Part shown: positions 1 through 64,000 of the stretch, in pieces
Numbering within the stretch: the stretch's first letter is position 1
Layout: each line of letters begins with the position of its first letter
Assembly: GCA_001443385.1 (NCBI GenBank)
Contig: LDXP01000005.1
Location: 2,146 to 66,145 of the forward strand
DNA length: 64,000 nucleotides
From: Candidatus Rokubacteria bacterium CSP1-6
Lineage (GTDB): Bacteria > Methylomirabilota > Methylomirabilia > Rokubacteriales > CSP1-6
Direction: 5' to 3'
Translations under genes and position numbers: made by a program
The notes under the pieces: generated by a model
Database searches by the model: none
What the model was told of the DNA's origin: nothing
What the model saw: only the letters and a program-made list of their open reading frames with translations

Positions 1-1
1 G

Positions 2-508
2 ACCCCCCTGCGGGGCGAGCCCATCGACATGCGGTGCCTGGACAAGCTCGCCTCGTACCTGTTCTACGCGGTGATCGTGGACTTCTCGCTGGAGGCGCTG
101 GACTTCATCCACCGGCTCTACCAGAGCGAGGAGTCCATCCACATCCTCGGGACGCTGATCGCCAGCAAGCTCTTCATGAGCCTGCTCGTCATCCAGATCT
201 TCCTCGGCATGCTCGTGCCGGTAGGGATCATGATCGCGGTCCGGCTCTTCAGCGTGACCGCCGAGCTGCGCAAGCTCTTCTACTTCACGGCGATCATCCT
301 GATCCAGCTCGGGATCTTCGCCACCCGGTGGAACGTCGTCATCGGGGGCCAGCTTTTCTCCAAGAGCTTCCGGGGGTTGACGACCTACAAGATGGAAGTG
401 GCCGGGATCGAGGGGTTGATCACGGCGCTGGTGCTCATGGCCCTGCCGTTCCTGGTGCTGCTGGTCCTCCTGAAGGTGCTCCCGCCGTGGAGGAAGGCCG
501 CGGCATGA
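2..508 (+). CDS. NrfD/PsrC-family polytopic membrane subunit, C-terminal part (5' end outside window)
   Basis: The frame is open from base 2; the track ORF starts at an internal Met at 29. Hydrophobic helices plus 'ATRWNVVIGGQ', typical of NrfD-type subunits. The stop overlaps the next start (ATGA at 505-508). Confidence 0.7.
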   Translation, partial: TPLRGEPIDMRCLDKLASYLFYAVIVDFSLEALDFIHRLYQSEESIHILGTLIASKLFMSLLVIQIFLGMLVPVGIMIAVRLFSVTAELRKLFYFTAIILIQLGIFATRWNVVIGGQLFSKSFRGLTTYKMEVAGIEGLITALVLMALPFLVLLVLLKVLPPWRKAAA

Positions 509-2318
509 TCCGACGCCTGCTCGGGCCCGCGCTGGTCCTCCTGCTCCCCGTCGCCGCCGCGGCCCACGGGGAGCACGGGGGCGCCAAGCCGCTCGGCGAG
601 ACGGGCATCGTGACGGTCGAGGGGTACCAGATCGAGCTTCTGAGCCACCCAGGCCCGCTCGCGGCCGGCCAGGAGAGCCACGTGGTGGTCAAGGTCTTCA
701 AGAACTCCCCGCTCGCTCCCGTTTCGGGCGGCACGGTCCTGATCGGTCTCGCGCGCGCGAACGCGTCCCCCGAGCTCCGGGCCGCCGTGGAGGAGACCTG
801 GGCCGGCAGTTACGCCCTCGCGTACACCCCCGTGCGGACGGGGACCCATCAGGTCCGCGTGGTCCTGGAGGAGCTGGAGGGACGGCGCTTCCAGCCGCCC
901 CTGACGGTGGACTTCCAGGTGGGGGTCGGGAGGGCGCCCGGCCTCGGGGCGGCCGTCTGGGCGCTCTTGGCTCTGGTGGCCGGCGGCACCGCCGCCGTTC
1001 TCTACGGTCTCGCGCTTCGAGCGCGAATCGCGCGACCGGCGGGGAGCGTTCTGAATCTCCTGGACGTCGGCTGGCTCCGCCGGCTCCTCACCTCGCCCGC
1101 GCTCCAGCCGGCGCTCCAGATCCCGCTGCTCCTCCTGATGGGAATCGTGGTGCTCCTTGGATTCGGCGATGTCCAGGACGGCGGCGTCAACCTCGCCACC
1201 AAGCTCACCTGGACGATCTGGTGGGCGGGGATCATCTTCACGTTCTTCCTCGTGGGGCGGGTCTGGTGCCTGGCCTGCCCGTTCGGAGCCCTGAACGAGT
1301 GGACCTCGCGGCTGGCGGCGCCGCTCAGGCGGCTCCCGAAGCCGTTCAGGAACATCTGGTGGGCCACCGGCATGTTCGTCCTCCTGACGTGGGCCGATGA
1401 GCAGCTCGGGGTGGTGCGCTCGCCAGCGGTCACGGCCTGGATCGTGCTCTTCTTTGCCGCACTGGCGGTGGCCGTGGGGCTTTTCTACGAGCGCCGCAGC
1501 TTCTGCCGTCACCTCTGCCCGATCGGAGGCCTCATCGGGATCTACTCCATGACGGCGCCGGTGGAGCTGCGCGCCAAGGATGCGTCGGTCTGCGCCGCCG
1601 ACAGGGACAAGCTCTGCTACCGCGGCGGCGGGACGGCCGTCGGGTGTCCGATGTTCGAGTTCGCCGCCGCCATGGACCGGAACAACTACTGCAACCTCTG
1701 CTTCCAGTGCGTGACGGACTGCCGGCACGACAACCTCACGCTCAACCTTCGCGCCTTCGGCAAGGACCTCTGGGCCTCCGGACGCCGGATCTTCGACGAG
1801 TCCTACCTGGCGGTGGCGCTGGTGGGGCTCACGCTGATCGTGACGGCTCAGATGCTGACCGCGTGGCCCGACTGGATGTCGACCCTGGCCCGCTGGCTCC
1901 CCCTCGGGGTGCGGAGCAACCTGAAGCCGGTCACCTACCTGGGGCTCGTGGAGTCCGCCGTCCTTCTCGGCGGCGCCCTCGTCGCGGTGCCGTTGCTGGT
2001 CCTCGCCGGCGCGGCGCTCGCCGACAGGCTCGCGGGGGCAGGGCGGCTGGGAGTCCGCCGGCAGTTCGTCGTCTTCGGCTACATGTTCATTCCCGTCGGG
2101 CTGGCCATGCACCGGTCGTGGGGTTCCTTCAGATGGCATTCCTCGTGGGCTTCTTCGGCCTGTCGCTCTACGCCGGGCACCGGCTCTCGCTCCGGGCCTA
2201 TGCCGACGTCAAGGCCGCGAACAGGGCCCTCGTCCCGATGGCCCTGCTGTCATTCATCTTTACCGTGGCCGGCATCGTGCTTCTCAACCAGCCGATGGGC
2301 ATGCGCCATGGGATGTAG
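505..2318 (+). CDS. Membrane polyferredoxin (NapH/MauN-like 4Fe-4S protein) with an N-terminal periplasmic Ig-like domain; reading frame broken near 2108-2120
   Basis: Signal peptide MIRRLLGPALVLLLPVAAAAHG. Cys motifs CLACPFG, CRHLCPIGG and CNLCFQCVTDC. The bulk is in the frame of ORF 34..2628. The last TM helices and the stop (…FLQMAFLVGFFGLSLYAGH…NQPMGMRHGM*) are only in the frame of ORF 1644..2318. Confidence 0.6.
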
Positions 2319-2325
2319 CCCCGCC

Positions 2326-2628
2326 ATGAAGCGAACCGCCTTCGCCGCGCTCGGGAAGCCGACGGCCATCTCCCTGGCGCTCATTCTGGGTTTCGTGGCA
2401 TTCGAAAGCACGCTTCATTCGGTCCACCACCTCTCGAATCCCGAGGAGGCGGCCCAGTGCCAGGTCCTCGCCGTTTCCGAGCACCTCTCGGGTGTCGGCG
2501 TGGAAACGCCGGGGGTCTGCAGCCAGCTCCCGGCAGCCGAGGCGCCAGCTCCCGCCCGCGCCGTCAGAGGCCTCGCGACGGTCTTCCGTCCCGACACCGG
2601 ACGCGCTCCCCCCCCGGTTCTCGGCTAG
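2326..2628 (+). CDS. Small hypothetical membrane-anchored protein (one TM helix, HSVHHL motif, 2 Cys)
   Basis: An ATG follows the stop of the preceding gene in the tail of ORF 34..2628. N-terminal hydrophobic helix. The SD is weak and I recognise no family. Confidence 0.3.
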   Translation: MKRTAFAALGKPTAISLALILGFVAFESTLHSVHHLSNPEEAAQCQVLAVSEHLSGVGVETPGVCSQLPAAEAPAPARAVRGLATVFRPDTGRAPPPVLG

Positions 2629-2727
2629 CCGGTTCGCTCAACCTGGATAGAAATCATGATTCGGCAGACGGGAAGAGGTCTGGTCAGGAGTGACCGCACC
2701 CCCCGCCGAGCCGAAAAGGAGGCAGTC

Positions 2728-3759
2728 ATGAAACGCTCATGGACGTGGATCATCCCCGCGCTGCTGATCGCGACGGGGATCGGCCTGGGGCTGTTCGCCG
2801 GGCCGCTCGATGCTCAGCAGAAGAACGTCCTGGTGGCCAAGAAGGTCGCCGCCCCGCCGACCCTCGACGGGGTGATGGAGGATGCATGGAAGTCGGCGCC
2901 GGAGCTGGAGGTGACCGTTCGCGGCGGCCGCAACCTGCCGGAAGGCAAGACGGAGGTGAAGCTCCGCTCAGTCTACTCGGGCGACACGATTTATTTCCTC
3001 ATGCAGTACAAGGACGCGACCGAGAGCCTCCGCCGGGGCCCGTGGGTGAAGCAGGCCGACGGCTCCTGGCAGAAGCTGAAGGACCCCAACGACAAGGGCG
3101 GGGATAACAACCTCTACTACGAGGACAAGATGGCGGTGATCTGGAACATCTCCTCGCCCGCCTTCGAGGCCAAGGGGTGCCTGTCGGCCTGCCACACCGG
3201 CGAGGGGAAGCCCTTCGGCAACAAGTACACCGCCGACGCCGGCGAGCGCCTGGACATGTGGCACTGGAAGGGCGTGCGCACCGGGTACACGGGGCAGCTC
3301 GACGACCAGTACACGGACAACACGCGGTACGACAAGGAGAAGACCCCCAACGCCGGCAGGAAGAGCGACCCCAAGACGGGCGGCGGGTACGCGGACAACG
3401 TCAGCGACGACAAGAAGGGGCCGAAGTTCGCCCTCAAGGGCAACAAGCCCGCGCCGCCCTACTGGATCGTTGACAGCGAGAAGGAGGCGCTCGACGACTC
3501 GAAGTACAAGGCCGGCGACGAGGTTCCCGGAATCATCGTGTCGGCCTTCACCGGCGACCGCGGCGACGTCGCAGTGAAATGGACCTACAAGGACGGCGTC
3601 CGCACGCTGGAGATCGCGCGCAAGCTCGTGACCGGCAGCGAGTTCGACGTCCAGTTCAACGACCTGAAGAAGCAGTACGCCTTCGGCGTCGCCGTTTTCG
3701 ACAACGCCCAGGTGCGCCACGCCTGGCACCCGGGCGTCCTGAAGCTGGTGTTCGAGTAA
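2728..3759 (+). CDS. EB_dh-type haem-b binding protein (ethylbenzene dehydrogenase gamma / NxrC / DdhC-like)
   Basis: Internal Met with an AAGGAGG SD 7 nt upstream, and a signal/TM helix MKRSWTWIIPALLIATGIGLGLFA. 'APPTLDGVMEDAWKSAP', 'DTIYFLMQYKD' and 'DMWHWKGVRTG' are patterns I associate with the EB_dh/CBM9-like fold. Confidence 0.7.
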   Translation: MKRSWTWIIPALLIATGIGLGLFAGPLDAQQKNVLVAKKVAAPPTLDGVMEDAWKSAPELEVTVRGGRNLPEGKTEVKLRSVYSGDTIYFLMQYKDATESLRRGPWVKQADGSWQKLKDPNDKGGDNNLYYEDKMAVIWNISSPAFEAKGCLSACHTGEGKPFGNKYTADAGERLDMWHWKGVRTGYTGQLDDQYTDNTRYDKEKTPNAGRKSDPKTGGGYADNVSDDKKGPKFALKGNKPAPPYWIVDSEKEALDDSKYKAGDEVPGIIVSAFTGDRGDVAVKWTYKDGVRTLEIARKLVTGSEFDVQFNDLKKQYAFGVAVFDNAQVRHAWHPGVLKLVFE

Positions 3760-3873
3760 GCAGCACCCAGTCGGCGGTTGCCGACATCCGACGAGAGAGG
3801 TAGGATAGCGCGGGCGGCGCGACTTGCGCGCTTGCCCGCACAGCCGTTCGTTGTTCGTTTTTCGGGGAGGGTG

Positions 3874-5076
3874 ATGAACCTGGCCGTGAGGTGGGCCGTC
3901 GCCGCCGTCGCTTGTCTGCTCCTCTACTCTCCTGGGGCCGCGCTCGCCCAGCCGCTCTTCAGCCCGAGCCAGGACCCCGTCGCCGGCTCGCGCGTCTTTG
4001 GCGCCAAGGGCTGCGGCAAGTGTCACTCGATCAACGGCGTGGGCGGAAAGATCGGGCCCGACCTCGGCCGCATCCCGCGCCCCCGGTCGTTCTACGACCT
4101 CGCCGCCGCCATGTGGAACCACCTGCCCGAGATGGCCGAGCGCATGCGGAAGTTCGGCATCGCCCGCCCCTACCTCGATCCGCGGGAGACCGGCGACCTC
4201 ATCGCCTTCCTCTATACGCTCAACTACTTCGATCCCCCCGGCAACGTCCAGGCGGGGTCCCGGCTCTTCACGGAGAAGAAGTGCGTCGCCTGCCACCAGG
4301 TGGGGGGCGCCGGCGGGGTGGTCGGCCCGAACCTCGACGGGCTCGCGCAGTTCGGCTCTCCGATCCTTGTCGCCGCCGCGATGTGGAACCACGGGCCGGC
4401 CATGGCCGAGGCGATGCGCGTCCGGAAGATCGAGCGCCCGTCCTTCAAGGACTCAGAACTCCTCGACCTGATCGCCTACCTGAGGTCCACCGCCCCCCCC
4501 CGGCCCGCGCCCGCCGAGGGGCCGCTCTACGTCCTGCCCGGCCGCTCCGAGGAGGGGCGCCGGCTCTTCCTGGACAAGCGCTGCATCCTCTGCCATAGCG
4601 TCGGGGGCGTAGGCGGCCAGGTGGGGCCGGACTTGGGCGAGCGCGGGCTCAATTGGAGCCTGACCCAGTTCGCGGCTGCGATGTGGAACAAGGCGCCGAA
4701 GATGATGGAGGCGATGAGGGCGCGGGAAATCGCCGTCCCACAGCTCCAGGCCGAGGAGATGGCCGACCTGGTCGCCTATCTCTACTCCGTCCGGTACTTC
4801 GTCGAACCCGGGCACCCCGGGAAGGGGCGCCAGGCGCTCGCGGACAAGGGGTGCCTGGGCTGCCACTCAGTGGCCGGCGCCGGCGGCAAGGTCGCCAGCG
4901 ACTTCGCCAGGGTGAAGGGCCTCGACTCGCCCGGGACGGTCATCTCGGCGCTCTGGAACCACTCGTTCATCATGGAGCACCGGGCCGAGCGGCGGAAGGT
5001 CTCCTGGCCCAAGCTCCGCCCCGAGGAGATGGCGGACCTCGTGGCCTTCCTCCAGGCCCAGGGGCGCCCCCGGTGA
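3874..5076 (+). CDS. Periplasmic cytochrome c with four tandem monohaem class-I domains
   Basis: Signal peptide MNLAVRWAVAAVACLLLYSPGAALA. Four motifs: CGKCH, CVACH, CILCH, CLGCH. Each is followed by GP(D/N)L … AAAMWN(H/K) … (D/E)L(I/V)A(F/Y)L in a repeat of about 95 aa. Confidence 0.9.
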   Translation: MNLAVRWAVAAVACLLLYSPGAALAQPLFSPSQDPVAGSRVFGAKGCGKCHSINGVGGKIGPDLGRIPRPRSFYDLAAAMWNHLPEMAERMRKFGIARPYLDPRETGDLIAFLYTLNYFDPPGNVQAGSRLFTEKKCVACHQVGGAGGVVGPNLDGLAQFGSPILVAAAMWNHGPAMAEAMRVRKIERPSFKDSELLDLIAYLRSTAPPRPAPAEGPLYVLPGRSEEGRRLFLDKRCILCHSVGGVGGQVGPDLGERGLNWSLTQFAAAMWNKAPKMMEAMRAREIAVPQLQAEEMADLVAYLYSVRYFVEPGHPGKGRQALADKGCLGCHSVAGAGGKVASDFARVKGLDSPGTVISALWNHSFIMEHRAERRKVSWPKLRPEEMADLVAFLQAQGRPR

Positions 5077-5081
5077 CGGGC

Positions 5082-6359
5082 ATGCGGGGACTCGTCGCTC
5101 TCGCGTGGCTCGCTCTCGTGGGGATCGCCGCCCTGCCCGCGCCCGCAGCGGCCCAGCAGCAGCGGCCCGAGAGCTGCGCGGCCTGCCATCTCGAGACGGG
5201 AGACGAGCGCCTCGCGAATCCCGTGAAGCAGTTCGGCGAGGACATCCATTCGGCCAAGGGATTCGGGTGCGTGGCCTGTCACGGCGGGGACGCCAGGGAG
5301 GCCGGGATGGAGGCGATGGACCCCGCCAAGGGGTACATCGGCAAGCCCGAGCGCCGGCAGGTACTGCAGGTCTGCGGGCGCTGTCACTCCGACGCGCGCT
5401 TCATGAAGCAGTACAACCCGGCGCTGCGCGTCGACCAGGTGACGGAGTATGCCACGTCGGTGCACGGCCGGCGGCTCAGGGAGTTCGGCGATCCGAAGGT
5501 GGCGACCTGCGTGAACTGCCATCCCGCCCACTCGATCAAGCCGCCCTCGGATCCCCGGTCGAGCGTCCACCCGCTCAAGGTGGCGGACACGTGCGGCCGC
5601 TGCCACGGCGATCCGAAGTACATGGAGGCCTACAAGATCCCCACCGACCAGCTCGCCAAGTACAGGCAGAGCGTCCACTGGCGCTTGATGTCGGTGAAGG
5701 GCGACCTGTCGGCTCCCACGTGCAACGACTGCCACGGCAACCACGGCGCCGCGCCGCCGGGGATCTCCTGGGTGGGGAACGTCTGCGGGCAGTGCCACAC
5801 GGTGCAGGCGGAGTTTTTCGGGAAGAGTCCTCACGCGAAGGTGTTCGCCCAGATGGGTGTGCCCGGCTGCGCGACCTGCCACAGCAATCACGAGATCAAG
5901 GAGGCGACCGACGCGATGCTGGGGCTCGCCGACCAGGCCGTGTGCGCGGGGTGCCACGCCGCCGCGGACAAGGGCGGCAAGGCCGCCGCCGATATGCGCG
6001 CCCTCATCGACTCGCTCGGCGGCGAGTACGACAAAGCCCGCGCCATCCTGCTCCAGGCCGAGCGGGCGGGCATGGAGGTCAGCCAGGCCCAGTTCGACCT
6101 GAACGGCGCCAAGGACGCCTTGGTGAAGGCCCGCGCGGCCGTCCACGCGTTCGCCGTCGCGGCGGTGAAGAAGGAGACCGAACCGGGCCTCACGATCAGC
6201 GCCAAGGCCTACGCGCGGGGGGTGCGGGCGCTCGAAGAGCTCCAGTTCCGGCGGAAGGGGCTGGCGGTTTCGCTCGTGATCATCCTCGCGGTCATCGCGG
6301 GGATCGTCGTGAAGATCCGGCAGCTGGACCGCAAAGAACAGAGGACCCCCTCACCTTAA
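5082..6359 (+). CDS. Nonahaem c-type cytochrome with a C-terminal TM anchor
   Basis: Signal peptide MRGLVALAWLALVGIAALPAPAAA. Nine CxxCH motifs: CAACH, CVACH, CGRCH, CVNCH, CGRCH, CNDCH, CGQCH, CATCH, CAGCH. C-terminal helix LAVSLVIILAVIAGIVV. Confidence 0.9.
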   Translation: MRGLVALAWLALVGIAALPAPAAAQQQRPESCAACHLETGDERLANPVKQFGEDIHSAKGFGCVACHGGDAREAGMEAMDPAKGYIGKPERRQVLQVCGRCHSDARFMKQYNPALRVDQVTEYATSVHGRRLREFGDPKVATCVNCHPAHSIKPPSDPRSSVHPLKVADTCGRCHGDPKYMEAYKIPTDQLAKYRQSVHWRLMSVKGDLSAPTCNDCHGNHGAAPPGISWVGNVCGQCHTVQAEFFGKSPHAKVFAQMGVPGCATCHSNHEIKEATDAMLGLADQAVCAGCHAAADKGGKAAADMRALIDSLGGEYDKARAILLQAERAGMEVSQAQFDLNGAKDALVKARAAVHAFAVAAVKKETEPGLTISAKAYARGVRALEELQFRRKGLAVSLVIILAVIAGIVVKIRQLDRKEQRTPSP

Positions 6360-6484
6360 TCCTCTCCCCCTCACCCCACTCATAATCCCCTCACCTTCAT
6401 CCTCTCCCCCCGAGGGGGAGAGGGCAGGGTGAGGGGGATGAGGAGAAGAGGTGAGGGGCGTTTGAGTAGGGAGGGGTGAGGGGG
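6346..6484. repeat. MITE/REP-like palindromic element, copy 1
   Basis: Terminal inverted repeats CCCCCTCACC…GGTGAGGGGG and central palindrome CCTCTCCCCCCGAGGGGGAGAGG (6401-6423). Near-identical blocks recur at 33943, 38556 and 59403. Confidence 0.85.
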
Positions 6485-6499
6485 CACAGAGGAGACGTC

Positions 6500-6955
6500 A
6501 TGGCTGAGGAGACGCTGGATCGCGAGCCGACCCGCAGGGGATTCATCAACTGGTTTCTCGGCACGAGCGCGGTAGCGTTCCTGCTGTCGGTGTTCTACCC
6601 GGTGGGGCGGTACCTGATCCCGCCGCCGGTGGCGGAATCCACCGCGGGAACCGTGACGCTCCCCCTCAAGGCCGAGGACGTGAAGCCGAACACGGGGCAG
6701 ATCTTCAAGTTCGGCAACCGCCCGGCGATCCTGGTCCGCACGACGGCCGGCGAGCTCCGGGCCTTCTCCGCCGTCTGCACCCACCTCAACTGCACCGTGC
6801 AGTACCGGCCCGACCTCGGCCACATCTGGTGCGCCTGCCACAACGGGCATTTCGACCTCAACGGGAAGAACATCGCCGGTCCGCCCCCCCGGCCGCTCGA
6901 CCCCTACGTGGTGAACGTGCGGGGGAGGCAGATCGTGGTCAGTAAGAGCGCCTAG
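6500..6955 (+). CDS. Rieske 2Fe-2S subunit of a cytochrome bc/b6f-type complex
   Basis: GAGGAG SD before the ATG at 6500. RRGF twin-arginine-like N-terminus plus a TM helix. Cluster boxes CTHLNC and CACHNGH. Confidence 0.9.
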
Positions 6956-6957
6956 AG

Positions 6958-8055
6958 ATGGGGGGATCCGCGAAGCCACACGGCAGGCTCTGGACGTGGC
7001 TCGACGAGCGCGTCGGCCTCGCCGAACTGGAAAAGCTCGTCAAGAAGAAGGAGGTCCCGGTCCACCGGCATACCGTCTGGTACTACCTCGGCGGCATGAC
7101 CCTCTTTCTCTTCATGATCCAGGTGGCCACCGGCATCCTGCTCCTCTTCTACTACCGCCCCAGCGCCGAGGAGGCGTACGAGTCCGTCCAGTTCCTCATG
7201 GCCGAGGTGGAGTTCGGCTGGCTGATCCGCTCCATCCACTCCTGGGCGTCGAACCTGATGATCTTCACGCTCTTCATCCACCTCTTCAGCGTGCTGCTCC
7301 TCAAGGCCTACCGCCCGCCGCGCGAGGTGACGTGGCTGTCGGGGATCGGGCTCCTGGGCGTGGGGATGGGCTTCGGCTTCACCGGCTATCTGCTGCCGTG
7401 GAACGAGCTCGCCTACTTCGCCACGAAGGTCGGCACCGAGATCACCGGCGTCGTTCCCCTCGTCGGCCCATTCCTCGGCCGGCTCCTGCGCGGCGGCGAC
7501 GAGGTCACCGGCGCCACGCTCACACGCTTCTACGGCATTCACGTGGCGGTCCTGCCGTTGCTCACGACACTCATCCTGGGCCTCCACCTCTTCCTCGTCC
7601 AGAAGCACGGCATGAGCGTCCCGCCGGGCGTGGAGCGGGCCGGCGGCGCCAGGCGGACGATGCACTTCCTCCCCAACTTCCTCCTGCGCGACCTGGTGGG
7701 CTGGCTCTCCGCGCTCGCGATCCTTGCAGCGCTGGCGGCCTACTATCCGACGGAGTTGGGCCAGAAGGCGGACCCCTTCGCGCCCGCGCCCATCGGCATC
7801 AAGCCCGAATGGTACTTCATGTTCATGTTCAAGACGCTGAAGTACCTGCCGAGCTACATCCTCGGCATCGAGGGGGAGATCGTGGGGGTCGTCGGCTTCG
7901 GCATGGGCGGTCTGGTCCTGCTCCTCATCCCCTTCCTGGACCGGCGGACCGCCCGCGGCGAGCCGAGCCGCCTCTTCACCTGGATCGGCATCGCCATCAT
8001 CCTCTACATGATCGCGCTGACCTACCTCGGCTACACCGAGGTCGCCACGCAGTGA
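6958..8055 (+). CDS. Cytochrome b (fused b6 + subunit IV type)
   Basis: '[30 protein letters not shown]', '[14 protein letters not shown]' and '[13 protein letters not shown]' are hallmark cytochrome b/b6 segments. Confidence 0.93.
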
Positions 8056-8060
8056 CCCCG

Positions 8061-8678
8061 ATGCGCGCGCGCGCAATGGTCTTGCTCGGCGCAGCGCTCC
8101 TGGCCACCGGCCCACCGGCGGAGGCGCAGGCGCCTGGAGATGTGGCGCGCGGCCGCGCCATCTTCGAGCAGAAGCAGTGCGCCCGCTGCCACCAGCCCGG
8201 CGGCCAGGCCGGGCTGGGCCCCGCGCTGGAGGAGGTCAGGAGACCCCAGGGCGGACTGGAGCTGGCCGGCCGGATCTGGAACCACGCGCCGGTGATGTTC
8301 GCGCTGCTCAGGCAGCAGGGACTCGACTGGCCGCAGATCGGCGCGGCGGAGATGGCCGATCTCATGGCCTATCTCCGGGCCGACCCGGCGCGGGATCCCG
8401 CGCCCGACCTCCAGCAGGGGCAGGTTCTCCTGATCCGGAAAGGGTGCCTCAAGTGCCACCGCCTCCGCGGGGAGGGCGGCTCGGTGGGAATCGAGTTCAC
8501 GCGGTATCACGGCGGCTACCAGTCTCCCGTTGCCTGGGCCACCACGATCTGGAACCATTCGTCCCGGATGGCCGGGCATTCCGCGCGAATGGGCGTGCTC
8601 TACCCCCGCTTCACAGGTGACGAGATGGTGAACTTGTTCGGGTTTCTCAAAGGCTCCGCCGAAGTCTCACCGCGCTAA
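8061..8678 (+). CDS. Dihaem cytochrome c (two copies of the same module as 3874-5076)
   Basis: Signal peptide MRARAMVLLGAALLATGPPAEA. Motifs CARCH and CLKCH, each followed by IWNH … (D/E)(M)xxL(M/F)(A/G)(Y/F)L. Confidence 0.85.
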   Translation: MRARAMVLLGAALLATGPPAEAQAPGDVARGRAIFEQKQCARCHQPGGQAGLGPALEEVRRPQGGLELAGRIWNHAPVMFALLRQQGLDWPQIGAAEMADLMAYLRADPARDPAPDLQQGQVLLIRKGCLKCHRLRGEGGSVGIEFTRYHGGYQSPVAWATTIWNHSSRMAGHSARMGVLYPRFTGDEMVNLFGFLKGSAEVSPR

Positions 8679-8698
8679 TCCTAAGGAGGAGGGCAATC

Positions 8699-9052
8699 AT
8701 GCGACTCGGAGGTCTCGCGCTCGGCCTCGCGTTCGGGATCGGGCTCCTCGTCGGCGTCCCGGGCGACGCCCAGGTCAAGATCCCGCCGGACTTCGGCTTC
8801 GAGAAGGGCAAGGACAGCCCCGGCCCGGTCACCTTCAGCCACGAGAAGCACAAGGAGAAGGCGGAGAAGTGCACCGCCTGCCACACCAAGGTCTTCAAGA
8901 TGAAGAAGGGAACCTCCGGCACTCAGACCATGGCGGCGATGAAGGAAGGAAAGTTCTGCGGGAACTGCCACGACGGCAAGACCGAGCTGGGCGGCAAGGT
9001 CGTGTTCGCGGTGGAGGCCAAGGACAATTGCGAGAAGTGCCATAAGAAATAG
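8699..9052 (+). CDS. Small trihaem cytochrome (c7/c3-like)
   Basis: AAGGAGG SD and a signal peptide. Motifs CTACH, CGNCH and CEKCH within 117 aa. 'VTFSHEKH' is typical of the c7 family. Confidence 0.85.
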   Translation: MRLGGLALGLAFGIGLLVGVPGDAQVKIPPDFGFEKGKDSPGPVTFSHEKHKEKAEKCTACHTKVFKMKKGTSGTQTMAAMKEGKFCGNCHDGKTELGGKVVFAVEAKDNCEKCHKK

Positions 9053-10415
9053 CGGCCGCCTCCTGCTCCTGGCGGCTTCCCTGCTCCTCCTCCCCGACGC
9101 TGCCCGGGCGGCGGACGCCCCGACGGCCCAGGAGTGCCTGGCGTGCCACGGAGACCGGGAGTTGAAGCGGGGCGCCCCGGCACCCGGGCGCTCGCTCTCC
9201 CTCTTCGTCGACGAGGCCGCGGCCAAAGCCTCGGTCCACGCCCGCCTGGAGTGCGTGGCCTGCCACAAGACGGCCAGCGCGCCCCATGACGCGCCCCTCC
9301 CCGCCGTCCGCTGCGCCGAGTGCCACGCGAAAGCCCGCGGTGCCCTGAGCGAGGGGGTCCACGGGAGCGCGAAGGCGCGGGCGCCTACCTGCGCGGGCTG
9401 CCACGGGACTCACGCGGTGGCTTCAGCGGCATCGCTCGGCATCGAGACCTGCGCGGCCTGCCACGCGCGCCAGGTGACGCTCTACCGGGAAAGCATCCAC
9501 GCGCGCTCCCGCCAGCGCGGGGATTCCCAGGCGGCGACGTGCCGGTCGTGCCACGGCGAGGCGCACGCCCTCCTCGCGAAGACCGACGCGCGCGCGCCGA
9601 CGTACCACCTCAACCTGCCAAGGACCTGCGCCCAGTGCCACGCCGACCCGGAGCTGGCGAAGCGCTACAACATCCCGATCGGGAACGTGTACCAGCTCTA
9701 CATGGACTCGATTCACGGCCGGGCGCTGACGCGGAGCGGCCTCCTGGTGGCGGCCAACTGCTCGGACTGCCACGGCGCCCACGAGATCAAGCCGCGGGCC
9801 GAGCCGGCCTCCCGAGTATTCCGCGCCAACGTCCCCAAGACGTGTGGCGCGTGCCACGCGGGAATCCTGGCGGCCTACGCTGAGTCGGTTCACGGAACGC
9901 ATGTGGCCAAAGGAAACCTGAAGGCCCCGGTCTGCACCGACTGCCACAGCGCCCACCAGATCCGCCGCGTGGAGGGGGCGCCGTGGCAGCTGGAGGCGAT
10001 CCGGGAGTGCGGCACCTGCCACGAGGAGTCGCTGAAGACCTACCGTGACACCTTCCACGGCAAGGTGACCGCGCTGGGCTACACCCGGGTGGCCAAGTGC
10101 TCGGACTGCCACGGGGCCCATACGATCCTGCCGCCTTCCGATCCCCGCTCCACCGTCTCGCCCGCGAAGCTGGTCGCGACCTGCCGGCAATGCCACCCGC
10201 AGGCCATGGCCGCCTTCGCCGAGTTCCATCCCCACGCCGACTACCGGAACAAGGAGCGGTTCCCCCGGCTCTACTACACCTACCTCTTCATGAGCGGGCT
10301 CCTCGTGGCCGTGCTGGCCTCCTTCGGACTCCACGCCCTCCTCTGGCTCCCCCGCTCTCTCCTGGAGCGGCTGCGCCGGGGTCGCGCCGGCGGCGACACC
10401 AGGGGCGAGCCGTGA
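9027..10415 (+). CDS. 13-haem c-type cytochrome with a C-terminal TM helix; start codon uncertain (non-ATG/GTG/TTG)
   Basis: The track ORF starts at 9162, but the same frame is open from 8943. It encodes a signal peptide (…RLLLLAASLLLLPDAARA) and a first CLACH (9135-9149) upstream of that Met. ATT at 9027 has GGAGG 9 nt upstream. There are 13 CxxCH motifs in total. Confidence 0.75.
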   Translation: MARSAIRNSGRLLLLAASLLLLPDAARAADAPTAQECLACHGDRELKRGAPAPGRSLSLFVDEAAAKASVHARLECVACHKTASAPHDAPLPAVRCAECHAKARGALSEGVHGSAKARAPTCAGCHGTHAVASAASLGIETCAACHARQVTLYRESIHARSRQRGDSQAATCRSCHGEAHALLAKTDARAPTYHLNLPRTCAQCHADPELAKRYNIPIGNVYQLYMDSIHGRALTRSGLLVAANCSDCHGAHEIKPRAEPASRVFRANVPKTCGACHAGILAAYAESVHGTHVAKGNLKAPVCTDCHSAHQIRRVEGAPWQLEAIRECGTCHEESLKTYRDTFHGKVTALGYTRVAKCSDCHGAHTILPPSDPRSTVSPAKLVATCRQCHPQAMAAFAEFHPHADYRNKERFPRLYYTYLFMSGLLVAVLASFGLHALLWLPRSLLERLRRGRAGGDTRGEP

Positions 10416-11230
10416 ACGGCGGGGCGCGGTACTACTTCAGGCTGAACCTCTACCACCGGATCCTCCACGGCATGGTGATCGTGAGCTTTCTGGGGCTCGC
10501 CGTCACCGGCCTGCCGCTCAAGTACTCGCAGACCGGCTGGGGGTGGTGGCTGTCGCACCTCCTCGGGGGCCCCTTCACGACCGGATACCTCCACCGCTTC
10601 TTCGCCATCGTCACCTTCTGCTACTTCGCCTTGCACCTGGGCTACGTGGCCCGGCTGATCCTCACCGGCCGGCGCGGGGTCTTCTGGGGCCCCGCCTCGA
10701 TGGTCCCGCAGCCGCGTGACTTCGTGCAGCTGGCCCAGCACGTCCGCTACTTCCTCGGCCTGGGGCCGCGGCCCCGGTTCGATCGCTGGGCCTACTGGGA
10801 GAAGTTCGACTACTGGGCGGTCTTCTGGGGGGTGGCCGTGATCGGCGCCTCGGGGCTGCTCCTCTGGTTTCCGACCTTCTTCGCGCGCTACCTGCCCGGC
10901 TGGATCTTCAACGTGGCCATCCTCATCCACAGCGACGAGGCGCTCCTGGCGGTAGCCTTCATCTTCACGATCCACTTCTTCAACGTCCACCTCCGTCCCG
11001 AGAAGTTCCCGATGGACCCGGTGATCTTCACGGGCCGCCTCGAGGAGGAGGAGTTCCGGCGGGAGCACGCCGCCGAATACGAGCGGCTCAGGGCCGAGGG
11101 GCGGCTCGAGACCCTCCGGGCCGATCCGCCCCCCCGCTGGATGAGGAACTTCTCGCGGGTGGCCGGCTTCACCGCCCTGGCCATCGGGATCATCCTCATC
11201 TGGCTGATCGTGGCCACGGCGCTCCGATGA
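10412..11230 (+). CDS. Integral-membrane b-type cytochrome (FdnI/HydC/PhsC-like)
   Basis: GTG start overlapping the previous stop (GTGA). Polytopic, with conserved-looking His in the helices (YHRILHG, YLHRFF, LIHSDE, FTIHFFNVH). Confidence 0.7.
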   Translation: MNGGARYYFRLNLYHRILHGMVIVSFLGLAVTGLPLKYSQTGWGWWLSHLLGGPFTTGYLHRFFAIVTFCYFALHLGYVARLILTGRRGVFWGPASMVPQPRDFVQLAQHVRYFLGLGPRPRFDRWAYWEKFDYWAVFWGVAVIGASGLLLWFPTFFARYLPGWIFNVAILIHSDEALLAVAFIFTIHFFNVHLRPEKFPMDPVIFTGRLEEEEFRREHAAEYERLRAEGRLETLRADPPPRWMRNFSRVAGFTALAIGIILIWLIVATALR

Positions 11231-12144
11231 GCCCAGACCACCCGATGACCGAGGGGCCGAAACGCCGCTGGTGGCGGAGGCGCGGCCTCCTGGTTCCGCT
11301 CGGCATCGCCCTCGTGGTGGGCGGCGCCGCGCTGGTCGGCCTCTGGGAGATGAGCACGAGCCCGCTGCTCTGCAACTCCTGCCACATCATGAAGCCCTAC
11401 GTCGAGGCGTGGAAGACCTCGAAGCACAACAACGTGACGTGCGTGCAGTGCCATTACCCCCCCGGGTTCAGGGACACCATCTGGGTCAAGTACCAGGCGC
11501 TCGCCCAGGTGGTGAAATGGGCCACGCAAACATATAGCTCCAAGCCCTTCGCCGAGGTGGAGGACGCCAGCTGCCTCCGCTCCGGCTGCCACGACCGGCG
11601 CTTGCTCGACGGCAAGGCCGTCTTCAAGCGCGGGATCGTCTTCGACCACCGCCCGCATCTGGAGGAGGTGCGGCGGGGGCGCCAGCTGCGCTGCACGAGC
11701 TGCCACTCGCAGATCGTCGTGGGCACCCACATCGAGGTCACGGAATCCACCTGCTTCCTCTGCCACTTCAAGGGCATGAAGACCGGGCGGGAGCTCACGC
11801 CCATCGCCGGCTGCACCGGGTGCCACCAGCCGCCCAAGGGCGACATCCTGGTGGGGTCGATCCGGTTCAACCACGCGGACGTGATGCGCCGCGGCGTCGC
11901 CTGCCAGAAGTGCCACCTCAACGTCATCCAGGGTGAGGGCGAGGCGCCGCGCGAGCGCTGCTTCACCTGCCACAATCAGCCGGAGAAGCTCCAGCGCTAC
12001 CCGGACACCCCGTTCATCCACGATTTCCACGTGGCCGGGCACAACATCGAGTGCGCGCGATGCCACACGGAGATCAGGCACCGGCTGCCGCCGCCGATCG
12101 GGGTGCCGACGGCGGGGGAGCCCGGGGCCCCGCCGCGCACATGA
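11227..12144 (+). CDS. NapC/NirT/NrfH-like membrane-anchored multihaem cytochrome (8 CxxCH + 1 CX4CH)
   Basis: ATGA overlap with the previous gene. N-terminal TM helix directly followed by CNSCH, as in NapC/NirT. Further motifs: CVQCH, CLRSGCH, CTSCH, CFLCH, CTGCH, CQKCH, CFTCH, CARCH. Confidence 0.85.
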   Translation: MSPDHPMTEGPKRRWWRRRGLLVPLGIALVVGGAALVGLWEMSTSPLLCNSCHIMKPYVEAWKTSKHNNVTCVQCHYPPGFRDTIWVKYQALAQVVKWATQTYSSKPFAEVEDASCLRSGCHDRRLLDGKAVFKRGIVFDHRPHLEEVRRGRQLRCTSCHSQIVVGTHIEVTESTCFLCHFKGMKTGRELTPIAGCTGCHQPPKGDILVGSIRFNHADVMRRGVACQKCHLNVIQGEGEAPRERCFTCHNQPEKLQRYPDTPFIHDFHVAGHNIECARCHTEIRHRLPPPIGVPTAGEPGAPPRT

Positions 12145-13481
12145 CCCCTCTGCTCCGGCTCCTCGCCATCCTCGCGATCGGCCTCGGCGCGGCCGCCCCC
12201 GCTCTCGCCCAGCGCCCACCCGCGCCGCACGCCCCCGCTCCCCTCAGGCCCGAGCTGCCGCAGGAGCCGGCGAAGCCCCACCGGATGGGAGAGCTCGAGT
12301 GCCGGAACTGCCACCAGGCGAAGCACCAGGGCGTCCTCCGGATGTACCTCGGCATGGGGGGGCGCGGGACGGCCATGATCCCGAGCCACATGTTCCAGGT
12401 GCGCGTGGAGTGCGTCGCCTGCCACATTGTGCCGAAGGAAGCTGAAGGGGCGGCGGCCATCGTGGGCCAGACGTTCAGGCCCAGCGAGCAGGCGTGCCTC
12501 GGCTGTCACGGCGAGAAGTACCGCGGTATGCTGGCGCGCTGGGCGACGACGCTGAACCAGATAGGCGAGACGGTGGCCCTGAAGCTGGCGGCCGGGCGCG
12601 CGGTCCTCGCGGGCGCCGACCCGAAGAATCCCAAGCACGCGCGCGCCCGCGAGCTCGTGGAGGACGCCGACTTCAACGCCCAGTTCGTTACGCTCGGGAA
12701 GGGGGTGCACAATGTCTTCTACGCCGCGGATCTGCTCAAGCTCGCCAACGGCTGGCTCGACGAGGCGCTGGCCCTCCTCTCCAAGCCACCCCTCAAGATC
12801 GACGACGCCCTGGTGCGGGGGGGGTACTGCGGCGTCCTCTGCCACGAGCAGGCCGGCGTGAAGCAGTTCGAGACGGTCACGTTCGCGAAGCGGAAGATCC
12901 CGCACGTCCGCCACGTGAGCGAGTTCGGCGCCGTGTGCACCGCGTGCCACTCGGCCGAGGTTCACAAAGCCGTCACGGCCACTCCCGCCACCTGCGCCGC
13001 CTGCCATCACAACCCCATGAACGACCGGTGTGAGTCGTGCCACCGCGTTCAGAGCGCCTTTTACCGTGGAGGGGTGAAGACGGACTCGGCGAAGGTCGAG
13101 CCCAACGTCATGGTGAATGCGGTGGGCTGCACGGGGTGCCACGACTGGACGCAGAAGCATTCCCGCCGGGCCGTCGGCCAGAAGTGCGTCGGCTGCCACG
13201 ATGCCGCGTATCTCTCCTTCGCGACCGAGTGGACGGCGGGGCTCGACGATCAGGCGACACGGGCGGCCGCCACCCTCAAGCGGGCGGAGGCCGCGCTCTC
13301 GGCCGCGCGGCGCGCCGGCCGCGCGGCGCCGGGGGCCGACCTCCTGGTCAGGGAGGCGCGCGACGCGCTGGCGCTGGTCAGGACCGCGCGGGGCGTTCAT
13401 AATCCCCCCGCCGCCGAGGCGCTCCTCGAAGCCGCCCGCCTCAAAGCGGATGAGGCGCTCGCCCAGGCCGGCCGTCGCTGA
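12141..13481 (+). CDS. Periplasmic multihaem cytochrome (8 CxxCH + 1 CX3CH) with a helical C-terminal region
   Basis: ATGA overlap. Signal peptide MTPLLRLLAILAIGLGAAAPALA. Motifs: CRNCH, CVACH, CLGCH, CGVLCH, CTACH, CAACH, CESCH, CTGCH, CVGCH. Confidence 0.85.
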   Translation: MTPLLRLLAILAIGLGAAAPALAQRPPAPHAPAPLRPELPQEPAKPHRMGELECRNCHQAKHQGVLRMYLGMGGRGTAMIPSHMFQVRVECVACHIVPKEAEGAAAIVGQTFRPSEQACLGCHGEKYRGMLARWATTLNQIGETVALKLAAGRAVLAGADPKNPKHARARELVEDADFNAQFVTLGKGVHNVFYAADLLKLANGWLDEALALLSKPPLKIDDALVRGGYCGVLCHEQAGVKQFETVTFAKRKIPHVRHVSEFGAVCTACHSAEVHKAVTATPATCAACHHNPMNDRCESCHRVQSAFYRGGVKTDSAKVEPNVMVNAVGCTGCHDWTQKHSRRAVGQKCVGCHDAAYLSFATEWTAGLDDQATRAAATLKRAEAALSAARRAGRAAPGADLLVREARDALALVRTARGVHNPPAAEALLEAARLKADEALAQAGRR

Positions 13482-13485
13482 GCCC

Positions 13486-14328
13486 ATGGCGCGATCCCGC
13501 CGAGCGGCAGAGCCCGAGATTCCCCGGCGCGACTGGTGGGTCGCCGCCCTCGCGGCCATCGGCGTCCTCGTCGCGGGCTACCTGGCGGTCAACAAGTGGA
13601 GCGGCGGCACCGCGCTCCTCTGTACCGCGGGCAGCGGCTGCGACATCGTCCAGGCGAGCCGCTACGCCGTCGTTCTCGGTCTTCCCACGGCGGCCTGGGG
13701 CGCCGGGCTCTACGCGGCGGTCGGGGCGCTGGCGCTCCTGGGGCTCCCCCCGCGGCGCTGGCTCGCCGCCTTCCTTCTGGCCGTCGCGGGGACGTCGTTC
13801 TCCCTCTATCTCACCTACCTCTCGATCTTCGCCGTCGGCGCCACGTGCGCGTACTGCCTCGCCTCGGCAGGGATCGCCCTCGGGCTCTTCGGCCTCCTGC
13901 TCCTCCGGCGTCCCCCCGCCACCGGCCGCAGGTCCCCCGTGAGGGCGACGCGCGTCGTGGCCCTGGGAAGCGCCACGGCGCTGGTCACGGTCATCCTCGG
14001 AGCCGCAGTGTTCGCCACACTCGAGCCGAAGGAGGCGGCCACCTATCAGGAAGCCCTCGCCCGCCACCTCAAGGCGAGCGGCGCCGTCATGTACGGCGCC
14101 TACTGGTGACCCGCATGCAAGGAGCAAAAGGCCCGGTTCGGGCCTTCAGCCGAGCTCCTCCCGTACGTCGAGTGCGACCCGAAAGGGATCGGGGCCCGGC
14201 CGGACCTCTGCGGGCGCATCGGCGTGAGGGCCTATCCGACGTGGATCGTCGGCAGCGAGCGCTACGAGGGCGTCCTCACCCTCGACCGGCTGGCCGAAGC
14301 CTCGCGCTTCGCGGGCCCGACGCGCTGA
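13486..14328 (+). CDS. VKOR (vitamin K epoxide reductase family)-thioredoxin-like fusion with in-frame TGA (14107-14109) at the first position of the CxxC motif; candidate selenoprotein
   Basis: VKOR motifs: CTAGSGC loop pair and CAYC in a TM helix. After 'MYGAYW' comes TGA, then 72 sense codons in the same frame: PACKEQKARFG…PYVECDP…RAYPTWIVG… to TGA at 14326-14328. This is a thioredoxin-fold tail with W-[TGA]-P-A-C and a cis-Pro YPTW. Confidence 0.65.
14121..14158 (+). promoter_or_regulatory. Candidate bacterial SECIS hairpin downstream of the in-frame UGA
   Basis: Upper stem AAGGCCCG/CGGGCCTT (14128-14135 / 14139-14146) with apical loop GUU. Possible lower stem GGAGC/GCTCC (14121-14125 / 14154-14158). 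The apical loop begins 26 nt after the UGA. Confidence 0.35.
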
Positions 14329-14458
14329 GGCACCCGCGCCCCACCGGCGGAAACGGTTGCCCCACCGGCCAGCGCTCGGGTGCCTGGTCAGCAGAACCAC
14401 CGCGTCTCTAACCGCTCACAATCACTGGGGTTTCGGATATCTCGACGGACCGTCCCCC

Positions 14459-14474
14459 TGGCACGACCCTTGCC
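14459..14474 (+). promoter_or_regulatory. Sigma-54 (-24/-12) promoter upstream of feoA
   Basis: cTGGCACGacccTTGCc matches the TGGCACG-N4-TTGC consensus at all invariant positions. It lies 21 nt before the feoA ATG, in an intergenic region. Confidence 0.6.
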
Positions 14475-14494
14475 GGTGATGTTAAGCGAGGTTA

Positions 14495-14797
14495 ATGACG
14501 GCAATGGCCCACAGGAAGCACCGTCCCCTGGAGCGGTTCCCCGACGGCGCGCCTCGCGCCGAAGCCGCCATCCCGCTCCACCGCCTGAAACCAGGCAAGA
14601 GCGGGATCATCGCGAGGATCGAAAAAGAGGAGCCGGAGCTGCTGAAGTACCTCGCCACCCTGGGCTTGCTTCCCCAGACGAAGGTCGAGGTCGAAGAGGT
14701 CGCGCCCTTCGGCGGGCCGATCCTGGTGCGCGTCGGAGCCTCGCGCTACGCCCTCGGACGCAAGGTGGCGGCGAAGATCCTCGTCAAGGAGACGTAA
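14495..14797 (+). CDS. feoA: FeoA-domain ferrous iron transport protein
   Basis: SH3-like FeoA pattern (LKPGKSGIIARI … LGLLPQTKVEVEEVAPFGGPILVRVG) directly followed by feoB. Confidence 0.85.
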   Translation: MTAMAHRKHRPLERFPDGAPRAEAAIPLHRLKPGKSGIIARIEKEEPELLKYLATLGLLPQTKVEVEEVAPFGGPILVRVGASRYALGRKVAAKILVKET

Positions 14798-16810
14798 GTG
14801 GCGCTCGGCTGTCATAGTGGAATCGCCCGGTGGAAGGAGCGGCTTCCGATCACCTTCGCCCTGGCCGGGAATCCCAACGTGGGGAAATCCAGCGTCTTCA
14901 ACTGGCTCACGGGCATGGGGGTCACGACGGCTAACTACCCGGGAAAGACCGTCGAGGTCAACCTGGCCACCACGCACTTCAAAGACCGCGAGATCGGGAT
15001 CATGGATTTGCCTGGGACCTATGCCCTGGGCTCTGTCTCGGAGGATCAGTGGGTCGCCCGCCAGGCCCTTCTGGATGCCGACCCGGACGCCGTCCTCGTG
15101 ATCGTGGACGCAACGCGCCTGGAGCGAAATCTCTATCTGCCGCTTCAGCTCCTGGACCTGGGGCTGCCGGTGGTCGTGGCGCTGAACCTGATTGACGAGG
15201 CCTGGCGGAACGGGCTCCGGATCGATCATCACCGCCTGTCGAGACTCCTGGGTGTCCCCGTCGTCCCGACGGTCGCCATCAGGGGACAGGGGCTCGACCA
15301 GTTGGTGGAGATGGGGTGCAAGGCGGCCCAACCGAACGGCCTCCCGCGCGTGACGCCCCGGTACGGCATGGATGTGGAGGACGCCATCGGGGCGCTGAGC
15401 GATCTGCTGGCCAAGGAGGGGATCGCCCTTCCCCATGGGCTTCCTCCCCGGGGCGTCGCCGTCCTCCTGCTGGAGGAGGACGAAGAGTTCCTTACCTGGG
15501 CCCGCGCCCTTCCCGAGGGGGAGCGAGTCCTGGCCAAGGTCGCTGAAGTCGCCTCATCCATCGCCCTACGCCATGGCGAGCCCGCGCCCCTCTGGATCGC
15601 CCGGGAGCGCCACGGGCTGGCCGGCGCCATCGCGGCCCAGGTCCAGCGGAGGGTGCGCGCCCCCTCGAAAGCCCAGGACCGCCTCTGGCGCCTGACGACC
15701 GCGCCCGGCACCGGCTACCCGCTCCTGGTCCTGACCCTGGCCGGCCTCTTCGCGTTCCTCTTCTTCGTGGGGAACTTCCTGTCGGATCTCCTGGGCGGCG
15801 TCTGGCAGGCCTACGCGTCCCCGCTCATCCGGTCCGTCGTCCAGCTCGCCGCCGGTGAGGGCATTCTCTCCAAGACGCTCCTCTGGGGCCTCGACGCGGG
15901 GATCAACGCCGCGCTGTCGGTGGGCATTCCCTACGTCCTCACCTTTTACTTCCTCCTGTCGATCCTGGAGGACACGGGCTATCTGAACTCCATCGCCTTC
16001 CTCACCGACCCGTTCATGCACAAGCTGGGGCTCCACGGCCGGGCGGCCATCCCGCTCGTCGCGGGAGCCGGGTGCAACGTCCCCGCGATCATGGGGATCC
16101 GCGTGCTGACCACCATGCGGGAGCGCATCCTGGCCAGCACGCTTGTCTGCTTGATGCCCTGCAGCGCCCGGACGGCTGTGATCGCCGGCGCCGTTTCGAA
16201 ATACGTCGGGTGGGGGCCCGCGGTCGGGATCTACCTGATCGTGGCGGGCATCGCCTTCTCCGCCGGCTGGGGATTGAACCGCGTGCTCCCGGGCCACTCG
16301 GCGGGGCTCGTCATGGAGATGTTCCCGTTCCGCCCCCCGTCGCTCTCGAAGATGCTCCGGTGCACCTGGTACCGCTTCAGGGATTTCCTCTTCGTGGCCA
16401 CTCCGGTGGTCCTCGCCGGGAGCCTCGTCCTGGGGCTGATCTACGAGACAGGCTTCCTCTGGGCCTTCACGGCGCCGCTCGCGCCCGTGGTCGAGGGGTG
16501 GCTCGGGCTACCGGCAGTGGCGGGCCTGACCCTGGTCTTCGCCGTCCTCAGGAAGGAGCTGGCCCTCCAGCTCCTGGTGACGCTCGCCATCGCGAAGTAC
16601 GGGGCCGGGGTGACGGATCTCCTCCAGTTCATGGACCGGAGCCAGATCTTCACCTACACCCTGGTCAACACCCTCTACATCCCCTGCATCGCCACCGTGG
16701 CCGTCCTGGCGAAGGAGCTGGGCTGGCGGCGGGCCCTCGGGATCTCGGGCTTCACGATCCTCCTGGCGCTGGCTGCCGGCGGCATCGCCCACCGGCTCAT
16801 CGCCTTCTAG
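14798..16810 (+). CDS. feoB: Ferrous iron transporter FeoB
   Basis: G-domain GNPNVGKSSVFNWLTG, DLPGTYAL and a polytopic C-terminal permease. GTG start one nt after the feoA stop. Confidence 0.93.
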   Translation: MALGCHSGIARWKERLPITFALAGNPNVGKSSVFNWLTGMGVTTANYPGKTVEVNLATTHFKDREIGIMDLPGTYALGSVSEDQWVARQALLDADPDAVLVIVDATRLERNLYLPLQLLDLGLPVVVALNLIDEAWRNGLRIDHHRLSRLLGVPVVPTVAIRGQGLDQLVEMGCKAAQPNGLPRVTPRYGMDVEDAIGALSDLLAKEGIALPHGLPPRGVAVLLLEEDEEFLTWARALPEGERVLAKVAEVASSIALRHGEPAPLWIARERHGLAGAIAAQVQRRVRAPSKAQDRLWRLTTAPGTGYPLLVLTLAGLFAFLFFVGNFLSDLLGGVWQAYASPLIRSVVQLAAGEGILSKTLLWGLDAGINAALSVGIPYVLTFYFLLSILEDTGYLNSIAFLTDPFMHKLGLHGRAAIPLVAGAGCNVPAIMGIRVLTTMRERILASTLVCLMPCSARTAVIAGAVSKYVGWGPAVGIYLIVAGIAFSAGWGLNRVLPGHSAGLVMEMFPFRPPSLSKMLRCTWYRFRDFLFVATPVVLAGSLVLGLIYETGFLWAFTAPLAPVVEGWLGLPAVAGLTLVFAVLRKELALQLLVTLAIAKYGAGVTDLLQFMDRSQIFTYTLVNTLYIPCIATVAVLAKELGWRRALGISGFTILLALAAGGIAHRLIAF

Positions 16811-16826
16811 CTACGGCGCAATCGCG

Positions 16827-17327
16827 CTAGGAGGTGTCGCAGGGAGGGGTCCGCTCGGCCAGCGCCTTGAGCCGCCGGGGGGTCAGCTCCGTCTTGAGCG
16901 CCCAGGACGGATCGGCGTGCTCGTCCTTCTTCTTCATGAGGAGCCACTCCTTCCCCGTCTTCCCGGCGGCGAAGCGGGCCAACGCGAAGCCGCCCTTGAG
17001 CTTCTTCCCGTGGAGGACGAAGGCGAGCTTCCCGGCCTTGACCCCGGCCTCGGGCGAGCCTCCCTCGGGCATTTCATAGGTCCCGTGGTCCCAGACCACC
17101 ACCGGCCCCGCGCCGTACTGCCCCGCTGGGATGATCCCCTCGAAGTCGATGTACTCGACGGGGTGGTCGGGGACCATCACGGCCAAGCGCTTATCGGCGG
17201 AATTCATGGACGGCCCCTTCGGAACGGCCCACGACGTGAGGACGCCTCCGATTTCGAGGCGGAAGTCGTAGTGGAGCCGCGTGGCCTGATGCTCGTGGAC
17301 GACGAACCGTTGGGCGCGCTTCGGCAT
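16827..17327 (-). CDS. Stand-alone DNA ligase D 3'-phosphoesterase (PE) domain protein
   Basis: 'RFVVHEHQATRLHYDFRLEIGGVLTSWAVPKGPS … DHPVEYIDFEGIIPAGQYGAGPVVVWDHGTY' matches the LigD PE domain signature as I know it. Confidence 0.85.
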   Translation of the reverse strand: MPKRAQRFVVHEHQATRLHYDFRLEIGGVLTSWAVPKGPSMNSADKRLAVMVPDHPVEYIDFEGIIPAGQYGAGPVVVWDHGTYEMPEGGSPEAGVKAGKLAFVLHGKKLKGGFALARFAAGKTGKEWLLMKKKDEHADPSWALKTELTPRRLKALAERTPPCDTS

Positions 17328-17333
17328 GAGTTC

Positions 17334-19715
17334 CTAGCTGCGTTGTAATTCCTTGAGCCGGCCGAGGTTGGCGGCCAGCGCCTCCTCGACCGCCCGGTTG
17401 AAGCTCGCCTCGGGGAACTGCCCGTCGGGCCCCCGCTCCCCCGCCTCCCGCCCCGAGAGGAGCGCGATCCCCTCGTCCACCGTCGAGACGGCGTGGATGT
17501 GGAAGCGCTCCTCGCGGATGGCCTGGACTACGTCCTCCCGGAGCATCAGGTGGCGGACGTTCGCCTCGGGGATCAGCACCCCCTGGCGGCCCGGGAGCCC
17601 CCGCGCGCGGCAGACGTCGAAGAAGCCCTCGATCTTCTCGTTGATCCCACCCACCGCCTGGATCTCGCCCCGCTGGTTGACCGACCCGGTGACGGCGAGG
17701 CCCTGGGCCAGGGCAATTCCGCTGAGGCTCGAGAGGAGCGCGTACAGCTCGGCCGAGGAGGCGCTGTCGCCCTCGATCTCCTCGTACTGCTGCTCGAAGG
17801 TGATGGATGCCGAGAGCGCGAGAGGGCGCTCGCGCGCGTAGCGCCCCGCCAGGAACCCCGTGAGGATCAGAACGCCCTTGGAGTGGACCGGGCCGCCGAG
17901 CTTCGCCTCGCGCTCGATGTCCAGGACGCCCGGCTCCCCCGCGAAGGTCCGCGCGGTAATCCGCGACGGCCGGCCGAAGGCGTGGTCGCCCGAGGCGAGG
18001 ACCGAGATGCCGTTGACCTGCCCCACGGCCTCGCCCTCCGTGGCGATGAGAAGTGTCCCCTCGGCGAACATCCGCCCGATCCGCTCCTCGATCAGGTTCG
18101 CCCGGTAGGTCTTCTGCTCGACGGCGTGGCTCACGTCCTCGCCCTGCACCAGCGGATGCCGGCGCTCTCCCGCCCAGAAGGCCGACTCCCGGATGAGGTC
18201 GAGCAGCTCGCCCAGCCTAGAGGTCAGCCGGCCCTGGTGGGCGACCAGCCGCGAGCCGTGCTCGACGAGCTTGGCGACCCCGTCGGCGGAGAACGGGGGC
18301 AGCGCGTCTTCCCGGCACGCGCTGCCGATGAACCGGGCGTAGAGCAGCTCGAACTCCGGCGTCCGCGGGAGCGACTCGTCGAAGTCCACCTTGACCTTGA
18401 ACAGCTCGCGGAAGTCCTCGTCGAGCGTGTACAGCAGGTAGTAGAGCAGCGGGCTCCCGATGAGGACCACCTTGACGGAGAGGGGAATCGGCTCGGGCGC
18501 CAGGCTCACCGCGCTGATCAGCCGATACTCCTCCAGCGGCTCCTCGATCCGGATGGACCCGCTCTTCAGCGCCTTCTTGAGCGCCTCCCAGGCCATGAAG
18601 GTGCGGAGCACGTCCTTGGCCTCGAGGATCAGGTAGCCGCCGTTGGCCCGGTGGAGCGCCCCGGCCTTGATGAGGGTGAAGTCCGTCACGAGGGTGCCGA
18701 AGTGCACCCGGTGCTCGATCCGCCCGAGCAGGTTGCCGTGGGTCGGGTTCTGCTCCAGCGCCACGGGGGCGCCGCGCTCGCCGCTCCGGTCCACGAGGAC
18801 GTTCACCCGGTAGGCCTCCAGGAACGCGCCGGGCGGGGGCAGGAACGGCAGCCCGCCCTTGCCGTCCTCGAGCCGCCTGAACTCCTCCGCGTGCGCGATC
18901 AGGTCCTCCTCGACCTGGTCCAGGTACCGGCCGACCGGTACCTGCCCCGCGAACCGCTCGCGAAGCTCGCGGATGAGCGGCCGGATCGCCGCCGCGGCCG
19001 CCTCGGCGAGGAGCTTCTCGTGGGCCAGGTGGGCCTCCCGCTCGAGCTGACGGATCTGGCGGAGGCTCGCTTCGAGCCGCTCCTCGAGGGCGCTCTCGCG
19101 GGCCTGGATCGCCTCCCGCGCGGCCTTCGGCAGCGCGGCGAACACTTCCGGGGTGAGCGGCTCGCCCTGCGGCGCTGGGGCGACCGCCATCCCCCTCGGA
19201 GTCCGGATGACCGCGAACCCGTCGGCGCGGGCCGCTTCCTCGAAGCGCTCCATCTCCGTCTGCTGTCGGCGGGCGATGTCCTCCATGATCTGGGCCTTGT
19301 GGCGCTCGAACTCCTCCCCCTCGAAGACCCGTGGCAGCCGCGCCCTCACGTCGTCGACGAGCCGCGCCATTTCCTCCCGGAGCTCGCGCCCCCGCCCCGC
19401 CGGAAGCTCGAGCGCCGTCGGTCGGTAGGGATCAGCGAAGTTGTGAACGTAGCAGTAATCCGGCGGGGTCGGCTCCTCCTGGGCGGTCCGGGTCAGGACG
19501 CGGCGCATCGTCGTCGTCTTCCCGGTGGCGGCGGGACCCAGGACGAACAGGTTGTACCCGGCCCGGCGCATGCCGATGCCGAAGCTGGTCGCGCTCACGG
19601 CACGGTCCTGGCCGATCATGCCGTCGAGGGGGGGAAGCTCTGCCGTGGACCTGAACGGCAGGGTGGGGGGCTCGCAGACGGCCCGCACCTCCTCGACCTT
19701 CAGTCGCCGAGCCAT
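17334..19715 (-). CDS. Lon-like (LonC-type) AAA+/S16 protease
   Basis: Start MARRLKVEE (the rest of the 1358-aa track ORF is out-of-frame ppsA shadow). Walker A GPAATGKTT, a long coiled-coil insertion, and a C-terminal Lon protease domain (…GDSASSAELYALLSSL…). Confidence 0.85.
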   Translation of the reverse strand: MARRLKVEEVRAVCEPPTLPFRSTAELPPLDGMIGQDRAVSATSFGIGMRRAGYNLFVLGPAATGKTTTMRRVLTRTAQEEPTPPDYCYVHNFADPYRPTALELPAGRGRELREEMARLVDDVRARLPRVFEGEEFERHKAQIMEDIARRQQTEMERFEEAARADGFAVIRTPRGMAVAPAPQGEPLTPEVFAALPKAAREAIQARESALEERLEASLRQIRQLEREAHLAHEKLLAEAAAAAIRPLIRELRERFAGQVPVGRYLDQVEEDLIAHAEEFRRLEDGKGGLPFLPPPGAFLEAYRVNVLVDRSGERGAPVALEQNPTHGNLLGRIEHRVHFGTLVTDFTLIKAGALHRANGGYLILEAKDVLRTFMAWEALKKALKSGSIRIEEPLEEYRLISAVSLAPEPIPLSVKVVLIGSPLLYYLLYTLDEDFRELFKVKVDFDESLPRTPEFELLYARFIGSACREDALPPFSADGVAKLVEHGSRLVAHQGRLTSRLGELLDLIRESAFWAGERRHPLVQGEDVSHAVEQKTYRANLIEERIGRMFAEGTLLIATEGEAVGQVNGISVLASGDHAFGRPSRITARTFAGEPGVLDIEREAKLGGPVHSKGVLILTGFLAGRYARERPLALSASITFEQQYEEIEGDSASSAELYALLSSLSGIALAQGLAVTGSVNQRGEIQAVGGINEKIEGFFDVCRARGLPGRQGVLIPEANVRHLMLREDVVQAIREERFHIHAVSTVDEGIALLSGREAGERGPDGQFPEASFNRAVEEALAANLGRLKELQRS

Positions 19716-22186
19716 AGTGCGTCCCTCGCCGTCGTTCGAGCGCCGGCTTCGCCGGCGCAACCCCCGGGGGGAGGCATCGGAAGGGGGGCAAAGCCCCCCT
19801 CCGAGGATCGCTCGGCGTCCAGGACGGTCTGGATCCCCTGCACCAGCGCGTCGGGGTTGAACGAGATGCTCGTGATGCCGCGGCGGACCAGGAAGCGGGT
19901 GAACTCCGGATAGTCGCTGGGCGCCTGGCCGCAGATGCCGATCTTCCGCCCCGCCCGGCGGGCGGCGTCGATCACGGCCCCGACCATCGCGAGGACCGCG
20001 GGGTTCCGCTCGTCGAAGAGGGGCGCCACGAGCTCGGAGTCCCGGTCGAGCCCCAGCACGAGCTGGGTAAGGTCGTTGGAGCCGATGGAAAAGCCGTCGA
20101 AGATTTCCGCGAACTCTCGCGCCAGGATCACGTTGGACGGGACCTCGCACATGACGTACACCTCGAGCCCCCGCTCGCCGCGGACGAGGCCGTGGGCCGC
20201 CAGCAGCTCCAGCACCCGCTGTCCCTCCTCGGGCGTCCGGCAGAACGGGATCATGAGCTTGACGTTGGTGAGCCCCATCGCGTCGCGTACCCGGCGCATG
20301 GCCCGGCACTCGAGGGCGAATCCCTCCCGGTACCGCGGATGGCAGTAGCGGAAGGCCCCGCGGAAGCCGAGCATCGGGTTCTCCTCTTCGGGCTCGAAGT
20401 CCCGCCCCCCGATGAGTCCCGCGTACTCGTTGGACTTGAAGTCGGAGAGCCGCACGATGACGTCCTTCGGGTAGAAGGCCGCGGCGATCATGGCGACCCC
20501 CTCGGCCAGCCGGTCCACGAAGTATAGGGCGCGATCGGCGTAGCCCCGCGTGAGCGCGGCGATCGCGGCCCGCGCCTCGGGATCCTTGACGCCCTCCGGG
20601 TGGAGCAGCGCCAGCGGGTGGACCTTGACCGCGCTCGCGATGATGAACTCGATCCGCGCCAGCCCCACCCCATCGTTGGGCAGGGCCGCCGCGCGCAGCG
20701 CCTCGCCGGGATTCCCCACGTTGAGCATGATGGCGGTGGACGGCTTGGGGAGGGCCGCCAGGTCCACCTGCCGGCGGTCGAACGGAACGACGCCCCGATA
20801 GACGAACCCCGTTTCCCCCTCGCAGCAGGACACCGTCACCGTCTCCCCCTCGGGGATGGCCTGGCTGCCGCGCTCGGTGCCCACCACGCACGGCACGCCG
20901 AGCTCCCGGCTTACTATCGCGGCGTGACACGTTCGGCCCCCCCGGTCGGTGACGATGGCGGCCGCGCGCTTCATGATCGGCTCCCAGTCCGGGTCTGTCA
21001 TCGGGGTGACGAGCACCTCGCCCGGCTGAAACCGATCCAGGAACCTGGGGTCGAGGAGGCGCCGGACCCGCCCGACGCCGATCTTCTGGCCGATCGCCTG
21101 GCCCGCGGCCAGCCGCTCGCGAGGGGTCGTCTCCTGGATCGTGAAAACCTCGAGGACCGACGGTCGCTCCGCACGATGAACCGTCTCGGGACGCGCCTGC
21201 AGGATGTACAGGCGCCCATCCTCGCCGTCCTTCGCCCACTCGATGTCCATGGGCGTCGGCCGGCCGTACTTCGCGGAGTAGTGGACCTCGATCGCGACTC
21301 CATAGCGCGCCAGCTCCAGGGCCTCGTCGTCGGTGAGGCTCAGCCTGGCGCGCTCCTCGGGAGGGACCTCTACCCGCCGCGAGCCGCCGCCGCCGGCCAC
21401 CAGCTTCCAATCCTTCCGGCCGAGGGTCCGCCTGAGAATCGCCTGATACCCCGCCCGGAGAGTCGGCTTGAAGATCCAGAACTCGTCCGGGGTGATCTGC
21501 CCGCTCACGACCGCCTCGCCGAGCCCGTACGCCGAGTTGATGAGCACGACGTCGCGGAAGCCGCTCTCCGGATCCAGCGTGAACATGACCCCCGCCGCGC
21601 CGCGGTCGGCCCTCACCATCTTCTGGACGCCCACCGAAAGGCGGACGGCCATGTGATCGAACCCCTGGTGGATCCGGTAGGCGATGGCCCGGTCGGTGAA
21701 GAGCGAGGCGAAGCAGCGGCGGCAGGCCGCCAGGAGCGCCTGGTCTCCCCGCACGCCGAGGTAGGTCTCGTGCTGGCCGGCGAAGCTCGCCTCGGGGAGA
21801 TCCTCAGCGGTGGCGCTCGACCGGACGGCGACGGCGAGCCCGGCGCCGTACTCCCGGCACAGCGTCCGGTAGGCCGCGATCACATCGTCCTCGAGACCGG
21901 GCGGCGGCGGCGCCTCGACGATGAGCCGCCGGAGGGCCCTCCCCGCCTCGGCCAGCGCCTGGAGATCCTCTCCGGTGACCCCCTTCAGAATGCGCGCCAT
22001 CGCGTCGTGGAGGCCGTTCCCGTCGAGGAGCGCCGTGTACGCCTCCGCCGTGATCGCGAAGCCGTTGGGCACCCGCACCCCGGCCCCCGTCAGCTCGCTG
22101 TAGAGCTCCCCCAGCGAGGCGTTCTTCCCGCCGACCAGCGGCACGTCGGCCAGCCGAATCTCCCGGAACCAGCGGATGTAGTTCAT
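19700..22186 (-). CDS. ppsA: Phosphoenolpyruvate synthase
   Basis: MNYIRWF…VPLVGGKNASLGE, the phosphohistidine region GGRTCHAAIVSRELGVPCVVG, and a PEP-utilising C-terminal domain. SD AGGTGA before the ATG at 22186. Confidence 0.93.
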   Translation of the reverse strand: MNYIRWFREIRLADVPLVGGKNASLGELYSELTGAGVRVPNGFAITAEAYTALLDGNGLHDAMARILKGVTGEDLQALAEAGRALRRLIVEAPPPPGLEDDVIAAYRTLCREYGAGLAVAVRSSATAEDLPEASFAGQHETYLGVRGDQALLAACRRCFASLFTDRAIAYRIHQGFDHMAVRLSVGVQKMVRADRGAAGVMFTLDPESGFRDVVLINSAYGLGEAVVSGQITPDEFWIFKPTLRAGYQAILRRTLGRKDWKLVAGGGGSRRVEVPPEERARLSLTDDEALELARYGVAIEVHYSAKYGRPTPMDIEWAKDGEDGRLYILQARPETVHRAERPSVLEVFTIQETTPRERLAAGQAIGQKIGVGRVRRLLDPRFLDRFQPGEVLVTPMTDPDWEPIMKRAAAIVTDRGGRTCHAAIVSRELGVPCVVGTERGSQAIPEGETVTVSCCEGETGFVYRGVVPFDRRQVDLAALPKPSTAIMLNVGNPGEALRAAALPNDGVGLARIEFIIASAVKVHPLALLHPEGVKDPEARAAIAALTRGYADRALYFVDRLAEGVAMIAAAFYPKDVIVRLSDFKSNEYAGLIGGRDFEPEEENPMLGFRGAFRYCHPRYREGFALECRAMRRVRDAMGLTNVKLMIPFCRTPEEGQRVLELLAAHGLVRGERGLEVYVMCEVPSNVILAREFAEIFDGFSIGSNDLTQLVLGLDRDSELVAPLFDERNPAVLAMVGAVIDAARRAGRKIGICGQAPSDYPEFTRFLVRRGITSISFNPDALVQGIQTVLDAERSSEGGFAPLPMPPPGGCAGEAGARTTARDALWLGD

Positions 22187-22321
22187 ATCTTCACCTGGGG
22201 CGGGCACCCGGGCTGTCGCCACGCCCGCCCCCGCCGGAATCTCGCGATGCTTCAGACCCGGTGCCCGATCTCCGCTCTCGCTGGCGCGCCCCGGCCATCA
22301 CGTTCCCCTAGCTTCTTCCGT

Positions 22322-23368
22322 TTAGTTCCATACGCCTGGGATGGCGGCGTGGCAGACCGGACAGCGGCCGGCCGCCAGGCAGTTGTCGAGGACCCGGAAC
22401 CCCCGGCGCTCCAGGAGCCGCCGGCCGCACTCCGGGCATGCCGTGTTCTCCCACGGGTCGCCGGGGACGTTCCCGGTATAGACGTAGCGGAGCCCCGCCT
22501 TCCGCCCGATCACGGCCGCCCGGTGCAGCGTCTGCGGCGGAGTCGGCGGGACGTCGGTCAGCCGGTAGGTCGGGAAGAACGCGGAGACGTGCCACGGCAT
22601 GTCGCGGTCCACCGAGGCGAGCCATCCCGCGAGGGCCGCCAGCTCCTCGTCCCCGTCGTTCAGGCCGGGGATCACGAGCGTCGTCACCTCGACCCAGATG
22701 CCGAGCTCCCGCATGGCGCGGATGGTCTCGAGCACCGGGGCGAGCGTCGCGCCGCAGACCTTCCGGTAGTAGCGGTCGGAGAAGCTCTTGAGATCCACGT
22801 TGGCGCCGTGGAGGATGGGCGCGACGAGGGCGAGCGCCTCCCGGGTCATGTAGCCGTTTGTGACGAAGAGGTTCCGGATCCCCGCCGCGGCGGCGAGGCG
22901 GCTCGTCTCGAGCGCCAGCTCGAAGAAGATGGTGGGCTCGGTGTAGGTGTACGCGATCGAGCGGCAGCCCGTGGCGCGCGCCGCCGCCACGATCTCCTCC
23001 GGGGCGATCGCGTCCCCCGGAAACGGGCCGGGGCGCTCGCGCGGCCACTGGGAGATGACGTAATTCTGGCAGAAGAGGCAGTGGAAATTGCAACCGACCG
23101 TCGCGATGGAGTAGGCGAGGGTGCCGGGCAGGAAGTGGAAGAACGGCTTCTTCTCGATGGGGTCGACCTCAACGCTGATCACGCGATCCGCGACCAGCGT
23201 GACCAGTGTCCCCTCGAGGTTCTCCCGCACCCCGCAGATCCCGCGGAGCCCCGGACGGATCCGGCAGCGGTGGGCGCAGAGGTTGCACACCACGCTGCCG
23301 TCCGGCCGCCGCTCCCAGAGAAGCGCCTCGAACGCGGTGGCCAGGGGAGCGGTGGCGGTCGGGGGCAC
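22322..23368 (-). CDS. AmmeMemoRadiSam-system-type radical SAM enzyme (PflA-like activase family)
   Basis: N-terminal CNLCAHRCRIRPGLRGICGVRE, radical SAM cluster GCNFHCLFCQN, and a C-terminal CPECG…CPVCH. Confidence 0.8.
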   Translation of the reverse strand: MPPTATAPLATAFEALLWERRPDGSVVCNLCAHRCRIRPGLRGICGVRENLEGTLVTLVADRVISVEVDPIEKKPFFHFLPGTLAYSIATVGCNFHCLFCQNYVISQWPRERPGPFPGDAIAPEEIVAAARATGCRSIAYTYTEPTIFFELALETSRLAAAAGIRNLFVTNGYMTREALALVAPILHGANVDLKSFSDRYYRKVCGATLAPVLETIRAMRELGIWVEVTTLVIPGLNDGDEELAALAGWLASVDRDMPWHVSAFFPTYRLTDVPPTPPQTLHRAAVIGRKAGLRYVYTGNVPGDPWENTACPECGRRLLERRGFRVLDNCLAAGRCPVCHAAIPGVWN

Positions 23369-23389
23369 CGGTCGGTCTCCTCGGGGGGG

Positions 23390-24520
23390 TCAGAGCGGAT
23401 AGCGCAGGAGCGCCGCCACGCCGCCCACGCGCGCCAGCGCCTGATGGATCTCGACTGTCTCCACCTTGCCGCCCGCGGCGATGACCCGATCCACGATCGC
23501 CCCCCCCAGCTCCGCCGCCTCGGTGGGCTTGCCGCACAGGCGGCAGCTGGCGGCGTCGCCGCTCTGGAGCGCCCCGCACTCGACGCAGAGACGGCCGGGC
23601 TGACTGAACCTCCCCAGCAGGTAGAGGCGCTGCACCGCGCCGCGGGCGACGGCCTCGAGCGTCTCTTCGAGCCCCGCGACGGCCCGCCCCCCTTTCGCCG
23701 CCTCGGTGAGGACCGCCTCCACCGCGTCCGCCCCTTCTCCGCCCCGGAGGTGCGCCAGAAACTCGGCGGCGCGCCCGACCAGGACCGCCGCCGACTCGTG
23801 GCGCGCGCCGGCGATGCTGCCGACAACCCGCTCGGCGATTCGGTTGGGCAGCCGCTTCTGGAAGACCGCGATCGTCCTCGGCTCCCCCGCCATGAGGATT
23901 CGCCGCACCCCGTTCCCCTCGGTCAGGCCGATGAGCGCCTCCACCACCGCCTCGAAGTGGCGCCCCCGATGATCCTGGATGTGGCGCTGGTAGCGGGACT
24001 GGGCCAGCTGCGCCCAGCCGCCCCGGCGGTGATGGCCGGGAACCTCACTCTCCAGGGCCACCTCCTCCCCCACGCCCTCGGTCGTCAACGGCACGAGGCG
24101 GGCGCTCTCGCCGTCGACGAAGACCACCAGCGCCGACGGGGTCTTCTCCAGCAACGCCGCCAGGGGGGAGAGGTGCGGCGCGTCGGCCACGACGAAGGCG
24201 CTCTCGAACGGAACCCGGACCGGGATGATGTCCCGAAGGCCCAGCGCCCGACAGGCGAAGAGCGCGACGCCGTGGGCCTCGGGGAACCGCGACTGCGTGA
24301 TGAGCGCGTCGCCTTCGGCCTGGATCCAGTCCAGGTCGGCCTCCATCCCCTCAGCGGTTGAGGCCTTGCGCGCCTTTCGGATCTCGTTCTTGAGGAAGAC
24401 CCGGACCCGGTCGCGCTGATGCTCGTCCCCCCAGCGGGTGTTCAGGTACACGCTCACCACGGGGGTCTCGCGCGTCCCCCGCAGCTTGGCCAGCTCTGTC
24501 AACCGCGCGCTGACGTCCAT
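23390..24520 (-). CDS. Bacterial eRF1/Pelota-like (aeRF1-superfamily) protein with a C-terminal zinc ribbon; GGQ not conserved
   Basis: Three-domain eRF1-like layout. The loop 'HHRRGGWAQLAQSRYQRH' sits where aRF1 has 'GRGGQSAxRFxR'. CVECG…CRLCG ribbon and an eRF1 domain-3-like end '…VAALLRYPL'. Confidence 0.65.
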   Translation of the reverse strand: MDVSARLTELAKLRGTRETPVVSVYLNTRWGDEHQRDRVRVFLKNEIRKARKASTAEGMEADLDWIQAEGDALITQSRFPEAHGVALFACRALGLRDIIPVRVPFESAFVVADAPHLSPLAALLEKTPSALVVFVDGESARLVPLTTEGVGEEVALESEVPGHHRRGGWAQLAQSRYQRHIQDHRGRHFEAVVEALIGLTEGNGVRRILMAGEPRTIAVFQKRLPNRIAERVVGSIAGARHESAAVLVGRAAEFLAHLRGGEGADAVEAVLTEAAKGGRAVAGLEETLEAVARGAVQRLYLLGRFSQPGRLCVECGALQSGDAASCRLCGKPTEAAELGGAIVDRVIAAGGKVETVEIHQALARVGGVAALLRYPL

Positions 24521-24527
24521 GGCTCCC

Positions 24528-24725
24528 TCAGGCGAAGAACGCCTCGATCTCTGCCCGGAGCTTGGTCTCGGCCTCGAAGGGATCCGAGGCCTTGACCTCG
24601 AAGAGCATCCCCTTTTCGTGGCTGAAGCCTTCCATCACCACGCCGACGGCAACCCAGCCGAACGGCTCCACCTTTTCGAGCTCGATGTCCACAAGCCGCC
24701 CCCTGATCCGATCCATCGTCAGCAT
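24528..24725 (-). CDS. Small hypothetical protein (65 aa)
   Basis: GC3-rich codon usage. The stop lies 7 nt before the next start in a tightly packed string. No recognisable family. Confidence 0.5.
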   Translation of the reverse strand: MLTMDRIRGRLVDIELEKVEPFGWVAVGVVMEGFSHEKGMLFEVKASDPFEAETKLRAEIEAFFA

Positions 24726-24734
24726 CGCTGTCTC

Positions 24735-24899
24735 CTAACTTTTCCTCGCGGTTCGCGCGACGAACGTCTGCATGACCGCCTCGACGTCCTCGCTCCCGCA
24801 ACCGGAACACTGGATCTTGGCCGTCGCGCGCTCGCTGATCCGCAGCAGCAGGGTGAAGACCTTCTTGCACTTCCGGCACTCGAACTCGTACTGCGGCAT
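24735..24899 (-). CDS. FmdB-family zinc-ribbon protein
   Basis: MPQYEFECRKCKKVF…CSGCGS, the classic FmdB/CxxC-x-CxxC N-terminus. The longer track ORF extension is Arg/Gly-rich and not credible. Confidence 0.8.
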   Translation of the reverse strand: MPQYEFECRKCKKVFTLLLRISERATAKIQCSGCGSEDVEAVMQTFVARTARKS

Positions 24900-24913
24900 T
24901 TGGGGGGGGCCCC

Positions 24914-25363
24914 TCAGACGGATCCCCAGAGGCCGGGGTGATACAGCACGACCGGCAGCCGGGACTTCCGGAAGACCTGCTCGGCCACGCTCCCGAGCAC
25001 CGTGCGGCCGACCCCGCTCCGTCCCGCCGTCGCCACCGCGATGACGTCGGCGCCGAAGGCCTCGGACTCCAGGAGGATCTCCTGCACCGGGTCCCCGAAC
25101 CTCACGACGCACTCCACCGGGATCCCTTCGAGCTGGACCTCGACGGCCCGCAGGTAATCCATCCCCTCCGCCTCCAGGCGCTCCATCTCCTGGTCCAGAT
25201 AGGCGATGACCTGCCCCGTCTCGCTCACGAGGGCCTGCGGCAGCGGGGCCACGTGGAGCAGGCGCACGGTCGCCCCCGCCCCGCGGGCGGCATCCGCCAC
25301 CACCGGCACGATCGACTCCGCCAGCGGTGAGACATCCAGCGGCACCAGAATTCGCTTCGCCAT
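24914..25363 (-). CDS. Universal stress protein (UspA family)
   Basis: ILVPLDVSPLAE … GADVIAVATAGRSGVGRTVLGSVAEQV. Confidence 0.88.
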   Translation of the reverse strand: MAKRILVPLDVSPLAESIVPVVADAARGAGATVRLLHVAPLPQALVSETGQVIAYLDQEMERLEAEGMDYLRAVEVQLEGIPVECVVRFGDPVQEILLESEAFGADVIAVATAGRSGVGRTVLGSVAEQVFRKSRLPVVLYHPGLWGSV

Positions 25364-25366
25364 GGT

Positions 25367-26482
25367 CTATCCCTCCCCTGCTGCCGCGCCCGGCGACGCG
25401 CCACCGAAGCTCTGCTCGACAGCCTCTAGATCGAACGGCCCCAGATCCCCCATGGAGGCGGCGAAGTTGAGGAGCGCGATCCGCACGCCCTCGGGGATGC
25501 GCGGGTACCAGCGCGGATGGGCGATCACGAGCGCCCGGCCGGCGTAGAACGGCGGGAGCACCTCGAACAGCTCATGATCGCCGCTCCGAGCGCGGTACCC
25601 CTCGAGGAACCGGTGGAAGAACCCTTTGAAGGGCTCCGCCAGGCCCGGCCCCTTCAGGAGGCCGAAGAACAGGTAGTTGATGCTGAGGGCGGCCACGTCG
25701 TCGGCCGGCTCCCCCCACTCGCCCCGGCTCCGGTCCAGCACCGAGAAATCGGTCCCCTCGCGGAAGAGGAGGTTCCACGGATGGAAGTCCCCGTGGACCC
25801 GCGCCAGCCGGTGGGTGAACCCGCGCAGCCGCCAGCGCCACTCGACCGCTGCATGCTCCAGGGCCGCGCACGCCTCGGGCGGCAACAGCGGGTATGGATG
25901 CGGGTAGCTGTCGAGGATCCCCATGAGGCACTCGCCGTGCCCGACGAGCTCGCGGACCCGCCGCTGGTAGAGCCAGGGCGCCCGCTTCTTCTCCGCGTGG
26001 ATCTCGGCCAGGTAGCCCGCCAGGGCGTCCACCCGCCCGAGGTCCAGCGAACGCGCCTCTTCGGTGAGGAGGCGATCCAGATCGAGCCAGTACGGCGTTC
26101 CCTCGGCCTTCTCGACGAGCTGGAAGAATTCCGCCGAGTCGCCGGCCGAGACCAGCTCGCCGCCCGCGCGCACGAACCCGACGTCCAAGCTCCTGACGTG
26201 GCGCGGCAGCGCGTTGAATGCGGCGTGCCCCCACAGCGCGGCCCAGGCGCGGTCCGCCGGGTACTCGTGGCCGAAGCCCTCCTCGGGCCGGGTCCGGGCC
26301 AGGACGAACTGCCGGGGCTCGCCCCCGATGAGGCACTCCACCTCGAGCGGCACCCCGTAGCCGAAGGCCTTGGGATTGGCCCCCTCGCCGAGATTGTCCT
26401 TGAGGGGCCGCACGCCCAGCAGCTCGACCGGCCGCCGGAAGACCCGGGCAAGGTACGCCTGCAGCTCCCTCGACTCGATCAT
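25367..26482 (-). CDS. Phosphotransferase/kinase-fold protein (APH/choline-kinase-like)
   Basis: Catalytic-loop-like 'RVHGDFHPWNLLF' followed by 'VLDRSRGEWGEPADDVA'. Confidence 0.65.
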   Translation of the reverse strand: MIESRELQAYLARVFRRPVELLGVRPLKDNLGEGANPKAFGYGVPLEVECLIGGEPRQFVLARTRPEEGFGHEYPADRAWAALWGHAAFNALPRHVRSLDVGFVRAGGELVSAGDSAEFFQLVEKAEGTPYWLDLDRLLTEEARSLDLGRVDALAGYLAEIHAEKKRAPWLYQRRVRELVGHGECLMGILDSYPHPYPLLPPEACAALEHAAVEWRWRLRGFTHRLARVHGDFHPWNLLFREGTDFSVLDRSRGEWGEPADDVAALSINYLFFGLLKGPGLAEPFKGFFHRFLEGYRARSGDHELFEVLPPFYAGRALVIAHPRWYPRIPEGVRIALLNFAASMGDLGPFDLEAVEQSFGGASPGAAAGEG

Positions 26483-26492
26483 GCGTCCCGCC

Positions 26493-26939
26493 TTATTTCC
26501 CGCGGACCGTGAGCACCGGGCACGGGGCCAGCGCGATCACCCGCTCGGCCACGCTGCCGAGGAAGAATTTGGACAGGCCGCTACGCCCGTGAGTCCCCAT
26601 CACGATCAGGTCGGCGCGCTTGGAGCGGGCGACCCGCGCGATCCGGTCGTAGGGCACGCCCTCCAGCAGCACCGCCTTGACCCGCGCCTTGGCCTTCTGG
26701 GCCTTGGCCACCACCTTGGCCAGCTCCCGCTGCGCGCCCCGGCGAGCCGAAGCCTCCAGCTCCTCGTAGGTTTTGGGGGAGATGTATCCGTCCCCGATGA
26801 ACGGCGTCGTCGGGAGCAGCACGTGGACCAGCAGGAGCTCGGCCCGGCTCTCCTTGGCCAGGGCCACGGCCTTCAGGAACGCCGCGCCCGAGGCGCGGGA
26901 GAAATCGGTGGGATGAAGAATCCGACGAACCCCCTTCAT
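26493..26939 (-). CDS. Universal stress protein (UspA family)
   Basis: ILHPTDFSRAS … ADLIVMGTHGRSGLSKFFLGSVAERV. Confidence 0.88.
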   Translation of the reverse strand: MKGVRRILHPTDFSRASGAAFLKAVALAKESRAELLLVHVLLPTTPFIGDGYISPKTYEELEASARRGAQRELAKVVAKAQKAKARVKAVLLEGVPYDRIARVARSKRADLIVMGTHGRSGLSKFFLGSVAERVIALAPCPVLTVRGK

Positions 26940-26960
26940 ACCCGGACTCCTTTCATGGGC

Positions 26961-27311
26961 TTACTCTGACACCAGCCGCTTCGCGGCGAAGTACTTCTTG
27001 GGGTAGCGGGCCCGCTCCAGGCGCCGCTCCCGGTACTCCGCCAGCTCCCGCTTCAGGCCGCCGAAGCTCCGGTCGAAGGCGAGCCACGCGTTCTCGGCCA
27101 CGTCTTCCACCCGGATCGCGGGCCGCCGCGGGATGCGGACGGTCAGCGCGCAGCGCAGGGCCCGGCCTCCCTTGGGACCGTTGTCGTCGATGAAGGTCAC
27201 CACGGCCGTGACCGGGCTCGCCTGGATCCGCCCGAGTTCCCGGTTGAGCCGCCTCTCGATCCGGGCGCCGAGCGCCGGCGCCAGCGACACGCCGCGAAGT
27301 TCGATTTTCAT
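26961..27311 (-). CDS. HPF/RaiA-family ribosome-associated (hibernation-type) protein, short form
   Basis: MKIELRGVSL … AVVTFIDDNGPKGGRALRCALTVRIPRRPAIRVEDVAENAWLAFDRSF matches the HPF/RaiA-like pattern. Start at the internal Met of track ORF 26961..27407. Confidence 0.65.
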   Translation of the reverse strand: MKIELRGVSLAPALGARIERRLNRELGRIQASPVTAVVTFIDDNGPKGGRALRCALTVRIPRRPAIRVEDVAENAWLAFDRSFGGLKRELAEYRERRLERARYPKKYFAAKRLVSE

Positions 27312-27321
27312 GGAGGCGCCC

Positions 27322-28143
27322 TCAATCCAGGAGGCGGACCTGCCCCGCCACGACCTGCCGGGCCCGTCCCTTCGCTTCTTCCACAAGGAGGTGGCCCTCG
27401 GCGTCAACGCCCAGGGCCCTGCCCTGGAAGACGCTCCCTTCCTCCCGCACCTCCACCCGCCGCCCGGTCAGGATGTCACGATCGCGCCAGGCCTCAAGCA
27501 GGGCCTCCGCGTGCCGGTCCCGATAGACGTAGAACCACTCGTCGAGGGACATGAGGAAGCTGGCCGTGAAGGCGTTCCGGTCGATGTTCCGCCCCGCCAG
27601 CTCCCGGAGCGAGGCGGCCGCGCGGCCGGCGTCCCCCAGCGCCTCCACGAGGGCGGCGCGCTCGACGTTGAGATTCACCCCCACCCCGAGGATCACGTAG
27701 TCCAGCCGATCCCCGGTGGTGGCCAGCGAGGCGAACACCCCAGCCACCTTCTTCCGGTTCACCAGGATGTCGTTGGGCCACTTGATGGCCGCCGGGACTC
27801 CGACCGACCGGACGGCATCGGCCACCGCCAGGCCGGCGATGAAGGAGAAGACCGGCGCGTCCTTCGGACCGATGGCGGGCCGGAAGAGGACCGAGGCGTA
27901 GAGGTTCACGCCGAACGGCGAGAACCAGCCCTTGCCGAGCCGGCCCCGACCGGCGCTCTGGCTCTCGGCCAGCACGGTCGTTCCCTCCCGCGCCCCGGCC
28001 TTGGCCAGGTGGCGGAGGGCGTCGTTGGTGGACGACACCTCGCCGAACAGGTAGATCTGGCGCGCCACGGTCTTGGCCGAGAGCTGCCGGCGGATCAACT
28101 CGATGCTGAGCGCATCCTGCAGGATCGAAACTTCAGGAGACAC
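27322..28143 (-). CDS. birA: Biotin-[acetyl-CoA-carboxylase] ligase (no N-terminal HTH)
   Basis: 'STNDALRHLAKAGAREGTTVLAESQSAGRGRLGKGWFSP' and 'KWPNDILV' are BirA catalytic motifs. Confidence 0.88.
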   Translation of the reverse strand: MSPEVSILQDALSIELIRRQLSAKTVARQIYLFGEVSSTNDALRHLAKAGAREGTTVLAESQSAGRGRLGKGWFSPFGVNLYASVLFRPAIGPKDAPVFSFIAGLAVADAVRSVGVPAAIKWPNDILVNRKKVAGVFASLATTGDRLDYVILGVGVNLNVERAALVEALGDAGRAAASLRELAGRNIDRNAFTASFLMSLDEWFYVYRDRHAEALLEAWRDRDILTGRRVEVREEGSVFQGRALGVDAEGHLLVEEAKGRARQVVAGQVRLLD

Positions 28144-29044
28144 GGCGGGCCTCCTCTCTGTGGCTCTGCGGGCCGACCGTCAGGACGGGGCAGGGAGCCG
28201 TTCGAATGACGCGGTGAGCGATGGAACCGAGCGTCCACCGGATGAGCCCCGACCAGCCGTGGGTGCCCATCACGATCAGGCCCGCCCCCGACGCGACCGC
28301 CTGGTTGACGATCTGTTCCTCGGCGACTCCGTGGGCGAGCACCGTCTGGACCTGGGGGCTGGGAATCCGGCTCTTCGCCAGCAGATCCTTCACCGACTGC
28401 TCGGCGCGCCGGCGGTAGCCGGCTTCCAGCTTCGCCCGCTCCGACGGCGAGACCCGGGGATCCTCCGGAACCTCCGGCATCACGTGGAGGAGGATGAGCT
28501 GCGCCCCGCGGGCGATTGCCAGCTCCTCCGCCACCGGCCACGCCTCCTGCGCCGTCGGGGAGAAGTCCGTGGGATAGATCAGCGTGGCCAGGGGCGCTCT
28601 GCGGGCCCACAGCGGGCCCACGGTCACGACGGAGCACGGCGCCCGGCGCAGGACCTCGTCGGCGACGCTCCCAAGGAACATCTGCTTGAACCCGGTGCGT
28701 CCGACGGTCCCCACGACGACCAACCCCGCCTGCTCCTCGGCGGCGGCCAGCAGGATCTGCTCGGCGGCGCGGCCCTTGTCCACGCGGGAGCGCACCTTCA
28801 GGGTCTCGAGCTCCGCCTGGGCCACCAGCTTGGAGATCTCGGCTTCCGCTTCGTCCCGGGCCGTTTCCCAGTAGCGCGTGAAGACGTCCGCCGAGAAGAA
28901 CCCCTCCGGCGGCGCCGTGAGCGGCGGCACGACGTGGAGGATGACCAGCTCGGCGCGGCACACCCTCGCGAGCTCCGTCGCGCACGGCCAGGCCGCGAGC
29001 GAGGCTGCCGAGAAATCCGTGGCGTACAGGATCCGCGCGATCAT
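28133..29044 (-). CDS. Tandem universal stress protein (two Usp domains)
   Basis: Two repeats, each ending in …GT(V/H)G(R/W)(T/S)G…LGS(V/I)A…. Confidence 0.88.
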   Translation of the reverse strand: MIARILYATDFSAASLAAWPCATELARVCRAELVILHVVPPLTAPPEGFFSADVFTRYWETARDEAEAEISKLVAQAELETLKVRSRVDKGRAAEQILLAAAEEQAGLVVVGTVGRTGFKQMFLGSVADEVLRRAPCSVVTVGPLWARRAPLATLIYPTDFSPTAQEAWPVAEELAIARGAQLILLHVMPEVPEDPRVSPSERAKLEAGYRRRAEQSVKDLLAKSRIPSPQVQTVLAHGVAEEQIVNQAVASGAGLIVMGTHGWSGLIRWTLGSIAHRVIRTAPCPVLTVGPQSHREEARRVS

Positions 29045-29499
29045 GCGGCGCTCTCGAGGGCGGCCTCCGAGGTGCGCAGGAGAAACACCGGGATCGGCGA
29101 GCTACGCAGGACCGCCTCGGCCACGGAGCCGAACAGGAGCCGCCCGAGGCCGCTGCGCCCGTGGGTGGTCATGGCGATCAGGTCGGCGTTGATCTCCTTC
29201 GCCGCCGCGACGATCTCCGTCGCAGGGTCGCCGATCCTCACCCGGGCGCCCGCGCGCACTGCCTTCGCCTTGAGCGACGCCACCAGCGGCTCGAGGTAGC
29301 CCTGGGCGTCCAGCTCCTTGAGGATCGGCTCCCCCCGCTGCGCCTCTTTGGCCATCGCCGCCACGTCCATAGAGGTCAGCGGCACCACGCGGACCAGCAG
29401 GACCTCCATGTCCAGCGGACCGGCGATCTGCTCGATGAAGGGGAGAATCGCCTCCGCCACCCGCGAGCCGTCCAGGGGAACGAGGACACGCTGATACAC
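29041..29499 (-). CDS. Universal stress protein (UspA family)
   Basis: VLVPLDGSRVAE … ADLIAMTTHGRSGLGRLLFGSVAEAV. 4-nt overlap with the next gene. Confidence 0.88.
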   Translation of the reverse strand: MYQRVLVPLDGSRVAEAILPFIEQIAGPLDMEVLLVRVVPLTSMDVAAMAKEAQRGEPILKELDAQGYLEPLVASLKAKAVRAGARVRIGDPATEIVAAAKEINADLIAMTTHGRSGLGRLLFGSVAEAVLRSSPIPVFLLRTSEAALESAA

Positions 29500-29502
29500 G
29501 GC

Positions 29503-30000
29503 CTACACCCTCCCGGCCACAGGGCCCTGCCAGGGCCTGGCCTCGCCCTTTTCCACCGGCGCCTGGACCGGCGCCTCGGCCGCGCGGATCAGGAGGATCG
29601 GCGTCGTGGTTCCGCGCAGCACCGATTCGGCCACGCTCCCCACGATGAGGCGCCCCAGCCCGCTCCGGCCGTGGGTCGTCATCGCGATGAGGTCCACCTT
29701 GTTGAGGCGCGCGGCCTCCACGATCGCGTACGCCGCCGGGCCGTACCAGACGGACGTCTCCACGTCCTTCAGCCCCAGGGCCGCGAGACGGTCGCCGACC
29801 TGGGCGAGGTAGTCCTCGGCCTCCTGCACCACCTTGATCTGGGCCTCGGTGGGATCGACACCGGGAAGCGTGTGGGCCTCGGCAGCGCGGATCAACAGCA
29901 GCTTTGCCCCGGAGCTCTCGGCCATCTCGACTGCCTTCGGCAGCGCGGCTTCCGCGAGCGCCGAGCCGTCAAGTGGAACCAGAATTTTCTGGAGTTTCAT
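29503..30000 (-). CDS. Universal stress protein (UspA family), first gene of the string
   Basis: MKLQKILVPLDGSALAE … VDLIAMTTHGRSGLGRLIVGSVAESV. AAGGAGAG SD before the ATG at 30000. Confidence 0.88.
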   Translation of the reverse strand: MKLQKILVPLDGSALAEAALPKAVEMAESSGAKLLLIRAAEAHTLPGVDPTEAQIKVVQEAEDYLAQVGDRLAALGLKDVETSVWYGPAAYAIVEAARLNKVDLIAMTTHGRSGLGRLIVGSVAESVLRGTTTPILLIRAAEAPVQAPVEKGEARPWQGPVAGRV

Positions 30001-30046
30001 GGATCTCTCCTTTCGCTGGCGGTCGGTTCCGCCCATCCAGGCAAAC

Positions 30047-30062
30047 TGCAACGGAGGTGCCA
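30047..30062 (-). promoter_or_regulatory. Sigma-54 (-24/-12) promoter upstream of the Usp-led gene string
   Basis: The minus strand reads TGGCACctccgTTGCA, matching TGGCAC-N5-TTGC(A/T) at all invariant positions. It lies 47-62 nt upstream of the ATG at 30000 and immediately downstream of a sigma-54 activator gene. Confidence 0.7.
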
Positions 30063-30180
30063 TGGGGAGGGAGAAGGAGAAGGATTGAAAATCGAGGAGT
30101 TACTGCTGAGACGGGGCGCGGGCAGCGGGCACCATCTGAGGCGCGGTCACCCCAGGTGGGGCAGGCTCCTCGGGGACGGC

Positions 30181-31593
30181 CTAGCCTGCTTCGGCCGGGC
30201 CGGCCTCGCGGATCCCGTACTTATTGATTAGGCGGTGGAAGGTCTTCCGGTCGATCCCGGCCGCCTTGGCGGCCTGCGAGACGTTGCCGTCGTGGCGGCG
30301 GAGCAGCTCGGTGAGGTACGTCGCCTCGAGCTGGATCATCCACTGGGCCTTGGCTTCTTTGAGGGGGAGGTTCTTGCCGGCCAGGGAAGGGATCTGCGCG
30401 CCGCCGACGGCCGCGGGCGGAACGCTCAGGTGCGCGGGCAGATCGCGGGCGCTGATGGTCTCCCCCTCGGCGAGGACGCAGGCCCGCTCGATGACGTTCT
30501 GGAGCTCCCGGACGTTGCCGGGCCAGGCGTAGTGTTCCAGAATCTGGATCGCCTCGGGTTCGAACCCCCTGAGGGGAACCTCCCGCCCCTGGCCGTACTT
30601 TTTCAAGAATGTGTGGGCCAGGAGCGTCACGTCCCCCTTGCGTTCCTGGAGGGGCGGCAGCGAGATCGGGATCACGTTGATGCGGTAGTAGAGCTCCTCG
30701 CGGAACTGCCCTTTCACCACCTGGTCGCGCAGATCGCGGTTCGTCGCCGACACCAGGCGCACGTCCACATCGATCTGCCGCGTGCCCCCCACCCGGCGGA
30801 TCTGCCGCTCCTGGAGCGCGCGGAGGAGTTTCACCTGGAGCCCCACCGGGAGCTCCCCGATCTCGTCGAGGAACAGCGTGCCGCGGTGGGCCACCTCGAT
30901 GAGGCCCGGCTTGGTCCTCACCGCCCCCGTGAACGCGCCCTTCTCGTGACCAAAGAGTTCCGACTCCAGGAGCTGCTCCGGCAGCGACGCGCAGTCCACG
31001 GGGACGAACGCCTCCGTCGCCCGCGTGCTGCTCAAGTGGATGGCGTTCGCCACCAGCTCCTTGCCGGTCCCCGATTCCCCGATGATCAGGATGTTCGCCT
31101 CGGACCGGGCCGCCTTCCGCACCAGCTCGAAGACCTGAGCCATGGCCGGGCTCCGGCCGATGATGTTCTCGAAGCCGTAGGTCCCGCGCAGCTGCTCGCG
31201 GAGCCGGAGGTTCTCCACGGCCAGGCGGCGCTGGGCGAGGGCCCGGTCCACGGCCAGCTTGAGCTGGTCCGCGCTGAACGGCTTGGGCAGATAGTCGAAG
31301 GCGCCTTCCTTCACCGCCTCCACGGCCGACTCGATGGTGGCGAAGCCGGTCACGATGATGACCGGCACCTGGGAATCCACCTCGCGCGCGCGGCGGAGCA
31401 GGGTGAGGCCGTCCATGCCGGGCATCTTGAGGTCGGTCAGGAGGACGTCGGGGCGCTCGGACTCCATGAGGGCCAGCGCCTTGCGGGGCTCTCCCGCGGT
31501 CAGGCACTCATAGCCGGCCTTGCCGAGGATGCGGCTCACGTTCTCGAGCATGTCGGGCTCGTCGTCCACGATGAGGAGGCGGCCGCGGGTCAT
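30181..31593 (-). CDS. Sigma-54-dependent response regulator (NtrC family: REC + AAA+ + Fis-type HTH)
   Basis: LLIVDDEPD…DLKMPGMDG; GESGTGKELVANAIH; GAFTGA-type loop (EKGAFTGA); C-terminal HTH …NVSQAAKAAGIDRKTFHRLINKYGI. Confidence 0.93.
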   Translation of the reverse strand: MTRGRLLIVDDEPDMLENVSRILGKAGYECLTAGEPRKALALMESERPDVLLTDLKMPGMDGLTLLRRAREVDSQVPVIIVTGFATIESAVEAVKEGAFDYLPKPFSADQLKLAVDRALAQRRLAVENLRLREQLRGTYGFENIIGRSPAMAQVFELVRKAARSEANILIIGESGTGKELVANAIHLSSTRATEAFVPVDCASLPEQLLESELFGHEKGAFTGAVRTKPGLIEVAHRGTLFLDEIGELPVGLQVKLLRALQERQIRRVGGTRQIDVDVRLVSATNRDLRDQVVKGQFREELYYRINVIPISLPPLQERKGDVTLLAHTFLKKYGQGREVPLRGFEPEAIQILEHYAWPGNVRELQNVIERACVLAEGETISARDLPAHLSVPPAAVGGAQIPSLAGKNLPLKEAKAQWMIQLEATYLTELLRRHDGNVSQAAKAAGIDRKTFHRLINKYGIREAGPAEAG

Positions 31594-31645
31594 ATCTCGG
31601 AGGGGGGCTCCGCCCCCCTTCCGACACCTCCCCCCAGACTGGATT

Positions 31646-31664
31646 GCGCTGGCAAAGCCAGCGC
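31646..31664. other. Perfect hairpin GCGCTGGC-AAA-GCCAGCGC between the kinase and regulator genes
   Basis: Read directly: an 8-bp stem and a 3-nt loop. A second G/C palindrome (GGGGGGCTCCGCCCCCC) lies about 40 nt away. Confidence 0.4.
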
Positions 31665-31702
31665 TCGAACGGGCGCGCGACAGTTTAGTGACGGCGGGTG
31701 TC

Positions 31703-33349
31703 TCATGCGTGGTCTTCCGTCGCGACGACCGGAAACGTGAGCGTGAAGGTGGTCCCCTTCCCGGGCTGGGACTGGACGTCGATCGTGCCCTGGAGCTCGC
31801 GGACGATCCCGTAGCTCACGGACAGCCCGAGCCCCGTCCCCTGCGCCTTCGTCGTGTAGAACGGATCGAAGATCCTCGGCAGCCGGTCGAGCGGGATCCC
31901 CGGGCCGTTGTCGGCCACGACGAGGCGCAGCCAGCCCGGCCGGCCGGCGACGGTGCCGGTCTCGATCCGGATCTCGCCCCCGTCCCTCATCGCGTCCCGG
32001 GCATTGGTCAGGAGGTTCAGGACGACCTGCTGGAGCGCGTTGGGATCCCCCTGCATCGGGGGCAGATCCCGCGCCAGCGACCGCCGCACCGTGATCCCCT
32101 CCTTGCTCACCTGTTTCTCCAGGAGGAGCATGGTGTCCTCGACGACGCGATTCAGGTCCAGGAGGCCGCGGTCCCCCGGGGACTGGCGCGCGAAGGACAG
32201 GAGCCCCCGGGCGATCCGCGACACGCGCTGCGAGTGGCGGTGAAGGACCTCCAGGTCCTGCCGGACCTGGGGCGGCAGCCCCAGCTCCTCGGCCTCCTGG
32301 AGCATCAGATCAATCCGGGAGGAGATGATGCCGACGGGATTGTTCAGCTCGTGGGCGAGCCCCGCGGAGAGCGTGCCGAGGGCGGCGAGTTTCTCCGCCT
32401 GGCGGGCGGAGCGCTCCAGCCCCACCTTTTCGGTGGTGTCCTCGAGGAGGAGCACGGCGCCGGTGGGCGCCAGGTTCTCCCTGAGGAGGCTTCCCTTCAC
32501 GTCCAGGATGACCCGGCCCTTCTTGAGAGTCTCGTGCTCCAGCCCCTCAACCGCGAATTCCTCGATCTCCCCCCGGAGGAGCCGCTCGATCGGCTCCGCC
32601 AGCCCCTCGCGCTTCCAGGTCGGATTGATGTCCAGGAACGGCCTGCCGAGCACCTCCTGGGCCTTGACCTCATACCGCTCTTCCATCGCGCGGTTCCAGG
32701 CCCGCACCCGCCCGTCCGCGTCGAGCACGACGAGGCCGTCCCGGAGGCTCTCCACGACGTTCGTGATGAAGCGCTCGCGCGCCTCGATCTCCCGGTTCAG
32801 GGCCGCGACCGCCAGGCGCTCGCGCTCCTCGATGTCGGCGAGCACGCCGACGCCCACGGCCGTCCCGATCAGCACGGCGATCCGGATGGCGGCGTTCGCC
32901 CACTCGTGGTGGACGAGCGTCGGCCAGATGACCCAGACGTAGGCGACGGAGGCCCCGACGGCCACCGCCACGCCGCGCCGGATCCCGTAGTAGTAGGACT
33001 GGAGCCCGGCGATCAGGAGCAGGGCGAGGAAGAGGGTGCTCTCGGCCCCGCCCGAGAGGCGGATCAGGAGGAGCGCGAAGGCCAGGTCGAGCAGCAGGAC
33101 CGGGAGCTGGAGGCGGAAGACCAGTCCGGGGCGGAGCCAGATGAGCAGGTAGAGGACGAGGCTGTAGCAAGTGAACGCCGCCAGCGCGAAGGCCAGGAGG
33201 ATCCAGCCCACGAAGTCCGTGGGGGTGAGCGCCAGCCAGACGAAGCCCGCGATGACGGCGAGCCCTCTGAGGAATGGCAGCGCCAGGAACCGCGGGCCGC
33301 CGATCCTTCGGGAGAGCTGCCGAAGCCAGTTGATCTCGCTCATCGTCAA
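31703..33349 (-). CDS. Membrane sensor histidine kinase (multi-TM N-terminus, PAS, HisKA, HATPase)
   Basis: H-box LSAGLAHELNNP, N-box NLLTNARDAM, G-boxes DNGPGI and GTGLGLSVS. Confidence 0.9.
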   Translation of the reverse strand: MTMSEINWLRQLSRRIGGPRFLALPFLRGLAVIAGFVWLALTPTDFVGWILLAFALAAFTCYSLVLYLLIWLRPGLVFRLQLPVLLLDLAFALLLIRLSGGAESTLFLALLLIAGLQSYYYGIRRGVAVAVGASVAYVWVIWPTLVHHEWANAAIRIAVLIGTAVGVGVLADIEERERLAVAALNREIEARERFITNVVESLRDGLVVLDADGRVRAWNRAMEERYEVKAQEVLGRPFLDINPTWKREGLAEPIERLLRGEIEEFAVEGLEHETLKKGRVILDVKGSLLRENLAPTGAVLLLEDTTEKVGLERSARQAEKLAALGTLSAGLAHELNNPVGIISSRIDLMLQEAEELGLPPQVRQDLEVLHRHSQRVSRIARGLLSFARQSPGDRGLLDLNRVVEDTMLLLEKQVSKEGITVRRSLARDLPPMQGDPNALQQVVLNLLTNARDAMRDGGEIRIETGTVAGRPGWLRLVVADNGPGIPLDRLPRIFDPFYTTKAQGTGLGLSVSYGIVRELQGTIDVQSQPGKGTTFTLTFPVVATEDHA

Positions 33350-33391
33350 ACCCTGCTCGACCGCCTCATGATACCACGCGCCACAGCGGCC

Positions 33392-34704
33392 TTACGGACG
33401 CAGGAGCAAGAAGAGAAGCAGCGCGAGCGCGGCGGACGCGCCCCCGAGCCAGAAGGGCGCGGCGGGGCCGGCCGCGTCCCAGAGCCAGCCCGCCAGCAGG
33501 CTCGCGGGGAGCGCCAGCGCGCCCACGACCGCGTGGTAGATGCCGAACGCCCGGCCGCGGTCCGCCGCCGGCACCAGGTCGGCGACGAACGCGCGCTGGA
33601 TCCGCTCCGTGAGCGCGTAGTAGATCCCGTAGAGCGCGAAAAGCGGCCACGCCTCCCATGCCCGGTCCGCCCGCGCAAATCCGAGGTAGACGAGGGCGAA
33701 GACTGCGTACCCGAGAGGAATCACGCGCCGCCGCCCGAACGCGTCGGAGAGGACGCCCACCGGAAAGGACACGGCCGCGTACACGACGTTGAACGTGAGG
33801 TAGAGGAGCGGGATCGATCCCTCGCCGATCCCCAGGTGGCGGGAGCGGAGGATCAGGAACGCGTCGGAGGAGTTGCCGATCCCGAAGCAGACGAGGATCG
33901 GCACGAAGCGCCAGAATCTCCCGCCGAGCTCGCCGGGCGGCGCCCCCCTCACCTTCATCCCCTCCCAACTCATAACCCCCTCTCCTTCATCCTCTCCCCC
34001 CGAGGGGGAGAGGGCAGGGTGAGGGGGAGAGGAGAAGAGGTGAGGGGCATCGAGTAGGGCAGGGTGAGGGGGGCCTCTGGCCTCACCGGGATCTCCCGCA
34101 CGCCGACGAGAAGGACGACGATCCCGATCAACGCGGGGACGAACGACAGGAGGAAGAGCGCGCGGAAATCCCCGCCGAAGGCCGGCAGGAGCACCCAGGC
34201 CAGGAGCGGTCCCACCACGGCGCCGGCGGTGTCCATGCTCCCGTGAAGGCCGAAGGCCCGCCCGCGGATGGGCCCGGGCGCCGCGTCGGCCAGCAGCGCA
34301 TCGCGCGGCGGCGTGCGCAGCCCCTTGCCGAAGCGATCCAGGAACCGGATGCCGAGGACGTGCCCCCACGTGCCGGCCAGAGCGAGGAGCGGCTTGGCCG
34401 CCGCCGCGCACGCGTAGCCGGCGACGACGAACGGCTTTCGCCGTCCCATCCGGTCCGAGAGCCAACCCGCCGCCAGGCGCAGGCCGCTCGACGTGGCCTC
34501 GGCGGTCCCCTCGATGAGCCCCACCGCCTTCATCGGCGCCCCGAGCGTGCGCGTCAGGAAGAGCGGGAGCAGCGGGTAGATCATCTCCGACGCCACGTCG
34601 GAGCAGAAGCTGACCCAGCCTAAGGCCCAGACGGTCCGGGGAAGGGGGGAGCCGCTGCTACCGGCCGAAGCGCCGCTGCCGGTGCTGGTAGCTCCGAATG
34701 GCAC
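33392..34704 (-). pseudogene. MFS transporter split in its central loop by a 131-bp palindromic element
   Basis: The N-terminal half is in ORF 33970..34704 (…LVGVREIPVRPEAP then repeat-encoded LTLPYSMPLTSS…*). The C-terminal half is in a different frame (ORF 33392..34465, …APPGELGGRFWRFVPILVCFGIGNSSDAFL…). Confidence 0.7.
33943..34073. mobile_element. MITE/REP-like palindromic element, copy 2, inserted inside the MFS gene
   Basis: TIRs CCCCCCTCACC…GGTGAGGGGGG and the same core as copy 1. Removing exactly 33943-34073 (131 bp) joins …PVRPEA|PPGELGGRFW… in frame. Confidence 0.8.
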
Positions 34705-35434
34705 GGAGAAAGTCGATCTTGCGGAAGGCCGGCCAGTGGACGTCGCAGAAGTAGAACTCGCTGTACGCGCTCTGCCAGAGCATGAAGCCGGAGAGGCGCA
34801 CCTCTCCCGAGGTGCGGATGATCAGGTCGGGATCGGGGCAGTCGTAGGTGTAGAGATACTTGTCCACGGCGTCGGGGGTGAGGGCGCCGAGGATCTCGTC
34901 GGAACGTTCCCCGCGGGTGAAGCACTCCCGGAGGTACCCTTTGACGGCATCCACGATCTCCTGCCTGCCGCCGTACCCCACCCCCACGTTGAGGAGCATC
35001 CGCTCGTGCCGGCGCGTCGCCGACTCCGCCGCCCTGAGCGCCTTGAGCGCCCCGGCGGGGAGCAGGTCCAGCCGGCCGATCGGCCGCACGCGCATCCCGA
35101 GCCGCTCGGCCAGGCCGCCCTCGATCCACTCGGCCATCTTCGTCTCGATCACCTGGAGGACGTCGGCGACCTCGCCGGGCTCGCGGGTGAGATTCTCGGT
35201 CGAGAGCCACCAGAGCGTCACCGTGGGGATGCCCAGCTCGGCGCACCAGGCGAGCACCTCCTCGGTCTTCTCCGCCCCCATGCGGTACCCTTCGGCGAGG
35301 CTCACCAGGCCGGTTTCCCGCGCGTAGCGCCGGTGGCCGTCCTGGATCAGGCCCACATGCCGCGGGAGCGGCCGGTGAAAAACCTCGCCCAGGAGCTGGC
35401 GCTCGTACAGGCGGTAGAGGAACCCCTTCAGCAT
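34658..35434 (-). CDS. uppS: Isoprenyl transferase (undecaprenyl-diphosphate synthase family)
   Basis: 'PRHVGLIQDGHRRYA', 'LWWLSTENLTR' and 'LIIRTSGEVRLSGFMLWQSAYSEFYF'. ATGA overlap with the amidase stop. Confidence 0.9.
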   Translation of the reverse strand: MLKGFLYRLYERQLLGEVFHRPLPRHVGLIQDGHRRYARETGLVSLAEGYRMGAEKTEEVLAWCAELGIPTVTLWWLSTENLTREPGEVADVLQVIETKMAEWIEGGLAERLGMRVRPIGRLDLLPAGALKALRAAESATRRHERMLLNVGVGYGGRQEIVDAVKGYLRECFTRGERSDEILGALTPDAVDKYLYTYDCPDPDLIIRTSGEVRLSGFMLWQSAYSEFYFCDVHWPAFRKIDFLRAIRSYQHRQRRFGR

Positions 35435-36846
35435 CAGTCCACCGGCGGCCTCTTGGAGGCCCAGGGACGCGCCGCCTCCAAGACGGCCGACGCCGCGAGC
35501 ACCGCGCGATCGGCGTGACGGCGCCCCACGATCTGAAGCCCCACGGGCAGGCCGTCGTGGGTGAAGCCCACGGGAATCGAGGCGGCGGGCTGACCGGTCA
35601 GGTTGAACGGATAGGTGAAGGCCATCCAGCCGAGGGGCGACACCTTCTGCCCCGCGATCTCGCGCGGCCACGAGCCGTCGCCGGCGAAGGGCGGGACGGG
35701 CACGGTCGGCGTGAGGAGCAGATCGAAGCGCGCCAGAAAGCCCTGCGCCTCCAGCCAGAACTCGCGGCGCCGGCGGGCCGCCCGGAGGTACTCCCCGATC
35801 GTCACGCCACCGCCCCGCTCGAGGAAGCGCACCAGCGTGCGATCCATCCGGTCTCTCCACTCGGGCAGGCGGTCTCCCCAGTTCGCGTACATCTCGGCGG
35901 CGGCCATGGTGGCGAAAGTTTCCTCCGGATTCTCCCAGCCCGTCGCCACCGTCTCGACGCGGCAGCCCAGGGCCTCGAACACGCCCGCCGCCTCCTCCGT
36001 CAGGCGGATGACCTCGGGCTCCACCTGCGCGTAGCCGAGATCGGGGCTCCACGCCACGCTCCACCCCTGGATCGGCTCGTCGCACGCCGCGAGGTACGAG
36101 CCGGCCATGGCCGGAAGCGAATGGCGGTCCCGGTCGTCCGGGCCCGCGAGGACGTCCAGCATGAGCGCGGCGTCGCGTACGGTGCGGGTCATGGGGGCAG
36201 GGACGGTGAAGGTCTCCCATCCCGGAAATCCCGGGCCGCTCGGGATGCGCCCGAAGGAGGGCTTGAAGCCGTACACTCCACAGAAGGAGGCTGGGATCCG
36301 GATGGAGCCGCCGCCATCGGTCCCGAGGGCGAGCGGACCGAGCCCCGCCGCCACCGCCGCGCCGGCGCCCGAGCTGGAGCCTCCCGGCGTCCGATCCGAG
36401 CGCCACGGGTTCCGGGTGACGCCCAAGAGCGGGCTGTCGGCCAGGGACTTGTGACCGAACTCCGGCGTGGTGGTCTTCCCGAGGATCACCGCGCCCGCGG
36501 CCTTGAGCCGCTCGACAGCGATCGCGTCTTCCTCCGGCACGAAGTCGGCGAAGATCCGCGAGCCGCCGGTGGTGACGATCCCCCGGGTGAAGAGGACGTC
36601 CTTGATGGACACGGGCACGCCGTGCACCGCGCCGAGCGGCTCGCCGTGCATGATGGCGGCCTCGGCGATCTTCGCTCCCTGGCGCGCCACGTCGGCGGTA
36701 ACCGCGCAGAAGGCGTTGAGCGTGGGGTTCAGCCGCTCGATGCGGGCCAGCAGCGCCTCGGTGAGCTCGACCGGCGAGAGCTTCCTGGCCCGGATGAGGG
36801 CGGCCAGCTCCATCGCCGGAAGCCAGCAGAGATTGTGGAGGCTCAT
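35434..36846 (-). CDS. Amidase-signature family enzyme (GatA-like)
   Basis: 'GGSSSGAGAAVAAGLGPLALGTDGGGSIRIPASFCGVYGFKPSFGRIP' is the amidase signature. Confidence 0.9.
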   Translation of the reverse strand: MSLHNLCWLPAMELAALIRARKLSPVELTEALLARIERLNPTLNAFCAVTADVARQGAKIAEAAIMHGEPLGAVHGVPVSIKDVLFTRGIVTTGGSRIFADFVPEEDAIAVERLKAAGAVILGKTTTPEFGHKSLADSPLLGVTRNPWRSDRTPGGSSSGAGAAVAAGLGPLALGTDGGGSIRIPASFCGVYGFKPSFGRIPSGPGFPGWETFTVPAPMTRTVRDAALMLDVLAGPDDRDRHSLPAMAGSYLAACDEPIQGWSVAWSPDLGYAQVEPEVIRLTEEAAGVFEALGCRVETVATGWENPEETFATMAAAEMYANWGDRLPEWRDRMDRTLVRFLERGGGVTIGEYLRAARRRREFWLEAQGFLARFDLLLTPTVPVPPFAGDGSWPREIAGQKVSPLGWMAFTYPFNLTGQPAASIPVGFTHDGLPVGLQIVGRRHADRAVLAASAVLEAARPWASKRPPVD

Positions 36847-37253
36847 CGGCGCGTCATGCGGGCCACGGAGAGCTCCACGTGGGTGGCGTTGACGCCCTCA
36901 CGCGCGGTGAGCCGGATCGTGTCCGCTTCCTTCCCGAAGTCCATGATGGTGACCTTGTAGCCGTCGGGGGTCTTGGTCCGGTTCGTGAGGAGGAGGGCCC
37001 AGTCCTTGGCGAGGAGGAGATCCCTCGCCGCGGCAGCGGCGCCCTCCACGTCCAGCTCGCTCATGTAGATCAGCCGGGCCACATCGGCCTGAGCCGACCG
37101 GATCCTGACCCACTGGTCGGAGTACGGGATAAACGAGGCCGGGACCGGCACGTCGGGGAACGGCTCGCGCGGGATCCCGCCCCGGCCGGCGCACGCGGTC
37201 AGCGCCAGAGCCAGCGAGAGCGGAAGGAGGACCTGGCAGCGGCGGTCGAGCAT
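36843..37253 (-). CDS. Lipoprotein, unknown function
   Basis: Start MLDRRCQVLLPLSLALALTAC with a lipobox (LTAC). The upstream part of track ORF 36843..37574 is not credible. Confidence 0.6.
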   Translation of the reverse strand: MLDRRCQVLLPLSLALALTACAGRGGIPREPFPDVPVPASFIPYSDQWVRIRSAQADVARLIYMSELDVEGAAAAARDLLLAKDWALLLTNRTKTPDGYKVTIMDFGKEADTIRLTAREGVNATHVELSVARMTRR

Positions 37254-37283
37254 GAACACCCGGTATTGTATCATCAACCCCCC

Positions 37284-38546
37284 ATGACCGATCCGCTCAG
37301 GACCGTGAAGCCACACGGCACCGTCGTGATCCACCGGCCGGGTCCGTCCGGGCGGCCGCTGCTGGTCTCCGAAGCCGACCGGCACGGCACGCCGCTCACG
37401 GTCGCCGAGTGGGACGACGCGGGACGCCTCCGCCACGCGCGGGTCCGCATTCCCGGTGGGAGCTGGGTCGGCATCGAGCCCGGAGCGGTGGAGTCGCCCG
37501 CCTGGGGGCGCTCCGACCGCCTCTGGCTCCTGGAGCCGGTCGAGCCGTTTCAGCCCGTGGAACCGATCACGCACTTCCAGTCGGTGGACTACGGGGCGGT
37601 CGGCTTCATCCCCCCCCTCGCCGAGCCCGAGCGGCTGCCGCCCGGGGCCGGAACCGCCGTGCTGAACTTCCTGGCGACCCTCCTCGTGGATCAGGGAACG
37701 CCGCGCGTCGGCTACCGGGGCCCCTACGCGACGGAGCAGCTCTTCACCGCCCTCCTGGAGTCATTCCGCTACGATCCGGCCGCGACGTCGCCGCTCGATC
37801 GGTTCATGGCGTCCGATCTCGCCTGGACGCCGGCCCCCCACGAGAGGCTCTTTGCCCCGGCGGGCGCGTACGTCCAGCTGCGGGACGGAATCGAGAAGGT
37901 CGTCTTTCAGGGACGCCCATACTACCGGCAGCGCTGGCAGGACGTGGTGCGCGCCGAGCCCCGGGTCGTCAGGACGGAGGGCCCACGCGTCTTCTGCTCG
38001 CTCTGCGCCCTAGGCGAGGCCGTCGAGGACCATCTGATCCTCGATCCGACGGGAGAGATCCTGGCCGTCCTGCCCCCGGCGCCCGCCGAGGGGACGGCCG
38101 TCCCGTTCTCCCCCGGGTGGCGCCACGCGATGGGCGAGCTCATCGCCCACGGCAGTACACCGCTCCTTCGACCGTCCATCCTGGGGGTCGTGGAGCGGCT
38201 CCGCCTGGAGTGGGGGCCGGTCACCGGGGATCTGGTGGAGGCGGCCGGCGACCGCCTGGCGGTGAGTCTGCGCCTGCCTCGCCTGTTCCGTCAGAGGCTC
38301 CCTGCGCAGCCGGATAAGGGGGAGCAGGTCCGCACCGCGCTGGGCTTCGCGACGGAGGTGGCGAGGCTTCTCGGGCCGGCAGTGCGGCGAAAGGCCCAGG
38401 CCGCGCTGGCGGCGCTGCCCGAGGCGGGACAGCGGGCGGCGCTGGAACTGGCCGAGGCGACCTTCGAGGCGGCGACCTCAGGCCTTCAGTCGAGCCTGGA
38501 TCGCCTCATCCGCGCCCTGCTGGCGGGGAAAGACCTGCCCGACTAG
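37284..38546 (+). CDS. Hypothetical protein (420 aa)
   Basis: Start MTDPLRT inside track ORF 36879..38546. Coding-like composition, no family recognised. Confidence 0.55.
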   Translation: MTDPLRTVKPHGTVVIHRPGPSGRPLLVSEADRHGTPLTVAEWDDAGRLRHARVRIPGGSWVGIEPGAVESPAWGRSDRLWLLEPVEPFQPVEPITHFQSVDYGAVGFIPPLAEPERLPPGAGTAVLNFLATLLVDQGTPRVGYRGPYATEQLFTALLESFRYDPAATSPLDRFMASDLAWTPAPHERLFAPAGAYVQLRDGIEKVVFQGRPYYRQRWQDVVRAEPRVVRTEGPRVFCSLCALGEAVEDHLILDPTGEILAVLPPAPAEGTAVPFSPGWRHAMGELIAHGSTPLLRPSILGVVERLRLEWGPVTGDLVEAAGDRLAVSLRLPRLFRQRLPAQPDKGEQVRTALGFATEVARLLGPAVRRKAQAALAALPEAGQRAALELAEATFEAATSGLQSSLDRLIRALLAGKDLPD

Positions 38547-38555
38547 CCCCGTCGA

Positions 38556-38721
38556 CCCTCCCCCCTCACCTTTATCCTCTCCCCCCTCACCCCACTCATA
38601 ATCCCCTCACCTTCATCCTCTCCCCCCCCGAGGGGGAGAGGGCAGGGTGAGGGGGAGAGGAGAAGAGGTGAGGGGCATTCGAGTGGGGCGGGGTGAGGGG
38701 GAGAGGAGAAGCGGTGAGAGG
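38556..38721. repeat. MITE/REP-like palindromic element, copy 3 (longest), between convergent genes
   Basis: Same core (…CATCCTCTCCCCCCCCGAGGGGGAGAGGGCAGGGTGAGGGGGAGAGGAGAAGAGGTGAGGGGCAT…) plus extra flanking CCCTCACC-type modules. Confidence 0.85.
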
Positions 38722-38725
38722 CGCG

Positions 38726-39946
38726 TCAGCTGGACCCCATGTGGGTCAGGCCCCATAGATTGAACAGCACGAAGGCGCTGACCGACACGAACGAGAGGAC
38801 GATATAGCCCACCCAGATCGCCTCCTGGCGGGAGATGCCCTTCCCCTCCCCCAGGCGCCGCCACAGCTCGTCGCGGAAGAAGCGCCACGAGTCCTTGTTG
38901 AGCGTGGGGAGCCCCAGCACGTCCACCAGGATGTGGTAGCCGTCCATCTCCAGGAAGCAGAAAGGGTACAGGCAGACCAGCAAGGACTGCCACTGGAGGA
39001 CGCCGGTGGCCACCACGAAGCTCTGGAGGAAGCCGAAGGGCAGGTGGGTCGCGGTCCACAAGCAGAGCGCGCCGAAGTAGAGGTGGACGAGGGGGCCGGC
39101 CAGCGCGGTCACCACCCGGGCCCGGCGGCTCGCCATGAAGATGTCGGTGACGTCCACGTAGAAGGTGGGCACGAAGCCGTGGAGGAGGGTGAAGCCGTAC
39201 TCGCGCACCCGGCGGCCATAGTGGACGCAGGCGAGCCCGTGGACTGTCTGGTGGGCGGCCAGCGTGGCAAAGAAGAAGAACTTCACCGAGAGCACTGCCA
39301 GGATGGGGTGCTGGGCCAGCGGCCCGGCGATCTCGCCGGCGTCCTGCCAGAGGCGGATTGCCGACATCGCCCCGAGGACGGCGAGGGCCAGACCCAGGAC
39401 GAGCGTGGGGAGGGTGAAGATCAGGAGGCCCCCCCACCGGTAGAGCCGCTCGAAGTTCCGCTGCACGTTGCGGCTCGTCACCGTGATTTTTTCCAGGCCC
39501 TTGAACGCGACCTCCAGCGCCCGGGCGCCCAGGTTCTTCTGGTGGCGCGCTAGCGCCTCGCGAAGCCGGGAAGCCGGGCGGAGCGTGAGGAGCTCGGCCT
39601 GTCTGAGCTTGGCGATCAGGTTGGGGATCAGGTCGAAGTCGAAAGCGCCGTAGCGGAGGACGTAGGCCGTGGCCATGTCCTGGAGCGAGGTCCGGCCGTC
39701 CATCTGCGCCCAGAGAAAGCGCTCGCGCTCGCGCAGCAGGATGTAGCGGTCGGTGGCCCGGTTCTTGAGGACGTAGGTGCGGCGCCGGTCGATACCCTTC
39801 GGGAGCTCCGCCAGCTCCCAGGCCGAGTCGGCGATGCGCTGGGGGCGGTACTGGAGGTACGCCAGGGAGCTGGGGACCGCCCGGACCTCGAACCCCTCGT
39901 CGGCCTCCCGGCGGATCAGCAGCTCGATCTTCGTCTGCCGAGGCAT
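38726..39946 (-). CDS. M50 (site-2 protease)-like polytopic membrane protein with an N-terminal PqqD/RRE-like domain; HExxH replaced by HQTVH
   Basis: ATGA-coupled start MPRQTKI at 39946. 'ERFLWAQMDGRTSLQDMATAYVLRYG…LIAKLRQAELL' is PqqD-like. 'AAHQTVHGLACVHYG…PTFYVDVTD…LEMDGYH' follows the M50 layout, with Gln in place of the catalytic Glu. Confidence 0.6.
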   Translation of the reverse strand: MPRQTKIELLIRREADEGFEVRAVPSSLAYLQYRPQRIADSAWELAELPKGIDRRRTYVLKNRATDRYILLRERERFLWAQMDGRTSLQDMATAYVLRYGAFDFDLIPNLIAKLRQAELLTLRPASRLREALARHQKNLGARALEVAFKGLEKITVTSRNVQRNFERLYRWGGLLIFTLPTLVLGLALAVLGAMSAIRLWQDAGEIAGPLAQHPILAVLSVKFFFFATLAAHQTVHGLACVHYGRRVREYGFTLLHGFVPTFYVDVTDIFMASRRARVVTALAGPLVHLYFGALCLWTATHLPFGFLQSFVVATGVLQWQSLLVCLYPFCFLEMDGYHILVDVLGLPTLNKDSWRFFRDELWRRLGEGKGISRQEAIWVGYIVLSFVSVSAFVLFNLWGLTHMGSS

Positions 39947-40452
39947 CAGCGGGAGGGCTTGGTCTCGAAGTCGAGCCCCGTGGCCTCCAGCCCCCACCGC
40001 GTCACCTCCGCGACGAGGTTGCCCGACTCCCGGAGGCGGGTGGTGAACACCTGGACCATCTGGAAGAAGAACGCCGCGGCGGCGCGCGGGCTGATCTCGA
40101 TGAACTGGTGGAGGCTCTCGCGGTCGAGGCAGAGCAGGAGCGCGGTGGTCTCGGCCTGGACGGTGGCCGACCGCGGCGCCTGATCGAAGAGGCTCATCTC
40201 CCCAAAGAAGTCCCCCGGCCCCATCCGCGCCAGCACCTGCTCCACGCGCCCGAGGACGGGCTTGGAGATCACAACGGTCCCCTCGCGGATCAGGTAGAGC
40301 TCATCGCCCTTGTCGCCCTCGCGGAAGAGCACCTCGCCCTTCTTGAGCACGCGCTCCCGCAGCCTGAGGGCCAGGGCGACCAGGTGGGGCTCGGCGAGAT
40401 CCTTGAAGACGCTGACGGTCTTGAGGAAAGCAACGGGGTCGGATGTCGGCAT
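39946..40452 (-). CDS. Cyclic-nucleotide-binding domain protein
   Basis: 'VLFREGDKGDELYLIREGTVVI … GDFFGEMSLFDQAPRSATVQA' is a canonical cNMP-binding fold. Confidence 0.88.
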   Translation of the reverse strand: MPTSDPVAFLKTVSVFKDLAEPHLVALALRLRERVLKKGEVLFREGDKGDELYLIREGTVVISKPVLGRVEQVLARMGPGDFFGEMSLFDQAPRSATVQAETTALLLCLDRESLHQFIEISPRAAAAFFFQMVQVFTTRLRESGNLVAEVTRWGLEATGLDFETKPSR

Positions 40453-40493
40453 GCGGCGGGCGGGCCGGCCTCAGCTTCCGTGCCGGGCCGGCA

Positions 40494-40715
40494 CTAGGTG
40501 GCCCAGCGCTTGACGAGAGCGGTCTGAAACGCCCGCGCCTGCTGGGACTGGGGCGTGACCATGAGCTTGGCGATGGCCTGGAGGACCGAGGTCCGCTCTT
40601 CCGCGCTCAGCTGATAGTCCGCCAGCACGGCGTGGGGGTCCCCGACGAGGGTCTGGAGGAACTCCGGATCGATCATCACCCGCCCCACGAGCTCCCTGAG
40701 TCCCTGCTCCGCCAC
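40494..40715 (-). CDS. Small (73 aa) helical protein resembling NHLP/Nif11-type leader-like RiPP precursors
   Basis: GTG start with a GGAGG SD. 'LRELVGRVMIDPEFLQTLVGDPHAVLADYQLSAEERTSVLQAI' recalls leader-peptide families. This assignment is tentative. Confidence 0.45.
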   Translation of the reverse strand: MAEQGLRELVGRVMIDPEFLQTLVGDPHAVLADYQLSAEERTSVLQAIAKLMVTPQSQQARAFQTALVKRWAT

Positions 40716-40756
40716 GAGCCCCCCCTCCCGGCCGCCGCCCGGCGGACCGGACCCCC

Positions 40757-40762
40757 ATTATA
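40757..40762 (-). promoter_or_regulatory. Possible sigma-70 -10 box (TATAAT on the minus strand) upstream of the 73-aa gene
   Basis: Perfect TATAAT about 42 nt upstream of the GTG, adjacent to the near-palindrome GCGCACCCGGGGGCGC (40763-40778). No convincing -35 box. Confidence 0.3.
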
Positions 40763-40792
40763 GCGCACCCGGGGGCGCCTGGCGGGGACCCG

Positions 40793-42511
40793 CTATGGCT
40801 TGGGCTTCACGAGCGTCACATTTTTGCCCGTGGCCGTCGTGTGGATCGGCTGATAGTCAGCCGGGGGGCACTTGAAGGTCGAGTGGACGCTGTAGTCCCA
40901 CCCGCTGAGCTTCGTGAAATCCAGCGGCTTCCCCCCCCTCAGCCCGGATCCCGTGTTGATGGGATGATTCTCCTGACCGGCCGCGGCCTGCACGGAATTG
41001 ATATTCTTGTTTCGTTTAACGGTGGTGCCGGCAAGGTTCAGAAACGAGCCCCCCTCGTTGATCCACGGCGCCCCCGCCTTCCCGCCCACGCACCCGTCGC
41101 TGTTGCACCCGTCGGTGGCTGCGGCGAGGCCGGTCTTTCCGGATCCTCCCAGAGCGGCGAACTGGAGGACGTTGATGACGAGCTGATCGAGCGCCTGCTG
41201 CTGATCCAGCGGGAGGCTTTCGCGATGGGCGGTGTGAATGCCCGACACGACCTGGTTGCCCGTTATCGCGTTGCCGACCCGGGTCGCGGCGTTGTTCTGC
41301 AGGAGACCGTCCACGCCGTGGTCCAGCTCGTCCGTGCTGGGGATCGCCAGTACCCGGAAGGCCCCGATCTGAGTCGCCGTCATGACCTTGAATTCCGTGT
41401 CGGACGCGTTCACGGCCCTGAATAACCGGCCCGACCCCGTGAGGCCGTTGATGGTGTCGGCGCAGGAGCTACAGTCGTACACCAGGACGCTGATGCGGGT
41501 ATCCACGACAACCGAGGGTTGACGTGGTCCCCCGCCTCCCCCGGGCAGAATCGGCGCCTGCACGAGTGGGCCGCCGCCGCCACCACCACTCACCGCGCCC
41601 CCGAGGCCGGCGGCCGAGGCGGCGGATTGGGCCGCGGCCTCGGCATTGGCCGCCAGCTTGTCGATCGTCTGCGGCGAAGGTCGGCGGAAGCCGCTCGCGC
41701 TCAGCGGCGTTTGATAACCGCCAATCAGGTTCCTCATGTGGGCGTCCGAACGGAGGGCCTGGGCCACCGTTTGGGCGAGCACCGGACCGGCCACCTGCAC
41801 CTCAAGGTTGGACGTGACGCTAATGGGGGGCGTGACGCTGATCCCAGGGATAGGGGGCTGGGCCAGCAGGAGACCCCGCCCCGCGTCGGAGGCCGTCTCG
41901 GCCATGGCCAGCAGAGGCCCGCCCGCGCCGGCAAAGGCCGGCCCCTCCTCGAACCCCCTGCCCCTGGTGATGAACGGCGGCGTGGTCGGGAGGGTCAGCT
42001 GGAATTCCCCCGAGACCCCGGTGATCACCGTCAGCGGCCGGCCGTCGGGGAGCGTGGAAACCTCGATGATCCCGTCGGACCCGCGCACCGCCGCGACCGC
42101 GTTGGGCGTGCGGATCTCCACCTCGTCGCCCGGCCGCATCAGCCGCCGGGCCACCATCACCCGGATCTTCCCCTCCGCCAGGTTGATCAGCGCCCGCTGG
42201 GATCCATCCGGCCGCACCTCTTCCCGGATCTCGAAGCGCGAGAGCTCCCGCACGGTCACTGTGCTCTTGCCCATCAGGAGGATCCGCGCCAGGGATTCCT
42301 TCTGGGTGTCCACCACGTCGCGGACGAAGAGGTTGTCGCGGAGCTTGAGCGGCGTCTCGGGGGCCTGGGGCCGCTTGAGGCCCGCCTGGCCCGTGAGGGC
42401 GGTGACCACCCCGACGCCCTTCGTGTCCTGGGCCCAGACGGGGCAAATGAAGGTCAGCAGGAGAGCGAGCGTGAGAAGGCTACGGACGAGCAAGGTCCCC
42501 ATGGAAGACAA
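40793..42511 (-). CDS. Secreted FecR-domain protein with an unknown C-terminal half
   Basis: Signal peptide …LLTFICPVWAQD. FecR-like segment 'GVVTALTGQAGLKR…LKLRDNLFVRDVVDT…ARILLMGKSTVTVREL…EIRTPNAVAAVRGS'. Confidence 0.65.
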   Translation of the reverse strand: MSSMGTLLVRSLLTLALLLTFICPVWAQDTKGVGVVTALTGQAGLKRPQAPETPLKLRDNLFVRDVVDTQKESLARILLMGKSTVTVRELSRFEIREEVRPDGSQRALINLAEGKIRVMVARRLMRPGDEVEIRTPNAVAAVRGSDGIIEVSTLPDGRPLTVITGVSGEFQLTLPTTPPFITRGRGFEEGPAFAGAGGPLLAMAETASDAGRGLLLAQPPIPGISVTPPISVTSNLEVQVAGPVLAQTVAQALRSDAHMRNLIGGYQTPLSASGFRRPSPQTIDKLAANAEAAAQSAASAAGLGGAVSGGGGGGPLVQAPILPGGGGGPRQPSVVVDTRISVLVYDCSSCADTINGLTGSGRLFRAVNASDTEFKVMTATQIGAFRVLAIPSTDELDHGVDGLLQNNAATRVGNAITGNQVVSGIHTAHRESLPLDQQQALDQLVINVLQFAALGGSGKTGLAAATDGCNSDGCVGGKAGAPWINEGGSFLNLAGTTVKRNKNINSVQAAAGQENHPINTGSGLRGGKPLDFTKLSGWDYSVHSTFKCPPADYQPIHTTATGKNVTLVKPKP

Positions 42512-42607
42512 CCTCCGGGATCGTCAGTTCCTCGGGGGTCCGTCACCCGCCCCCGGTCCGTCGTGGAACAAAACTATACCCGAAGCGGGGACGGCGGAAA
42601 AGGGCGA

Positions 42608-42636
42608 ATTTTCGGGGGCTTGACGCAGCTTGTCAA
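42608..42636 (-). promoter_or_regulatory. Possible sigma-70 promoter (TTGACA-17-GAAAAT) upstream of the FecR-domain gene
   Basis: Minus strand: TTGACA (42636-42631), a 17-nt spacer, then GAAAAT (42613-42608). It sits in the 138-nt gap after the TPR gene. Confidence 0.3.
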
Positions 42637-42649
42637 CAGCGGGACGGTC

Positions 42650-44254
42650 TCAGTACTTCCAGCCGACGGACAGCGTCACCACGTTCCGGTCGAAGTCGAA
42701 GAGCGAGAAGGTGGAGCTGTTCCGCTCCTTGAAGAAGTCCAGGGAGGCGCTGAGCCCGTAGGGGAAGTCGCGCGACAGGGAGGCGGTGAAGGTGTGGTCG
42801 CCGTCGCGGCGCATCACGTTGAACGGCGCACCCTGGACGAACGATCCTTCCCTCGACTGTTTGTTCAGGGCAGCCGCGAGGGCGTTCTTGTTGGGGTAGT
42901 CGCGGAACTGGAAGTCGTAGCCCGCCTGAAACCGGATCTCCCACGGGCCGGTCACCTGAAACCCCACGGAGGCCTTCTGGCCGAAGTAGCGGTAGTCCGC
43001 CCCGATGGTATCGTCCGCGTCGAACTGGTAGCCCAAGCGAACAAAGTGCCTCCCGCCGGCGAAGGCCAGGATGTGCGTCGCGCCGAGCGCGTGGTTCTGG
43101 CCATCGCGGCTCTCCTTGCGGAGGTCCAGGGTGTTGGTCGAGCGAAAATCCTTGTCTTGGTAGCGGTACTGGAAGAGGGTGAAGTTGGAGTCATTCTCGA
43201 AGAGCGTGAGGGAGGCGGTCCCCGTGTGGCGGGACAGGAACACGGCGCCGTCCAGCTCCAGGTAGTCGTAGCTGTACTGGGCCCCGTACCAGGCCGGGAG
43301 CGTGCCCAGCCTCGCGCGGTGCACGTAGTTGGCGCCCCAGGTGTGGTTGAGGACGTCCAGGTTCTGGAGGCTGTTGTAGTAGTTGGAGAAGATCTGGTAG
43401 CTCGCCGTCAGCGTGTCGGGCTGGGTCGCCACCAGGTCGTACTCCAGCCGGAGCAGGGCGATCTCCGCCGCGCTGCGCCGTGGCTGGGTCCGGAGCTCCA
43501 GGACGCGGCTCGTCGGGGCCAGCGTCGCGTTGTCGTCGTAAGAGACCCCGCCGCGCACCTCGACCCGGTACCGCCGCGGCGCGGGCTTGGGCGCGACGGC
43601 CTCGGCGAACAGCTTCGCCGTCCGCCCCAGGGGGGCGTCGGGCCGGAGCTTGACCGCCTCCTCCAGATCCCGCGTCGCCTCCTCGTCCCGGCCCAGGTGG
43701 TGCTTGGTCAGCCCCGTGTAGAACCGGTTCTGCTGCTGGAAGCGGACGTCGCTGGACACGTTCTCCTGGAAGTAGGCCAGCGCCTTCTCGTACTCCTTCC
43801 GCTGGAAGTGGATGAACCCGAGGTAGTAGCCGAGGTTGTCGCGCCTGGGCTCCTTCCCGTGGACGAACAGGAAATGGGGCTGCCCGCGGTCGTACTCCTC
43901 TTTGGTGAAATAGGCGACCGCCAGGTTGAAGGCGATGTCGAGATCGGCCGGGTCCAGCTGGCGCGCCTTCTCCAGATGGGTGATCGCCTGGTCCACCTGG
44001 TCCAGGGCCAGATACGCGATCCCGACGAAGTAGCGGACCTCCGCGTTCTCCGGGTCGATCTGGAGGGCCTCGAGGAAGTTCTTGAGGGCCTCGGCGTACT
44101 TCCTGTCGTCGTACTCGATGATCCCGCGGTCGATGTACACGCCCACGGGCTCGGTGCTGCGTGGCTGGGCGGCCGCGCCAGGGGGGAAGGCGGCCGGGAG
44201 GGCCCAGCCGAGCAGCACAAGGGCAATGAGCAGGGGGCGGCGCACGGGTCCCAT
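42650..44254 (-). CDS. TPR-repeat protein with a C-terminal outer-membrane beta-barrel-like region
   Basis: Signal peptide. TPR units (YAEALKNFLEALQIDPENAEVRYFVGIAYLAL…). The C-terminal ~330 aa are rich in alternating aromatic/polar strands and end in …LSVGWKY. Confidence 0.55.
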   Translation of the reverse strand: MGPVRRPLLIALVLLGWALPAAFPPGAAAQPRSTEPVGVYIDRGIIEYDDRKYAEALKNFLEALQIDPENAEVRYFVGIAYLALDQVDQAITHLEKARQLDPADLDIAFNLAVAYFTKEEYDRGQPHFLFVHGKEPRRDNLGYYLGFIHFQRKEYEKALAYFQENVSSDVRFQQQNRFYTGLTKHHLGRDEEATRDLEEAVKLRPDAPLGRTAKLFAEAVAPKPAPRRYRVEVRGGVSYDDNATLAPTSRVLELRTQPRRSAAEIALLRLEYDLVATQPDTLTASYQIFSNYYNSLQNLDVLNHTWGANYVHRARLGTLPAWYGAQYSYDYLELDGAVFLSRHTGTASLTLFENDSNFTLFQYRYQDKDFRSTNTLDLRKESRDGQNHALGATHILAFAGGRHFVRLGYQFDADDTIGADYRYFGQKASVGFQVTGPWEIRFQAGYDFQFRDYPNKNALAAALNKQSREGSFVQGAPFNVMRRDGDHTFTASLSRDFPYGLSASLDFFKERNSSTFSLFDFDRNVVTLSVGWKY

Positions 44255-44313
44255 GGGCGCGGATGCGGCCTTAGCCTATTGGATGACCGGCCAGAAAGTC
44301 AACGGGAAGGAAA

Positions 44314-44392
44314 TGGTGACCCCGGCGGGATTCGAACCCGCGATCTCGACCTTGAAAGGGTCGCGTCCTTGGCCAGACTAGACGACGGGGTC
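44314..44392 (-). tRNA. tRNA-Glu (anticodon UUC), CCA encoded
   Basis: Minus strand: GACCCCGTCGTCTAGTCTGGCCAAGGACGCGACCCTTTCAAGGTCGAGATCGCGGGTTCGAATCCCGCCGGGGTCACCA. 7-bp acceptor stem, anticodon loop CTTTCAA, T-loop GGTTCGAATCC. Confidence 0.93.
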
Positions 44393-44460
44393 CGGTGGCC
44401 GAGAATACCTCAGAGCGCCTATGCGCGCAAGAAACATAGCCTCCGTGCCGAGGAGAAATC

Positions 44461-44536
44461 TGGTGAGCCGTGGTGGGATCGAACCACCGACCCCCTGCTT
44501 AAAAGGCAGGTGCTCTACCGGCTGAGCTAACGGCTC
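44461..44536 (-). tRNA. tRNA-Lys (anticodon UUU), CCA encoded
   Basis: Minus strand: GAGCCGTTAGCTCAGCCGGTAGAGCACCTGCCTTTTAAGCAGGGGGTCGGTGGTTCGATCCCACCACGGCTCACCA. Cloverleaf with anticodon loop CTTTTAA. Confidence 0.93.
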
Positions 44537-44578
44537 GCGTCAACGATTCTGCCTATTTGTCTGGGGGGAGTCAACTCC

Positions 44579-44970
44579 TCAGTAGAGGAAAACTGGAGCC
44601 GACGGAGTGAAATCAATCTGATAACTGGCCGAGAAGGCTTGCCAGTCCTCGGGCCGCCCCCACCGCACCAACCGCCCATCCTCAAACAGAAACCAATAGG
44701 GGATCAGCTTCAATCTGTCCTCCTCGTTCAGGAGCAGGACCTCCCCCACTTCGATGAGGGTTCCCGAGGCATCCCTCTGGGCGGCTCTGATCGTCATGCC
44801 GCGAGTGACTTCTTCCTTCGTGATCTTGCTGGCGAAGATCGCGAGAATGCGTTCCCTGGAGTCACCCACCCGAATGTTCCCGAGGTTGCTTTCGGTATAG
44901 GTGAAGGTCGCAGTGCTCGCGCAGCCAACCAGCGCGACGGCGACGGCCACGACCGCCCGCCCGAGGACTC

Positions 44971-44974
<4 letters not shown>
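44579..44974 (-). CDS. Small lipoprotein, unknown function
   Basis: GTG start overlapping the purA stop (GTGA). VRVLGRAVVAVAVALVGC lipobox. Visibly lower GC than its neighbours. The rest of track ORF 44579..45676 is purA shadow. Confidence 0.55.
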
Positions 44975-47610
<2,636 letters not shown>

Positions 47611-47644
47611 ACCGGTCCTCAACCCCAGATATTGTAGAACAACT

Positions 47645-47718
47645 GGGGTCAGGCTTGCGTATTTGCGTTACGCGTGGCGGGCGGAGATCTGAAAACGCAA
47701 TAACGCATGCCTGACCCC
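47645..47718. repeat. Long inverted repeat (25-nt arms, 22/25 complementary, 24-nt spacer), relatively AT-rich
   Basis: GGGGTCAGGCTTGCGTATTTGCGTT (47645-47669) against AACGCAATAACGCATGCCTGACCCC (47694-47718). Contains four TTGCGT/ACGCAA half-sites. Confidence 0.7.
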
Positions 47719-47730
47719 ACGAGCTTCCGC

Positions 47731-47757
47731 CCCGGGGGAGAGGGTAGGGTGAGGGGG
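47731..47757. repeat. Partial (right-arm only) copy of the MITE/REP-like element
   Basis: CCCGGGGGAGAGGGTAGGGTGAGGGGG matches …GAGGGGGAGAGGGCAGGGTGAGGGGG of the full copies. Confidence 0.6.
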
Positions 47758-47770
47758 CGCGGTCGGCCGG

Positions 47771-49354
47771 CTACAGCTTGACTAGCTTGGCGAAGACAAT
47801 ATCCGGCATGGCCCGGATCTCGCGCAGGATGGCCTCCGGGATCGGGTCGTCCAGGTTCAGGATCGAAACGGCCTGCCCCCCGCGCCGCTCGCGGCCGAGC
47901 TGCATGCCGGCGATGTTGATCTGGTGGCGGCCGCACAGAGTGCCGATCCGCCCGATCACGCCCGGCACGTCGAGGTTGGCGAAGACGAGCATCCACCCCG
48001 AGGGGACCGCTTCCAGCGAAAAGCCGTCGATCCTCACGATCCGGGGCTCGCGCCGGTGGAACAGCGTCCCGGCGACCCGCCACGAGCCCTTGCTGGTCTG
48101 GAGCTCGGCGGCGAGCAGGCTGGCGTAATCCTCGCTCTCGCTGGTGCTCGTCTCCACCACCTTGATGCCGCGGGCCTTGGCCAGGTACGGCGCGTTCACG
48201 TCCGACACCTTCTCTTCCAGGATCACGTCCAGGAGCCCCTTGAGGAACGTGACGGTCAGGACCGAGGTCGCCAGCGCCGCCACCTCGCCGGCGTACTCCA
48301 GCCGGACCTGCTTCATGCGGCCCTCGGCCATCTGGGCCAGGAACGCGCCCATCTTCTCCGCCAGGGTCAGGTAGGGTCTGAGCTCCTTCAGCGTCTCGGC
48401 ATCGACCGAAGGGACATTGACCGCGTTCCTCACGATGCCGCGAACCAGCACGTCGGCGATCTGCTTGGCAATCGCCAGCGCGACGCCGGACTGCGCTTCT
48501 TCCGTCGAGGCCGCCAGGTGGGGCGTGAGGACCACCTGGTCGAGGCCGAGGAGCGGGTGGTCCGCCGGGAGCGGCTCCTTCTCGAAGACGTCCAGCGCGG
48601 CGCCGGCCACCTTTCCCTTCCGGATGGCCTCGACGAGCGCCGTCTCGCTGATCACGCCGCCCCGGGCGCAGTTGATGACCCGGACGCCGTCCTTCATCTT
48701 CGCGAACTCGCCGGCCCCGAGAAAATTCCGGGTTTCGGCCGTGAGCGGGACATGGATCGAGACGAAGTCGGCCCGCTGGAGCAACTGGTCGAGCTCCACG
48801 ACCTCGGCGCCGATCCGCTGGGCGGCTTCGGCCGTCAGGTACGGATCGTAGGCGATGACCTGCATCCGGAGCCCCAGGGCGCGGCGGGCAACCTCGGCGC
48901 CGATCCGCCCGAGCCCGATGATCCCCAGCACCTTGTTGTAGAGCTCGACCCCGGCGAAGCGCTCCTTCTCCCAGCGACCGCCCTTGAGCGCGCCGTGGGC
49001 CTGCGGGAGCTTGCGGGCCATCGCCAGCAGCAGGCCGACGGTGTGCTCGGCCACGGCGATCGTGTTGGCGCCGGGGGTGTTCATCACGATGATCCCCCGC
49101 TCGCTGGCCGCCTCCACGTCGATGTTGTCCACGCCGGCGCCGGCCCGACCCACCACCTCCAGCGCCCGGGCGGCTTCGATCACGCGGGCGGTGACCTTCG
49201 TCGCGCTCCGGACGATGAGCCCGTGGGCGTCGGCGATCCTGGCGCAGAGGTCCGCCTCGGGAAGCGTGGAGACCACCTCGACCGAAAGGCCCTCCTGGCG
49301 GAGGGCCTCGATCCCGACTTCCTGGAGCGCGTCGGTGACGATGACCTTCTTCAT
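47771..49354 (-). CDS. serA: D-3-phosphoglycerate dehydrogenase (long form with ACT domain)
   Basis: Start MKKVIVTD (ATGA overlap with the upstream gene). NAD site GIIGLGRIGAEVA, 'CARGG' and 'LTPHLAAST'. C-terminal ACT-like …VPGVIGRIGTLCGRHQINIAGMQLGR. Confidence 0.92.
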   Translation of the reverse strand: MKKVIVTDALQEVGIEALRQEGLSVEVVSTLPEADLCARIADAHGLIVRSATKVTARVIEAARALEVVGRAGAGVDNIDVEAASERGIIVMNTPGANTIAVAEHTVGLLLAMARKLPQAHGALKGGRWEKERFAGVELYNKVLGIIGLGRIGAEVARRALGLRMQVIAYDPYLTAEAAQRIGAEVVELDQLLQRADFVSIHVPLTAETRNFLGAGEFAKMKDGVRVINCARGGVISETALVEAIRKGKVAGAALDVFEKEPLPADHPLLGLDQVVLTPHLAASTEEAQSGVALAIAKQIADVLVRGIVRNAVNVPSVDAETLKELRPYLTLAEKMGAFLAQMAEGRMKQVRLEYAGEVAALATSVLTVTFLKGLLDVILEEKVSDVNAPYLAKARGIKVVETSTSESEDYASLLAAELQTSKGSWRVAGTLFHRREPRIVRIDGFSLEAVPSGWMLVFANLDVPGVIGRIGTLCGRHQINIAGMQLGRERRGGQAVSILNLDDPIPEAILREIRAMPDIVFAKLVKL

Positions 49355-50496
49355 GCGGGGCGTTCGGCCAGCACCTTCTGGGCGGCTCCGACGGCGGCGC
49401 CCCAGTCCACGGGGTAGCCCAGCTCCGCCAGGACCTGCTCGAGGGCGGCGAGGGCGATGACCACGTCGAAGTCGCCGACGTAGCCCATGTGCCCGAGCCG
49501 GAAGACCTTCCCCTTCATCTCCCCCTGCCCGCCCGCGATCGTGATGTTGTGCGACTTGGCGTAGGCCGCGAGCACCCTCTCGCTGTCGATGCCCTTCGGC
49601 GAGACGACGGAGGTGATCGCCGGGCTCGGCGTGGCCTTGGCGAACAGCTCGAGGCCCAGGGCCTCCGCCCCCGCGCGCGTGGCGCGCGCCAGCCGGTCGT
49701 GACGCTTGAAGATGTTGGCGAGCCCCTCCGCCTTCAGCATGGCCAGCACTTCCCGGAGCCCGATGACGATCGAGACCGCGGGGGTGAAGTGGGGCTGGTT
49801 CTTGACCACGAGCTTCTTCTCTTCGAGCAGGTTGAAGTAGTACCGGGGGAGCTTGGCCTGCTTGACCCGGTCCCACGCCTTGTCCGAGAGCGTGCAGAGG
49901 GCGAGCCCCGGCGGCAGCATGAGCCCCTTCTGGGAGCCCGCCACCACCACGTCCACGCCCCAGGCGTCCATGGGGAGGTCCGCCACCCCCAGGCTCGACA
50001 CCGTGTCCACGACCAGGATCGCGTCGCTCTTCCGCGTCGCCTCGGTGTAGCCCCGGACGTCGTGGAGGACGCCGGTGGAAGTCTCGCTGTGCTGGCAGAG
50101 GACGGCCCGGATGCCCGGCGTCTTCTTCAGCGCGTCGGCCACGCGATCAGGAGGCACCGTGTGGCCGAACGGCGCGTCGAGGGCGACGACCTCTACGCCG
50201 TAGGCGGCGCAGATCTCAGCCCAGCGCTCCCCGAATTTCCCCGCGCGGACCACGAGGGCTTTGTCGCCGGGCGAGAGCGTGTTGGTGACGGCCGCTTCCA
50301 TGGCGCCGGTCCCCGAGGCCGCGAGGATGATCGTCTCCTGCGTCGTCTGGACGAGCCACTTGAGCCCCTCGCGCACCTCGGCGAAGAGCGCTTCGTACTC
50401 GGGGGTCCGGTGGTGGATGATCGGCCGGGCCATGGCCAGGAGGATCTGGTTCGGAACCGGCGTGGGCCCCGGCGCCATGAGGTAGTACTTCTTCAT
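49351..50496 (-). CDS. Class-V aminotransferase (serine-glyoxylate / phosphoserine aminotransferase type)
   Basis: 'YLMAPGPTPVP', 'ILAASGTGAMEAAV' and 'VVAGSQKGLMLPPGL' (PLP Lys). Coupled to serA, which suggests the phosphoserine step. Confidence 0.85.
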   Translation of the reverse strand: MKKYYLMAPGPTPVPNQILLAMARPIIHHRTPEYEALFAEVREGLKWLVQTTQETIILAASGTGAMEAAVTNTLSPGDKALVVRAGKFGERWAEICAAYGVEVVALDAPFGHTVPPDRVADALKKTPGIRAVLCQHSETSTGVLHDVRGYTEATRKSDAILVVDTVSSLGVADLPMDAWGVDVVVAGSQKGLMLPPGLALCTLSDKAWDRVKQAKLPRYYFNLLEEKKLVVKNQPHFTPAVSIVIGLREVLAMLKAEGLANIFKRHDRLARATRAGAEALGLELFAKATPSPAITSVVSPKGIDSERVLAAYAKSHNITIAGGQGEMKGKVFRLGHMGYVGDFDVVIALAALEQVLAELGYPVDWGAAVGAAQKVLAERPA

Positions 50497-50547
50497 CGAG
50501 GGCTCCTTTCGGCGGGCTTGAACGTCGTGAACGCCATCACAAGCCCA

Positions 50548-50576
50548 CTATAGCCGCACCCGCGACCGCGAGTCAA
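50548..50576 (-). promoter_or_regulatory. Possible sigma-70 promoter (TTGACT-17-TATAGT) for the aminotransferase-serA pair
   Basis: Minus strand: TTGACT (50576-50571), a 17-nt spacer, then TATAGT (50553-50548), about 50 nt upstream of the ATG at 50496. Confidence 0.4.
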
Positions 50577-50622
50577 CTGGGCATTACGCGAAGGAAGGGG
50601 GAAATCGTTGAAGGGAAAGGGT

Positions 50623-50946
50623 CTAACCGCTGAGACGGCGCTCTAGTTCCTCCAGGCGCGCTTGGAGGAGCGCGACATTCCGCTTCAGCTCCTCCACGCC
50701 CCGCTCCAGCATTTCGCGGCGGCCTGCCTCGTCAACCAGGAGGCCCTCGATCCGCCGGAGCGCCTGGAGGACGGCGTGGTATTCCTGCTCCAGGCTTTCC
50801 AGGCGCCGGTAGATCTCGTCAAAGTGACCAAATACTTCGCGGAACCTTTCGTCGATGTGCTGCTGCAGCGAATCGAATCGTTGGTCGATCGCGGTGAACT
50901 GGCGACCCAGGAACTCGACGAGCTGCTGATACTCGCTAGCGGTCAT
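50623..50946 (-). CDS. Coiled-coil hypothetical protein (107 aa)
   Basis: Heptad-rich sequence (…FDSLQQHIDERFREVFGHFDEIYRRLESLEQEYHAVLQALRRIE…LQARLEELERRL). No family recognised. Confidence 0.5.
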   Translation of the reverse strand: MTASEYQQLVEFLGRQFTAIDQRFDSLQQHIDERFREVFGHFDEIYRRLESLEQEYHAVLQALRRIEGLLVDEAGRREMLERGVEELKRNVALLQARLEELERRLSG

Positions 50947-50980
50947 GACCTCTCACGTTTACCCCACCTCGGTGGCCAGT

Positions 50981-51613
50981 TCAAGTGTCTCCATTTCTTG
51001 ACGGAGGGAAGGCGGGGGTCCGGCGGGCGCGCGCGAACCTCAGGCCCATCCAGAGACAAAAAACCACCTGGCCGAGGCCGGCCAGAACGAAGAACGGCAG
51101 CAAGGCCCCGACCCAGGTGAGCGGCGCAACGAGATAGATTCCGTCCTCGAGCTCGAAGCCGCCGAAGGCGGGATAGTACCCGCCGCCATTCGGGCTCTGC
51201 CGGGCTTCGACGCCGAGACCCAGACCCATCGCGATCAACGCACAACTCCCGGCGGCGATCCCCGCGGCGAGCGACCACTCGCCGACGATTCCCCGGCGAA
51301 GCCCCACCCCGATCCCGATGAACAGGGCGGCGGAACTGAGGGCGCCGACAGCAAAGTCGTAGTAGTAGCCGAAGCGGGACGTCTTGCCGGTCAGGCGGGC
51401 CAGCTCGCCATCGGCGTGATCCAGGAACCGCGCCAGCACGAACAGGGCGGCCGCCCAGTTGGCAGCCAGAGCCTCACCCCTCGCATACAGCGCGCCCGCG
51501 CCGAGCGCCAGAGCCAGGCTCAGCGTGGTGATGTGATTCGGCCTGACGGGGGTGCCGGCGAGCGACCTCACGAGGAGGCGGGCCAGACGTTGATCCCACG
51601 GCGCGCCGGTCAT
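50981..51613 (-). CDS. CDP-alcohol phosphatidyltransferase family protein
   Basis: Polytopic. 'FLDHADGELARLTGKTSRFG…D' fits the D-G-x2-A-R…G…D…D motif. Confidence 0.75.
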   Translation of the reverse strand: MTGAPWDQRLARLLVRSLAGTPVRPNHITTLSLALALGAGALYARGEALAANWAAALFVLARFLDHADGELARLTGKTSRFGYYYDFAVGALSSAALFIGIGVGLRRGIVGEWSLAAGIAAGSCALIAMGLGLGVEARQSPNGGGYYPAFGGFELEDGIYLVAPLTWVGALLPFFVLAGLGQVVFCLWMGLRFARARRTPAFPPSRNGDT

Positions 51614-51626
51614 TCCGCGACGTTCC

Positions 51627-53183
51627 TCATTTCTTCGCGATCTGGAGGGGAACCTCGATGCCCGGCGCGCCCCGCACGGATCGGCCGAGCACGGTGACGA
51701 AGAGGGCGTCTTTCCCTCGGGCGTGGGGGGAGAAGAAGCGCACCACGTCGCCGTCGTAGAAGGTCAGCCCCGAGGCGCCGAAGCCCTGGCCGTAGGCGGC
51801 GAGGTAGCACTTGCCGCCGATGACCCCCGCCTCCAGGTTGGCGAGCCGGTAGCCGCGGTTGCCGAAGCGCTCGAGGATGGGACCGAGCTCGGCGAGGAAG
51901 AAGATCACGGCGCTGGCGTCGGAGCCCAGCGCCTGGTCCAGGCAGAGATAGCCGGCCTGGCCGCGGAAGTCCCCAGCCTGCAGCTGTTCCAGGCCGTGGG
52001 CCTCGGGCCAGTAACAGTACGCCCCGGAGGCGATTCCATCCACGGCGTTGACGATCAGATAGAGATCCACCAGCCGGTGCCCAGGCCCGGGAAGGAAGTC
52101 AGCGGGGATCCCACGGGTCGCGTGGAAGAGCGCGGTGGACAGCGCCCGGGCGCTGATCGGCTGGCCGGAGAACTGCCGCGTGGATCCCCGGCGGATGATC
52201 GTCTCCCCCAGCGGCCTGCCGGCAACAGGGAGCGGCTCGGGAAGCGCCAGGAGCGTCGTCGGGACAGATCTGGGCACGCCGGTGGCCGATGCCCGCACGG
52301 CCTTTACCTCGTCGGGTTCCACCAGCGACGCCGCCGCATGGATCTCCCTGACGAGCGGGTAGTCTACCTCGCTGGAGGAGAGAGGGAGGCACCGCGGGCT
52401 GATCGGCTCGACGGGGGCGCTGACAGCCGGAGCGGCCGCACTCCCGAGAGGCACCAATTCGAGGCTCACCTCCTTGTCTGAGTCGAGAGCGAGAAGCCCA
52501 TTCACCCGCGCGTCGAGGAACAGCGTGATCAGGTGCGCGGGGATTCCCATCGCCCCCGCCGCGGCGAGAAGGTTGGCCAGCATGGTCCCGGAGTCCCAGA
52601 AGAGGTGGCGGTACGCCCGCGCCTGGTATTTCCAGGTGTTGCGCCAGTAGATCCCCGTGAGCACGACCGTTGCCGCCGACGCGGCGATGCCGTCGTCGAG
52701 GGCCGCCGCGCTCAGCTCGGAGCGGAAGTCCCCGTCCCGGAGCCGGCGGAGGCAGAAATCGCCTGGGGAGAAGTGGTACACGCCGGCGGAAAGGCCCGGG
52801 AGATCTGCGGCCACGAGATAGACCTCAGTTTGGTATAGCGCCCCCGTCGAGGGCGCGGCGCGGAAGTGCATCTCCCCGCCCCCCGGGTAGGTCTTCTTCC
52901 TGGTCAGGCCGGCCGTAAAGAACAGGAGCGACGTCAGGATCTCCAGCGTGAGCGTCCCGCCCGCGCCCCGGAAGGCGTTCACGGCCCCCAGGGTATCCTG
53001 GACCGGCTGGGGAAACTCGCGCGGCAGCGGCGTGACGGGCAGATCCGGGTAGACCTTGTAGAGGAACGGCTTGGTGTCCCAGTCGAGGGAGTGGCCGCTC
53101 TGGCGAACGGAGGCGTAGCTGTGGGTGGTCCGGTCGTGATATTCCCGCGCCGCCTCGACGGCGCGGTTCCCGGCGGGACTCAC
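51627..53183 (-). CDS. SagB/ThcOx-type dehydrogenase (double nitroreductase-fold)
   Basis: 'YHDRTTHSY', 'RAAPSTGALYQTEVYLV' and 'YRHLFWDSGTMLANLLAAA', then a second half with 'RGSTRQF' and 'YRLANLEAGVIGGKCYLAA'. GTGA overlap with mtnA. Confidence 0.75.
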   Translation of the reverse strand: MSPAGNRAVEAAREYHDRTTHSYASVRQSGHSLDWDTKPFLYKVYPDLPVTPLPREFPQPVQDTLGAVNAFRGAGGTLTLEILTSLLFFTAGLTRKKTYPGGGEMHFRAAPSTGALYQTEVYLVAADLPGLSAGVYHFSPGDFCLRRLRDGDFRSELSAAALDDGIAASAATVVLTGIYWRNTWKYQARAYRHLFWDSGTMLANLLAAAGAMGIPAHLITLFLDARVNGLLALDSDKEVSLELVPLGSAAAPAVSAPVEPISPRCLPLSSSEVDYPLVREIHAAASLVEPDEVKAVRASATGVPRSVPTTLLALPEPLPVAGRPLGETIIRRGSTRQFSGQPISARALSTALFHATRGIPADFLPGPGHRLVDLYLIVNAVDGIASGAYCYWPEAHGLEQLQAGDFRGQAGYLCLDQALGSDASAVIFFLAELGPILERFGNRGYRLANLEAGVIGGKCYLAAYGQGFGASGLTFYDGDVVRFFSPHARGKDALFVTVLGRSVRGAPGIEVPLQIAKK

Positions 53184-54199
53184 ACCGAGAAGTCGAAGGG
53201 CGGGCGGAACACGCCGCGCTCGGTGATGATGGCGGTGATCAGCGCGGCGGGGGTGACGTCGAAGGCCGGATTGAAAACTGGTGACGCGCCGGGCACAATC
53301 TGCCGGCCCGCGAAGCCCCTGACCTCACCGGCGTCCCGCTCCTCGATAGGGATGAGATCTCCCGACGGCAGTGCCGGGTCGATGGTCGAGAAGGGCGCGG
53401 CCACGTAGAACGGGATGCCGTGGTGCCGGGCGAGCACCGCCAGCCCGTAGGTGCCGATCTTGTTGGCGGTGTCGCCGTTGGCCGCGATCCGGTCCGCCCC
53501 GGTCACGACGAGATCCACGTCCCCGCGCGCCATCACGGACCCTGCCGCCACGTCGCAGATCACCCGGTGGGGGATCCCCTCTTTGACCATCTCCCAGGCG
53601 GTGAGACGGGCGCCCTGGAGCACGGGACGGGTCTCGTCCACCCAGACGAGGGCGACCTTCCCCTGGGCGTGGGCCGCCCGGATCACCCCTCCCGCCGTCC
53701 CGTAGCCCGCCGTCGCAAGCGCGCCGGCGTTGCAGTGGGTGAGGATCCGCGCGCGGTCCGGGACCAGCGCCGCGCCGTGGGAGCCCATGGCCCGGTTGGC
53801 CGCGACATCCTCATCCAGGACCGCCTGCGCCTCCTGGACGAGCCGGGCCCTGAGGGCGTCCAGCGGCAGCGCCCGGTGGCCGAGGCAGCAGCGCCTCATC
53901 CGTTCGAGAGCCCAGAAGAGATTCACAGCGGTGGGACGGGTGGCCGCGAGCCCTTTGATCGCGGCCTCCACGTCGGCCTCTAGCCCGTCGAAGGTGGTCG
54001 CGCGGCTCTCGCGGGCCGCCAGCGCGACGCCGAAGGCGGCCGTCACGCCGATGGCGGGGGCGCCGCGCACGACCAGTGAGCGGATGGCGTCCGCGACTTC
54101 GGACCACGAGGTGTACTGCCGTTCCACTTCCTCGGTGGGAAGCCGCGTCTGGTCGAGGAGGACCAGCCGGTCGCCGTCCCAGCGGACGGGCGAGATCAC
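53180..54199 (-). CDS. mtnA: S-methyl-5-thioribose-1-phosphate isomerase
   Basis: 'VRWDGDRLVLLDQTRLP', 'VVRGAPAIGVTAA', 'THCNAG' and 'VWVDETRPVLQGARLTAWE'. The GTG at 54199 (GTGA overlap with the upstream stop) is preferred over the track start at 54244. Confidence 0.88.
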   Translation of the reverse strand: MISPVRWDGDRLVLLDQTRLPTEEVERQYTSWSEVADAIRSLVVRGAPAIGVTAAFGVALAARESRATTFDGLEADVEAAIKGLAATRPTAVNLFWALERMRRCCLGHRALPLDALRARLVQEAQAVLDEDVAANRAMGSHGAALVPDRARILTHCNAGALATAGYGTAGGVIRAAHAQGKVALVWVDETRPVLQGARLTAWEMVKEGIPHRVICDVAAGSVMARGDVDLVVTGADRIAANGDTANKIGTYGLAVLARHHGIPFYVAAPFSTIDPALPSGDLIPIEERDAGEVRGFAGRQIVPGASPVFNPAFDVTPAALITAIITERGVFRPPFDFSV

Positions 54200-54489
54200 A
54201 GGAGCCCCGCCTTGATCCGGGCCTCGAGGGTCTGGAGCGAGCACCCTTCGACCCGGACGAGCTTGTGGCGGGCGTGGCTGCCTCGCACGAGAGTCACCGC
54301 GGATCGGGGCACCCGGAAGGCGCGAGCAAGAAGCGCAAGGAGCGCCTGATTGGCCTCGCCGTCAACGGGAGCGGCGTGGACGCGGACGCGGAGGGTGGCG
54401 CCATCCCATCCCACCACCTCGTCGCTCCCGGCCCGGGGCTGCACCCTCACGCGGAGGAGCGCCGAATCAGCGCGGCTCGCCCCCCGCAT
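54196..54489 (-). CDS. DUF167 (YggU-like) protein
   Basis: 'LRVRVQPRAGSDEV … LRVRVHAAPVDGEANQALLALLARAFRVPRSAVTLVRGSHARHKLVRVEG'. Confidence 0.8.
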   Translation of the reverse strand: MRGASRADSALLRVRVQPRAGSDEVVGWDGATLRVRVHAAPVDGEANQALLALLARAFRVPRSAVTLVRGSHARHKLVRVEGCSLQTLEARIKAGLL

Positions 54490-54934
54490 CCCCCAACTCT
54501 TCGTTCACGAGCCGCTGGTACATGTCGAGCGTGACGCGGAGCCCCTCCGCCAGCTGGCGGCGGGTGCGCTTGAGGGCGAGGATCTCGGCCTTGATCTTCG
54601 CCTCCTCGGCCCGCGCCTCCTCCAGGAGCTTGTCGCCCTGGAGCTCCGCCTCCCGCACCAGCAGGGTGGCCTCGCGCTTGGCGCCGTCCTTCATCTCCTC
54701 GGCCAGCCGCTGGGTGGTGAGGAGCGTGTCCTGGAGCAGCTTCTCCCGTCCCTCGATCCCACGGGACCGCTCCTCCAGCGCCGCGAGCTGCTCCTTCAGG
54801 AGCGCGTTCTCCTTGACGAGCTGCTCGTAGTCCGCGGCCACGTCGGCCAGGAACGTGTCCACCTCCTGCCGGTCGAAACCGCGGAATCGGACGGTGAACT
54901 GCTGCTGACGGATGTCCATCGGCGTAACTCGCAT
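54467..54934 (-). CDS. divIVA: DivIVA-domain cell-division protein
   Basis: 'TPMDIRQQQFTVRFRGFDRQEVDTFLADVAADYEQLVKEN…' followed by a coiled coil. Confidence 0.88.
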   Translation of the reverse strand: MRVTPMDIRQQQFTVRFRGFDRQEVDTFLADVAADYEQLVKENALLKEQLAALEERSRGIEGREKLLQDTLLTTQRLAEEMKDGAKREATLLVREAELQGDKLLEEARAEEAKIKAEILALKRTRRQLAEGLRVTLDMYQRLVNEELGDAGGEPR

Positions 54935-54964
54935 GGGACATTCACCTCCTCCTGCCGGGCCGAC

Positions 54965-55228
54965 TCAGAAGAGCGAGGGCAGGACCACGCGCTGGATGAA
55001 CTGGATGATGAGGATCGCCACCAGGGGGGAGAAATCGAGCCCGGCCTGGTAGCGGGCGAGCACGTTCCGGATCGGGCGGAGCACCGGCTCGGTCACGCGG
55101 CGGAGGATCTGCACGATGGGGTTGTACGGGTCCGGGTTGACCCAGGAGATCAGCGCGGCGGCGATGATGACCCAGGTGTAGAGGCTCAGGAGCAAGCTGA
55201 TGAAATCCACCAATCGGTAGAGGACCAC
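54965..55228 (-). CDS. yggT: YggT-family membrane protein
   Basis: '…ALISWVNPDPYNPIVQILRRVTEPVLRPIRN…LDFSPLVAILIIQ'. Confidence 0.85.
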   Translation of the reverse strand: MVLYRLVDFISLLLSLYTWVIIAAALISWVNPDPYNPIVQILRRVTEPVLRPIRNVLARYQAGLDFSPLVAILIIQFIQRVVLPSLF

Positions 55229-55232
55229 GGCG

Positions 55233-56096
55233 TTAGGCCTTCTTCTTGCCCTTCCGGGTGTCCTTCTTACTGTCCCGGGTGCCCCGCCCCAGCTCCCGCG
55301 AGCGGAGCGTCGCGCGCTCGACGGCGCTGATGAGGGTCCGCCGCACGCCCCCTTCCTCGAGCGCCGCGATGCCGGCGATGGCCGTGCCCCCCGGGGAAGT
55401 CACCATGTCCTTCAGCTGGCCCGGATGCGCGCCCGTTTCGATCAGGAGCTTCGCCGAGCCCAGCACGGTCTGCGCCGCCAGGGTCATGGCGGTCAGGCGG
55501 TCCAGGCCCACCTTGACGCCGCCGTCGGCCAGCGCCTCGATCATCAGCGCCACGTAGGCCGGGCCCGAGCCCGACAGGCCGGTGACCGCGTCGAGCGCCT
55601 CCTCTTCGAGCACGACCACTTTGCCGACGGCGCCGAAGATCTCCTCGGCGGTCTCGAGGTCTCCCTTCTGGAGCCCGTCCGCCTTCGCCACCGCGGTCAT
55701 GCCCTCGAGGACCAGCGCCGGCGTGTTCGGCATAACCCGGATGAGGCGCACCCCCTTGGGGAGATCGGCGCGCAGCGCCACGGTGGGGACGCCCGCGGCC
55801 ACCGAGATGACGAGCTTCTTGGGCGTCACCGCCGAGCCCACCTCTTTGAGGACCGAGTGAATGATCTGAGGCTTCACCGCGAGGATCACCACGTCCACCC
55901 GCTTGACGAGGAGCGAGTTGTCCGAGAGCGTGTGGATCCCGTAGAGCTTGCCGAGCTGCTGGAGGCGGTCGAGCCTCGCGTCCGTGGCGAAGATGTCCTC
56001 GGCGGGGACGGTGCCGGCCTTGAGCAGGCCGCGGATCATCGCCTCCCCCATGTTGCCGGCGCCCAGGAACCCGACCTTCTTGCCCTTCACGCTCAT
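55233..56096 (-). CDS. proC: Pyrroline-5-carboxylate reductase
   Basis: Start MSVKGKKVGFLGAGNMGEAM (ATGA overlap with the yggS stop). 'RVMPNTPALV' and 'SPGGTAIAGI'. Lys-rich tail. Confidence 0.9.
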   Translation of the reverse strand: MSVKGKKVGFLGAGNMGEAMIRGLLKAGTVPAEDIFATDARLDRLQQLGKLYGIHTLSDNSLLVKRVDVVILAVKPQIIHSVLKEVGSAVTPKKLVISVAAGVPTVALRADLPKGVRLIRVMPNTPALVLEGMTAVAKADGLQKGDLETAEEIFGAVGKVVVLEEEALDAVTGLSGSGPAYVALMIEALADGGVKVGLDRLTAMTLAAQTVLGSAKLLIETGAHPGQLKDMVTSPGGTAIAGIAALEEGGVRRTLISAVERATLRSRELGRGTRDSKKDTRKGKKKA

Positions 56097-56761
56097 GTCG
56101 CCCTCGGGCCGAAGATGGCGGTGCCGACGCGCACCATCGTCGCGCCTTCCTCCACGGCGACCTCGAAGTCGTCGCTCATCCCCATCGAGAGGTGCTCGAG
56201 CCCCGCCTCGTCCCTGAGGTCGCGGAGCCGGCGGAACCACGCCCGAGCCTGCTCTCCATGCTCGACGGGGGGCGGAATCGTCATGAGCCCCCTCACGCGT
56301 AGCGCGGACAGCCCCCCCAACGCCTCCACCGCTCCCTTCAGCTCGTCCGGGGCGAAGCCGCCCTTGGTGGCCTCGCCCGCCAGATTGACCTGGACCAGGA
56401 CCTCCGCCACCTTGCCGGCGGCCGCGGCCCGTCGGTCGAGCTCGCGCGCCAGCTCCAGGCGGTCCACCGAGTGGATCAGGTCGAAGAGGAGGACGGCATC
56501 TCGGGCCTTGTTGGTCTGCAGATGCCCGACCATGTGCCACGGGACGGGGCGGCCCAGCACCCCGATCTTCTCCCTCGCCTCCTGAACCCGGTTCTCGCCC
56601 AGCGCGGGAAGCCCGGCGGCCAGTGCGCGCCGGATCCGCTCCACATCCACCGACTTGGAGATGCCGACGAGCAGCACCGTCCCGGGCGCGCGGCCCGCCC
56701 GCATCGCGGCACGTGCGATGCGTTCCTGAACGCGAGCAACGTTGCCCGCCACATCGATCAC
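56093..56761 (-). CDS. yggS: YggS-family pyridoxal-phosphate homeostasis protein
   Basis: 'LLVGISKSV…LGENRVQEA…WHMVGHLQTNK…SMGMSDDFEVAVEEGATMVRVGTAIFG'. The GTG at 56761 is preferred. The track start at 56836 runs into the IS end. Confidence 0.85.
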   Translation of the reverse strand: MIDVAGNVARVQERIARAAMRAGRAPGTVLLVGISKSVDVERIRRALAAGLPALGENRVQEAREKIGVLGRPVPWHMVGHLQTNKARDAVLLFDLIHSVDRLELARELDRRAAAAGKVAEVLVQVNLAGEATKGGFAPDELKGAVEALGGLSALRVRGLMTIPPPVEHGEQARAWFRRLRDLRDEAGLEHLSMGMSDDFEVAVEEGATMVRVGTAIFGPRAT

Positions 56762-56796
56762 CGCCGCCCTCCGATGCCAAGCGATTGTGTGACAGC

Positions 56797-57937
56797 TCCC
56801 CCGGTCTGAAGACCGGGGCTTCCCGATCTCAGCCATGGGCTCCTCCTCCGAGCGTCTGCTGTCCCAGACGGAGGATGTTGCGCGCGGCGTTCACGTCGCG
56901 GTCGTGGACCGTTCCGCAGTCGCTACACGTCCACACCCTCTCACGCAGACCTGCGATACCTCTCGGCCTCGACGACGGCACCGAGCCGCACGCCGAACAG
57001 GTCTGGGTACTGCCGTATTCCGAGACCTCCAGGCACGCCCCGCCCCCGCGTAATCGCGCTTTGTAGCGGAGCATAGCCCGGAAGCTGGACCACCCGACGT
57101 CGAGCACGCTCTTCGCCATAGCGGTCTGAGCAAGTGTCGATGCGTTCACGTCGCCCACAACAATGAGTCCGTGGGTTTTGACGATCTTCGCGCTCTGCTG
57201 ATGGAGAAAGTCCCTGCGCCGGTCCGCCGCCTTCGCGTGGATCGCGCGGACGCGCTTCGTCTTACGGGCACGCTGCGCGGTGGCCAACACCTGCTCGGAC
57301 GCACGGTAGAAACACGGTGGGGCGATCTTCTCGCCAGTCGAGAGGGTTGCGAGGTCCTTCAGGCCGAGGTCGATCCCGACGTGCTGGATGCTCGCGCTCG
57401 TCGCCTCGGGCACCGCGACGGGGAGGTTAATGTACCACCGGCCACGCGAGTCGGCGTTGAACGAACCAGCACCGATGGTCGCCCCGGCCAGAATGTCGCG
57501 CAGGTGCATCGTCTCGTACCGGACGCCCCGGAAGGTGAACGCCGAACCGTCGAAGGCGACATGCCCGGTGTTGAACGGCACCCAGCCGAGAGACCGCCGC
57601 CCGCGCCACCGGAGCCAGGGCTTCTTGTGCATCCGGTGGGCCTCGACATAGGCGCGGCACACGCGCTGGATGGTGTGTGAGTGCAGGCTGAGGTCGGACC
57701 CTGTTCCGGCCGTGAGGGCAGCCAAGACCGGGTAGCTTAGCCATCGGCGGCACTCCCTCACGGCTTGCCGCTGTCGCTCGTTACAGTAGTTCCAGACGAC
57801 ATTCACGGCACGCGCTTGGCGGTTCAGATCCGCCACGTGCCGATCCCTCAACCGCAGCTTGACGGTTATCTGCATGCGCCTGCTCGCTTATCCCCGGACT
57901 GAAGTCGGGGGTTTGCGCTCGCCCTGGGTCGTATCAA
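56797..57937 (-). mobile_element. IS200/IS605-family TnpB-only element (no tnpA); ends approximate
   Basis: tnpB is flanked by two similar same-strand subterminal hairpins: CCCCGGTCTGAAGACCGGGG (56799-56818) and CCCCGGACTGAAGTCGGGG (57902-57920). A TTGAT on the minus strand (57937-57933) lies just outside the tnpB-proximal hairpin. Confidence 0.7.
56829..57875 (-). CDS. tnpB: TnpB (IS605 OrfB-type RNA-guided nuclease family)
   Basis: 'HVGIDLGLKDLATLSTGEKI' (RuvC-I), 'DFLHQQSAKIV…LIVVGDVN', zinc finger 'CSACG…CSDCG', and 'DRDVNAARNI' (RuvC-III). Confidence 0.9.
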   Translation of the reverse strand: MQITVKLRLRDRHVADLNRQARAVNVVWNYCNERQRQAVRECRRWLSYPVLAALTAGTGSDLSLHSHTIQRVCRAYVEAHRMHKKPWLRWRGRRSLGWVPFNTGHVAFDGSAFTFRGVRYETMHLRDILAGATIGAGSFNADSRGRWYINLPVAVPEATSASIQHVGIDLGLKDLATLSTGEKIAPPCFYRASEQVLATAQRARKTKRVRAIHAKAADRRRDFLHQQSAKIVKTHGLIVVGDVNASTLAQTAMAKSVLDVGWSSFRAMLRYKARLRGGGACLEVSEYGSTQTCSACGSVPSSRPRGIAGLRERVWTCSDCGTVHDRDVNAARNILRLGQQTLGGGAHG

Positions 57938-57942
57938 CCATG

Positions 57943-58548
57943 CTATTCCAAGTCGCGCTCCAGCCGCGACTCGCGCAAGAGATCGAGGAACTTCTCGCGG
58001 AGCGCCGAGGCGATGCGGTCTGCGAACGCCTCCGTGAGCCCATTGATGCGGATGAGTCGCTGCACGTCGGCCAAATCCCGCGCGCGGTGGCCCCAGACGC
58101 CGCTGGCGATTTTGAACTCGACGAGGGCCTCGAGAGTCGGGAGCCGCAGCCCCGCGACATCCACGAATGCGGCGGAATCCGGTGGAGGGTACTCTACAGG
58201 ACTCTCCGACGAACCGGCACGCTCGCCGGCCGTCACGACGTCGATGTTCACCTGGTGGGCCGTCTCACGCAGGCTCTTGCGCAGCCCCGGCCCTCGGAGT
58301 GCCAGGCCCTGTCCGACGAGCGTGGCATGGATCCTGTCAAGCCCCTCAGCCGTCGTGAGAATATCAATGTCCTCGGTGTGACGAACGTAGCCATAGTACC
58401 GGAGGGCCAGCGCCCCGATCACCGCGAACGGAACGCCCTCCTGCGCAAGCCGGCCACGCAGGGATTCGAGCACCACGGCGATATCGTGAGAGTGCACGTG
58501 GTCCCTCCGGAGTTGTTCGATGAGCGTCCCTTGGGTTGGTAGAGCCAC
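57943..58548 (-). CDS. Nucleotidyltransferase-fold protein (MNT/AbiEii-like)
   Basis: 'FAVIGALALRYYGYVRHTEDIDIL' (G-x-A…T-x-D-x-D NTase motif) and a C-terminal 'KIASGVWGHRARDLADVQRLI'. Confidence 0.55.
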   Translation of the reverse strand: MALPTQGTLIEQLRRDHVHSHDIAVVLESLRGRLAQEGVPFAVIGALALRYYGYVRHTEDIDILTTAEGLDRIHATLVGQGLALRGPGLRKSLRETAHQVNIDVVTAGERAGSSESPVEYPPPDSAAFVDVAGLRLPTLEALVEFKIASGVWGHRARDLADVQRLIRINGLTEAFADRIASALREKFLDLLRESRLERDLE

Positions 58549-58624
58549 AACCGCATTATAAACCTCTTTGGTGAACGGTGCCCAGGGCGGTGAGAGCCGC
58601 CCGGTCGAACCGCCGCCACCAGGC

Positions 58625-59392
58625 TCAGGGCGAGTCTTCCGTGACGGCGGGGAGCGCGGCGACGGTCACCAGCCGGCCGCGGCTGCCCTCCTTGCGGTAG
58701 GAGAAGAACAGGTCCGTGCGGCACCCCGTGCAGAGCCGGGGGTTGGCGATGCGGTCGGCGCGAACCCCGGCCGTCGTGAGCTGGAACTCGTTGGCGGCCC
58801 AGAGATCGAGGCGCCACTTCCCCGGGCGCGCAAATGTCACCCAGGCTTCCCAGCGGTCGGGAAAGGCGGCCCGGAGGGGCTCCATGACGGGACGATCCAC
58901 CTCGTAGCAGCACGGGCCGATGGAGGGGAAGATCGCGGCGTGGAGGTCGGCCGGCCGCGCTCCCTCGCGAGCCAGCGCGTCCACCGCGGCGCGTGCGGCG
59001 CCCTTCACCGTGCCGCGCCAGCCCACGTGAGCCAGCGCGAGGCGTCCTCCCGGCGGGTCGTACACGACGACGGTCAGGCAGTCGGCGGTGAAGATGGCCA
59101 GCGGGACCCGAGGCGCGGTGGTGAGGAGCACGTCTCCCTCGCCTCCGTTGCCGCCCGCCTCCACCCGCCTCACGGTCGCGCCGTGGGCCTGGCGGAGATA
59201 GGCGACCCGGGTGAAATCCAGCCCGTGCGGGGCGAGGACCGCCGCCGTCTCGCGACCGATGGGGGACACGGGCTCGGCGGGATGGGCGACCCCGGGGCAG
59301 TGGCGCGTGGTGGACGCGTGGGGAAGACCCAGGGCCTCGAGGGCGGGAAGCGTCAGGTGGGTCGCCGGACTTCCGTGGAATCGAACGGTCAT
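58625..59392 (-). CDS. pgeF: Peptidoglycan editing factor PgeF (YfiH/DUF152 family)
   Basis: 'LRQAHG', 'TADCLTVVVYDP', 'AHVGWRG' and 'IGPCCYEV', ending '…FFSYRKEG'. In the usual position downstream of ftsZ. Confidence 0.88.
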   Translation of the reverse strand: MTVRFHGSPATHLTLPALEALGLPHASTTRHCPGVAHPAEPVSPIGRETAAVLAPHGLDFTRVAYLRQAHGATVRRVEAGGNGGEGDVLLTTAPRVPLAIFTADCLTVVVYDPPGGRLALAHVGWRGTVKGAARAAVDALAREGARPADLHAAIFPSIGPCCYEVDRPVMEPLRAAFPDRWEAWVTFARPGKWRLDLWAANEFQLTTAGVRADRIANPRLCTGCRTDLFFSYRKEGSRGRLVTVAALPAVTEDSP

Positions 59393-59402
59393 TGGCGTCG
59401 CG

Positions 59403-59497
59403 CCCCCTCACCCTGTCCCACCCAATGCCCCTCACCTCTTCTCCTCTCCCCACTGGGGAGAGGCAGGGTGAGGGGGGAGAGAATAAAGGTGAGGGGG
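59403..59497. repeat. MITE/REP-like palindromic element, copy 5 (short form), abutting the ftsZ stop codon
   Basis: CCCCCTCACCCTG…CCTCTCCCCACTGGGGAGAGG…AAAGGTGAGGGGG. The TIRs are identical to those of copies 1 and 2. Confidence 0.8.
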
Positions 59498-60664
59498 CTA
59501 GTCCGCCTGCCGGCGCAAAAACGCCGGGACGTCGAGGTCCTCGGCCGCGGGCTCGTCCCCCTCGGCCCGGATCTCGGCGGTCCGGCGGCGCCACTGACTG
59601 GCGGGCGCCGGCCGCGGGGTCTTGGCCAGATCCACCACCTTGCCGCTCGGCCCCGTGGCCTCCTTGCGCTCGGAGAAGCCGGTGGCGATCACGGTGAGCC
59701 GCAGCTCGTCCTTGAGATCCTTGTCGATCACCGCCCCGAAGATGATGTGGGCCTCTTCGTGGGCCGCCTCCTGGACGACCCGCGCCGCTTCCTCCACTTC
59801 GTGGATGGACAGGTCGGGGCCGCCCGTGAAGTTGATGAGGATCCCCCGCGCGCCCTCGATGGACGTTTCGTCCAGGAGCGGGCTCGCCACGGCCTTCTGA
59901 GCCGCGTCCAGGGCGCGGTGCTCGCCCCTGCCGACGCCGGTCCCCATGAGCGCCATCCCCATGCCGGACATGATCGTGCGGACATCGGCGAAGTCGAGAT
60001 TGATCAGCCCGGGGACGAGGATGAGATCGGAGATTCCCTGGACGGCCTGGTGCAGGACCGAATCCGCCACCTTGAAGGCCTCCAGGAGCGGCGTGCCGCG
60101 CTCCACCACCGACAGGAGCCGCTGGTTGGGGATCGTGATGAGCGTGTCCACCACGCCGCGGAGCTCGGCTATTCCCTGCTCCGCTTGCTGGGCGCGCTTC
60201 CTCCCCTCGAAGGTAAATGGCTTCGTGACCACGGCGACCGTGAGGATCCCCAACTCCTTGGCCACCGCGGCAACGATGGGCGCGGCGCCGGTCCCGGTGC
60301 CGCCGCCCAGCCCGGCCGTGACGAAGACCATGTCGGCGCCCTCGAGGATGCGGGCGATCTGCTCGCGATCTTCCTCCGCCGCCCGCCGCCCTACCTCGGG
60401 GTCCGAGCCGGCGCCGAGGCCGTTGGTCAGACGGGCGCCGAGCTGGAGCTTCACGGGGGCCGGCGAGGTGCGAAGAGCCTGGATGTCGGTATTGGCGACG
60501 ATGAACTCGACCCCCGTGAACCGGGAGGCCATCATCCGGCTCACGGCGTTGCCGCCGCCGCCGCCGAGGCCGATGACCTTGATCCGCGCCACCTGGCGCG
60601 CATCCTCTCCGGCTCCCGCTTCTTCCAGCTCGAAGATCGGTCGCTTCGTGCGCGACTCCTCCAT
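59498..60664 (-). CDS. ftsZ: Cell division GTPase FtsZ
   Basis: '[14 protein letters not shown]', '[15 protein letters not shown]' and 'NTDIQAL'. Start MEESRTK at 60664. Confidence 0.95.
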
Positions 60665-60729
60665 CGATGCCCCCCTCCTTGAGGTTTTTTTGCCGCCTGC
60701 CGCGAGATGCAGAAACAGCTCCGACTGTT

Positions 60730-61956
60730 TCAAAAGAGCTCCTTCACCCATTCCCACACCCGGGCGACGCCTCGCCCGTCTCCGGCGTCGAAGCCGCCGC
60801 CGCCCGTCCGGATCCCGTAGAGCGCCAGCCCGACTGCCGTGGCGAAAATCGGGCTTTGAACCACGTCATCCAGCCCCCCCACCCCCTCGGGAGTTCCGCG
60901 CCGCACGGGCAGGTCGAAGACCTGCCCGGCCAGCTCGGGCAAGCCGTCCATGATGGCGGTGCCGCCCGTCACGACCACTCCCGCCGCCGGAGCGTCCTCG
61001 AGGCCGGCCCGCGCGAGGTCCCGGGCGACCAGGGTGAAGATCTCTTCCACCCGCGGCTGGATGATCTCCGACAGGATCTGGCGAGAGAGCTGGCGGGGCT
61101 TCCGGCCGCCGACGGATGGGACGTCCACCGTCTCCTCCTCCCGCACCAGCGCGGTGAGGGCGCAGCCGTGACGCTTCTTGAGCTCCTCGGCCTCCGCCGT
61201 CGGGGTCCGGAGCCCCACAGCGATGTCGTTGGAGATGTGATCGCCGCCCAGGGCCAGCACGCCCGTGTGCCAGATGGCGCCGTCCCTGAACAGCGCCACG
61301 TCCGTCGTCCCGCCGCCGATGTCGATCAGGAGGACCCCGAGCTCCTTCTCGTCGGGGGAGAGGATCGCCTCGGAGGCGGCCAGGGGCTCCAGGACGATGT
61401 CCTGGACGGTGAGCCCCGCCCGGTTCACGCTCCGGATCACGTTCTGGACCGAGGTCACGGCGGCTGTGACGATGTGGACTTCGACCTCGAGCCGCACCCC
61501 GGACATCCCCAGCGGCTCCTTGACGCCGTCCTGATCGTCCACGACGTAGGTCTGGGGGAGCACGTGGATGATCTCGCGATCGGGCGGGAGGTTGATGGCC
61601 CGCGCCGCCTCCAGCGCGCGCTCCAGGTCCGCCGGGCCGACCTCCTTGTTCTTGCCCGACACGGCCACCACGCCCCGGCTGTTCACGCCCCGGATGTGAC
61701 CGCCGGACAGGCCCGCGTACACGGAGCCGACCTCGACCCCCGCCATCTGCTCCGCCTCTCCCACCGCCTTCTTGATGGCCTCCACCGTCGAGTCGATGTT
61801 CACCACGACGCCCTTGCGGAGGCCGCGGGAGGGGCTGGTCCCGATCCCGATGACGTCCAGCCCTCCCGCGGGCGTCACCTCCCCGATGACGGCGCAGACC
61901 TTCGTCGTCCCCACGTCGAGCCCGGTGATCAGCGGATGCCTCGCGTGCTTGCCCAC
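60730..61956 (-). CDS. ftsA: Cell division protein FtsA
   Basis: '[17 protein letters not shown]', '[14 protein letters not shown]' and '[12 protein letters not shown]'. Confidence 0.95.
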
Positions 61957-61964
61957 GGCGCGCC

Positions 61965-62825
61965 CTATCGCAGCCTCGGTTTGAACACCACCTGACCTCT
62001 GAATCTCAGATCCACGTACTCCACCGGCTCGCCGAGCGAGCGGATCTGGGCGAGCACCCCCTCGAGCCGCCCCAGCCGGTCTTCCCAGTCCGCGGTGCCC
62101 AGCCTCACCTCGACCCCGTCCACCGTGTAGAGGATCGGACCGTCGGCGCCGCTCATGTCGATCTCCGAGATCTCGCGCGTGAGGGAGCTCCCGGTCCTGA
62201 GCATCGAGCGGATCAGCGAGACCGCGGCCCGCGCATCCTCGGCGGCGGCGCCCCCGGATCGGGTCTCCTCCGGCCGGATGCCGGTGATCACCGGGAGTCG
62301 CGGGGTGACGGCGCGGGGCTCGGGCCCGAGGCTCACGCCGTCCTCGTCCAGCCAGTAGAGACGCCCCGCTTGAGCCAGCGTGAAGGGCACCCGCTCCTCC
62401 ACCACGAGGGTGACGCGGTTCGGAAACGACCGGATCACCTCGGCCCGCTTGACCGGCCCGAGCTGCCTGAGCCGCGCCACCACCTCTTCCGAGTTGAGGC
62501 GGAACAGGTTCTCGCCGGGGGAGATGGCGGCCGCTTCACGGACTTCCGCGGGGCTGAGCCGGCTGGTCCCCTGCACCTCGACGACGGCGACCGCGAAGCG
62601 GGGAGACGTGAGGAGCCACTGGACTGCTGCTGCCACGACGGCGGCCGCGCCTGCGAGGAGGAGGATGATTCCCCCGAGCCTGAGCGCCGCGGCGAGCGCC
62701 CGCCCCAGGCGCCGGCGGAGGCGGTGCCGCACCCGCTGGCCCGTGATGAGCGGTGAGCGCTCCGCCATATCGCCGAGTTCCCCCGGCGCGTGGCGCGGCG
62801 AGAGAATCCCCGTCCGGGTGAGCAT
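61965..62825 (-). CDS. ftsQ: Cell division protein FtsQ (POTRA + FtsQ domains)
   Basis: ATGA-coupled start at 62825. TM helix ALRLGGIILLLAGAAAVVAAAV, then 'VVEVQGTSRLSPAEVREAA…'. Confidence 0.8.
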   Translation of the reverse strand: MLTRTGILSPRHAPGELGDMAERSPLITGQRVRHRLRRRLGRALAAALRLGGIILLLAGAAAVVAAAVQWLLTSPRFAVAVVEVQGTSRLSPAEVREAAAISPGENLFRLNSEEVVARLRQLGPVKRAEVIRSFPNRVTLVVEERVPFTLAQAGRLYWLDEDGVSLGPEPRAVTPRLPVITGIRPEETRSGGAAAEDARAAVSLIRSMLRTGSSLTREISEIDMSGADGPILYTVDGVEVRLGTADWEDRLGRLEGVLAQIRSLGEPVEYVDLRFRGQVVFKPRLR

Positions 62826-63703
62826 CACTCGCCGATGATCCGGATCTCGGGCTCCAGCGTGATCCCGAACTGGGCCCGCACCCGCTCCCGGGCCAGGTCC
62901 ATGAGGGCCAGGATGTCGGCCGCGGCGGCGGCGCCGCGATTGACGATGAAGTTGGCGTGCTTGGACGAGATCTCCGCGCCGTCCAGCCGCTTGCCCTTCA
63001 GCCCGACCTTTTCGATCAGCCGCCCAGCGTAATCGGACTGCGGGTTCTTCCAGACGCACCCGGCCGAGGCGAGCGCCAGCGGCTGGGTGGCCTTTTTCTG
63101 TTTGAGCCGCTGCTTGATGTCCTTCTGGATCTCGGCCTGGGGCCGCCGGTGGAGCTGGAGCCGCGCCCCGATCAGAATGGCCCCCGACGGGCAGTGGAAG
63201 GTCCGGTAGGAGAAGGCCCCGGTCCCCGGTTTGAACTCCCCCAGGGTGCCGTCCGGGTGGAGAAAGTACACGGCCGAGACGAAGTCGCCGATCCAGCCGT
63301 CGGGCGTGCCCGCGTTCATCGCCAGGGCGCCGCCGATGGTGGCCGGGATCCCCACGAGGCATTCGATGCCGCCCAGGGACAGGGCCGCGGCCTCACGGAT
63401 CAGCGCCGAGAGGCTGGCGCCCGCGCCCGAGACGGCCTCCTCGCCGCGGAACTCGACTCGTCCCAGACAGCCCTCCAGCTTGACGACGACGCCGCGGACG
63501 CCGCGGTCCTTGACCAAGAGGTTGTTCCCGCCCCCGAGCACCTCGAGCGGCAGGCCCTCCTTTTCGGCGTAGGACAGCGCCTGGCGGATATCGTCCACGT
63601 CCTGCGGGATGACGAAGATGTCCGCCGGCCCCCCGATGCGTAAGGAGGTATGGAAGCTCAGGGGCTCCTTGAAGCGCACCTCGCCCCGGATCGCTCCTAG
63701 CAT
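62825..63703 (-). CDS. murB: UDP-N-acetylenolpyruvoylglucosamine reductase
   Basis: Start MLGAIRG. 'HTSLRIGGPAD', 'LGGGNNLLV' and 'SAGCVWKNP'. Confidence 0.92.
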   Translation of the reverse strand: MLGAIRGEVRFKEPLSFHTSLRIGGPADIFVIPQDVDDIRQALSYAEKEGLPLEVLGGGNNLLVKDRGVRGVVVKLEGCLGRVEFRGEEAVSGAGASLSALIREAAALSLGGIECLVGIPATIGGALAMNAGTPDGWIGDFVSAVYFLHPDGTLGEFKPGTGAFSYRTFHCPSGAILIGARLQLHRRPQAEIQKDIKQRLKQKKATQPLALASAGCVWKNPQSDYAGRLIEKVGLKGKRLDGAEISSKHANFIVNRGAAAAADILALMDLARERVRAQFGITLEPEIRIIGE

Positions 63704-64000
63704 GTCGACCTCCTCCTCGTTGACCCCTCCTGGACGCCGAGCCGGGTCACCAGTTCTCCGCCCAGGGTGCCGACGTCGCCGGCCCCGAGGGTGAGAACGA
63801 GGTCGCCCGGGCGGGTGATCTCGCACAGGTAGTCCAGGATCCGTTGGCGATCGTTGTCGAGGTACACCACCTCGCGGTGGCCGTGGGACGCGATCCCCTC
63901 GGCCAGGTCGCGGGCGTGGACCCCCGGAATTGGCGGCTCGCCGGCCGGGTAGATGTCCATCACCACCAGCACGTCGGTCTGGTAGAACGCCGTCAGGAAG
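63697..64000 (-). CDS. murC: UDP-N-acetylmuramate-L-alanine ligase, C-terminal part (5' end outside window)
   Basis: The frame is open to the window edge: …FLTAFYQTDVLVVMDIYPAGEPPIPGV…LVLTLGAGDV…. Confidence 0.85.
   Translation of the reverse strand, partial: FLTAFYQTDVLVVMDIYPAGEPPIPGVHARDLAEGIASHGHREVVYLDNDRQRILDYLCEITRPGDLVLTLGAGDVGTLGGELVTRLGVQEGSTRRRSTC

Follow-up and report, generated by a model that had tools for sequence, protein, structure and literature searches.

A structure of the VKOR–thioredoxin-like fusion protein of Synechococcus sp. was reportedly described by Li et al. in 2010, and structures of this fusion are available as PDB entries 3KP9, 3KP8 and 4NV2/4NV5/4NV6. The Synechococcus enzyme is a relay that runs from the substrate to the cysteine pair of the thioredoxin-like (Trx) domain, then to a cysteine pair in a loop, the CxxC active site and finally quinone (PMC3800646, PMC4555152). 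A second group of relevant systems comprises the thioredoxin-fold selenoproteins with a UxxC motif, namely Sec-thioredoxin (PF00085), DsbA-like form 1, DsbG-like and thiol:disulfide interchange protein (Table 1 of PMC13188914). These bacterial proteins resemble the one described here in placing selenocysteine (Sec) at the N-terminal Cys of CxxC, in having Cys-containing orthologues and in carrying a SECIS element (putative in our case) in the coding region shortly 3' of the UGA, but they lack the fusion to a membrane module that reduces quinone.

In the 64-kb stretch of DNA that we analysed (the window), a gene at 13486–14328 on the forward strand specifies a protein with the same domain order and length as the Synechococcus fusion. 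All three redox pairs align between the two proteins, including Synechococcus Cys209/Cys212 with U208/C211. The proteins differ in that Cys209, which is disulfide-bonded to Cys50 in the crystal, is replaced by an in-frame UGA, giving the motif U-P-A-C in place of C-P-H-C. They also differ in setting: the Synechococcus protein has a cyanobacterial host, whereas the window is of Methylomirabilota/Rokubacteria type and the gene lies inside a multihaem cytochrome cluster. We predict with considerable confidence, on comparative sequence evidence, that 13486–14328 is a real selenoprotein gene in which the UGA at 14107–14109 is decoded as selenocysteine.

The VKOR frame opens with an ATG at 13486 and runs for 207 sense codons, ending …ASGAVMYGAYW, before reaching TGA 14107–14109. 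Gene callers stop here and report a 207-amino-acid 'VKOR family protein' (13486–14106, forward strand) that consists of the VKOR core, the fifth transmembrane (TM) helix, a linker and the first Trx-like strand. Beyond the TGA the same frame continues for exactly 72 sense codons (PACKEQKARFGPSAELLPYVECDPKGIGARPDLCGRIGVRAYPTWIVGSERYEGVLTLDRLAEASRFAGPTR) to a second TGA at 14326–14328, so the frame set out in the earlier note is correct. The complete predicted selenoprotein gene thus has 280 codons (207 + Sec + 72) plus the stop and encodes a VKOR domain, TM5 with its linker, and a Trx-like domain; this assignment draws on the reading frame, Pfam and end-to-end homology. The TGA at 14326–14328 is the true termination codon, and relatives stop at a TGA, TAG or TAA no more than a few codons away. 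A 72-codon open frame has about a 24% chance of arising in this 69%-GC DNA and its length is therefore no evidence for translation, which is instead provided by homology and comparative data.

Pfam VKOR (PF07884) matches residues 17–137 at 84.6 bits (cutoff 27.5; E=9e-24). The whole protein aligns end to end with Synechococcus VKOR/Trx (3KP9/4NV2) over residues 19–275 (E=3e-41), and its Trx domain alone matches 3KP8 (E=2e-23). The Pfam Thioredoxin model scores 17.3 bits on the C-terminal domain, below its threshold of 23.5. Both intact Cys pairs that had been noted in the VKOR half are present. The loop pair in CTAGSGC, C46 (TGT 13621–13623) and C52 (TGC 13639–13641), spans 13621–13641 on the forward strand and is equivalent to Synechococcus Cys50/Cys56. 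The VKOR active site in TM4, C121-A-Y-C124 (13846–13857, forward strand), is equivalent to Cys130/Cys133, which adjoin the quinone (PMC3800646). The C46/C52 and C121/C124 columns are invariant in the homologue alignment.

The in-frame UGA (14107–14109, forward strand) occupies the position of the first redox residue of W-U-P-A-C. It falls in the invariant column C208 of 22 full-length homologues and aligns with Cys209 of 4NV2, bearing out the proposal that the TGA sits at the first Cys of W-C-x-x-C. The C-terminal redox pair is thus U-x-x-C rather than C-x-x-C, a Sec variant of a feature of the VKOR–Trx family, to which bacterial and plant homologues such as Synechococcus VKOR and LTO1 belong. 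The resolving cysteine, C211 (14116–14118, forward strand), is encoded by TGC in all 29 Sec forms that we identified. The 72-codon tail (14110–14325, forward strand; …PYVEC…C…YPTW…) forms the remainder of the Trx-like domain, as judged from its dN/dS, the 3KP8 match and its colinearity with Cys homologues up to the C terminus. The cyanobacterial sequence that the earlier note gave for comparison agrees with the 4NV2 alignment, which reads MYGAYWCPHCQDQKELFG…PYVEC…SYPTWI. The databases contain 23 clusters of about 207 amino acids, 67–98% identical, that all end …YGA[YF]W at the point where full-length homologues continue …W-C-x-x-C.

A locus search of species genomes with the single protein found one close relative, and an alignment-based search yielded a wider set. 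This set contains 29 distinct DNA sequences with TGA at the redox codon, 24 of them from species-representative Methylomirabilota/Rokubacteria genomes, and 56 Cys forms with TGC or TGT there. The TGA forms have diverged to roughly 50–55% protein identity, and Sec and Cys forms are interleaved in the tree. Every complete Sec form has an open tail of 69–77 codons, and the P-[A/V]-C that directly follows the UGA and completes the redox motif is kept in 29/29. The tail is translated: in frame it gives a dN/dS of 0.32, close to the 0.37 of the 28 codons upstream, whereas control frames give 1.34 and 1.76. The other Sec-type orthologues that the earlier note had called for therefore exist, with downstream frames that are intact and under purifying selection. 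Orthologous Cys-type VKOR–Trx proteins of other Methylomirabilota (P0017, P0021; L013, L027-L056) are 50–64% identical, colinear and share the same conserved residues; they differ in having TGC or TGT at the redox codon, a motif that is mostly C-P-H-C and, in most cases, no hairpin (typically AAGGCGCTCTTCGGCGAC). Five proteins missed by the CxxC regular expression (P0022-24, P0053 and P0072) were considered as possible annotated Sec proteins and proved to be ordinary Cys forms.

A hairpin, AAGGCCCG-GUU-CGGGCCUU, lies downstream of the UGA at 14128–14146. It has 8 bp in the window, with a conserved 6-bp core that we regard as a putative bacterial SECIS core (14130–14144, forward strand; GGCCCG 14130–14135 paired with CGGGCC 14139–14144 around the loop GUU 14136–14138). 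The core begins 20 nt 3' of the TGA, falls within codons K-A-R-F-G-P and has a fold energy of -10.3 kcal/mol (-12.8 kcal/mol for the 8-bp window form). The consensus bacterial SECIS model underlies bSECISearch, and among bacterial SECIS elements those of E. coli formate dehydrogenase have been characterised best. Like the consensus, the window element is an in-ORF stem-loop directly 3' of the UGA with a small loop that starts with G followed by U. Unlike the consensus, it is very short: its 6-bp GC stem is perfectly paired and free of bulges, and no lower stem is conserved. Published bSECIS criteria are an apical loop of 3–9 nt, an upper stem of 4–16 bp, a G in the first two loop positions, 16–37 nt from UGA to loop and a minimum free energy (MFE) of -7.5 kcal/mol or lower (PMC13188914). 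The window hairpin falls within all of these ranges, with a 3-nt GUU loop that is at the bottom limit of the model, a 6–8 bp stem, a loop that begins 26 nt after the UGA and a fold energy of -10.3 to -12.8 kcal/mol. The hairpin and its spacing are thus as the earlier note described them, but the GGAGC/GCUCC lower stem that it also suggested is specific to the window and not conserved.

Conservation of the hairpin is confined to the Sec forms. Across the 29 the stem is 98–100% paired, and the hairpin is kept in 28 of them; the exception in strength is L061, a Sec form with a weakened 4-bp hairpin (-6.5 kcal/mol). Codons +7 to +11 read AAG GCC CGG TTC GGG and their wobble positions are frozen (GCC in 29/29, CGG in 28/28 Arg codons, GGG in 28/29), whereas flanking Ala codons vary freely. 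The same synonymous sites are free in Cys forms, and the consensus energy at the site is -12.7 kcal/mol for Sec forms against -0.8 kcal/mol for Cys forms, which typically have no stem. Part of the conservation is accounted for by the peptide KARFG, which is conserved and also occurs in some Cys forms. The stem is nearly invariant, with three 3'-arm changes, all from G-C to G-U, and no double changes, and so provides no compensatory covariation. At this GC content, z-scores of folding energy say nothing about the 60-nt region, whose stability is ordinary for its composition (z = -1.5 in the window, about 0 in relatives). Gathering-threshold and permissive Rfam scans of the window gave no match to a SECIS family. 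An AA/UU extension, and an outer GCGG/CCGC helix that appears in some MFE folds, are either not conserved or no better than shuffled sequences.

The Sec machinery that the earlier note had proposed to look for is present in two related assemblies with the TGA form. tRNA-Sec, selA and selB occur together in QHRT01 (L236) and in CAYQDR01 (L245), and these assemblies contain the TGA-type VKOR genes L035 and L040, respectively. The tRNA-Sec genes were called by ARAGORN and by Rfam RF01852 at 70–76 bits. A sister MAG has a selA that matches TIGR00474 at 552 bits and a selB that matches TIGR00475 at 371 bits. In L236, selD lies neither between tRNA-Sec and selA nor next to selC-selA-selB. Within the 64-kb window, scans including Rfam found no tRNA-Sec, and tblastn found no SelA, SelB or SelD. 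A search of the window for other selenoprotein genes, as in-frame TGAs flanked by high-GC3 coding sequence, returned only ordinary gene boundaries. Selenium use is documented elsewhere in the phylum, where a Methylomirabilota MAG has 63 predicted selenoproteins (PMC13188914) and Sec-type hydrogenases have been reported from Methylomirabilota genomes, in a data set in which about 90% of the Sec-type genomes contain selABCD (PMC13582414).

The in-frame UGA might instead be read in other ways. The only point in favour of a genome-wide code in which UGA is sense (for example code 4 or 25) is the in-frame UGA itself; TGA ends 28 of the 43 confidently coding ORFs in the window, this gene included (14326–14328), is the commonest stop, and has no other credible in-frame occurrence there. 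That reading is already refuted, and we give it a negligible probability. A nonsense mutation that turned the Trx domain into a pseudogene might be entertained, as might a TGC misread in sequencing or assembly, given that TGA is one base from TGC and TGT and that the open tail could have arisen by chance at the frequency given above. Both versions are already refuted and have hardly any probability left, with 29 diverged TGA sequences that all have an intact tail under purifying selection. In addition, at least 22 contigs assembled independently, with several JGI and ENA samples as their source, carry the exact 207-amino-acid product with the same TGA, which contradicts a misread TGC, and the decay of the tail that might have been seen in TGA-bearing relatives is not observed.

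VKOR homologues without a fused Trx domain occur in other bacteria, and UGA termination always competes with Sec insertion, so that some truncated VKOR is probably made. We nevertheless consider it very unlikely that the locus specifies two separate proteins, a 207-amino-acid VKOR that stops at the TGA and a small Trx-like protein with a start of its own. No in-frame ATG, GTG or TTG lies between the TGA and the middle of the domain, the P-[A/V]-C retained after every TGA completes the redox motif, and a protein starting later would miss strand β1 as well as the first redox residue, which are upstream of or at the TGA. Separate proteins would also leave the frozen, Sec-specific hairpin unexplained. 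It is somewhat less improbable, though still unlikely, that the UGA is recoded to Cys or another standard residue, either by a SelB/SECIS-dependent tRNA of the tRNA-ReC (selC*) type or by near-cognate read-through of a leaky UGA-C. Sequence data alone do not distinguish Sec from Cys at the ribosome, and tRNA-ReC-like tRNAs do decode UGA as Cys, given a SECIS element, in some Sec-using phyla (PMC13582414). However, the tRNA that adjoins selA-selB in this lineage has a UCA anticodon, an 8-bp acceptor stem and a discriminator G, and is thus of the canonical selC type, in contrast to tRNA-ReC with its discriminator U. The lineage also possesses SelA, the enzyme that converts Ser-tRNASec to Sec-tRNASec. 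It is also hard to see why a costly UGA and hairpin would be retained merely for the sake of Cys when TGC and TGT are one mutation away and are used by sister lineages.

Decoding of the UGA as Sec would yield a membrane thiol oxidoreductase of 280 residues that belongs to the VKOR–thioredoxin fusions. In the nascent mRNA the GC hairpin would fold 20 nt 3' of the UGA, with GUU as its loop. Following established bacterial Sec biology, SelB·GTP·Sec-tRNASec would then bind the hairpin and bring Sec to the ribosomal A-site in competition with release factor 2, and after Sec insertion the 72 further codons would be translated. Homology to the Synechococcus enzyme predicts five TM helices for the product and a periplasmic Trx-like domain bearing W-U-P-A-C. 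U208 would replace Cys209 as the exposed residue that exchanges with substrate thiols or disulfides, and would form the interdomain bond with C46, the equivalent of loop residue Cys50. Electrons would probably pass from U208/C211 to C46/C52, then to C121/C124 and on to the membrane quinone, with a selenenylsulfide substituting for the first disulfide of the relay. Peptides diagnostic of the read-through product would include FGPSAELLPYVECDPK from the tail and the UGA-spanning …ASGAVMYGAYWUPACK.

VKOR/PF07884 is absent from the 119 prokaryotic selenoprotein families and subfamilies in Table 1 of PMC13188914. NCBIfam release 20, which includes selenoprotein models, gave only sub-threshold, generic VKOR matches, and the other selenoproteome papers and supplements searched make no mention of VKOR. 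VKOR–Trx would join the selenium-using proteins as a family absent from the selenoprotein catalogues searched. It would place selenocysteine at the entry of a membrane-bound, quinone-coupled thiol relay for which the structure and electron path have been solved, and the natural Sec/Cys pair could be used to probe what selenium gives an enzyme of oxidative folding, for instance in exchange rate, redox potential or resistance to over-oxidation. Dozens of public records currently give a 207-amino-acid 'VKOR family protein' that is without its entire catalytic Trx domain, and a family model with U at the redox position would mend this annotation across the phylum. The family is also further evidence of heavy selenium use by the Methylomirabilota/Rokubacteria of soil and groundwater.

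The gene closely follows a co-oriented cluster (2656–13481, forward strand), assigned by Pfam, with synteny that is conserved in relatives. The cluster encodes an EB_dh-like haem protein, c-type cytochromes, Rieske/cytochrome b components, a c7-type cytochrome, a 12-haem cytochrome, a NapC/NirT-type 8-haem cytochrome and another 8-haem cytochrome. It contains 46 CxxCH haem-attachment sites by a strict count, rather than the 49 given previously. TGA-type genes, unlike Cys-type genes, tend to neighbour multihaem cytochrome genes: 15 of the 29 Sec forms have them alongside, against 1 of the 55 Cys forms (raw counts); among the Cys-type genes of other Methylomirabilota the figure is 1 of 22. This strengthens statistically the link to haem clusters that had been suggested from the window, tying a selenoprotein to the multihaem electron-transfer gene clusters of Methylomirabilota/Rokubacteria, and the VKOR–Trx protein may be functionally connected with the neighbouring cytochromes. 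The specific role in cytochrome c maturation that was suggested at the same time is more conjectural. It is possible, though we hold this only tentatively, that the Sec VKOR–Trx protein goes beyond a housekeeping disulfide catalyst with selenium added: as a quinone-linked selenol/thiol redox module dedicated to the task, it would have evolved together with multihaem and Rieske–cytochrome b clusters in Methylomirabilota and could control the redox state of the dozens of apocytochrome CxxCH cysteines during maturation. If so, the DsbB/VKOR class of membrane disulfide relays would gain its first selenoenzyme. On the opposite strand, the 84-amino-acid ORF described earlier at 14146–14400 is present over the tail of the gene.

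The VKOR–thioredoxin (Trx) fusion gene (13486-14328, forward strand) starts at ATG 13486 and runs for 207 sense codons, ending …KASGAVMYGAYW, to an internal TGA at 14107-14109, beyond which the same forward-strand frame stays open for exactly 72 sense codons (PACKEQKARFGP…RFAGPTR), up to a TGA at 14326-14328. The sequence thus agrees with the frame described in the earlier note, which had proposed that the internal TGA encodes selenocysteine (Sec). The ORF list over the gene contains only the short 207-codon frame and an antisense 84-aa ORF (14146..14400), and all the public protein records that we found end at the UGA. A 72-codon open frame has a chance probability of about 24% in this 69%-GC window, so the open frame alone is no proof.

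Pfam VKOR (PF07884) covers residues 17-137 (84.6 bits against a cutoff of 27.5), and the Pfam Thioredoxin model gives only a sub-threshold match to the C-terminal part. With Cys put in at the TGA position, residues 19-275 of the read-through protein align with the crystallised Synechococcus VKORC1/thioredoxin-domain protein (3KP9, 4NV2/5/6; E=3e-41), and the isolated Trx-like domain 3KP8 also matches the read-through protein (E=2e-23). The cyanobacterial sequence that the earlier note had quoted is correct. Counting along this alignment, U208 (the residue at the TGA codon, the U of W-U-P-A-C) corresponds to Cys209, the first redox residue of the Trx motif, and C211 to Cys212, the resolving Cys of that motif; C46/C52 correspond to the loop pair Cys50/Cys56, and C121/C124 to Cys130/Cys133, the active site beside the quinone. 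Whereas the Synechococcus enzyme has Cys209 at the Trx motif, the window protein would carry Sec in the same place.

Among 5.8 billion proteins searched, the close relatives form 23 clusters (67-98% identity), all about 207 aa long and all ending …YGA[YF]W; every full-length relative, all at ≤64% identity, reads …YGA[YF]W-C-x-x-C. In a 23-sequence alignment the window tail and the Cys homologues stay colinear as far as the C terminus, and the TGA falls at an invariant Cys column. DNA was gathered by looking up the encoding contigs and by scanning genomes of species representatives; it comprises 29 distinct sequences with TGA at codon 208 (Sec type), including 24 species-representative assemblies labelled Rokuibacteriota, Methylomirabilota or NC10 and a few evidently mis-binned contigs, and 56 distinct relatives with TGC or TGT there (Cys type). 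Contigs L018, L043, L045-L047, L050, L052, L055 and L056 carry clearly Methylomirabilota-type VKOR–Trx genes under MAG labels of Kiloniellaceae, Thermodesulfobacteriota, Dormiibacterota, Nitrosotalea, Verrucomicrobiia, Deferrimicrobiaceae, Binatia or Limnocylindria, which suggests mis-binning or horizontal transfer.

At least 22 contigs, assembled independently from several JGI and ENA samples, encode the exact 207-aa product; the four of these that were checked as DNA all have the TGA, and three of them match the window at each of the 843 nt. This rules out a sequencing or assembly error. Reassignment of UGA as a sense codon is ruled out because TGA ends 28 of the 43 confidently coding window ORFs, this gene included; no other credible in-frame TGA was found in the window. 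Two further readings would leave the TGA as a stop, the tail being either a decaying pseudogene or a separately initiated product. All complete TGA forms keep the frame open over 69-77 codons and terminate at nearly the same place (TGA, TAG or TAA). The median pairwise Nei–Gojobori dN/dS over tail codons +16 to +59 is 0.32 in the reading frame, against 1.34 and 1.76 in frames shifted by +1 and +2, and the median for the 28 codons before the TGA is 0.37. The TGA is followed at once by codons for P-[A/V]-C in 29/29 forms, and the tail sequence contains no in-frame start codon between the TGA and mid-domain. Pseudogene decay (given the open frame and low dN/dS) and separate initiation (given the conserved P-[A/V]-C and the lack of an early start) are therefore excluded or very unlikely.

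The TGA forms share a frozen stretch of synonymous sites downstream of the TGA. Their codons +7 to +11 read AAG GCC CGG TTC GGG, with Ala as GCC in all 29, Arg as CGG in 28/28 Arg codons and Gly as GGG in 28 of 29; Ala codons just outside alternate freely between GCC and GCG. At these positions both residue and codon vary in the Cys forms, which typically read AAG GCG CTC TTC GGC GAC. RNAalifold predicts a 6-bp stem GGCCCG/CGGGCC with a GUU loop for the TGA forms (consensus -12.7 kcal/mol) and no equivalent stem for the Cys forms (-0.8 kcal/mol). The sole changes in the 3' arm, G-C to G-U in three sequences, keep the pairing and replace Pro with Ser. The stem is nearly invariant across the 29 TGA forms and shows no compensatory covariation; one Sec form (L061) has a weaker hairpin. 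In the window the hairpin core occupies 14130-14144 (forward strand, -10.3 kcal/mol) and lengthens to an 8-bp stem at 14128-14146 (forward strand, -12.8 kcal/mol); the loop G follows the UGA by 26 nt. Bacterial SECIS elements, in the consensus model quoted in PMC13188914, have 3-9 nt in the apical loop and 4-16 bp in the upper stem, carry a G within the first two loop positions, are spaced 16-37 nt from the UGA and reach an MFE ≤-7.5 kcal/mol; the window hairpin, whose loop has G then U, lies within the model on all four criteria quoted there. Rfam SECIS models give no match, and the stability of the whole hairpin region is ordinary for this GC content. Comparison of relatives lends no support to the lower stem (GGAGC/GCUCC) drawn in the earlier note, and an AA/UU extension and an outer helix are likewise unsupported.

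The window contains no tRNA-Sec and, by tblastn, no SelA, SelB or SelD. Scanning species genomes with the SelA PLP-lysine motif in high-GC codons (motif verified on PDB 8UZW and 3W1H) identified a Methylomirabilia locus, L123, in which selA (TIGR00474, 552 bits against 268) is followed by selB (TIGR00475, 371 bits against 242). More than 120 SelB clusters are found at ≥79% identity, one of them named Rokuibacteriota, and a C-terminal lineage-specific SelB alignment used as query recovers at least about 30 Methylomirabilota loci. A tRNA-Sec gene lies about 1.2 kb upstream of selA in 20 of the 30 loci scanned, confirmed by Rfam RF01852 in 3/3 loci checked (70-76 bits against a gathering score of 47). 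Among the matches listed, at least two assemblies hold both selC-selA-selB and a TGA-type VKOR: QHRT01 (Rokuibacteriota AR8; L236 and L035, respectively) and CAYQDR01 (L245 and L040). The Methylomirabilota tRNAs combine an 8-bp acceptor stem with a UCA anticodon and a discriminator G, whereas tRNA-ReC has a U discriminator and inserts Cys (PMC13582414); by these sequence features they are canonical selC, not tRNA-ReC. Independent support for Sec use in Methylomirabilota comes from a MAG with 63 predicted selenoprotein genes (cited in PMC13188914) and from Sec-type [NiFeSe] hydrogenases in nine phyla, Methylomirabilota included, with selABCD detected in about 90% of the Sec-type genomes of that data set (PMC13582414).

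A gene order common to Methylomirabilota is tRNA-Sec, two small genes, selA and selB (L236 897-5705, L245 904-5699, also L218, L220, L221 and about 15 other loci). One of the small genes has a DUF3105-like HEPYNSDPPTSGPH motif, selB is followed by large polytopic membrane proteins resembling glycosyltransferase family 39, and selD is not in the cluster.

The earlier observation is borne out, and the Cys column, selection on the tail, the hairpin and the machinery in related genomes support the selenoprotein interpretation: the UGA at 14107-14109 very probably encodes selenocysteine. The Synechococcus enzyme relays electrons from substrate thiols first to Cys209/Cys212, in its periplasmic Trx-like domain, then to Cys50/Cys56, Cys130/Cys133 and the quinone, and its crystal structure contains a Cys50–Cys209 disulfide (PMC3800646, PMC4555152). 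Because Sec would occupy the Cys209 position, U208 may be the residue exposed for exchange, making selenenylsulfides with substrates and with C46, and C211 the resolving residue; by homology, net electron flow would be in the oxidase direction. Compared with Cys, selenium would probably speed up exchange here, lower the pKa and protect against irreversible over-oxidation.

The VKOR–Trx gene is the last of a co-oriented haem-rich cluster with 46 strict CxxCH sites, encoding an EB_dh-like haem protein, c-type cytochromes, a Rieske/cytochrome b, a c7-type cytochrome, a 12-haem cytochrome, a NapC/NirT-type 8-haem cytochrome, another 8-haem cytochrome, a 9-haem protein and a 272-aa membrane protein, the last two members being assigned by transfer from identical contigs. 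Synteny of the cluster is conserved in the closest relatives, and FeoAB follows the VKOR–Trx gene in the window. A flanking multihaem ORF (≥3 CxxCH sites, ≤1.5 kb from the gene) is present in 15/29 Sec-type loci, against 1/55 of all Cys-type loci (Fisher p = 7e-8, kinship ignored) and 1/22 of those in the same clade (p = 3e-4, kinship ignored); the sole Cys-type case, L043, is the sister of Sec form L047. This provides real, if preliminary, support for the Sec form being functionally linked to multihaem cytochromes. Six Sec-type loci (L020, L025, L026, L032, L036 and L038) have a 10-CxxCH ORF (decahaem cytochrome) directly downstream, about 1.5 kb away, where the window instead has FeoAB. The lineage of database protein P0011 (86% identical; L003 11059-13745, L004, L005) has an insertion between the VKOR–Trx gene and feoAB, comprising a molybdopterin oxidoreductase (784 aa) and a NapB-like gene, that the window lacks.

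A neighbour-joining tree without support values places Sec and Cys forms among one another inside the Methylomirabilota clade. Three Cys forms keep hairpin remnants: L043 (GGGCCGGTTCGGGCCC; neighbouring Sec form L047), L013 (GGCCCGCTTCGGGGCG; neighbouring Sec form L022) and L053 (GGCCCGGTTCGGGTCG; outside the tree). This suggests recent Sec-to-Cys conversions. L053 (CAWKCA010000001.1, ~2122-2290) has the Cys-type TGC GCA CAT TGC with a near-intact hairpin sequence, and its reading frame loses homology after …PYVECDPK; a frameshift may have made it a pseudogene, or the long-read assembly may contain an indel.

VKOR (PF07884) is not among the 119 families/subfamilies of the May 2026 selenoprotein catalogue and is absent from the other searchable selenoproteome papers and supplements, though an earlier computational listing may exist; NCBIfam release 20 has no selenoprotein model for VKOR. 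Mechanistically this is a textbook case, a UxxC selenoprotein of the thioredoxin fold whose SECIS lies inside the ORF. The novelty lies in the family and its architecture, with Sec at the entry point of a quinone-coupled VKOR relay in the membrane, and in the association of the Sec-type gene with multihaem cytochrome clusters.

Elsewhere in the window, an eRF1-like bacterial gene (23390-24520, reverse strand; Pfam baeRF_family10, 86 bits, with weaker baeRF_family2 and eRF1 domain matches) adjoins a radical-SAM gene and lies some 9 kb away from the Sec gene; nothing connects it with UGA recoding. About six adjacent genes (24914-30063, reverse strand) have N termini like universal stress protein (UspA) domains (for example MAKRILVPLDVSPLAE… and VYQRVLVPLDGSRVAE…) and are followed by a candidate response-regulator gene and a sensor-type gene, all judged from N-terminal motifs only. 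A TnpB-like gene (56829-57875, reverse strand) combines OrfB_IS605 with a Cas12f1-like TNB domain, and its predicted product is a relative of the IS200/IS605-family RNA-guided nucleases.

Follow-up and report, generated by a model that had tools for sequence, protein, structure and literature searches.

Background

HPF is persistently operonic with baeRF-1, with A-site insertion and translational shutdown predicted (Burroughs and Aravind 2019, PMC6514570). The gene for Balon adjoins that for RaiA in stress-response operons, and members of Balon-RaiA hibernation include Psychrobacter urativorans Balon and the mycobacterial proteins Msmeg1130 and Rv2629 (Helena-Bueno et al., Nature 2024, PMC10901736). 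Msmeg1130 is a structurally proven mycobacterial ribosome hibernation factor of the "Balon" type. The DosR (DevR) set of Mycobacterium tuberculosis contains several Usp proteins (e.g. Rv2623) and the HPF-family protein Rv0079/RafH (PMC5309233), and the Balon Rv2629 belongs to this DosS/DosT-DosR-controlled set (PMC5309233; PMC10901736). In Proteobacteria, hpf merely adjoins rpoN (bioRxiv 10.1101/2025.11.04.686544).

We analysed a 64 kb stretch of DNA (the window) from an uncultured soil bacterium of the Rokubacteria (Methylomirabilota; genome GC 69%), in which twelve minus-strand genes behind a sigma-54 promoter probably form a sigma-54-dependent stress or dormancy operon, turned on by its own two-component system.

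Gene content and layout

A preliminary description, made from the sequence alone, had reported twelve minus-strand genes behind a sigma-54 promoter, separated by at most 21 nt or overlapping. Open reading frames and a motif scan confirmed this layout, and Pfam and NCBIfam profile scores bore out all twelve of its gene calls. The operon is 7.7 kb long from G1 to G12, with inter-gene distances (by start coordinates) of 3, -4, -11, 10, 21, 10, 3, 14, 9, 7, and 21 nt. The best start candidate of G1 is the ATG at 30000, preceded by the ribosome-binding site GGAG; a start at 30063 was rejected because an ORF of that length would run into the promoter. No rpoN was seen within the 64 kb window, a fragment of the genome.

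Five of the genes encode Usp proteins (PF00582, 89–198 bits), four single and one tandem: G1 (29503–30000, 165 aa, 101 bits), G2 (29041–29499, 152 aa, 108 bits), G6 (26493–26939, 148 aa, 124 bits, with an ATP-binding-type motif), G8 (24914–25363, 149 aa, 89 bits), and the tandem G3 (28133–29044, 303 aa, 198 bits over two stretches), in which G-x2-G-x9-GS is present in both domains. G4 (27322–28143, 273 aa) is a class I biotin protein ligase, a BirA without HTH (TIGR00121, 178 bits; Pfam). G7 (25367–26482, 371 aa) is a phosphotransferase of the APH/eukaryotic-like-kinase fold (PF01636, 28 bits) with an intact catalytic loop (HGDFHPWN and VLDR) and marginal matches to YihE/SrkA. G9 (24735–24899, 54 aa) is an FmdB-family CxxC..CxxC zinc ribbon (PF09723, 44 bits; TIGR02605, 46 bits), and G12 (22322–23368, 348 aa) an AmmeMemoRadiSam-type radical SAM enzyme (TIGR04337, 336 bits; cut-off 220 bits) carrying the motif CNFHCLFC. 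The 65-aa product of G10 (24528–24725) belongs to no known family, with no match in Pfam, NCBIfam, or PADLOC.

G5 (26961–27311, 116 aa) encodes a short HPF/RaiA-family ribosome hibernation factor. It scores 30.4 bits on PF02482 (Ribosomal_S30AE/HPF; cut-off 23.7 bits) and falls under the TIGR00741 cut-off (23.9 vs 40.9 bits), and alignment shows a loop reading DDNGPKGGRALRCAL and the tail PKKYFAAKR. HPF was formerly called "sigma-54 modulation protein" (PF02482). The AlphaFold2 model (pLDDT 83.6) has a beta-alpha-beta3-alpha fold, its Foldseek matches are HPF/RaiA/pY proteins, including 8rd8_D (TM 0.82), and it superposes on RaiA bound together with Balon. As modelled, G5 is an HPF/RaiA-fold protein.

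G11 (23390–24520) is a Balon-type baeRF_family10 protein of the three-domain aeRF1 superfamily (Pfam, 86 bits; Msmeg1130 itself scores 125 bits on this family). Its best PDB match is the Msmeg1130 Balon both in sequence (E 1.6e-15, full length) and in fold (8v9l_z, E 2.9e-21), while its score against the NCBIfam hibernation factors lies far below their cut-offs (75 vs 480 and 320 bits). Neither GGQ nor NIKS was found in G11 by motif search or alignment; GGW (167–169) followed by Q174 stands in the place of GGQ, and C312, C315, C326, and C329 form a four-cysteine zinc ribbon. With GGQ and NIKS missing and Msmeg1130 in the same family, the "translation-arrest/rescue-type" label first given to this eRF1-like protein is not the best reading.

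Sigma-54 promoter, enhancer candidate, and regulators

The promoter TGGCACctccgTTGCA (30047–30062, minus strand) matches TGGCAC-N5-TTGCW (-24/-12) exactly, and no other exact site occurs in the 64 kb window (0.01 expected by shuffling); allowing one mismatch adds a single site, at 14459 on the plus strand. The motif lies 47 nt upstream of the ATG of G1, with a predicted +1 near 30036. Within 30100–30300, where an enhancer search had been proposed, we found a strandless candidate enhancer (UAS) palindrome, TGAGGCGCGGTCACCCCA (30137–30154), reading TGGGGT-N6-GCCTCA on the gene strand and centred ~83 nt 5' of TGGCAC.

Immediately upstream on the same strand (30181–33349), domains and a GAFTGA motif confirmed the NtrC-type activator and membrane histidine kinase noted earlier. 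The activator (30181–31593, minus strand) combines a receiver, an AAA+ Sigma54_activat domain (Pfam, 239 bits; GAFTGA at residue 219), and a Fis-type HTH_8, and is AtoC/NtrC-like in NCBIfam, under equivalog cut-offs. The sensor kinase (31703–33349, minus strand) has PAS, HisKA, and HATPase_c domains (Pfam), about five N-terminal hydrophobic segments, and the H-box HELNNP.

Two modules in related loci

Sixty related loci, mostly from Rokubacteria, carry two modules, kinase-activator-Usp-Usp-BirA-Usp-APH and HPF-Usp-zinc ribbon-baeRF, in many cases each with its own sigma-54 promoter. In 14 loci the motif occurs 40–100 nt upstream of G1 homologues, and 13 of 26 loci have it no more than 200 nt from the HPF-like gene, where 0.013 would be expected per window. 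Promoters of both types have in common a palindrome, TGRGG-N8-CCYCA, placed 62, 72, 82, or 92 nt upstream. Allowing at most one mismatch, it is present at these distances in 14 of 16 Usp-module and 13 of 14 HPF-module promoters (27 of 30 sigma-54 promoters overall, against 3.6% of random 150-nt windows).

The adjacency has a conserved core: 26 of 44 loci have an HPF-like gene upstream of a same-strand baeRF, and 23 of 44 have a Usp gene no more than 3 kb away. Histidine kinase, activator, and Usp module occur together in L001, L004, L018, and L037, and at least 13 loci keep BirA in their Usp module. Many loci have a G8 homologue between the HPF-like gene and baeRF, and five (L004, L005, L007, L009, L018) have the zinc ribbon directly upstream of baeRF. 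Synteny therefore holds for the HPF-like and baeRF core (with Usp) and not for the full 12-gene order, which is found only in the closest relatives L001 and L004 and nearly in L002 (independent assemblies). G10 at the equivalent position and the radical SAM gene after baeRF recur only in L002 and L004; G10, G12, and the tandem Usp G3 are lineage-specific additions. The 12-gene operon likely arose when two older sigma-54 modules with a common enhancer motif fused and interleaved.

Transcription unit and alternative readings

RNA evidence came from assembled metatranscriptome contigs of related populations, which are not reads of the present strain and may include DNA carry-over. At 90–99% identity they cover all twelve genes and show in-situ expression. 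In two runs they end at 30025/30026, ~10 nt downstream of the predicted +1, and the contigs give no depth at 30053–30300 (promoter and spacer); depth is ~100 in G1–G3 vs 9–25 in the activator gene. A single transcript is thus backed by the 5' edge at the promoter and by the bridging of ten of the eleven gene junctions, G12/G11 included, but not at the BirA/HPF joint, where in two runs the contigs break off precisely at 27311 and 27324 and run on into unlike sequence. This break, the uneven depth along the string, and the separate operons with their own promoters that the two modules form in many relatives would fit two or more adjoining transcription units served by sigma-70-type promoters within the string, such as one inside birA driving the HPF-like gene onward, with sigma-54 governing the first four genes only. 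Housekeeping BirA would also, we infer, need sigma-54-independent expression, and our scan for internal sigma-70-type promoters, weak at 69% GC, leaves room for them. Yet the sigma-54 promoter and palindrome of the HPF module are gone in the fused operon (no site with at most two mismatches was found on the coding strand inside the gene string), birA ends only 10 nt from the HPF-like gene, every gap is at most 21 nt with two overlaps, the terminator scan found no convincing terminator inside the string and no terminator-like site above background, and the fused order recurs in L001, L004, and L002. Together with the spanned junctions, these observations make separate units rather doubtful.

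Another reading takes G11 as an alternative factor for release or rescue that is catalytically active and, during the shutdown of the cell, frees nascent chains from stalled ribosomes before the HPF-like protein locks the empty ones. Burroughs and Aravind singled out baeRF family 10 for a conserved Gln, possibly as a peptidyl hydrolase (PMC6514570), and homologues down to 30% identity keep the loop G-x-H-x-x-GGW-(x3)-AQ-x-RYQRH, in which Gln174 is invariant. G11 also keeps the ancestral zinc ribbon and full three-domain architecture, and eRF1 and aRF1 are almost as near in fold as Balon (E 1e-17 vs 1e-21). However, the Trp replacing the Gln of GGQ is likewise invariant, a NIKS-type stop-codon motif is missing, the closest relative with experimental characterisation, also of this Pfam family, acts in hibernation without catalysis, and the conserved partner is HPF, as for Balon; we consider catalysis unlikely. 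The mode of action of G11 may nevertheless differ from that of Balon, since G11 keeps the RGG of the GGQ loop, the invariant Gln five residues downstream, and the zinc ribbon, all of them lost in Balon. That the locus is a generic stress-gene collection or anti-phage defence island, acting on ribosomes in no specific way, seems very improbable. Usp proteins are general stress proteins, baeRF-1 has been discussed amid biological conflicts (PMC6514570), and the radical SAM enzyme has a faint viperin-like match (E 4.5e-4, PADLOC search), but this sole match is generic radical SAM similarity, and eight of the nine proteins tested had no PADLOC family. Moreover, two genes of the conserved core are members of ribosome-binding families, with solved ribosome complexes for close structural matches, and the HPF-baeRF pairing is kept across lineages.

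Proposed model and comparison with known systems

In the sigma-54-dependent stress or dormancy operon that we favour, the membrane PAS histidine kinase would sense a signal and phosphorylate the NtrC-type activator, which, judging from palindrome conservation and helical phasing, would bind 30137–30154, a site ~110 nt 5' of the transcription start, and open the promoter at 30062–30047. A single mRNA from near 30036, partly documented by the contigs, would carry all twelve genes. By homology and fold, G5 would occupy the 30S decoding/tRNA sites, while G11, probably together with EF-Tu like Balon/Msmeg1130, would bind in the A site of the ribosome with no peptide release, and the two would jointly silence and protect ribosomes. 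The five nucleotide-binding Usp proteins, made at the same time, would be the programme's general arm, with the BirA-type ligase, APH-fold kinase, zinc ribbon, 65-aa protein, and radical SAM enzyme made alongside. The conserved promoter, palindrome, and core support the earlier suggestion of a signal-dependent programme coupling Usp proteins, ribosome hibernation, and an archaeo-eukaryotic-type factor.

That no operon of this composition had been described holds only in part; HPF/baeRF-1 (2019, PMC6514570), Balon/RaiA (2024, PMC10901736), and DosR (PMC5309233) precede it. The HPF-like and eRF1-like "Balon"-type core is already published, and mainly regulation and packaging appear new: the sigma-54 control predicted across relatives, the putative enhancer motif common to both module types, and the merging of both modules behind one promoter in the present lineage.

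Like Balon, G11 is a three-domain aeRF1-like protein that lacks GGQ and NIKS and whose gene neighbours one of the HPF/RaiA family in a stress-response operon, and it belongs with Msmeg1130 to Pfam baeRF_family10. Unlike Balon, to which it is ~20% identical, it lies far under the NCBIfam equivalog cut-offs, keeps RGG-W in the former GGQ loop and the invariant Gln, and carries a four-cysteine zinc ribbon at the position of Balon's EF-Tu-binding beta-hairpin. The excerpts of PMC10901736 used here make no mention of sigma-54/NtrC-type control, and Usp, BirA, APH-fold kinase, FmdB zinc ribbon, and radical SAM are absent from the neighbours they name. With the baeRF-1 clade of PMC6514570, whose family numbering Pfam uses, G11 shares the same protein clade; the main text of that paper includes no Usp, kinase, radical SAM, or sigma-54 promoter, and it defines neither regulon nor enhancer. 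The DosR regulon follows the same functional logic, a signal leading to Usp proteins and two ribosome-silencing factors under two-component control, but it belongs to another phylum, its genes are scattered in nine blocks, and DosR, unlike the NtrC-type sigma-54 activator here, is of the NarL/LuxR type and activates sigma-70-type promoters. The rpoN-hpf linkage likewise ties an HPF-family gene to sigma-54 biology, whereas here the HPF-like gene is itself predicted to be transcribed from a sigma-54 promoter.

Twelve genes behind a sigma-54 promoter and its activator

The gene string under study comprises twelve minus-strand ORFs (22322-30000) behind the motif TGGCACctccgTTGCA (30062-30047, minus strand), which fits the sigma-54 (-24/-12) pattern TGGCAC-N5-TTGCW exactly, with exact spacing. 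This pattern occurs once in 64 kb, compared with 0.01 expected from shuffles. When one mismatch was allowed, the sole further site in the window lay at 14459 on the plus strand, and no site was found on the coding strand inside the string at up to two mismatches with GG/GC fixed. Start codons of the twelve genes, numbered G1 to G12 in order of transcription, were picked by ribosome-binding sites. G1 starts at ATG 30000, 47 nt below the motif; we placed the start here and not at 30063 because the ORF extended to 30063 would overlap the promoter.

Hallmarks of a sigma-54 promoter are a cognate AAA+ activator, which combines a GAFTGA loop with a domain for DNA binding, and an upstream activator sequence at a distance of about 80-150 bp. 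Directly upstream of the string lies an activator gene (30181-31593, minus strand) whose product carries receiver, AAA+ and HTH_8 domains (Sigma54_activat, 239 bits) with GAFTGA at residue 219, together with the gene of a membrane histidine kinase of PAS type (31703-33349, minus strand). Both the promoter and the NtrC-type activator with its membrane kinase, as proposed in the preliminary description, are borne out by the exact motif, the domains and the GAFTGA loop. In related loci, sigma-54 motifs (at most one mismatch) stood 40-100 nt 5' of gene-1 homologues in 14 loci. Of 26 loci, 13 had a motif no farther than 200 nt from the HPF-like gene, where 0.013 per 200-nt window would be expected by background. 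Since these loci hold many sigma-54 motifs and activator paralogues, rpoN is likely to be present in the genome. The histidine kinase gene is directly preceded by that of an MFS transporter (33392-34704, minus strand), which is split over two overlapping frames, with the N-terminal half at 33970-34704 and the C-terminal half within 33392-34465; this split is a frameshift, due to a pseudogene or an assembly error.

The twelve genes are tightly packed, with junctions of 3, -4, -11, 10, 21, 10, 3, 14, 9, 7 and 21 nt, in a window of 69.5% G+C. Searches against Pfam and NCBIfam reproduced every family assignment made earlier for them, and the window has no Usp, HPF-like or baeRF gene outside this one cluster. 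The Usp set consists of four single proteins and one tandem protein, giving six PF00582 domains in five genes. Three of these domains (both halves of the tandem protein, G3a and G3b, and G6) have the strict ATP-binding-class motif G-x2-G-x9-G-[ST], and the first Gly of the motif is replaced in G1, G2 and G8. The translation of G4 (BirA) reads as a class I biotin protein ligase with GRGR and KWPNDI intact. G7, an APH-fold kinase, has HGDFHPWN and VLDR; PDB and NCBIfam searches returned only marginal YihE/SrkA-like matches, and therefore no substrate can be proposed. G12, the radical SAM enzyme, scored 336 bits on TIGR04337 (cut-off 220), and its CNFHCLFC fits CxxxCxxC; Pfam searches found no AMMECR1-like or Memo-like partner gene among the twelve genes and the annotated flanking genes. 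Judging from these motifs, BirA, the APH-fold kinase and the radical SAM enzyme look catalytically competent. G9 is a zinc ribbon of the FmdB family. The 65-aa protein G10 matched no family in any library searched, and an Rfam scan of 13-36 kb returned no RNA family. An anti-phage defence reading of the locus was rejected, as nine proteins scanned with PADLOC yielded no more than one faint match, of a generic radical SAM/viperin kind.

Downstream of G12, all on the minus strand, lie genes for a PEP synthase/PPDK (19700-22222), an AAA+ protease resembling LonC/LonB (about 17334-19760) and a LigD 3'-phosphoesterase domain on its own (16827-17327). A PEP synthase gene recurs near baeRF10 in six related loci (L002, L004, L025, L029, L030 and L046).

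Two conserved modules are fused in this lineage

We compared the string with sixty loci (L001-L060) from one-genome-per-species assemblies, mapped by tblastn and HMMs from the window's proteins. The complete gene order was confined to the nearest relatives, L001 and L004 (89-93% identity) and, nearly complete, L002 (73%). The three assemblies are independent of one another, which rules out an artefact of assembly as the source of this order. In the other loci the genes form two modules: M1, with the order kinase, activator, Usp, (Usp), (BirA), Usp, APH-fold kinase, and M2, with the order HPF-like, (Usp), (zinc ribbon), baeRF. The modules share a strand but are separated in L012, L014 and L017, they are on opposite strands in L018, L021, L037 and L045, and L047 has a compact version made up of promoter, Usp, HPF, Usp and baeRF. 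BirA is kept in M1 across at least 13 loci (L001-L004, L007, L018, L021, L024, L034, L037, L045, L049 and L060). In 44 loci the sequence 5' of baeRF extends for at least 1.6 kb; 26 of these carry an HPF-like gene there on the same strand, and 23 a Usp gene within 3 kb. The synteny that the preliminary description proposed to look for thus holds for the core of HPF-like, baeRF and Usp genes, and the full twelve-gene order is restricted to the nearest relatives. Radical SAM and 65-aa genes occupy the window's positions in L002 and L004 only. The window operon is an interleaved module fusion, [Usp Usp Usp2 BirA][HPF][Usp APH][Usp ZnR 65aa baeRF][rSAM].

A second arrangement around family-10 genes was seen in L025, L029, L030, L046 and L052, with the histidine kinase upstream and the activator downstream on the opposite strand. 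In these five loci a palindrome-plus-sigma-54 pair of the kind described below lies 300-690 nt before baeRF, and no HPF-like gene was detected.

A phased palindrome marks the promoters of both modules

Alignment of the related loci's upstream regions revealed a palindrome, TGRGG-N8-CCYCA, with the typical form TGGGGC-N6-GCCCCA. It lies at 30137-30154 in the window, within the 118-nt spacer between activator gene and promoter, and so answers the earlier call for enhancer sites in 30100-30300. A generic inverted-repeat search of the promoter region had missed it, and it was found only by this alignment. The exact palindrome has 54 copies in 878 kb, 38 of them no more than 300 nt upstream of a sigma-54 motif. 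With at most one mismatch, it accompanies 14 of the 16 promoters of M1 and 13 of the 14 of M2 (27/30 together), compared with 3.6% of random 150-nt windows. Its centre lies 62, 72, 82 or 92 nt upstream of TGGCAC in M1 and M2 promoters; the spacings step by about 10 nt, and the palindrome is therefore always on one helix face. A constant helix face is expected of an enhancer bound by an activator. The palindrome is probably an upstream activator sequence, conserved and helically phased, and a candidate binding site for the activator. That M1 and M2 share it, even where the modules separate, argues that they belong to one regulon or to the regulons of closely related activators.

Two further occurrences extend this picture. 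In L002, a separate palindrome and sigma-54 motif accompany each of two tandem gene-1-like Usp genes (positions 244 and 979), so that the promoter-gene unit was duplicated. In the window, a second palindrome copy, TGAGGCACCCGCGCCCCA (14326-14343, plus strand), lies 124 nt upstream of the one-mismatch sigma-54 motif TGGCACGACCCTTGCC (14459-14474, plus strand), and directly behind this pair are feoA (PF04023) and a 670-aa ORF reading as feoB (14495-16810, plus strand). Ferrous iron uptake may be part of the same or a sister sigma-54 regulon.

Metatranscriptome contigs cover the twelve genes

A search for a metatranscriptome run from the exact strain found none. The RNA data consisted of assembled contigs from sediment and groundwater metatranscriptomes, 90-99% identical to the window; being unstranded and possibly derived in part from DNA, they were taken as supportive only. 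RNA contigs on 19.5-33.5 kb covered all twelve genes. In run X25, G1-G3 had a contig depth of about 100 and the activator gene one of 9-25. In two runs, contigs at least 93% identical ended at 30025 and 30026, and none lay over 30053-30300. A sigma-54 transcript is expected to begin some 12 nt past the -12 GC, and the +1 predicted in this way lies near 30036. The edge, which is one of contigs and not a mapped 5' end, falls about 10 nt into the transcript predicted from there.

Whether the string is transcribed as a single unit, as first proposed, was judged from its junctions. Contigs bridged 10 of the 11, and we found no intrinsic terminators or sigma-70 promoters inside the string above shuffled background. 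The joint left unbridged is that between BirA and HPF. Here, contigs of two independent sediment metatranscriptomes stopped exactly where the HPF-like gene starts (27311) and where birA ends (27324), and ran on into sequence that differs from the window's. In those samples, the expressed relatives thus have another neighbour exactly at the module-fusion point; the differing sequence had no match among the 60 loci. Contig coverage accordingly favours a single unit at every junction except this one. At the 3' side, the 99-nt spacer between G12 and the PEP synthase gene is unstructured and folds worse than shuffles, so that no 3' end is definable, and contig depth over the PEP synthase gene was much above that of G12, which suggests that this gene has its own promoter. 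Some contigs joined one Usp gene to another across a skip of 1.6-3.3 kb; the best reading of such joints is that Usp paralogues were cross-assembled, and they were left aside.

The string pairs a short HPF-like protein with a distant Balon relative

G5 reads as a short HPF, with a weak but above-threshold match to Pfam PF02482 (30.4 bits vs 23.7); it scored 23.9 bits on TIGR00741, where the cut-off is 40.9. The best match in a PDB sequence search was the HPF of T. thermophilus. Its AlphaFold2 model (pLDDT 83.6, pTM 0.71) has a beta-alpha-beta-beta-beta-alpha fold; the top 33 Foldseek matches were all HPF/RaiA/pY proteins (TM up to 0.84), and superposition on the RaiA co-bound with Balon, a ribosome hibernation factor, gave TM 0.82 and rmsd 2.1 Å. 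The subfamily is marked by the loop DDNGPKGGRALRCAL and a PKKYFAAKR tail.

G11, the eRF1-like protein, scored best among all baeRF families on Pfam PF18854 (baeRF_family10; 86.2 bits, threshold 27.1). A G11 profile built from 18 homologues matched Msmeg1130, the "Balon" of M. smegmatis, first in the PDB and over the full length (E 1.6e-15), with eRF1 and Pelota at 1e-4 to 1e-6. Msmeg1130 itself scored 125 bits on baeRF_family10, so that G11 shares its Pfam family with a factor of solved A-site binding. The AlphaFold2 model (pLDDT 78) has three domains in an aeRF1-like fold, and its top Foldseek match was ribosome-bound Msmeg1130 (2.9e-21), followed by eRF1/aRF1, Rv2629 and the Balon of P. urativorans. 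The NCBIfam hibernation-factor equivalogs NF052288, NF052289 and NF052287 aligned over the full length with 74.7, 74.5 and 47.6 bits; these scores are far under the cut-offs of 480, 320 and 330, which makes G11 a distant member and not an orthologue.

Like Balon, G11 has neither NIKS nor GGQ. The GGQ of eRF1 aligns with a GGW that is invariant in the G11 family and followed five residues later by an invariant Gln. The surrounding loop, G-x-H-x-x-GGW-(x3)-AQ-x-RYQRH, is kept to about 30% identity among homologues; the loop at residues 161-174 is predicted to be disordered. A four-cysteine zinc ribbon, CxxC-N10-CxxC, also invariant to 30% identity, sits in G11 in place of the beta-hairpin insertion with which the C-domain of Balon binds EF-Tu(GDP). 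The N-domain has its own conserved motif, S-x-YL-x-TRW-x-DE-x-QR, and no Balon-type HP motif was recognised there. Soil, sediment and groundwater metagenome assemblies of Candidatus Rokubacteria/Methylomirabilota supplied nearly all homologues. The cultured Anaeromyxobacter oryzae Red232 (L053) and A. oryzisoli SG63 (L057) have more distant members of family 10, at about 31% identity; these keep the zinc-ribbon cysteines and TRW-DE-QR, but their loop is divergent and without GGW. These strains could serve as an experimental entry point.

A proposed dormancy switch

The feature is real, and the preliminary description was sound in reading it as a stress or dormancy programme. We propose that the PAS kinase responds to some signal and that the phosphorylated activator would then bind the palindrome, whose conservation and phasing are observed, and remodel the sigma-54 holoenzyme at the promoter, likewise an observed sequence element. 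Operon mRNA would be made, consistent with the expression and the 5' edge seen in situ. The HPF-like G5 would block the decoding and tRNA sites of the 30S subunit and the Balon-type G11 would sit in the A site, roles for which both modelled folds are suited by resemblance; the Usp proteins would act as a nucleotide-binding stress component. Every binding event in this chain, and the physiological signal, we infer.

Rokubacteria are abundant uncultured bacteria of soil and groundwater, and to our knowledge almost nothing has been established about their persistence. The locus suggests that they put HPF- and Balon-type hibernation and a Usp battery under a dedicated two-component sigma-54 switch, and its recognisable enhancer motif offers a testable regulon definition for dormancy in the phylum. 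A Balon relative with ancestral aeRF1 features is also of use in tracing the path from release factor to hibernation factor. A bolder reading, which we consider improbable as a whole, is that the rokubacterial family-10 proteins are a "proto-Balon" intermediate between archaeal aRF1 and Balon; that their zinc ribbon and GGW...Q loop serve an activity that Balon lost; that a phylum-wide sigma-54 dormancy regulon, with the TGGGGC-N6-GCCCCA enhancer, deploys them; and that BirA, the kinase and the radical SAM enzyme also modify the translation machinery or metabolism at dormancy entry. The lost activity could then be the hydrolysis of peptidyl-tRNA or the cleavage of tRNA, either on stalled ribosomes, or else A-site binding gated by metal or redox state.

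Comparison with known systems

Burroughs and Aravind (PMC6514570) defined a baeRF-1 clade with a persistent operonic link to HPF, predicted its A-site insertion and translational shutdown, and reported that the conserved Gln is kept in family 10. Helena-Bueno et al. (PMC10901736), the source of the Balon features compared with G11, proved hibernation function for Balon, Msmeg1130 and Rv2629, and state that Balon genes lie in stress-response operons with raiA as the commonest neighbour. A 2025 preprint (bioRxiv 10.1101/2025.11.04.686544) found that non-canonical HPF genes frequently adjoin Balon. The central HPF-baeRF pairing was thus already predicted and partly proven, and our results overturn nothing. 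To call this an unknown operon type was too strong, because its core is a published hibernation pair; what appears to be new is the conserved sigma-54/enhancer control, the two-module architecture with its fusion in this lineage, and a Balon relative keeping the zinc ribbon and the GGW...Q loop. When the main texts of the compared papers were searched, neither sigma-54 promoters nor Usp, kinases or radical SAM enzymes turned up for these neighbourhoods. Full-text literature searches returned nothing on sigma-54 in Rokubacteria, nothing relevant joining sigma-54, Usp and ribosome hibernation, and no precedent for Balon-type hibernation under sigma-54 control.

G11 resembles Balon in its aeRF1-like three-domain fold without NIKS/GGQ, and differs from it in having GGW with a Gln five residues on, a zinc ribbon and its own N-domain motif. 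For the operon as a whole, the closest functional analogue is the mycobacterial DosR regulon, in which a two-component switch is combined with several Usp, the HPF-family protein RafH (Rv0079) and Rv2629 (PMC5309233). The DosR regulator is of NarL/LuxR type and works with Dev boxes, whereas the window's regulator is of NtrC type and works with sigma-54; the locus is thus not a regulon of DosR type, and the resemblance is one of function only.
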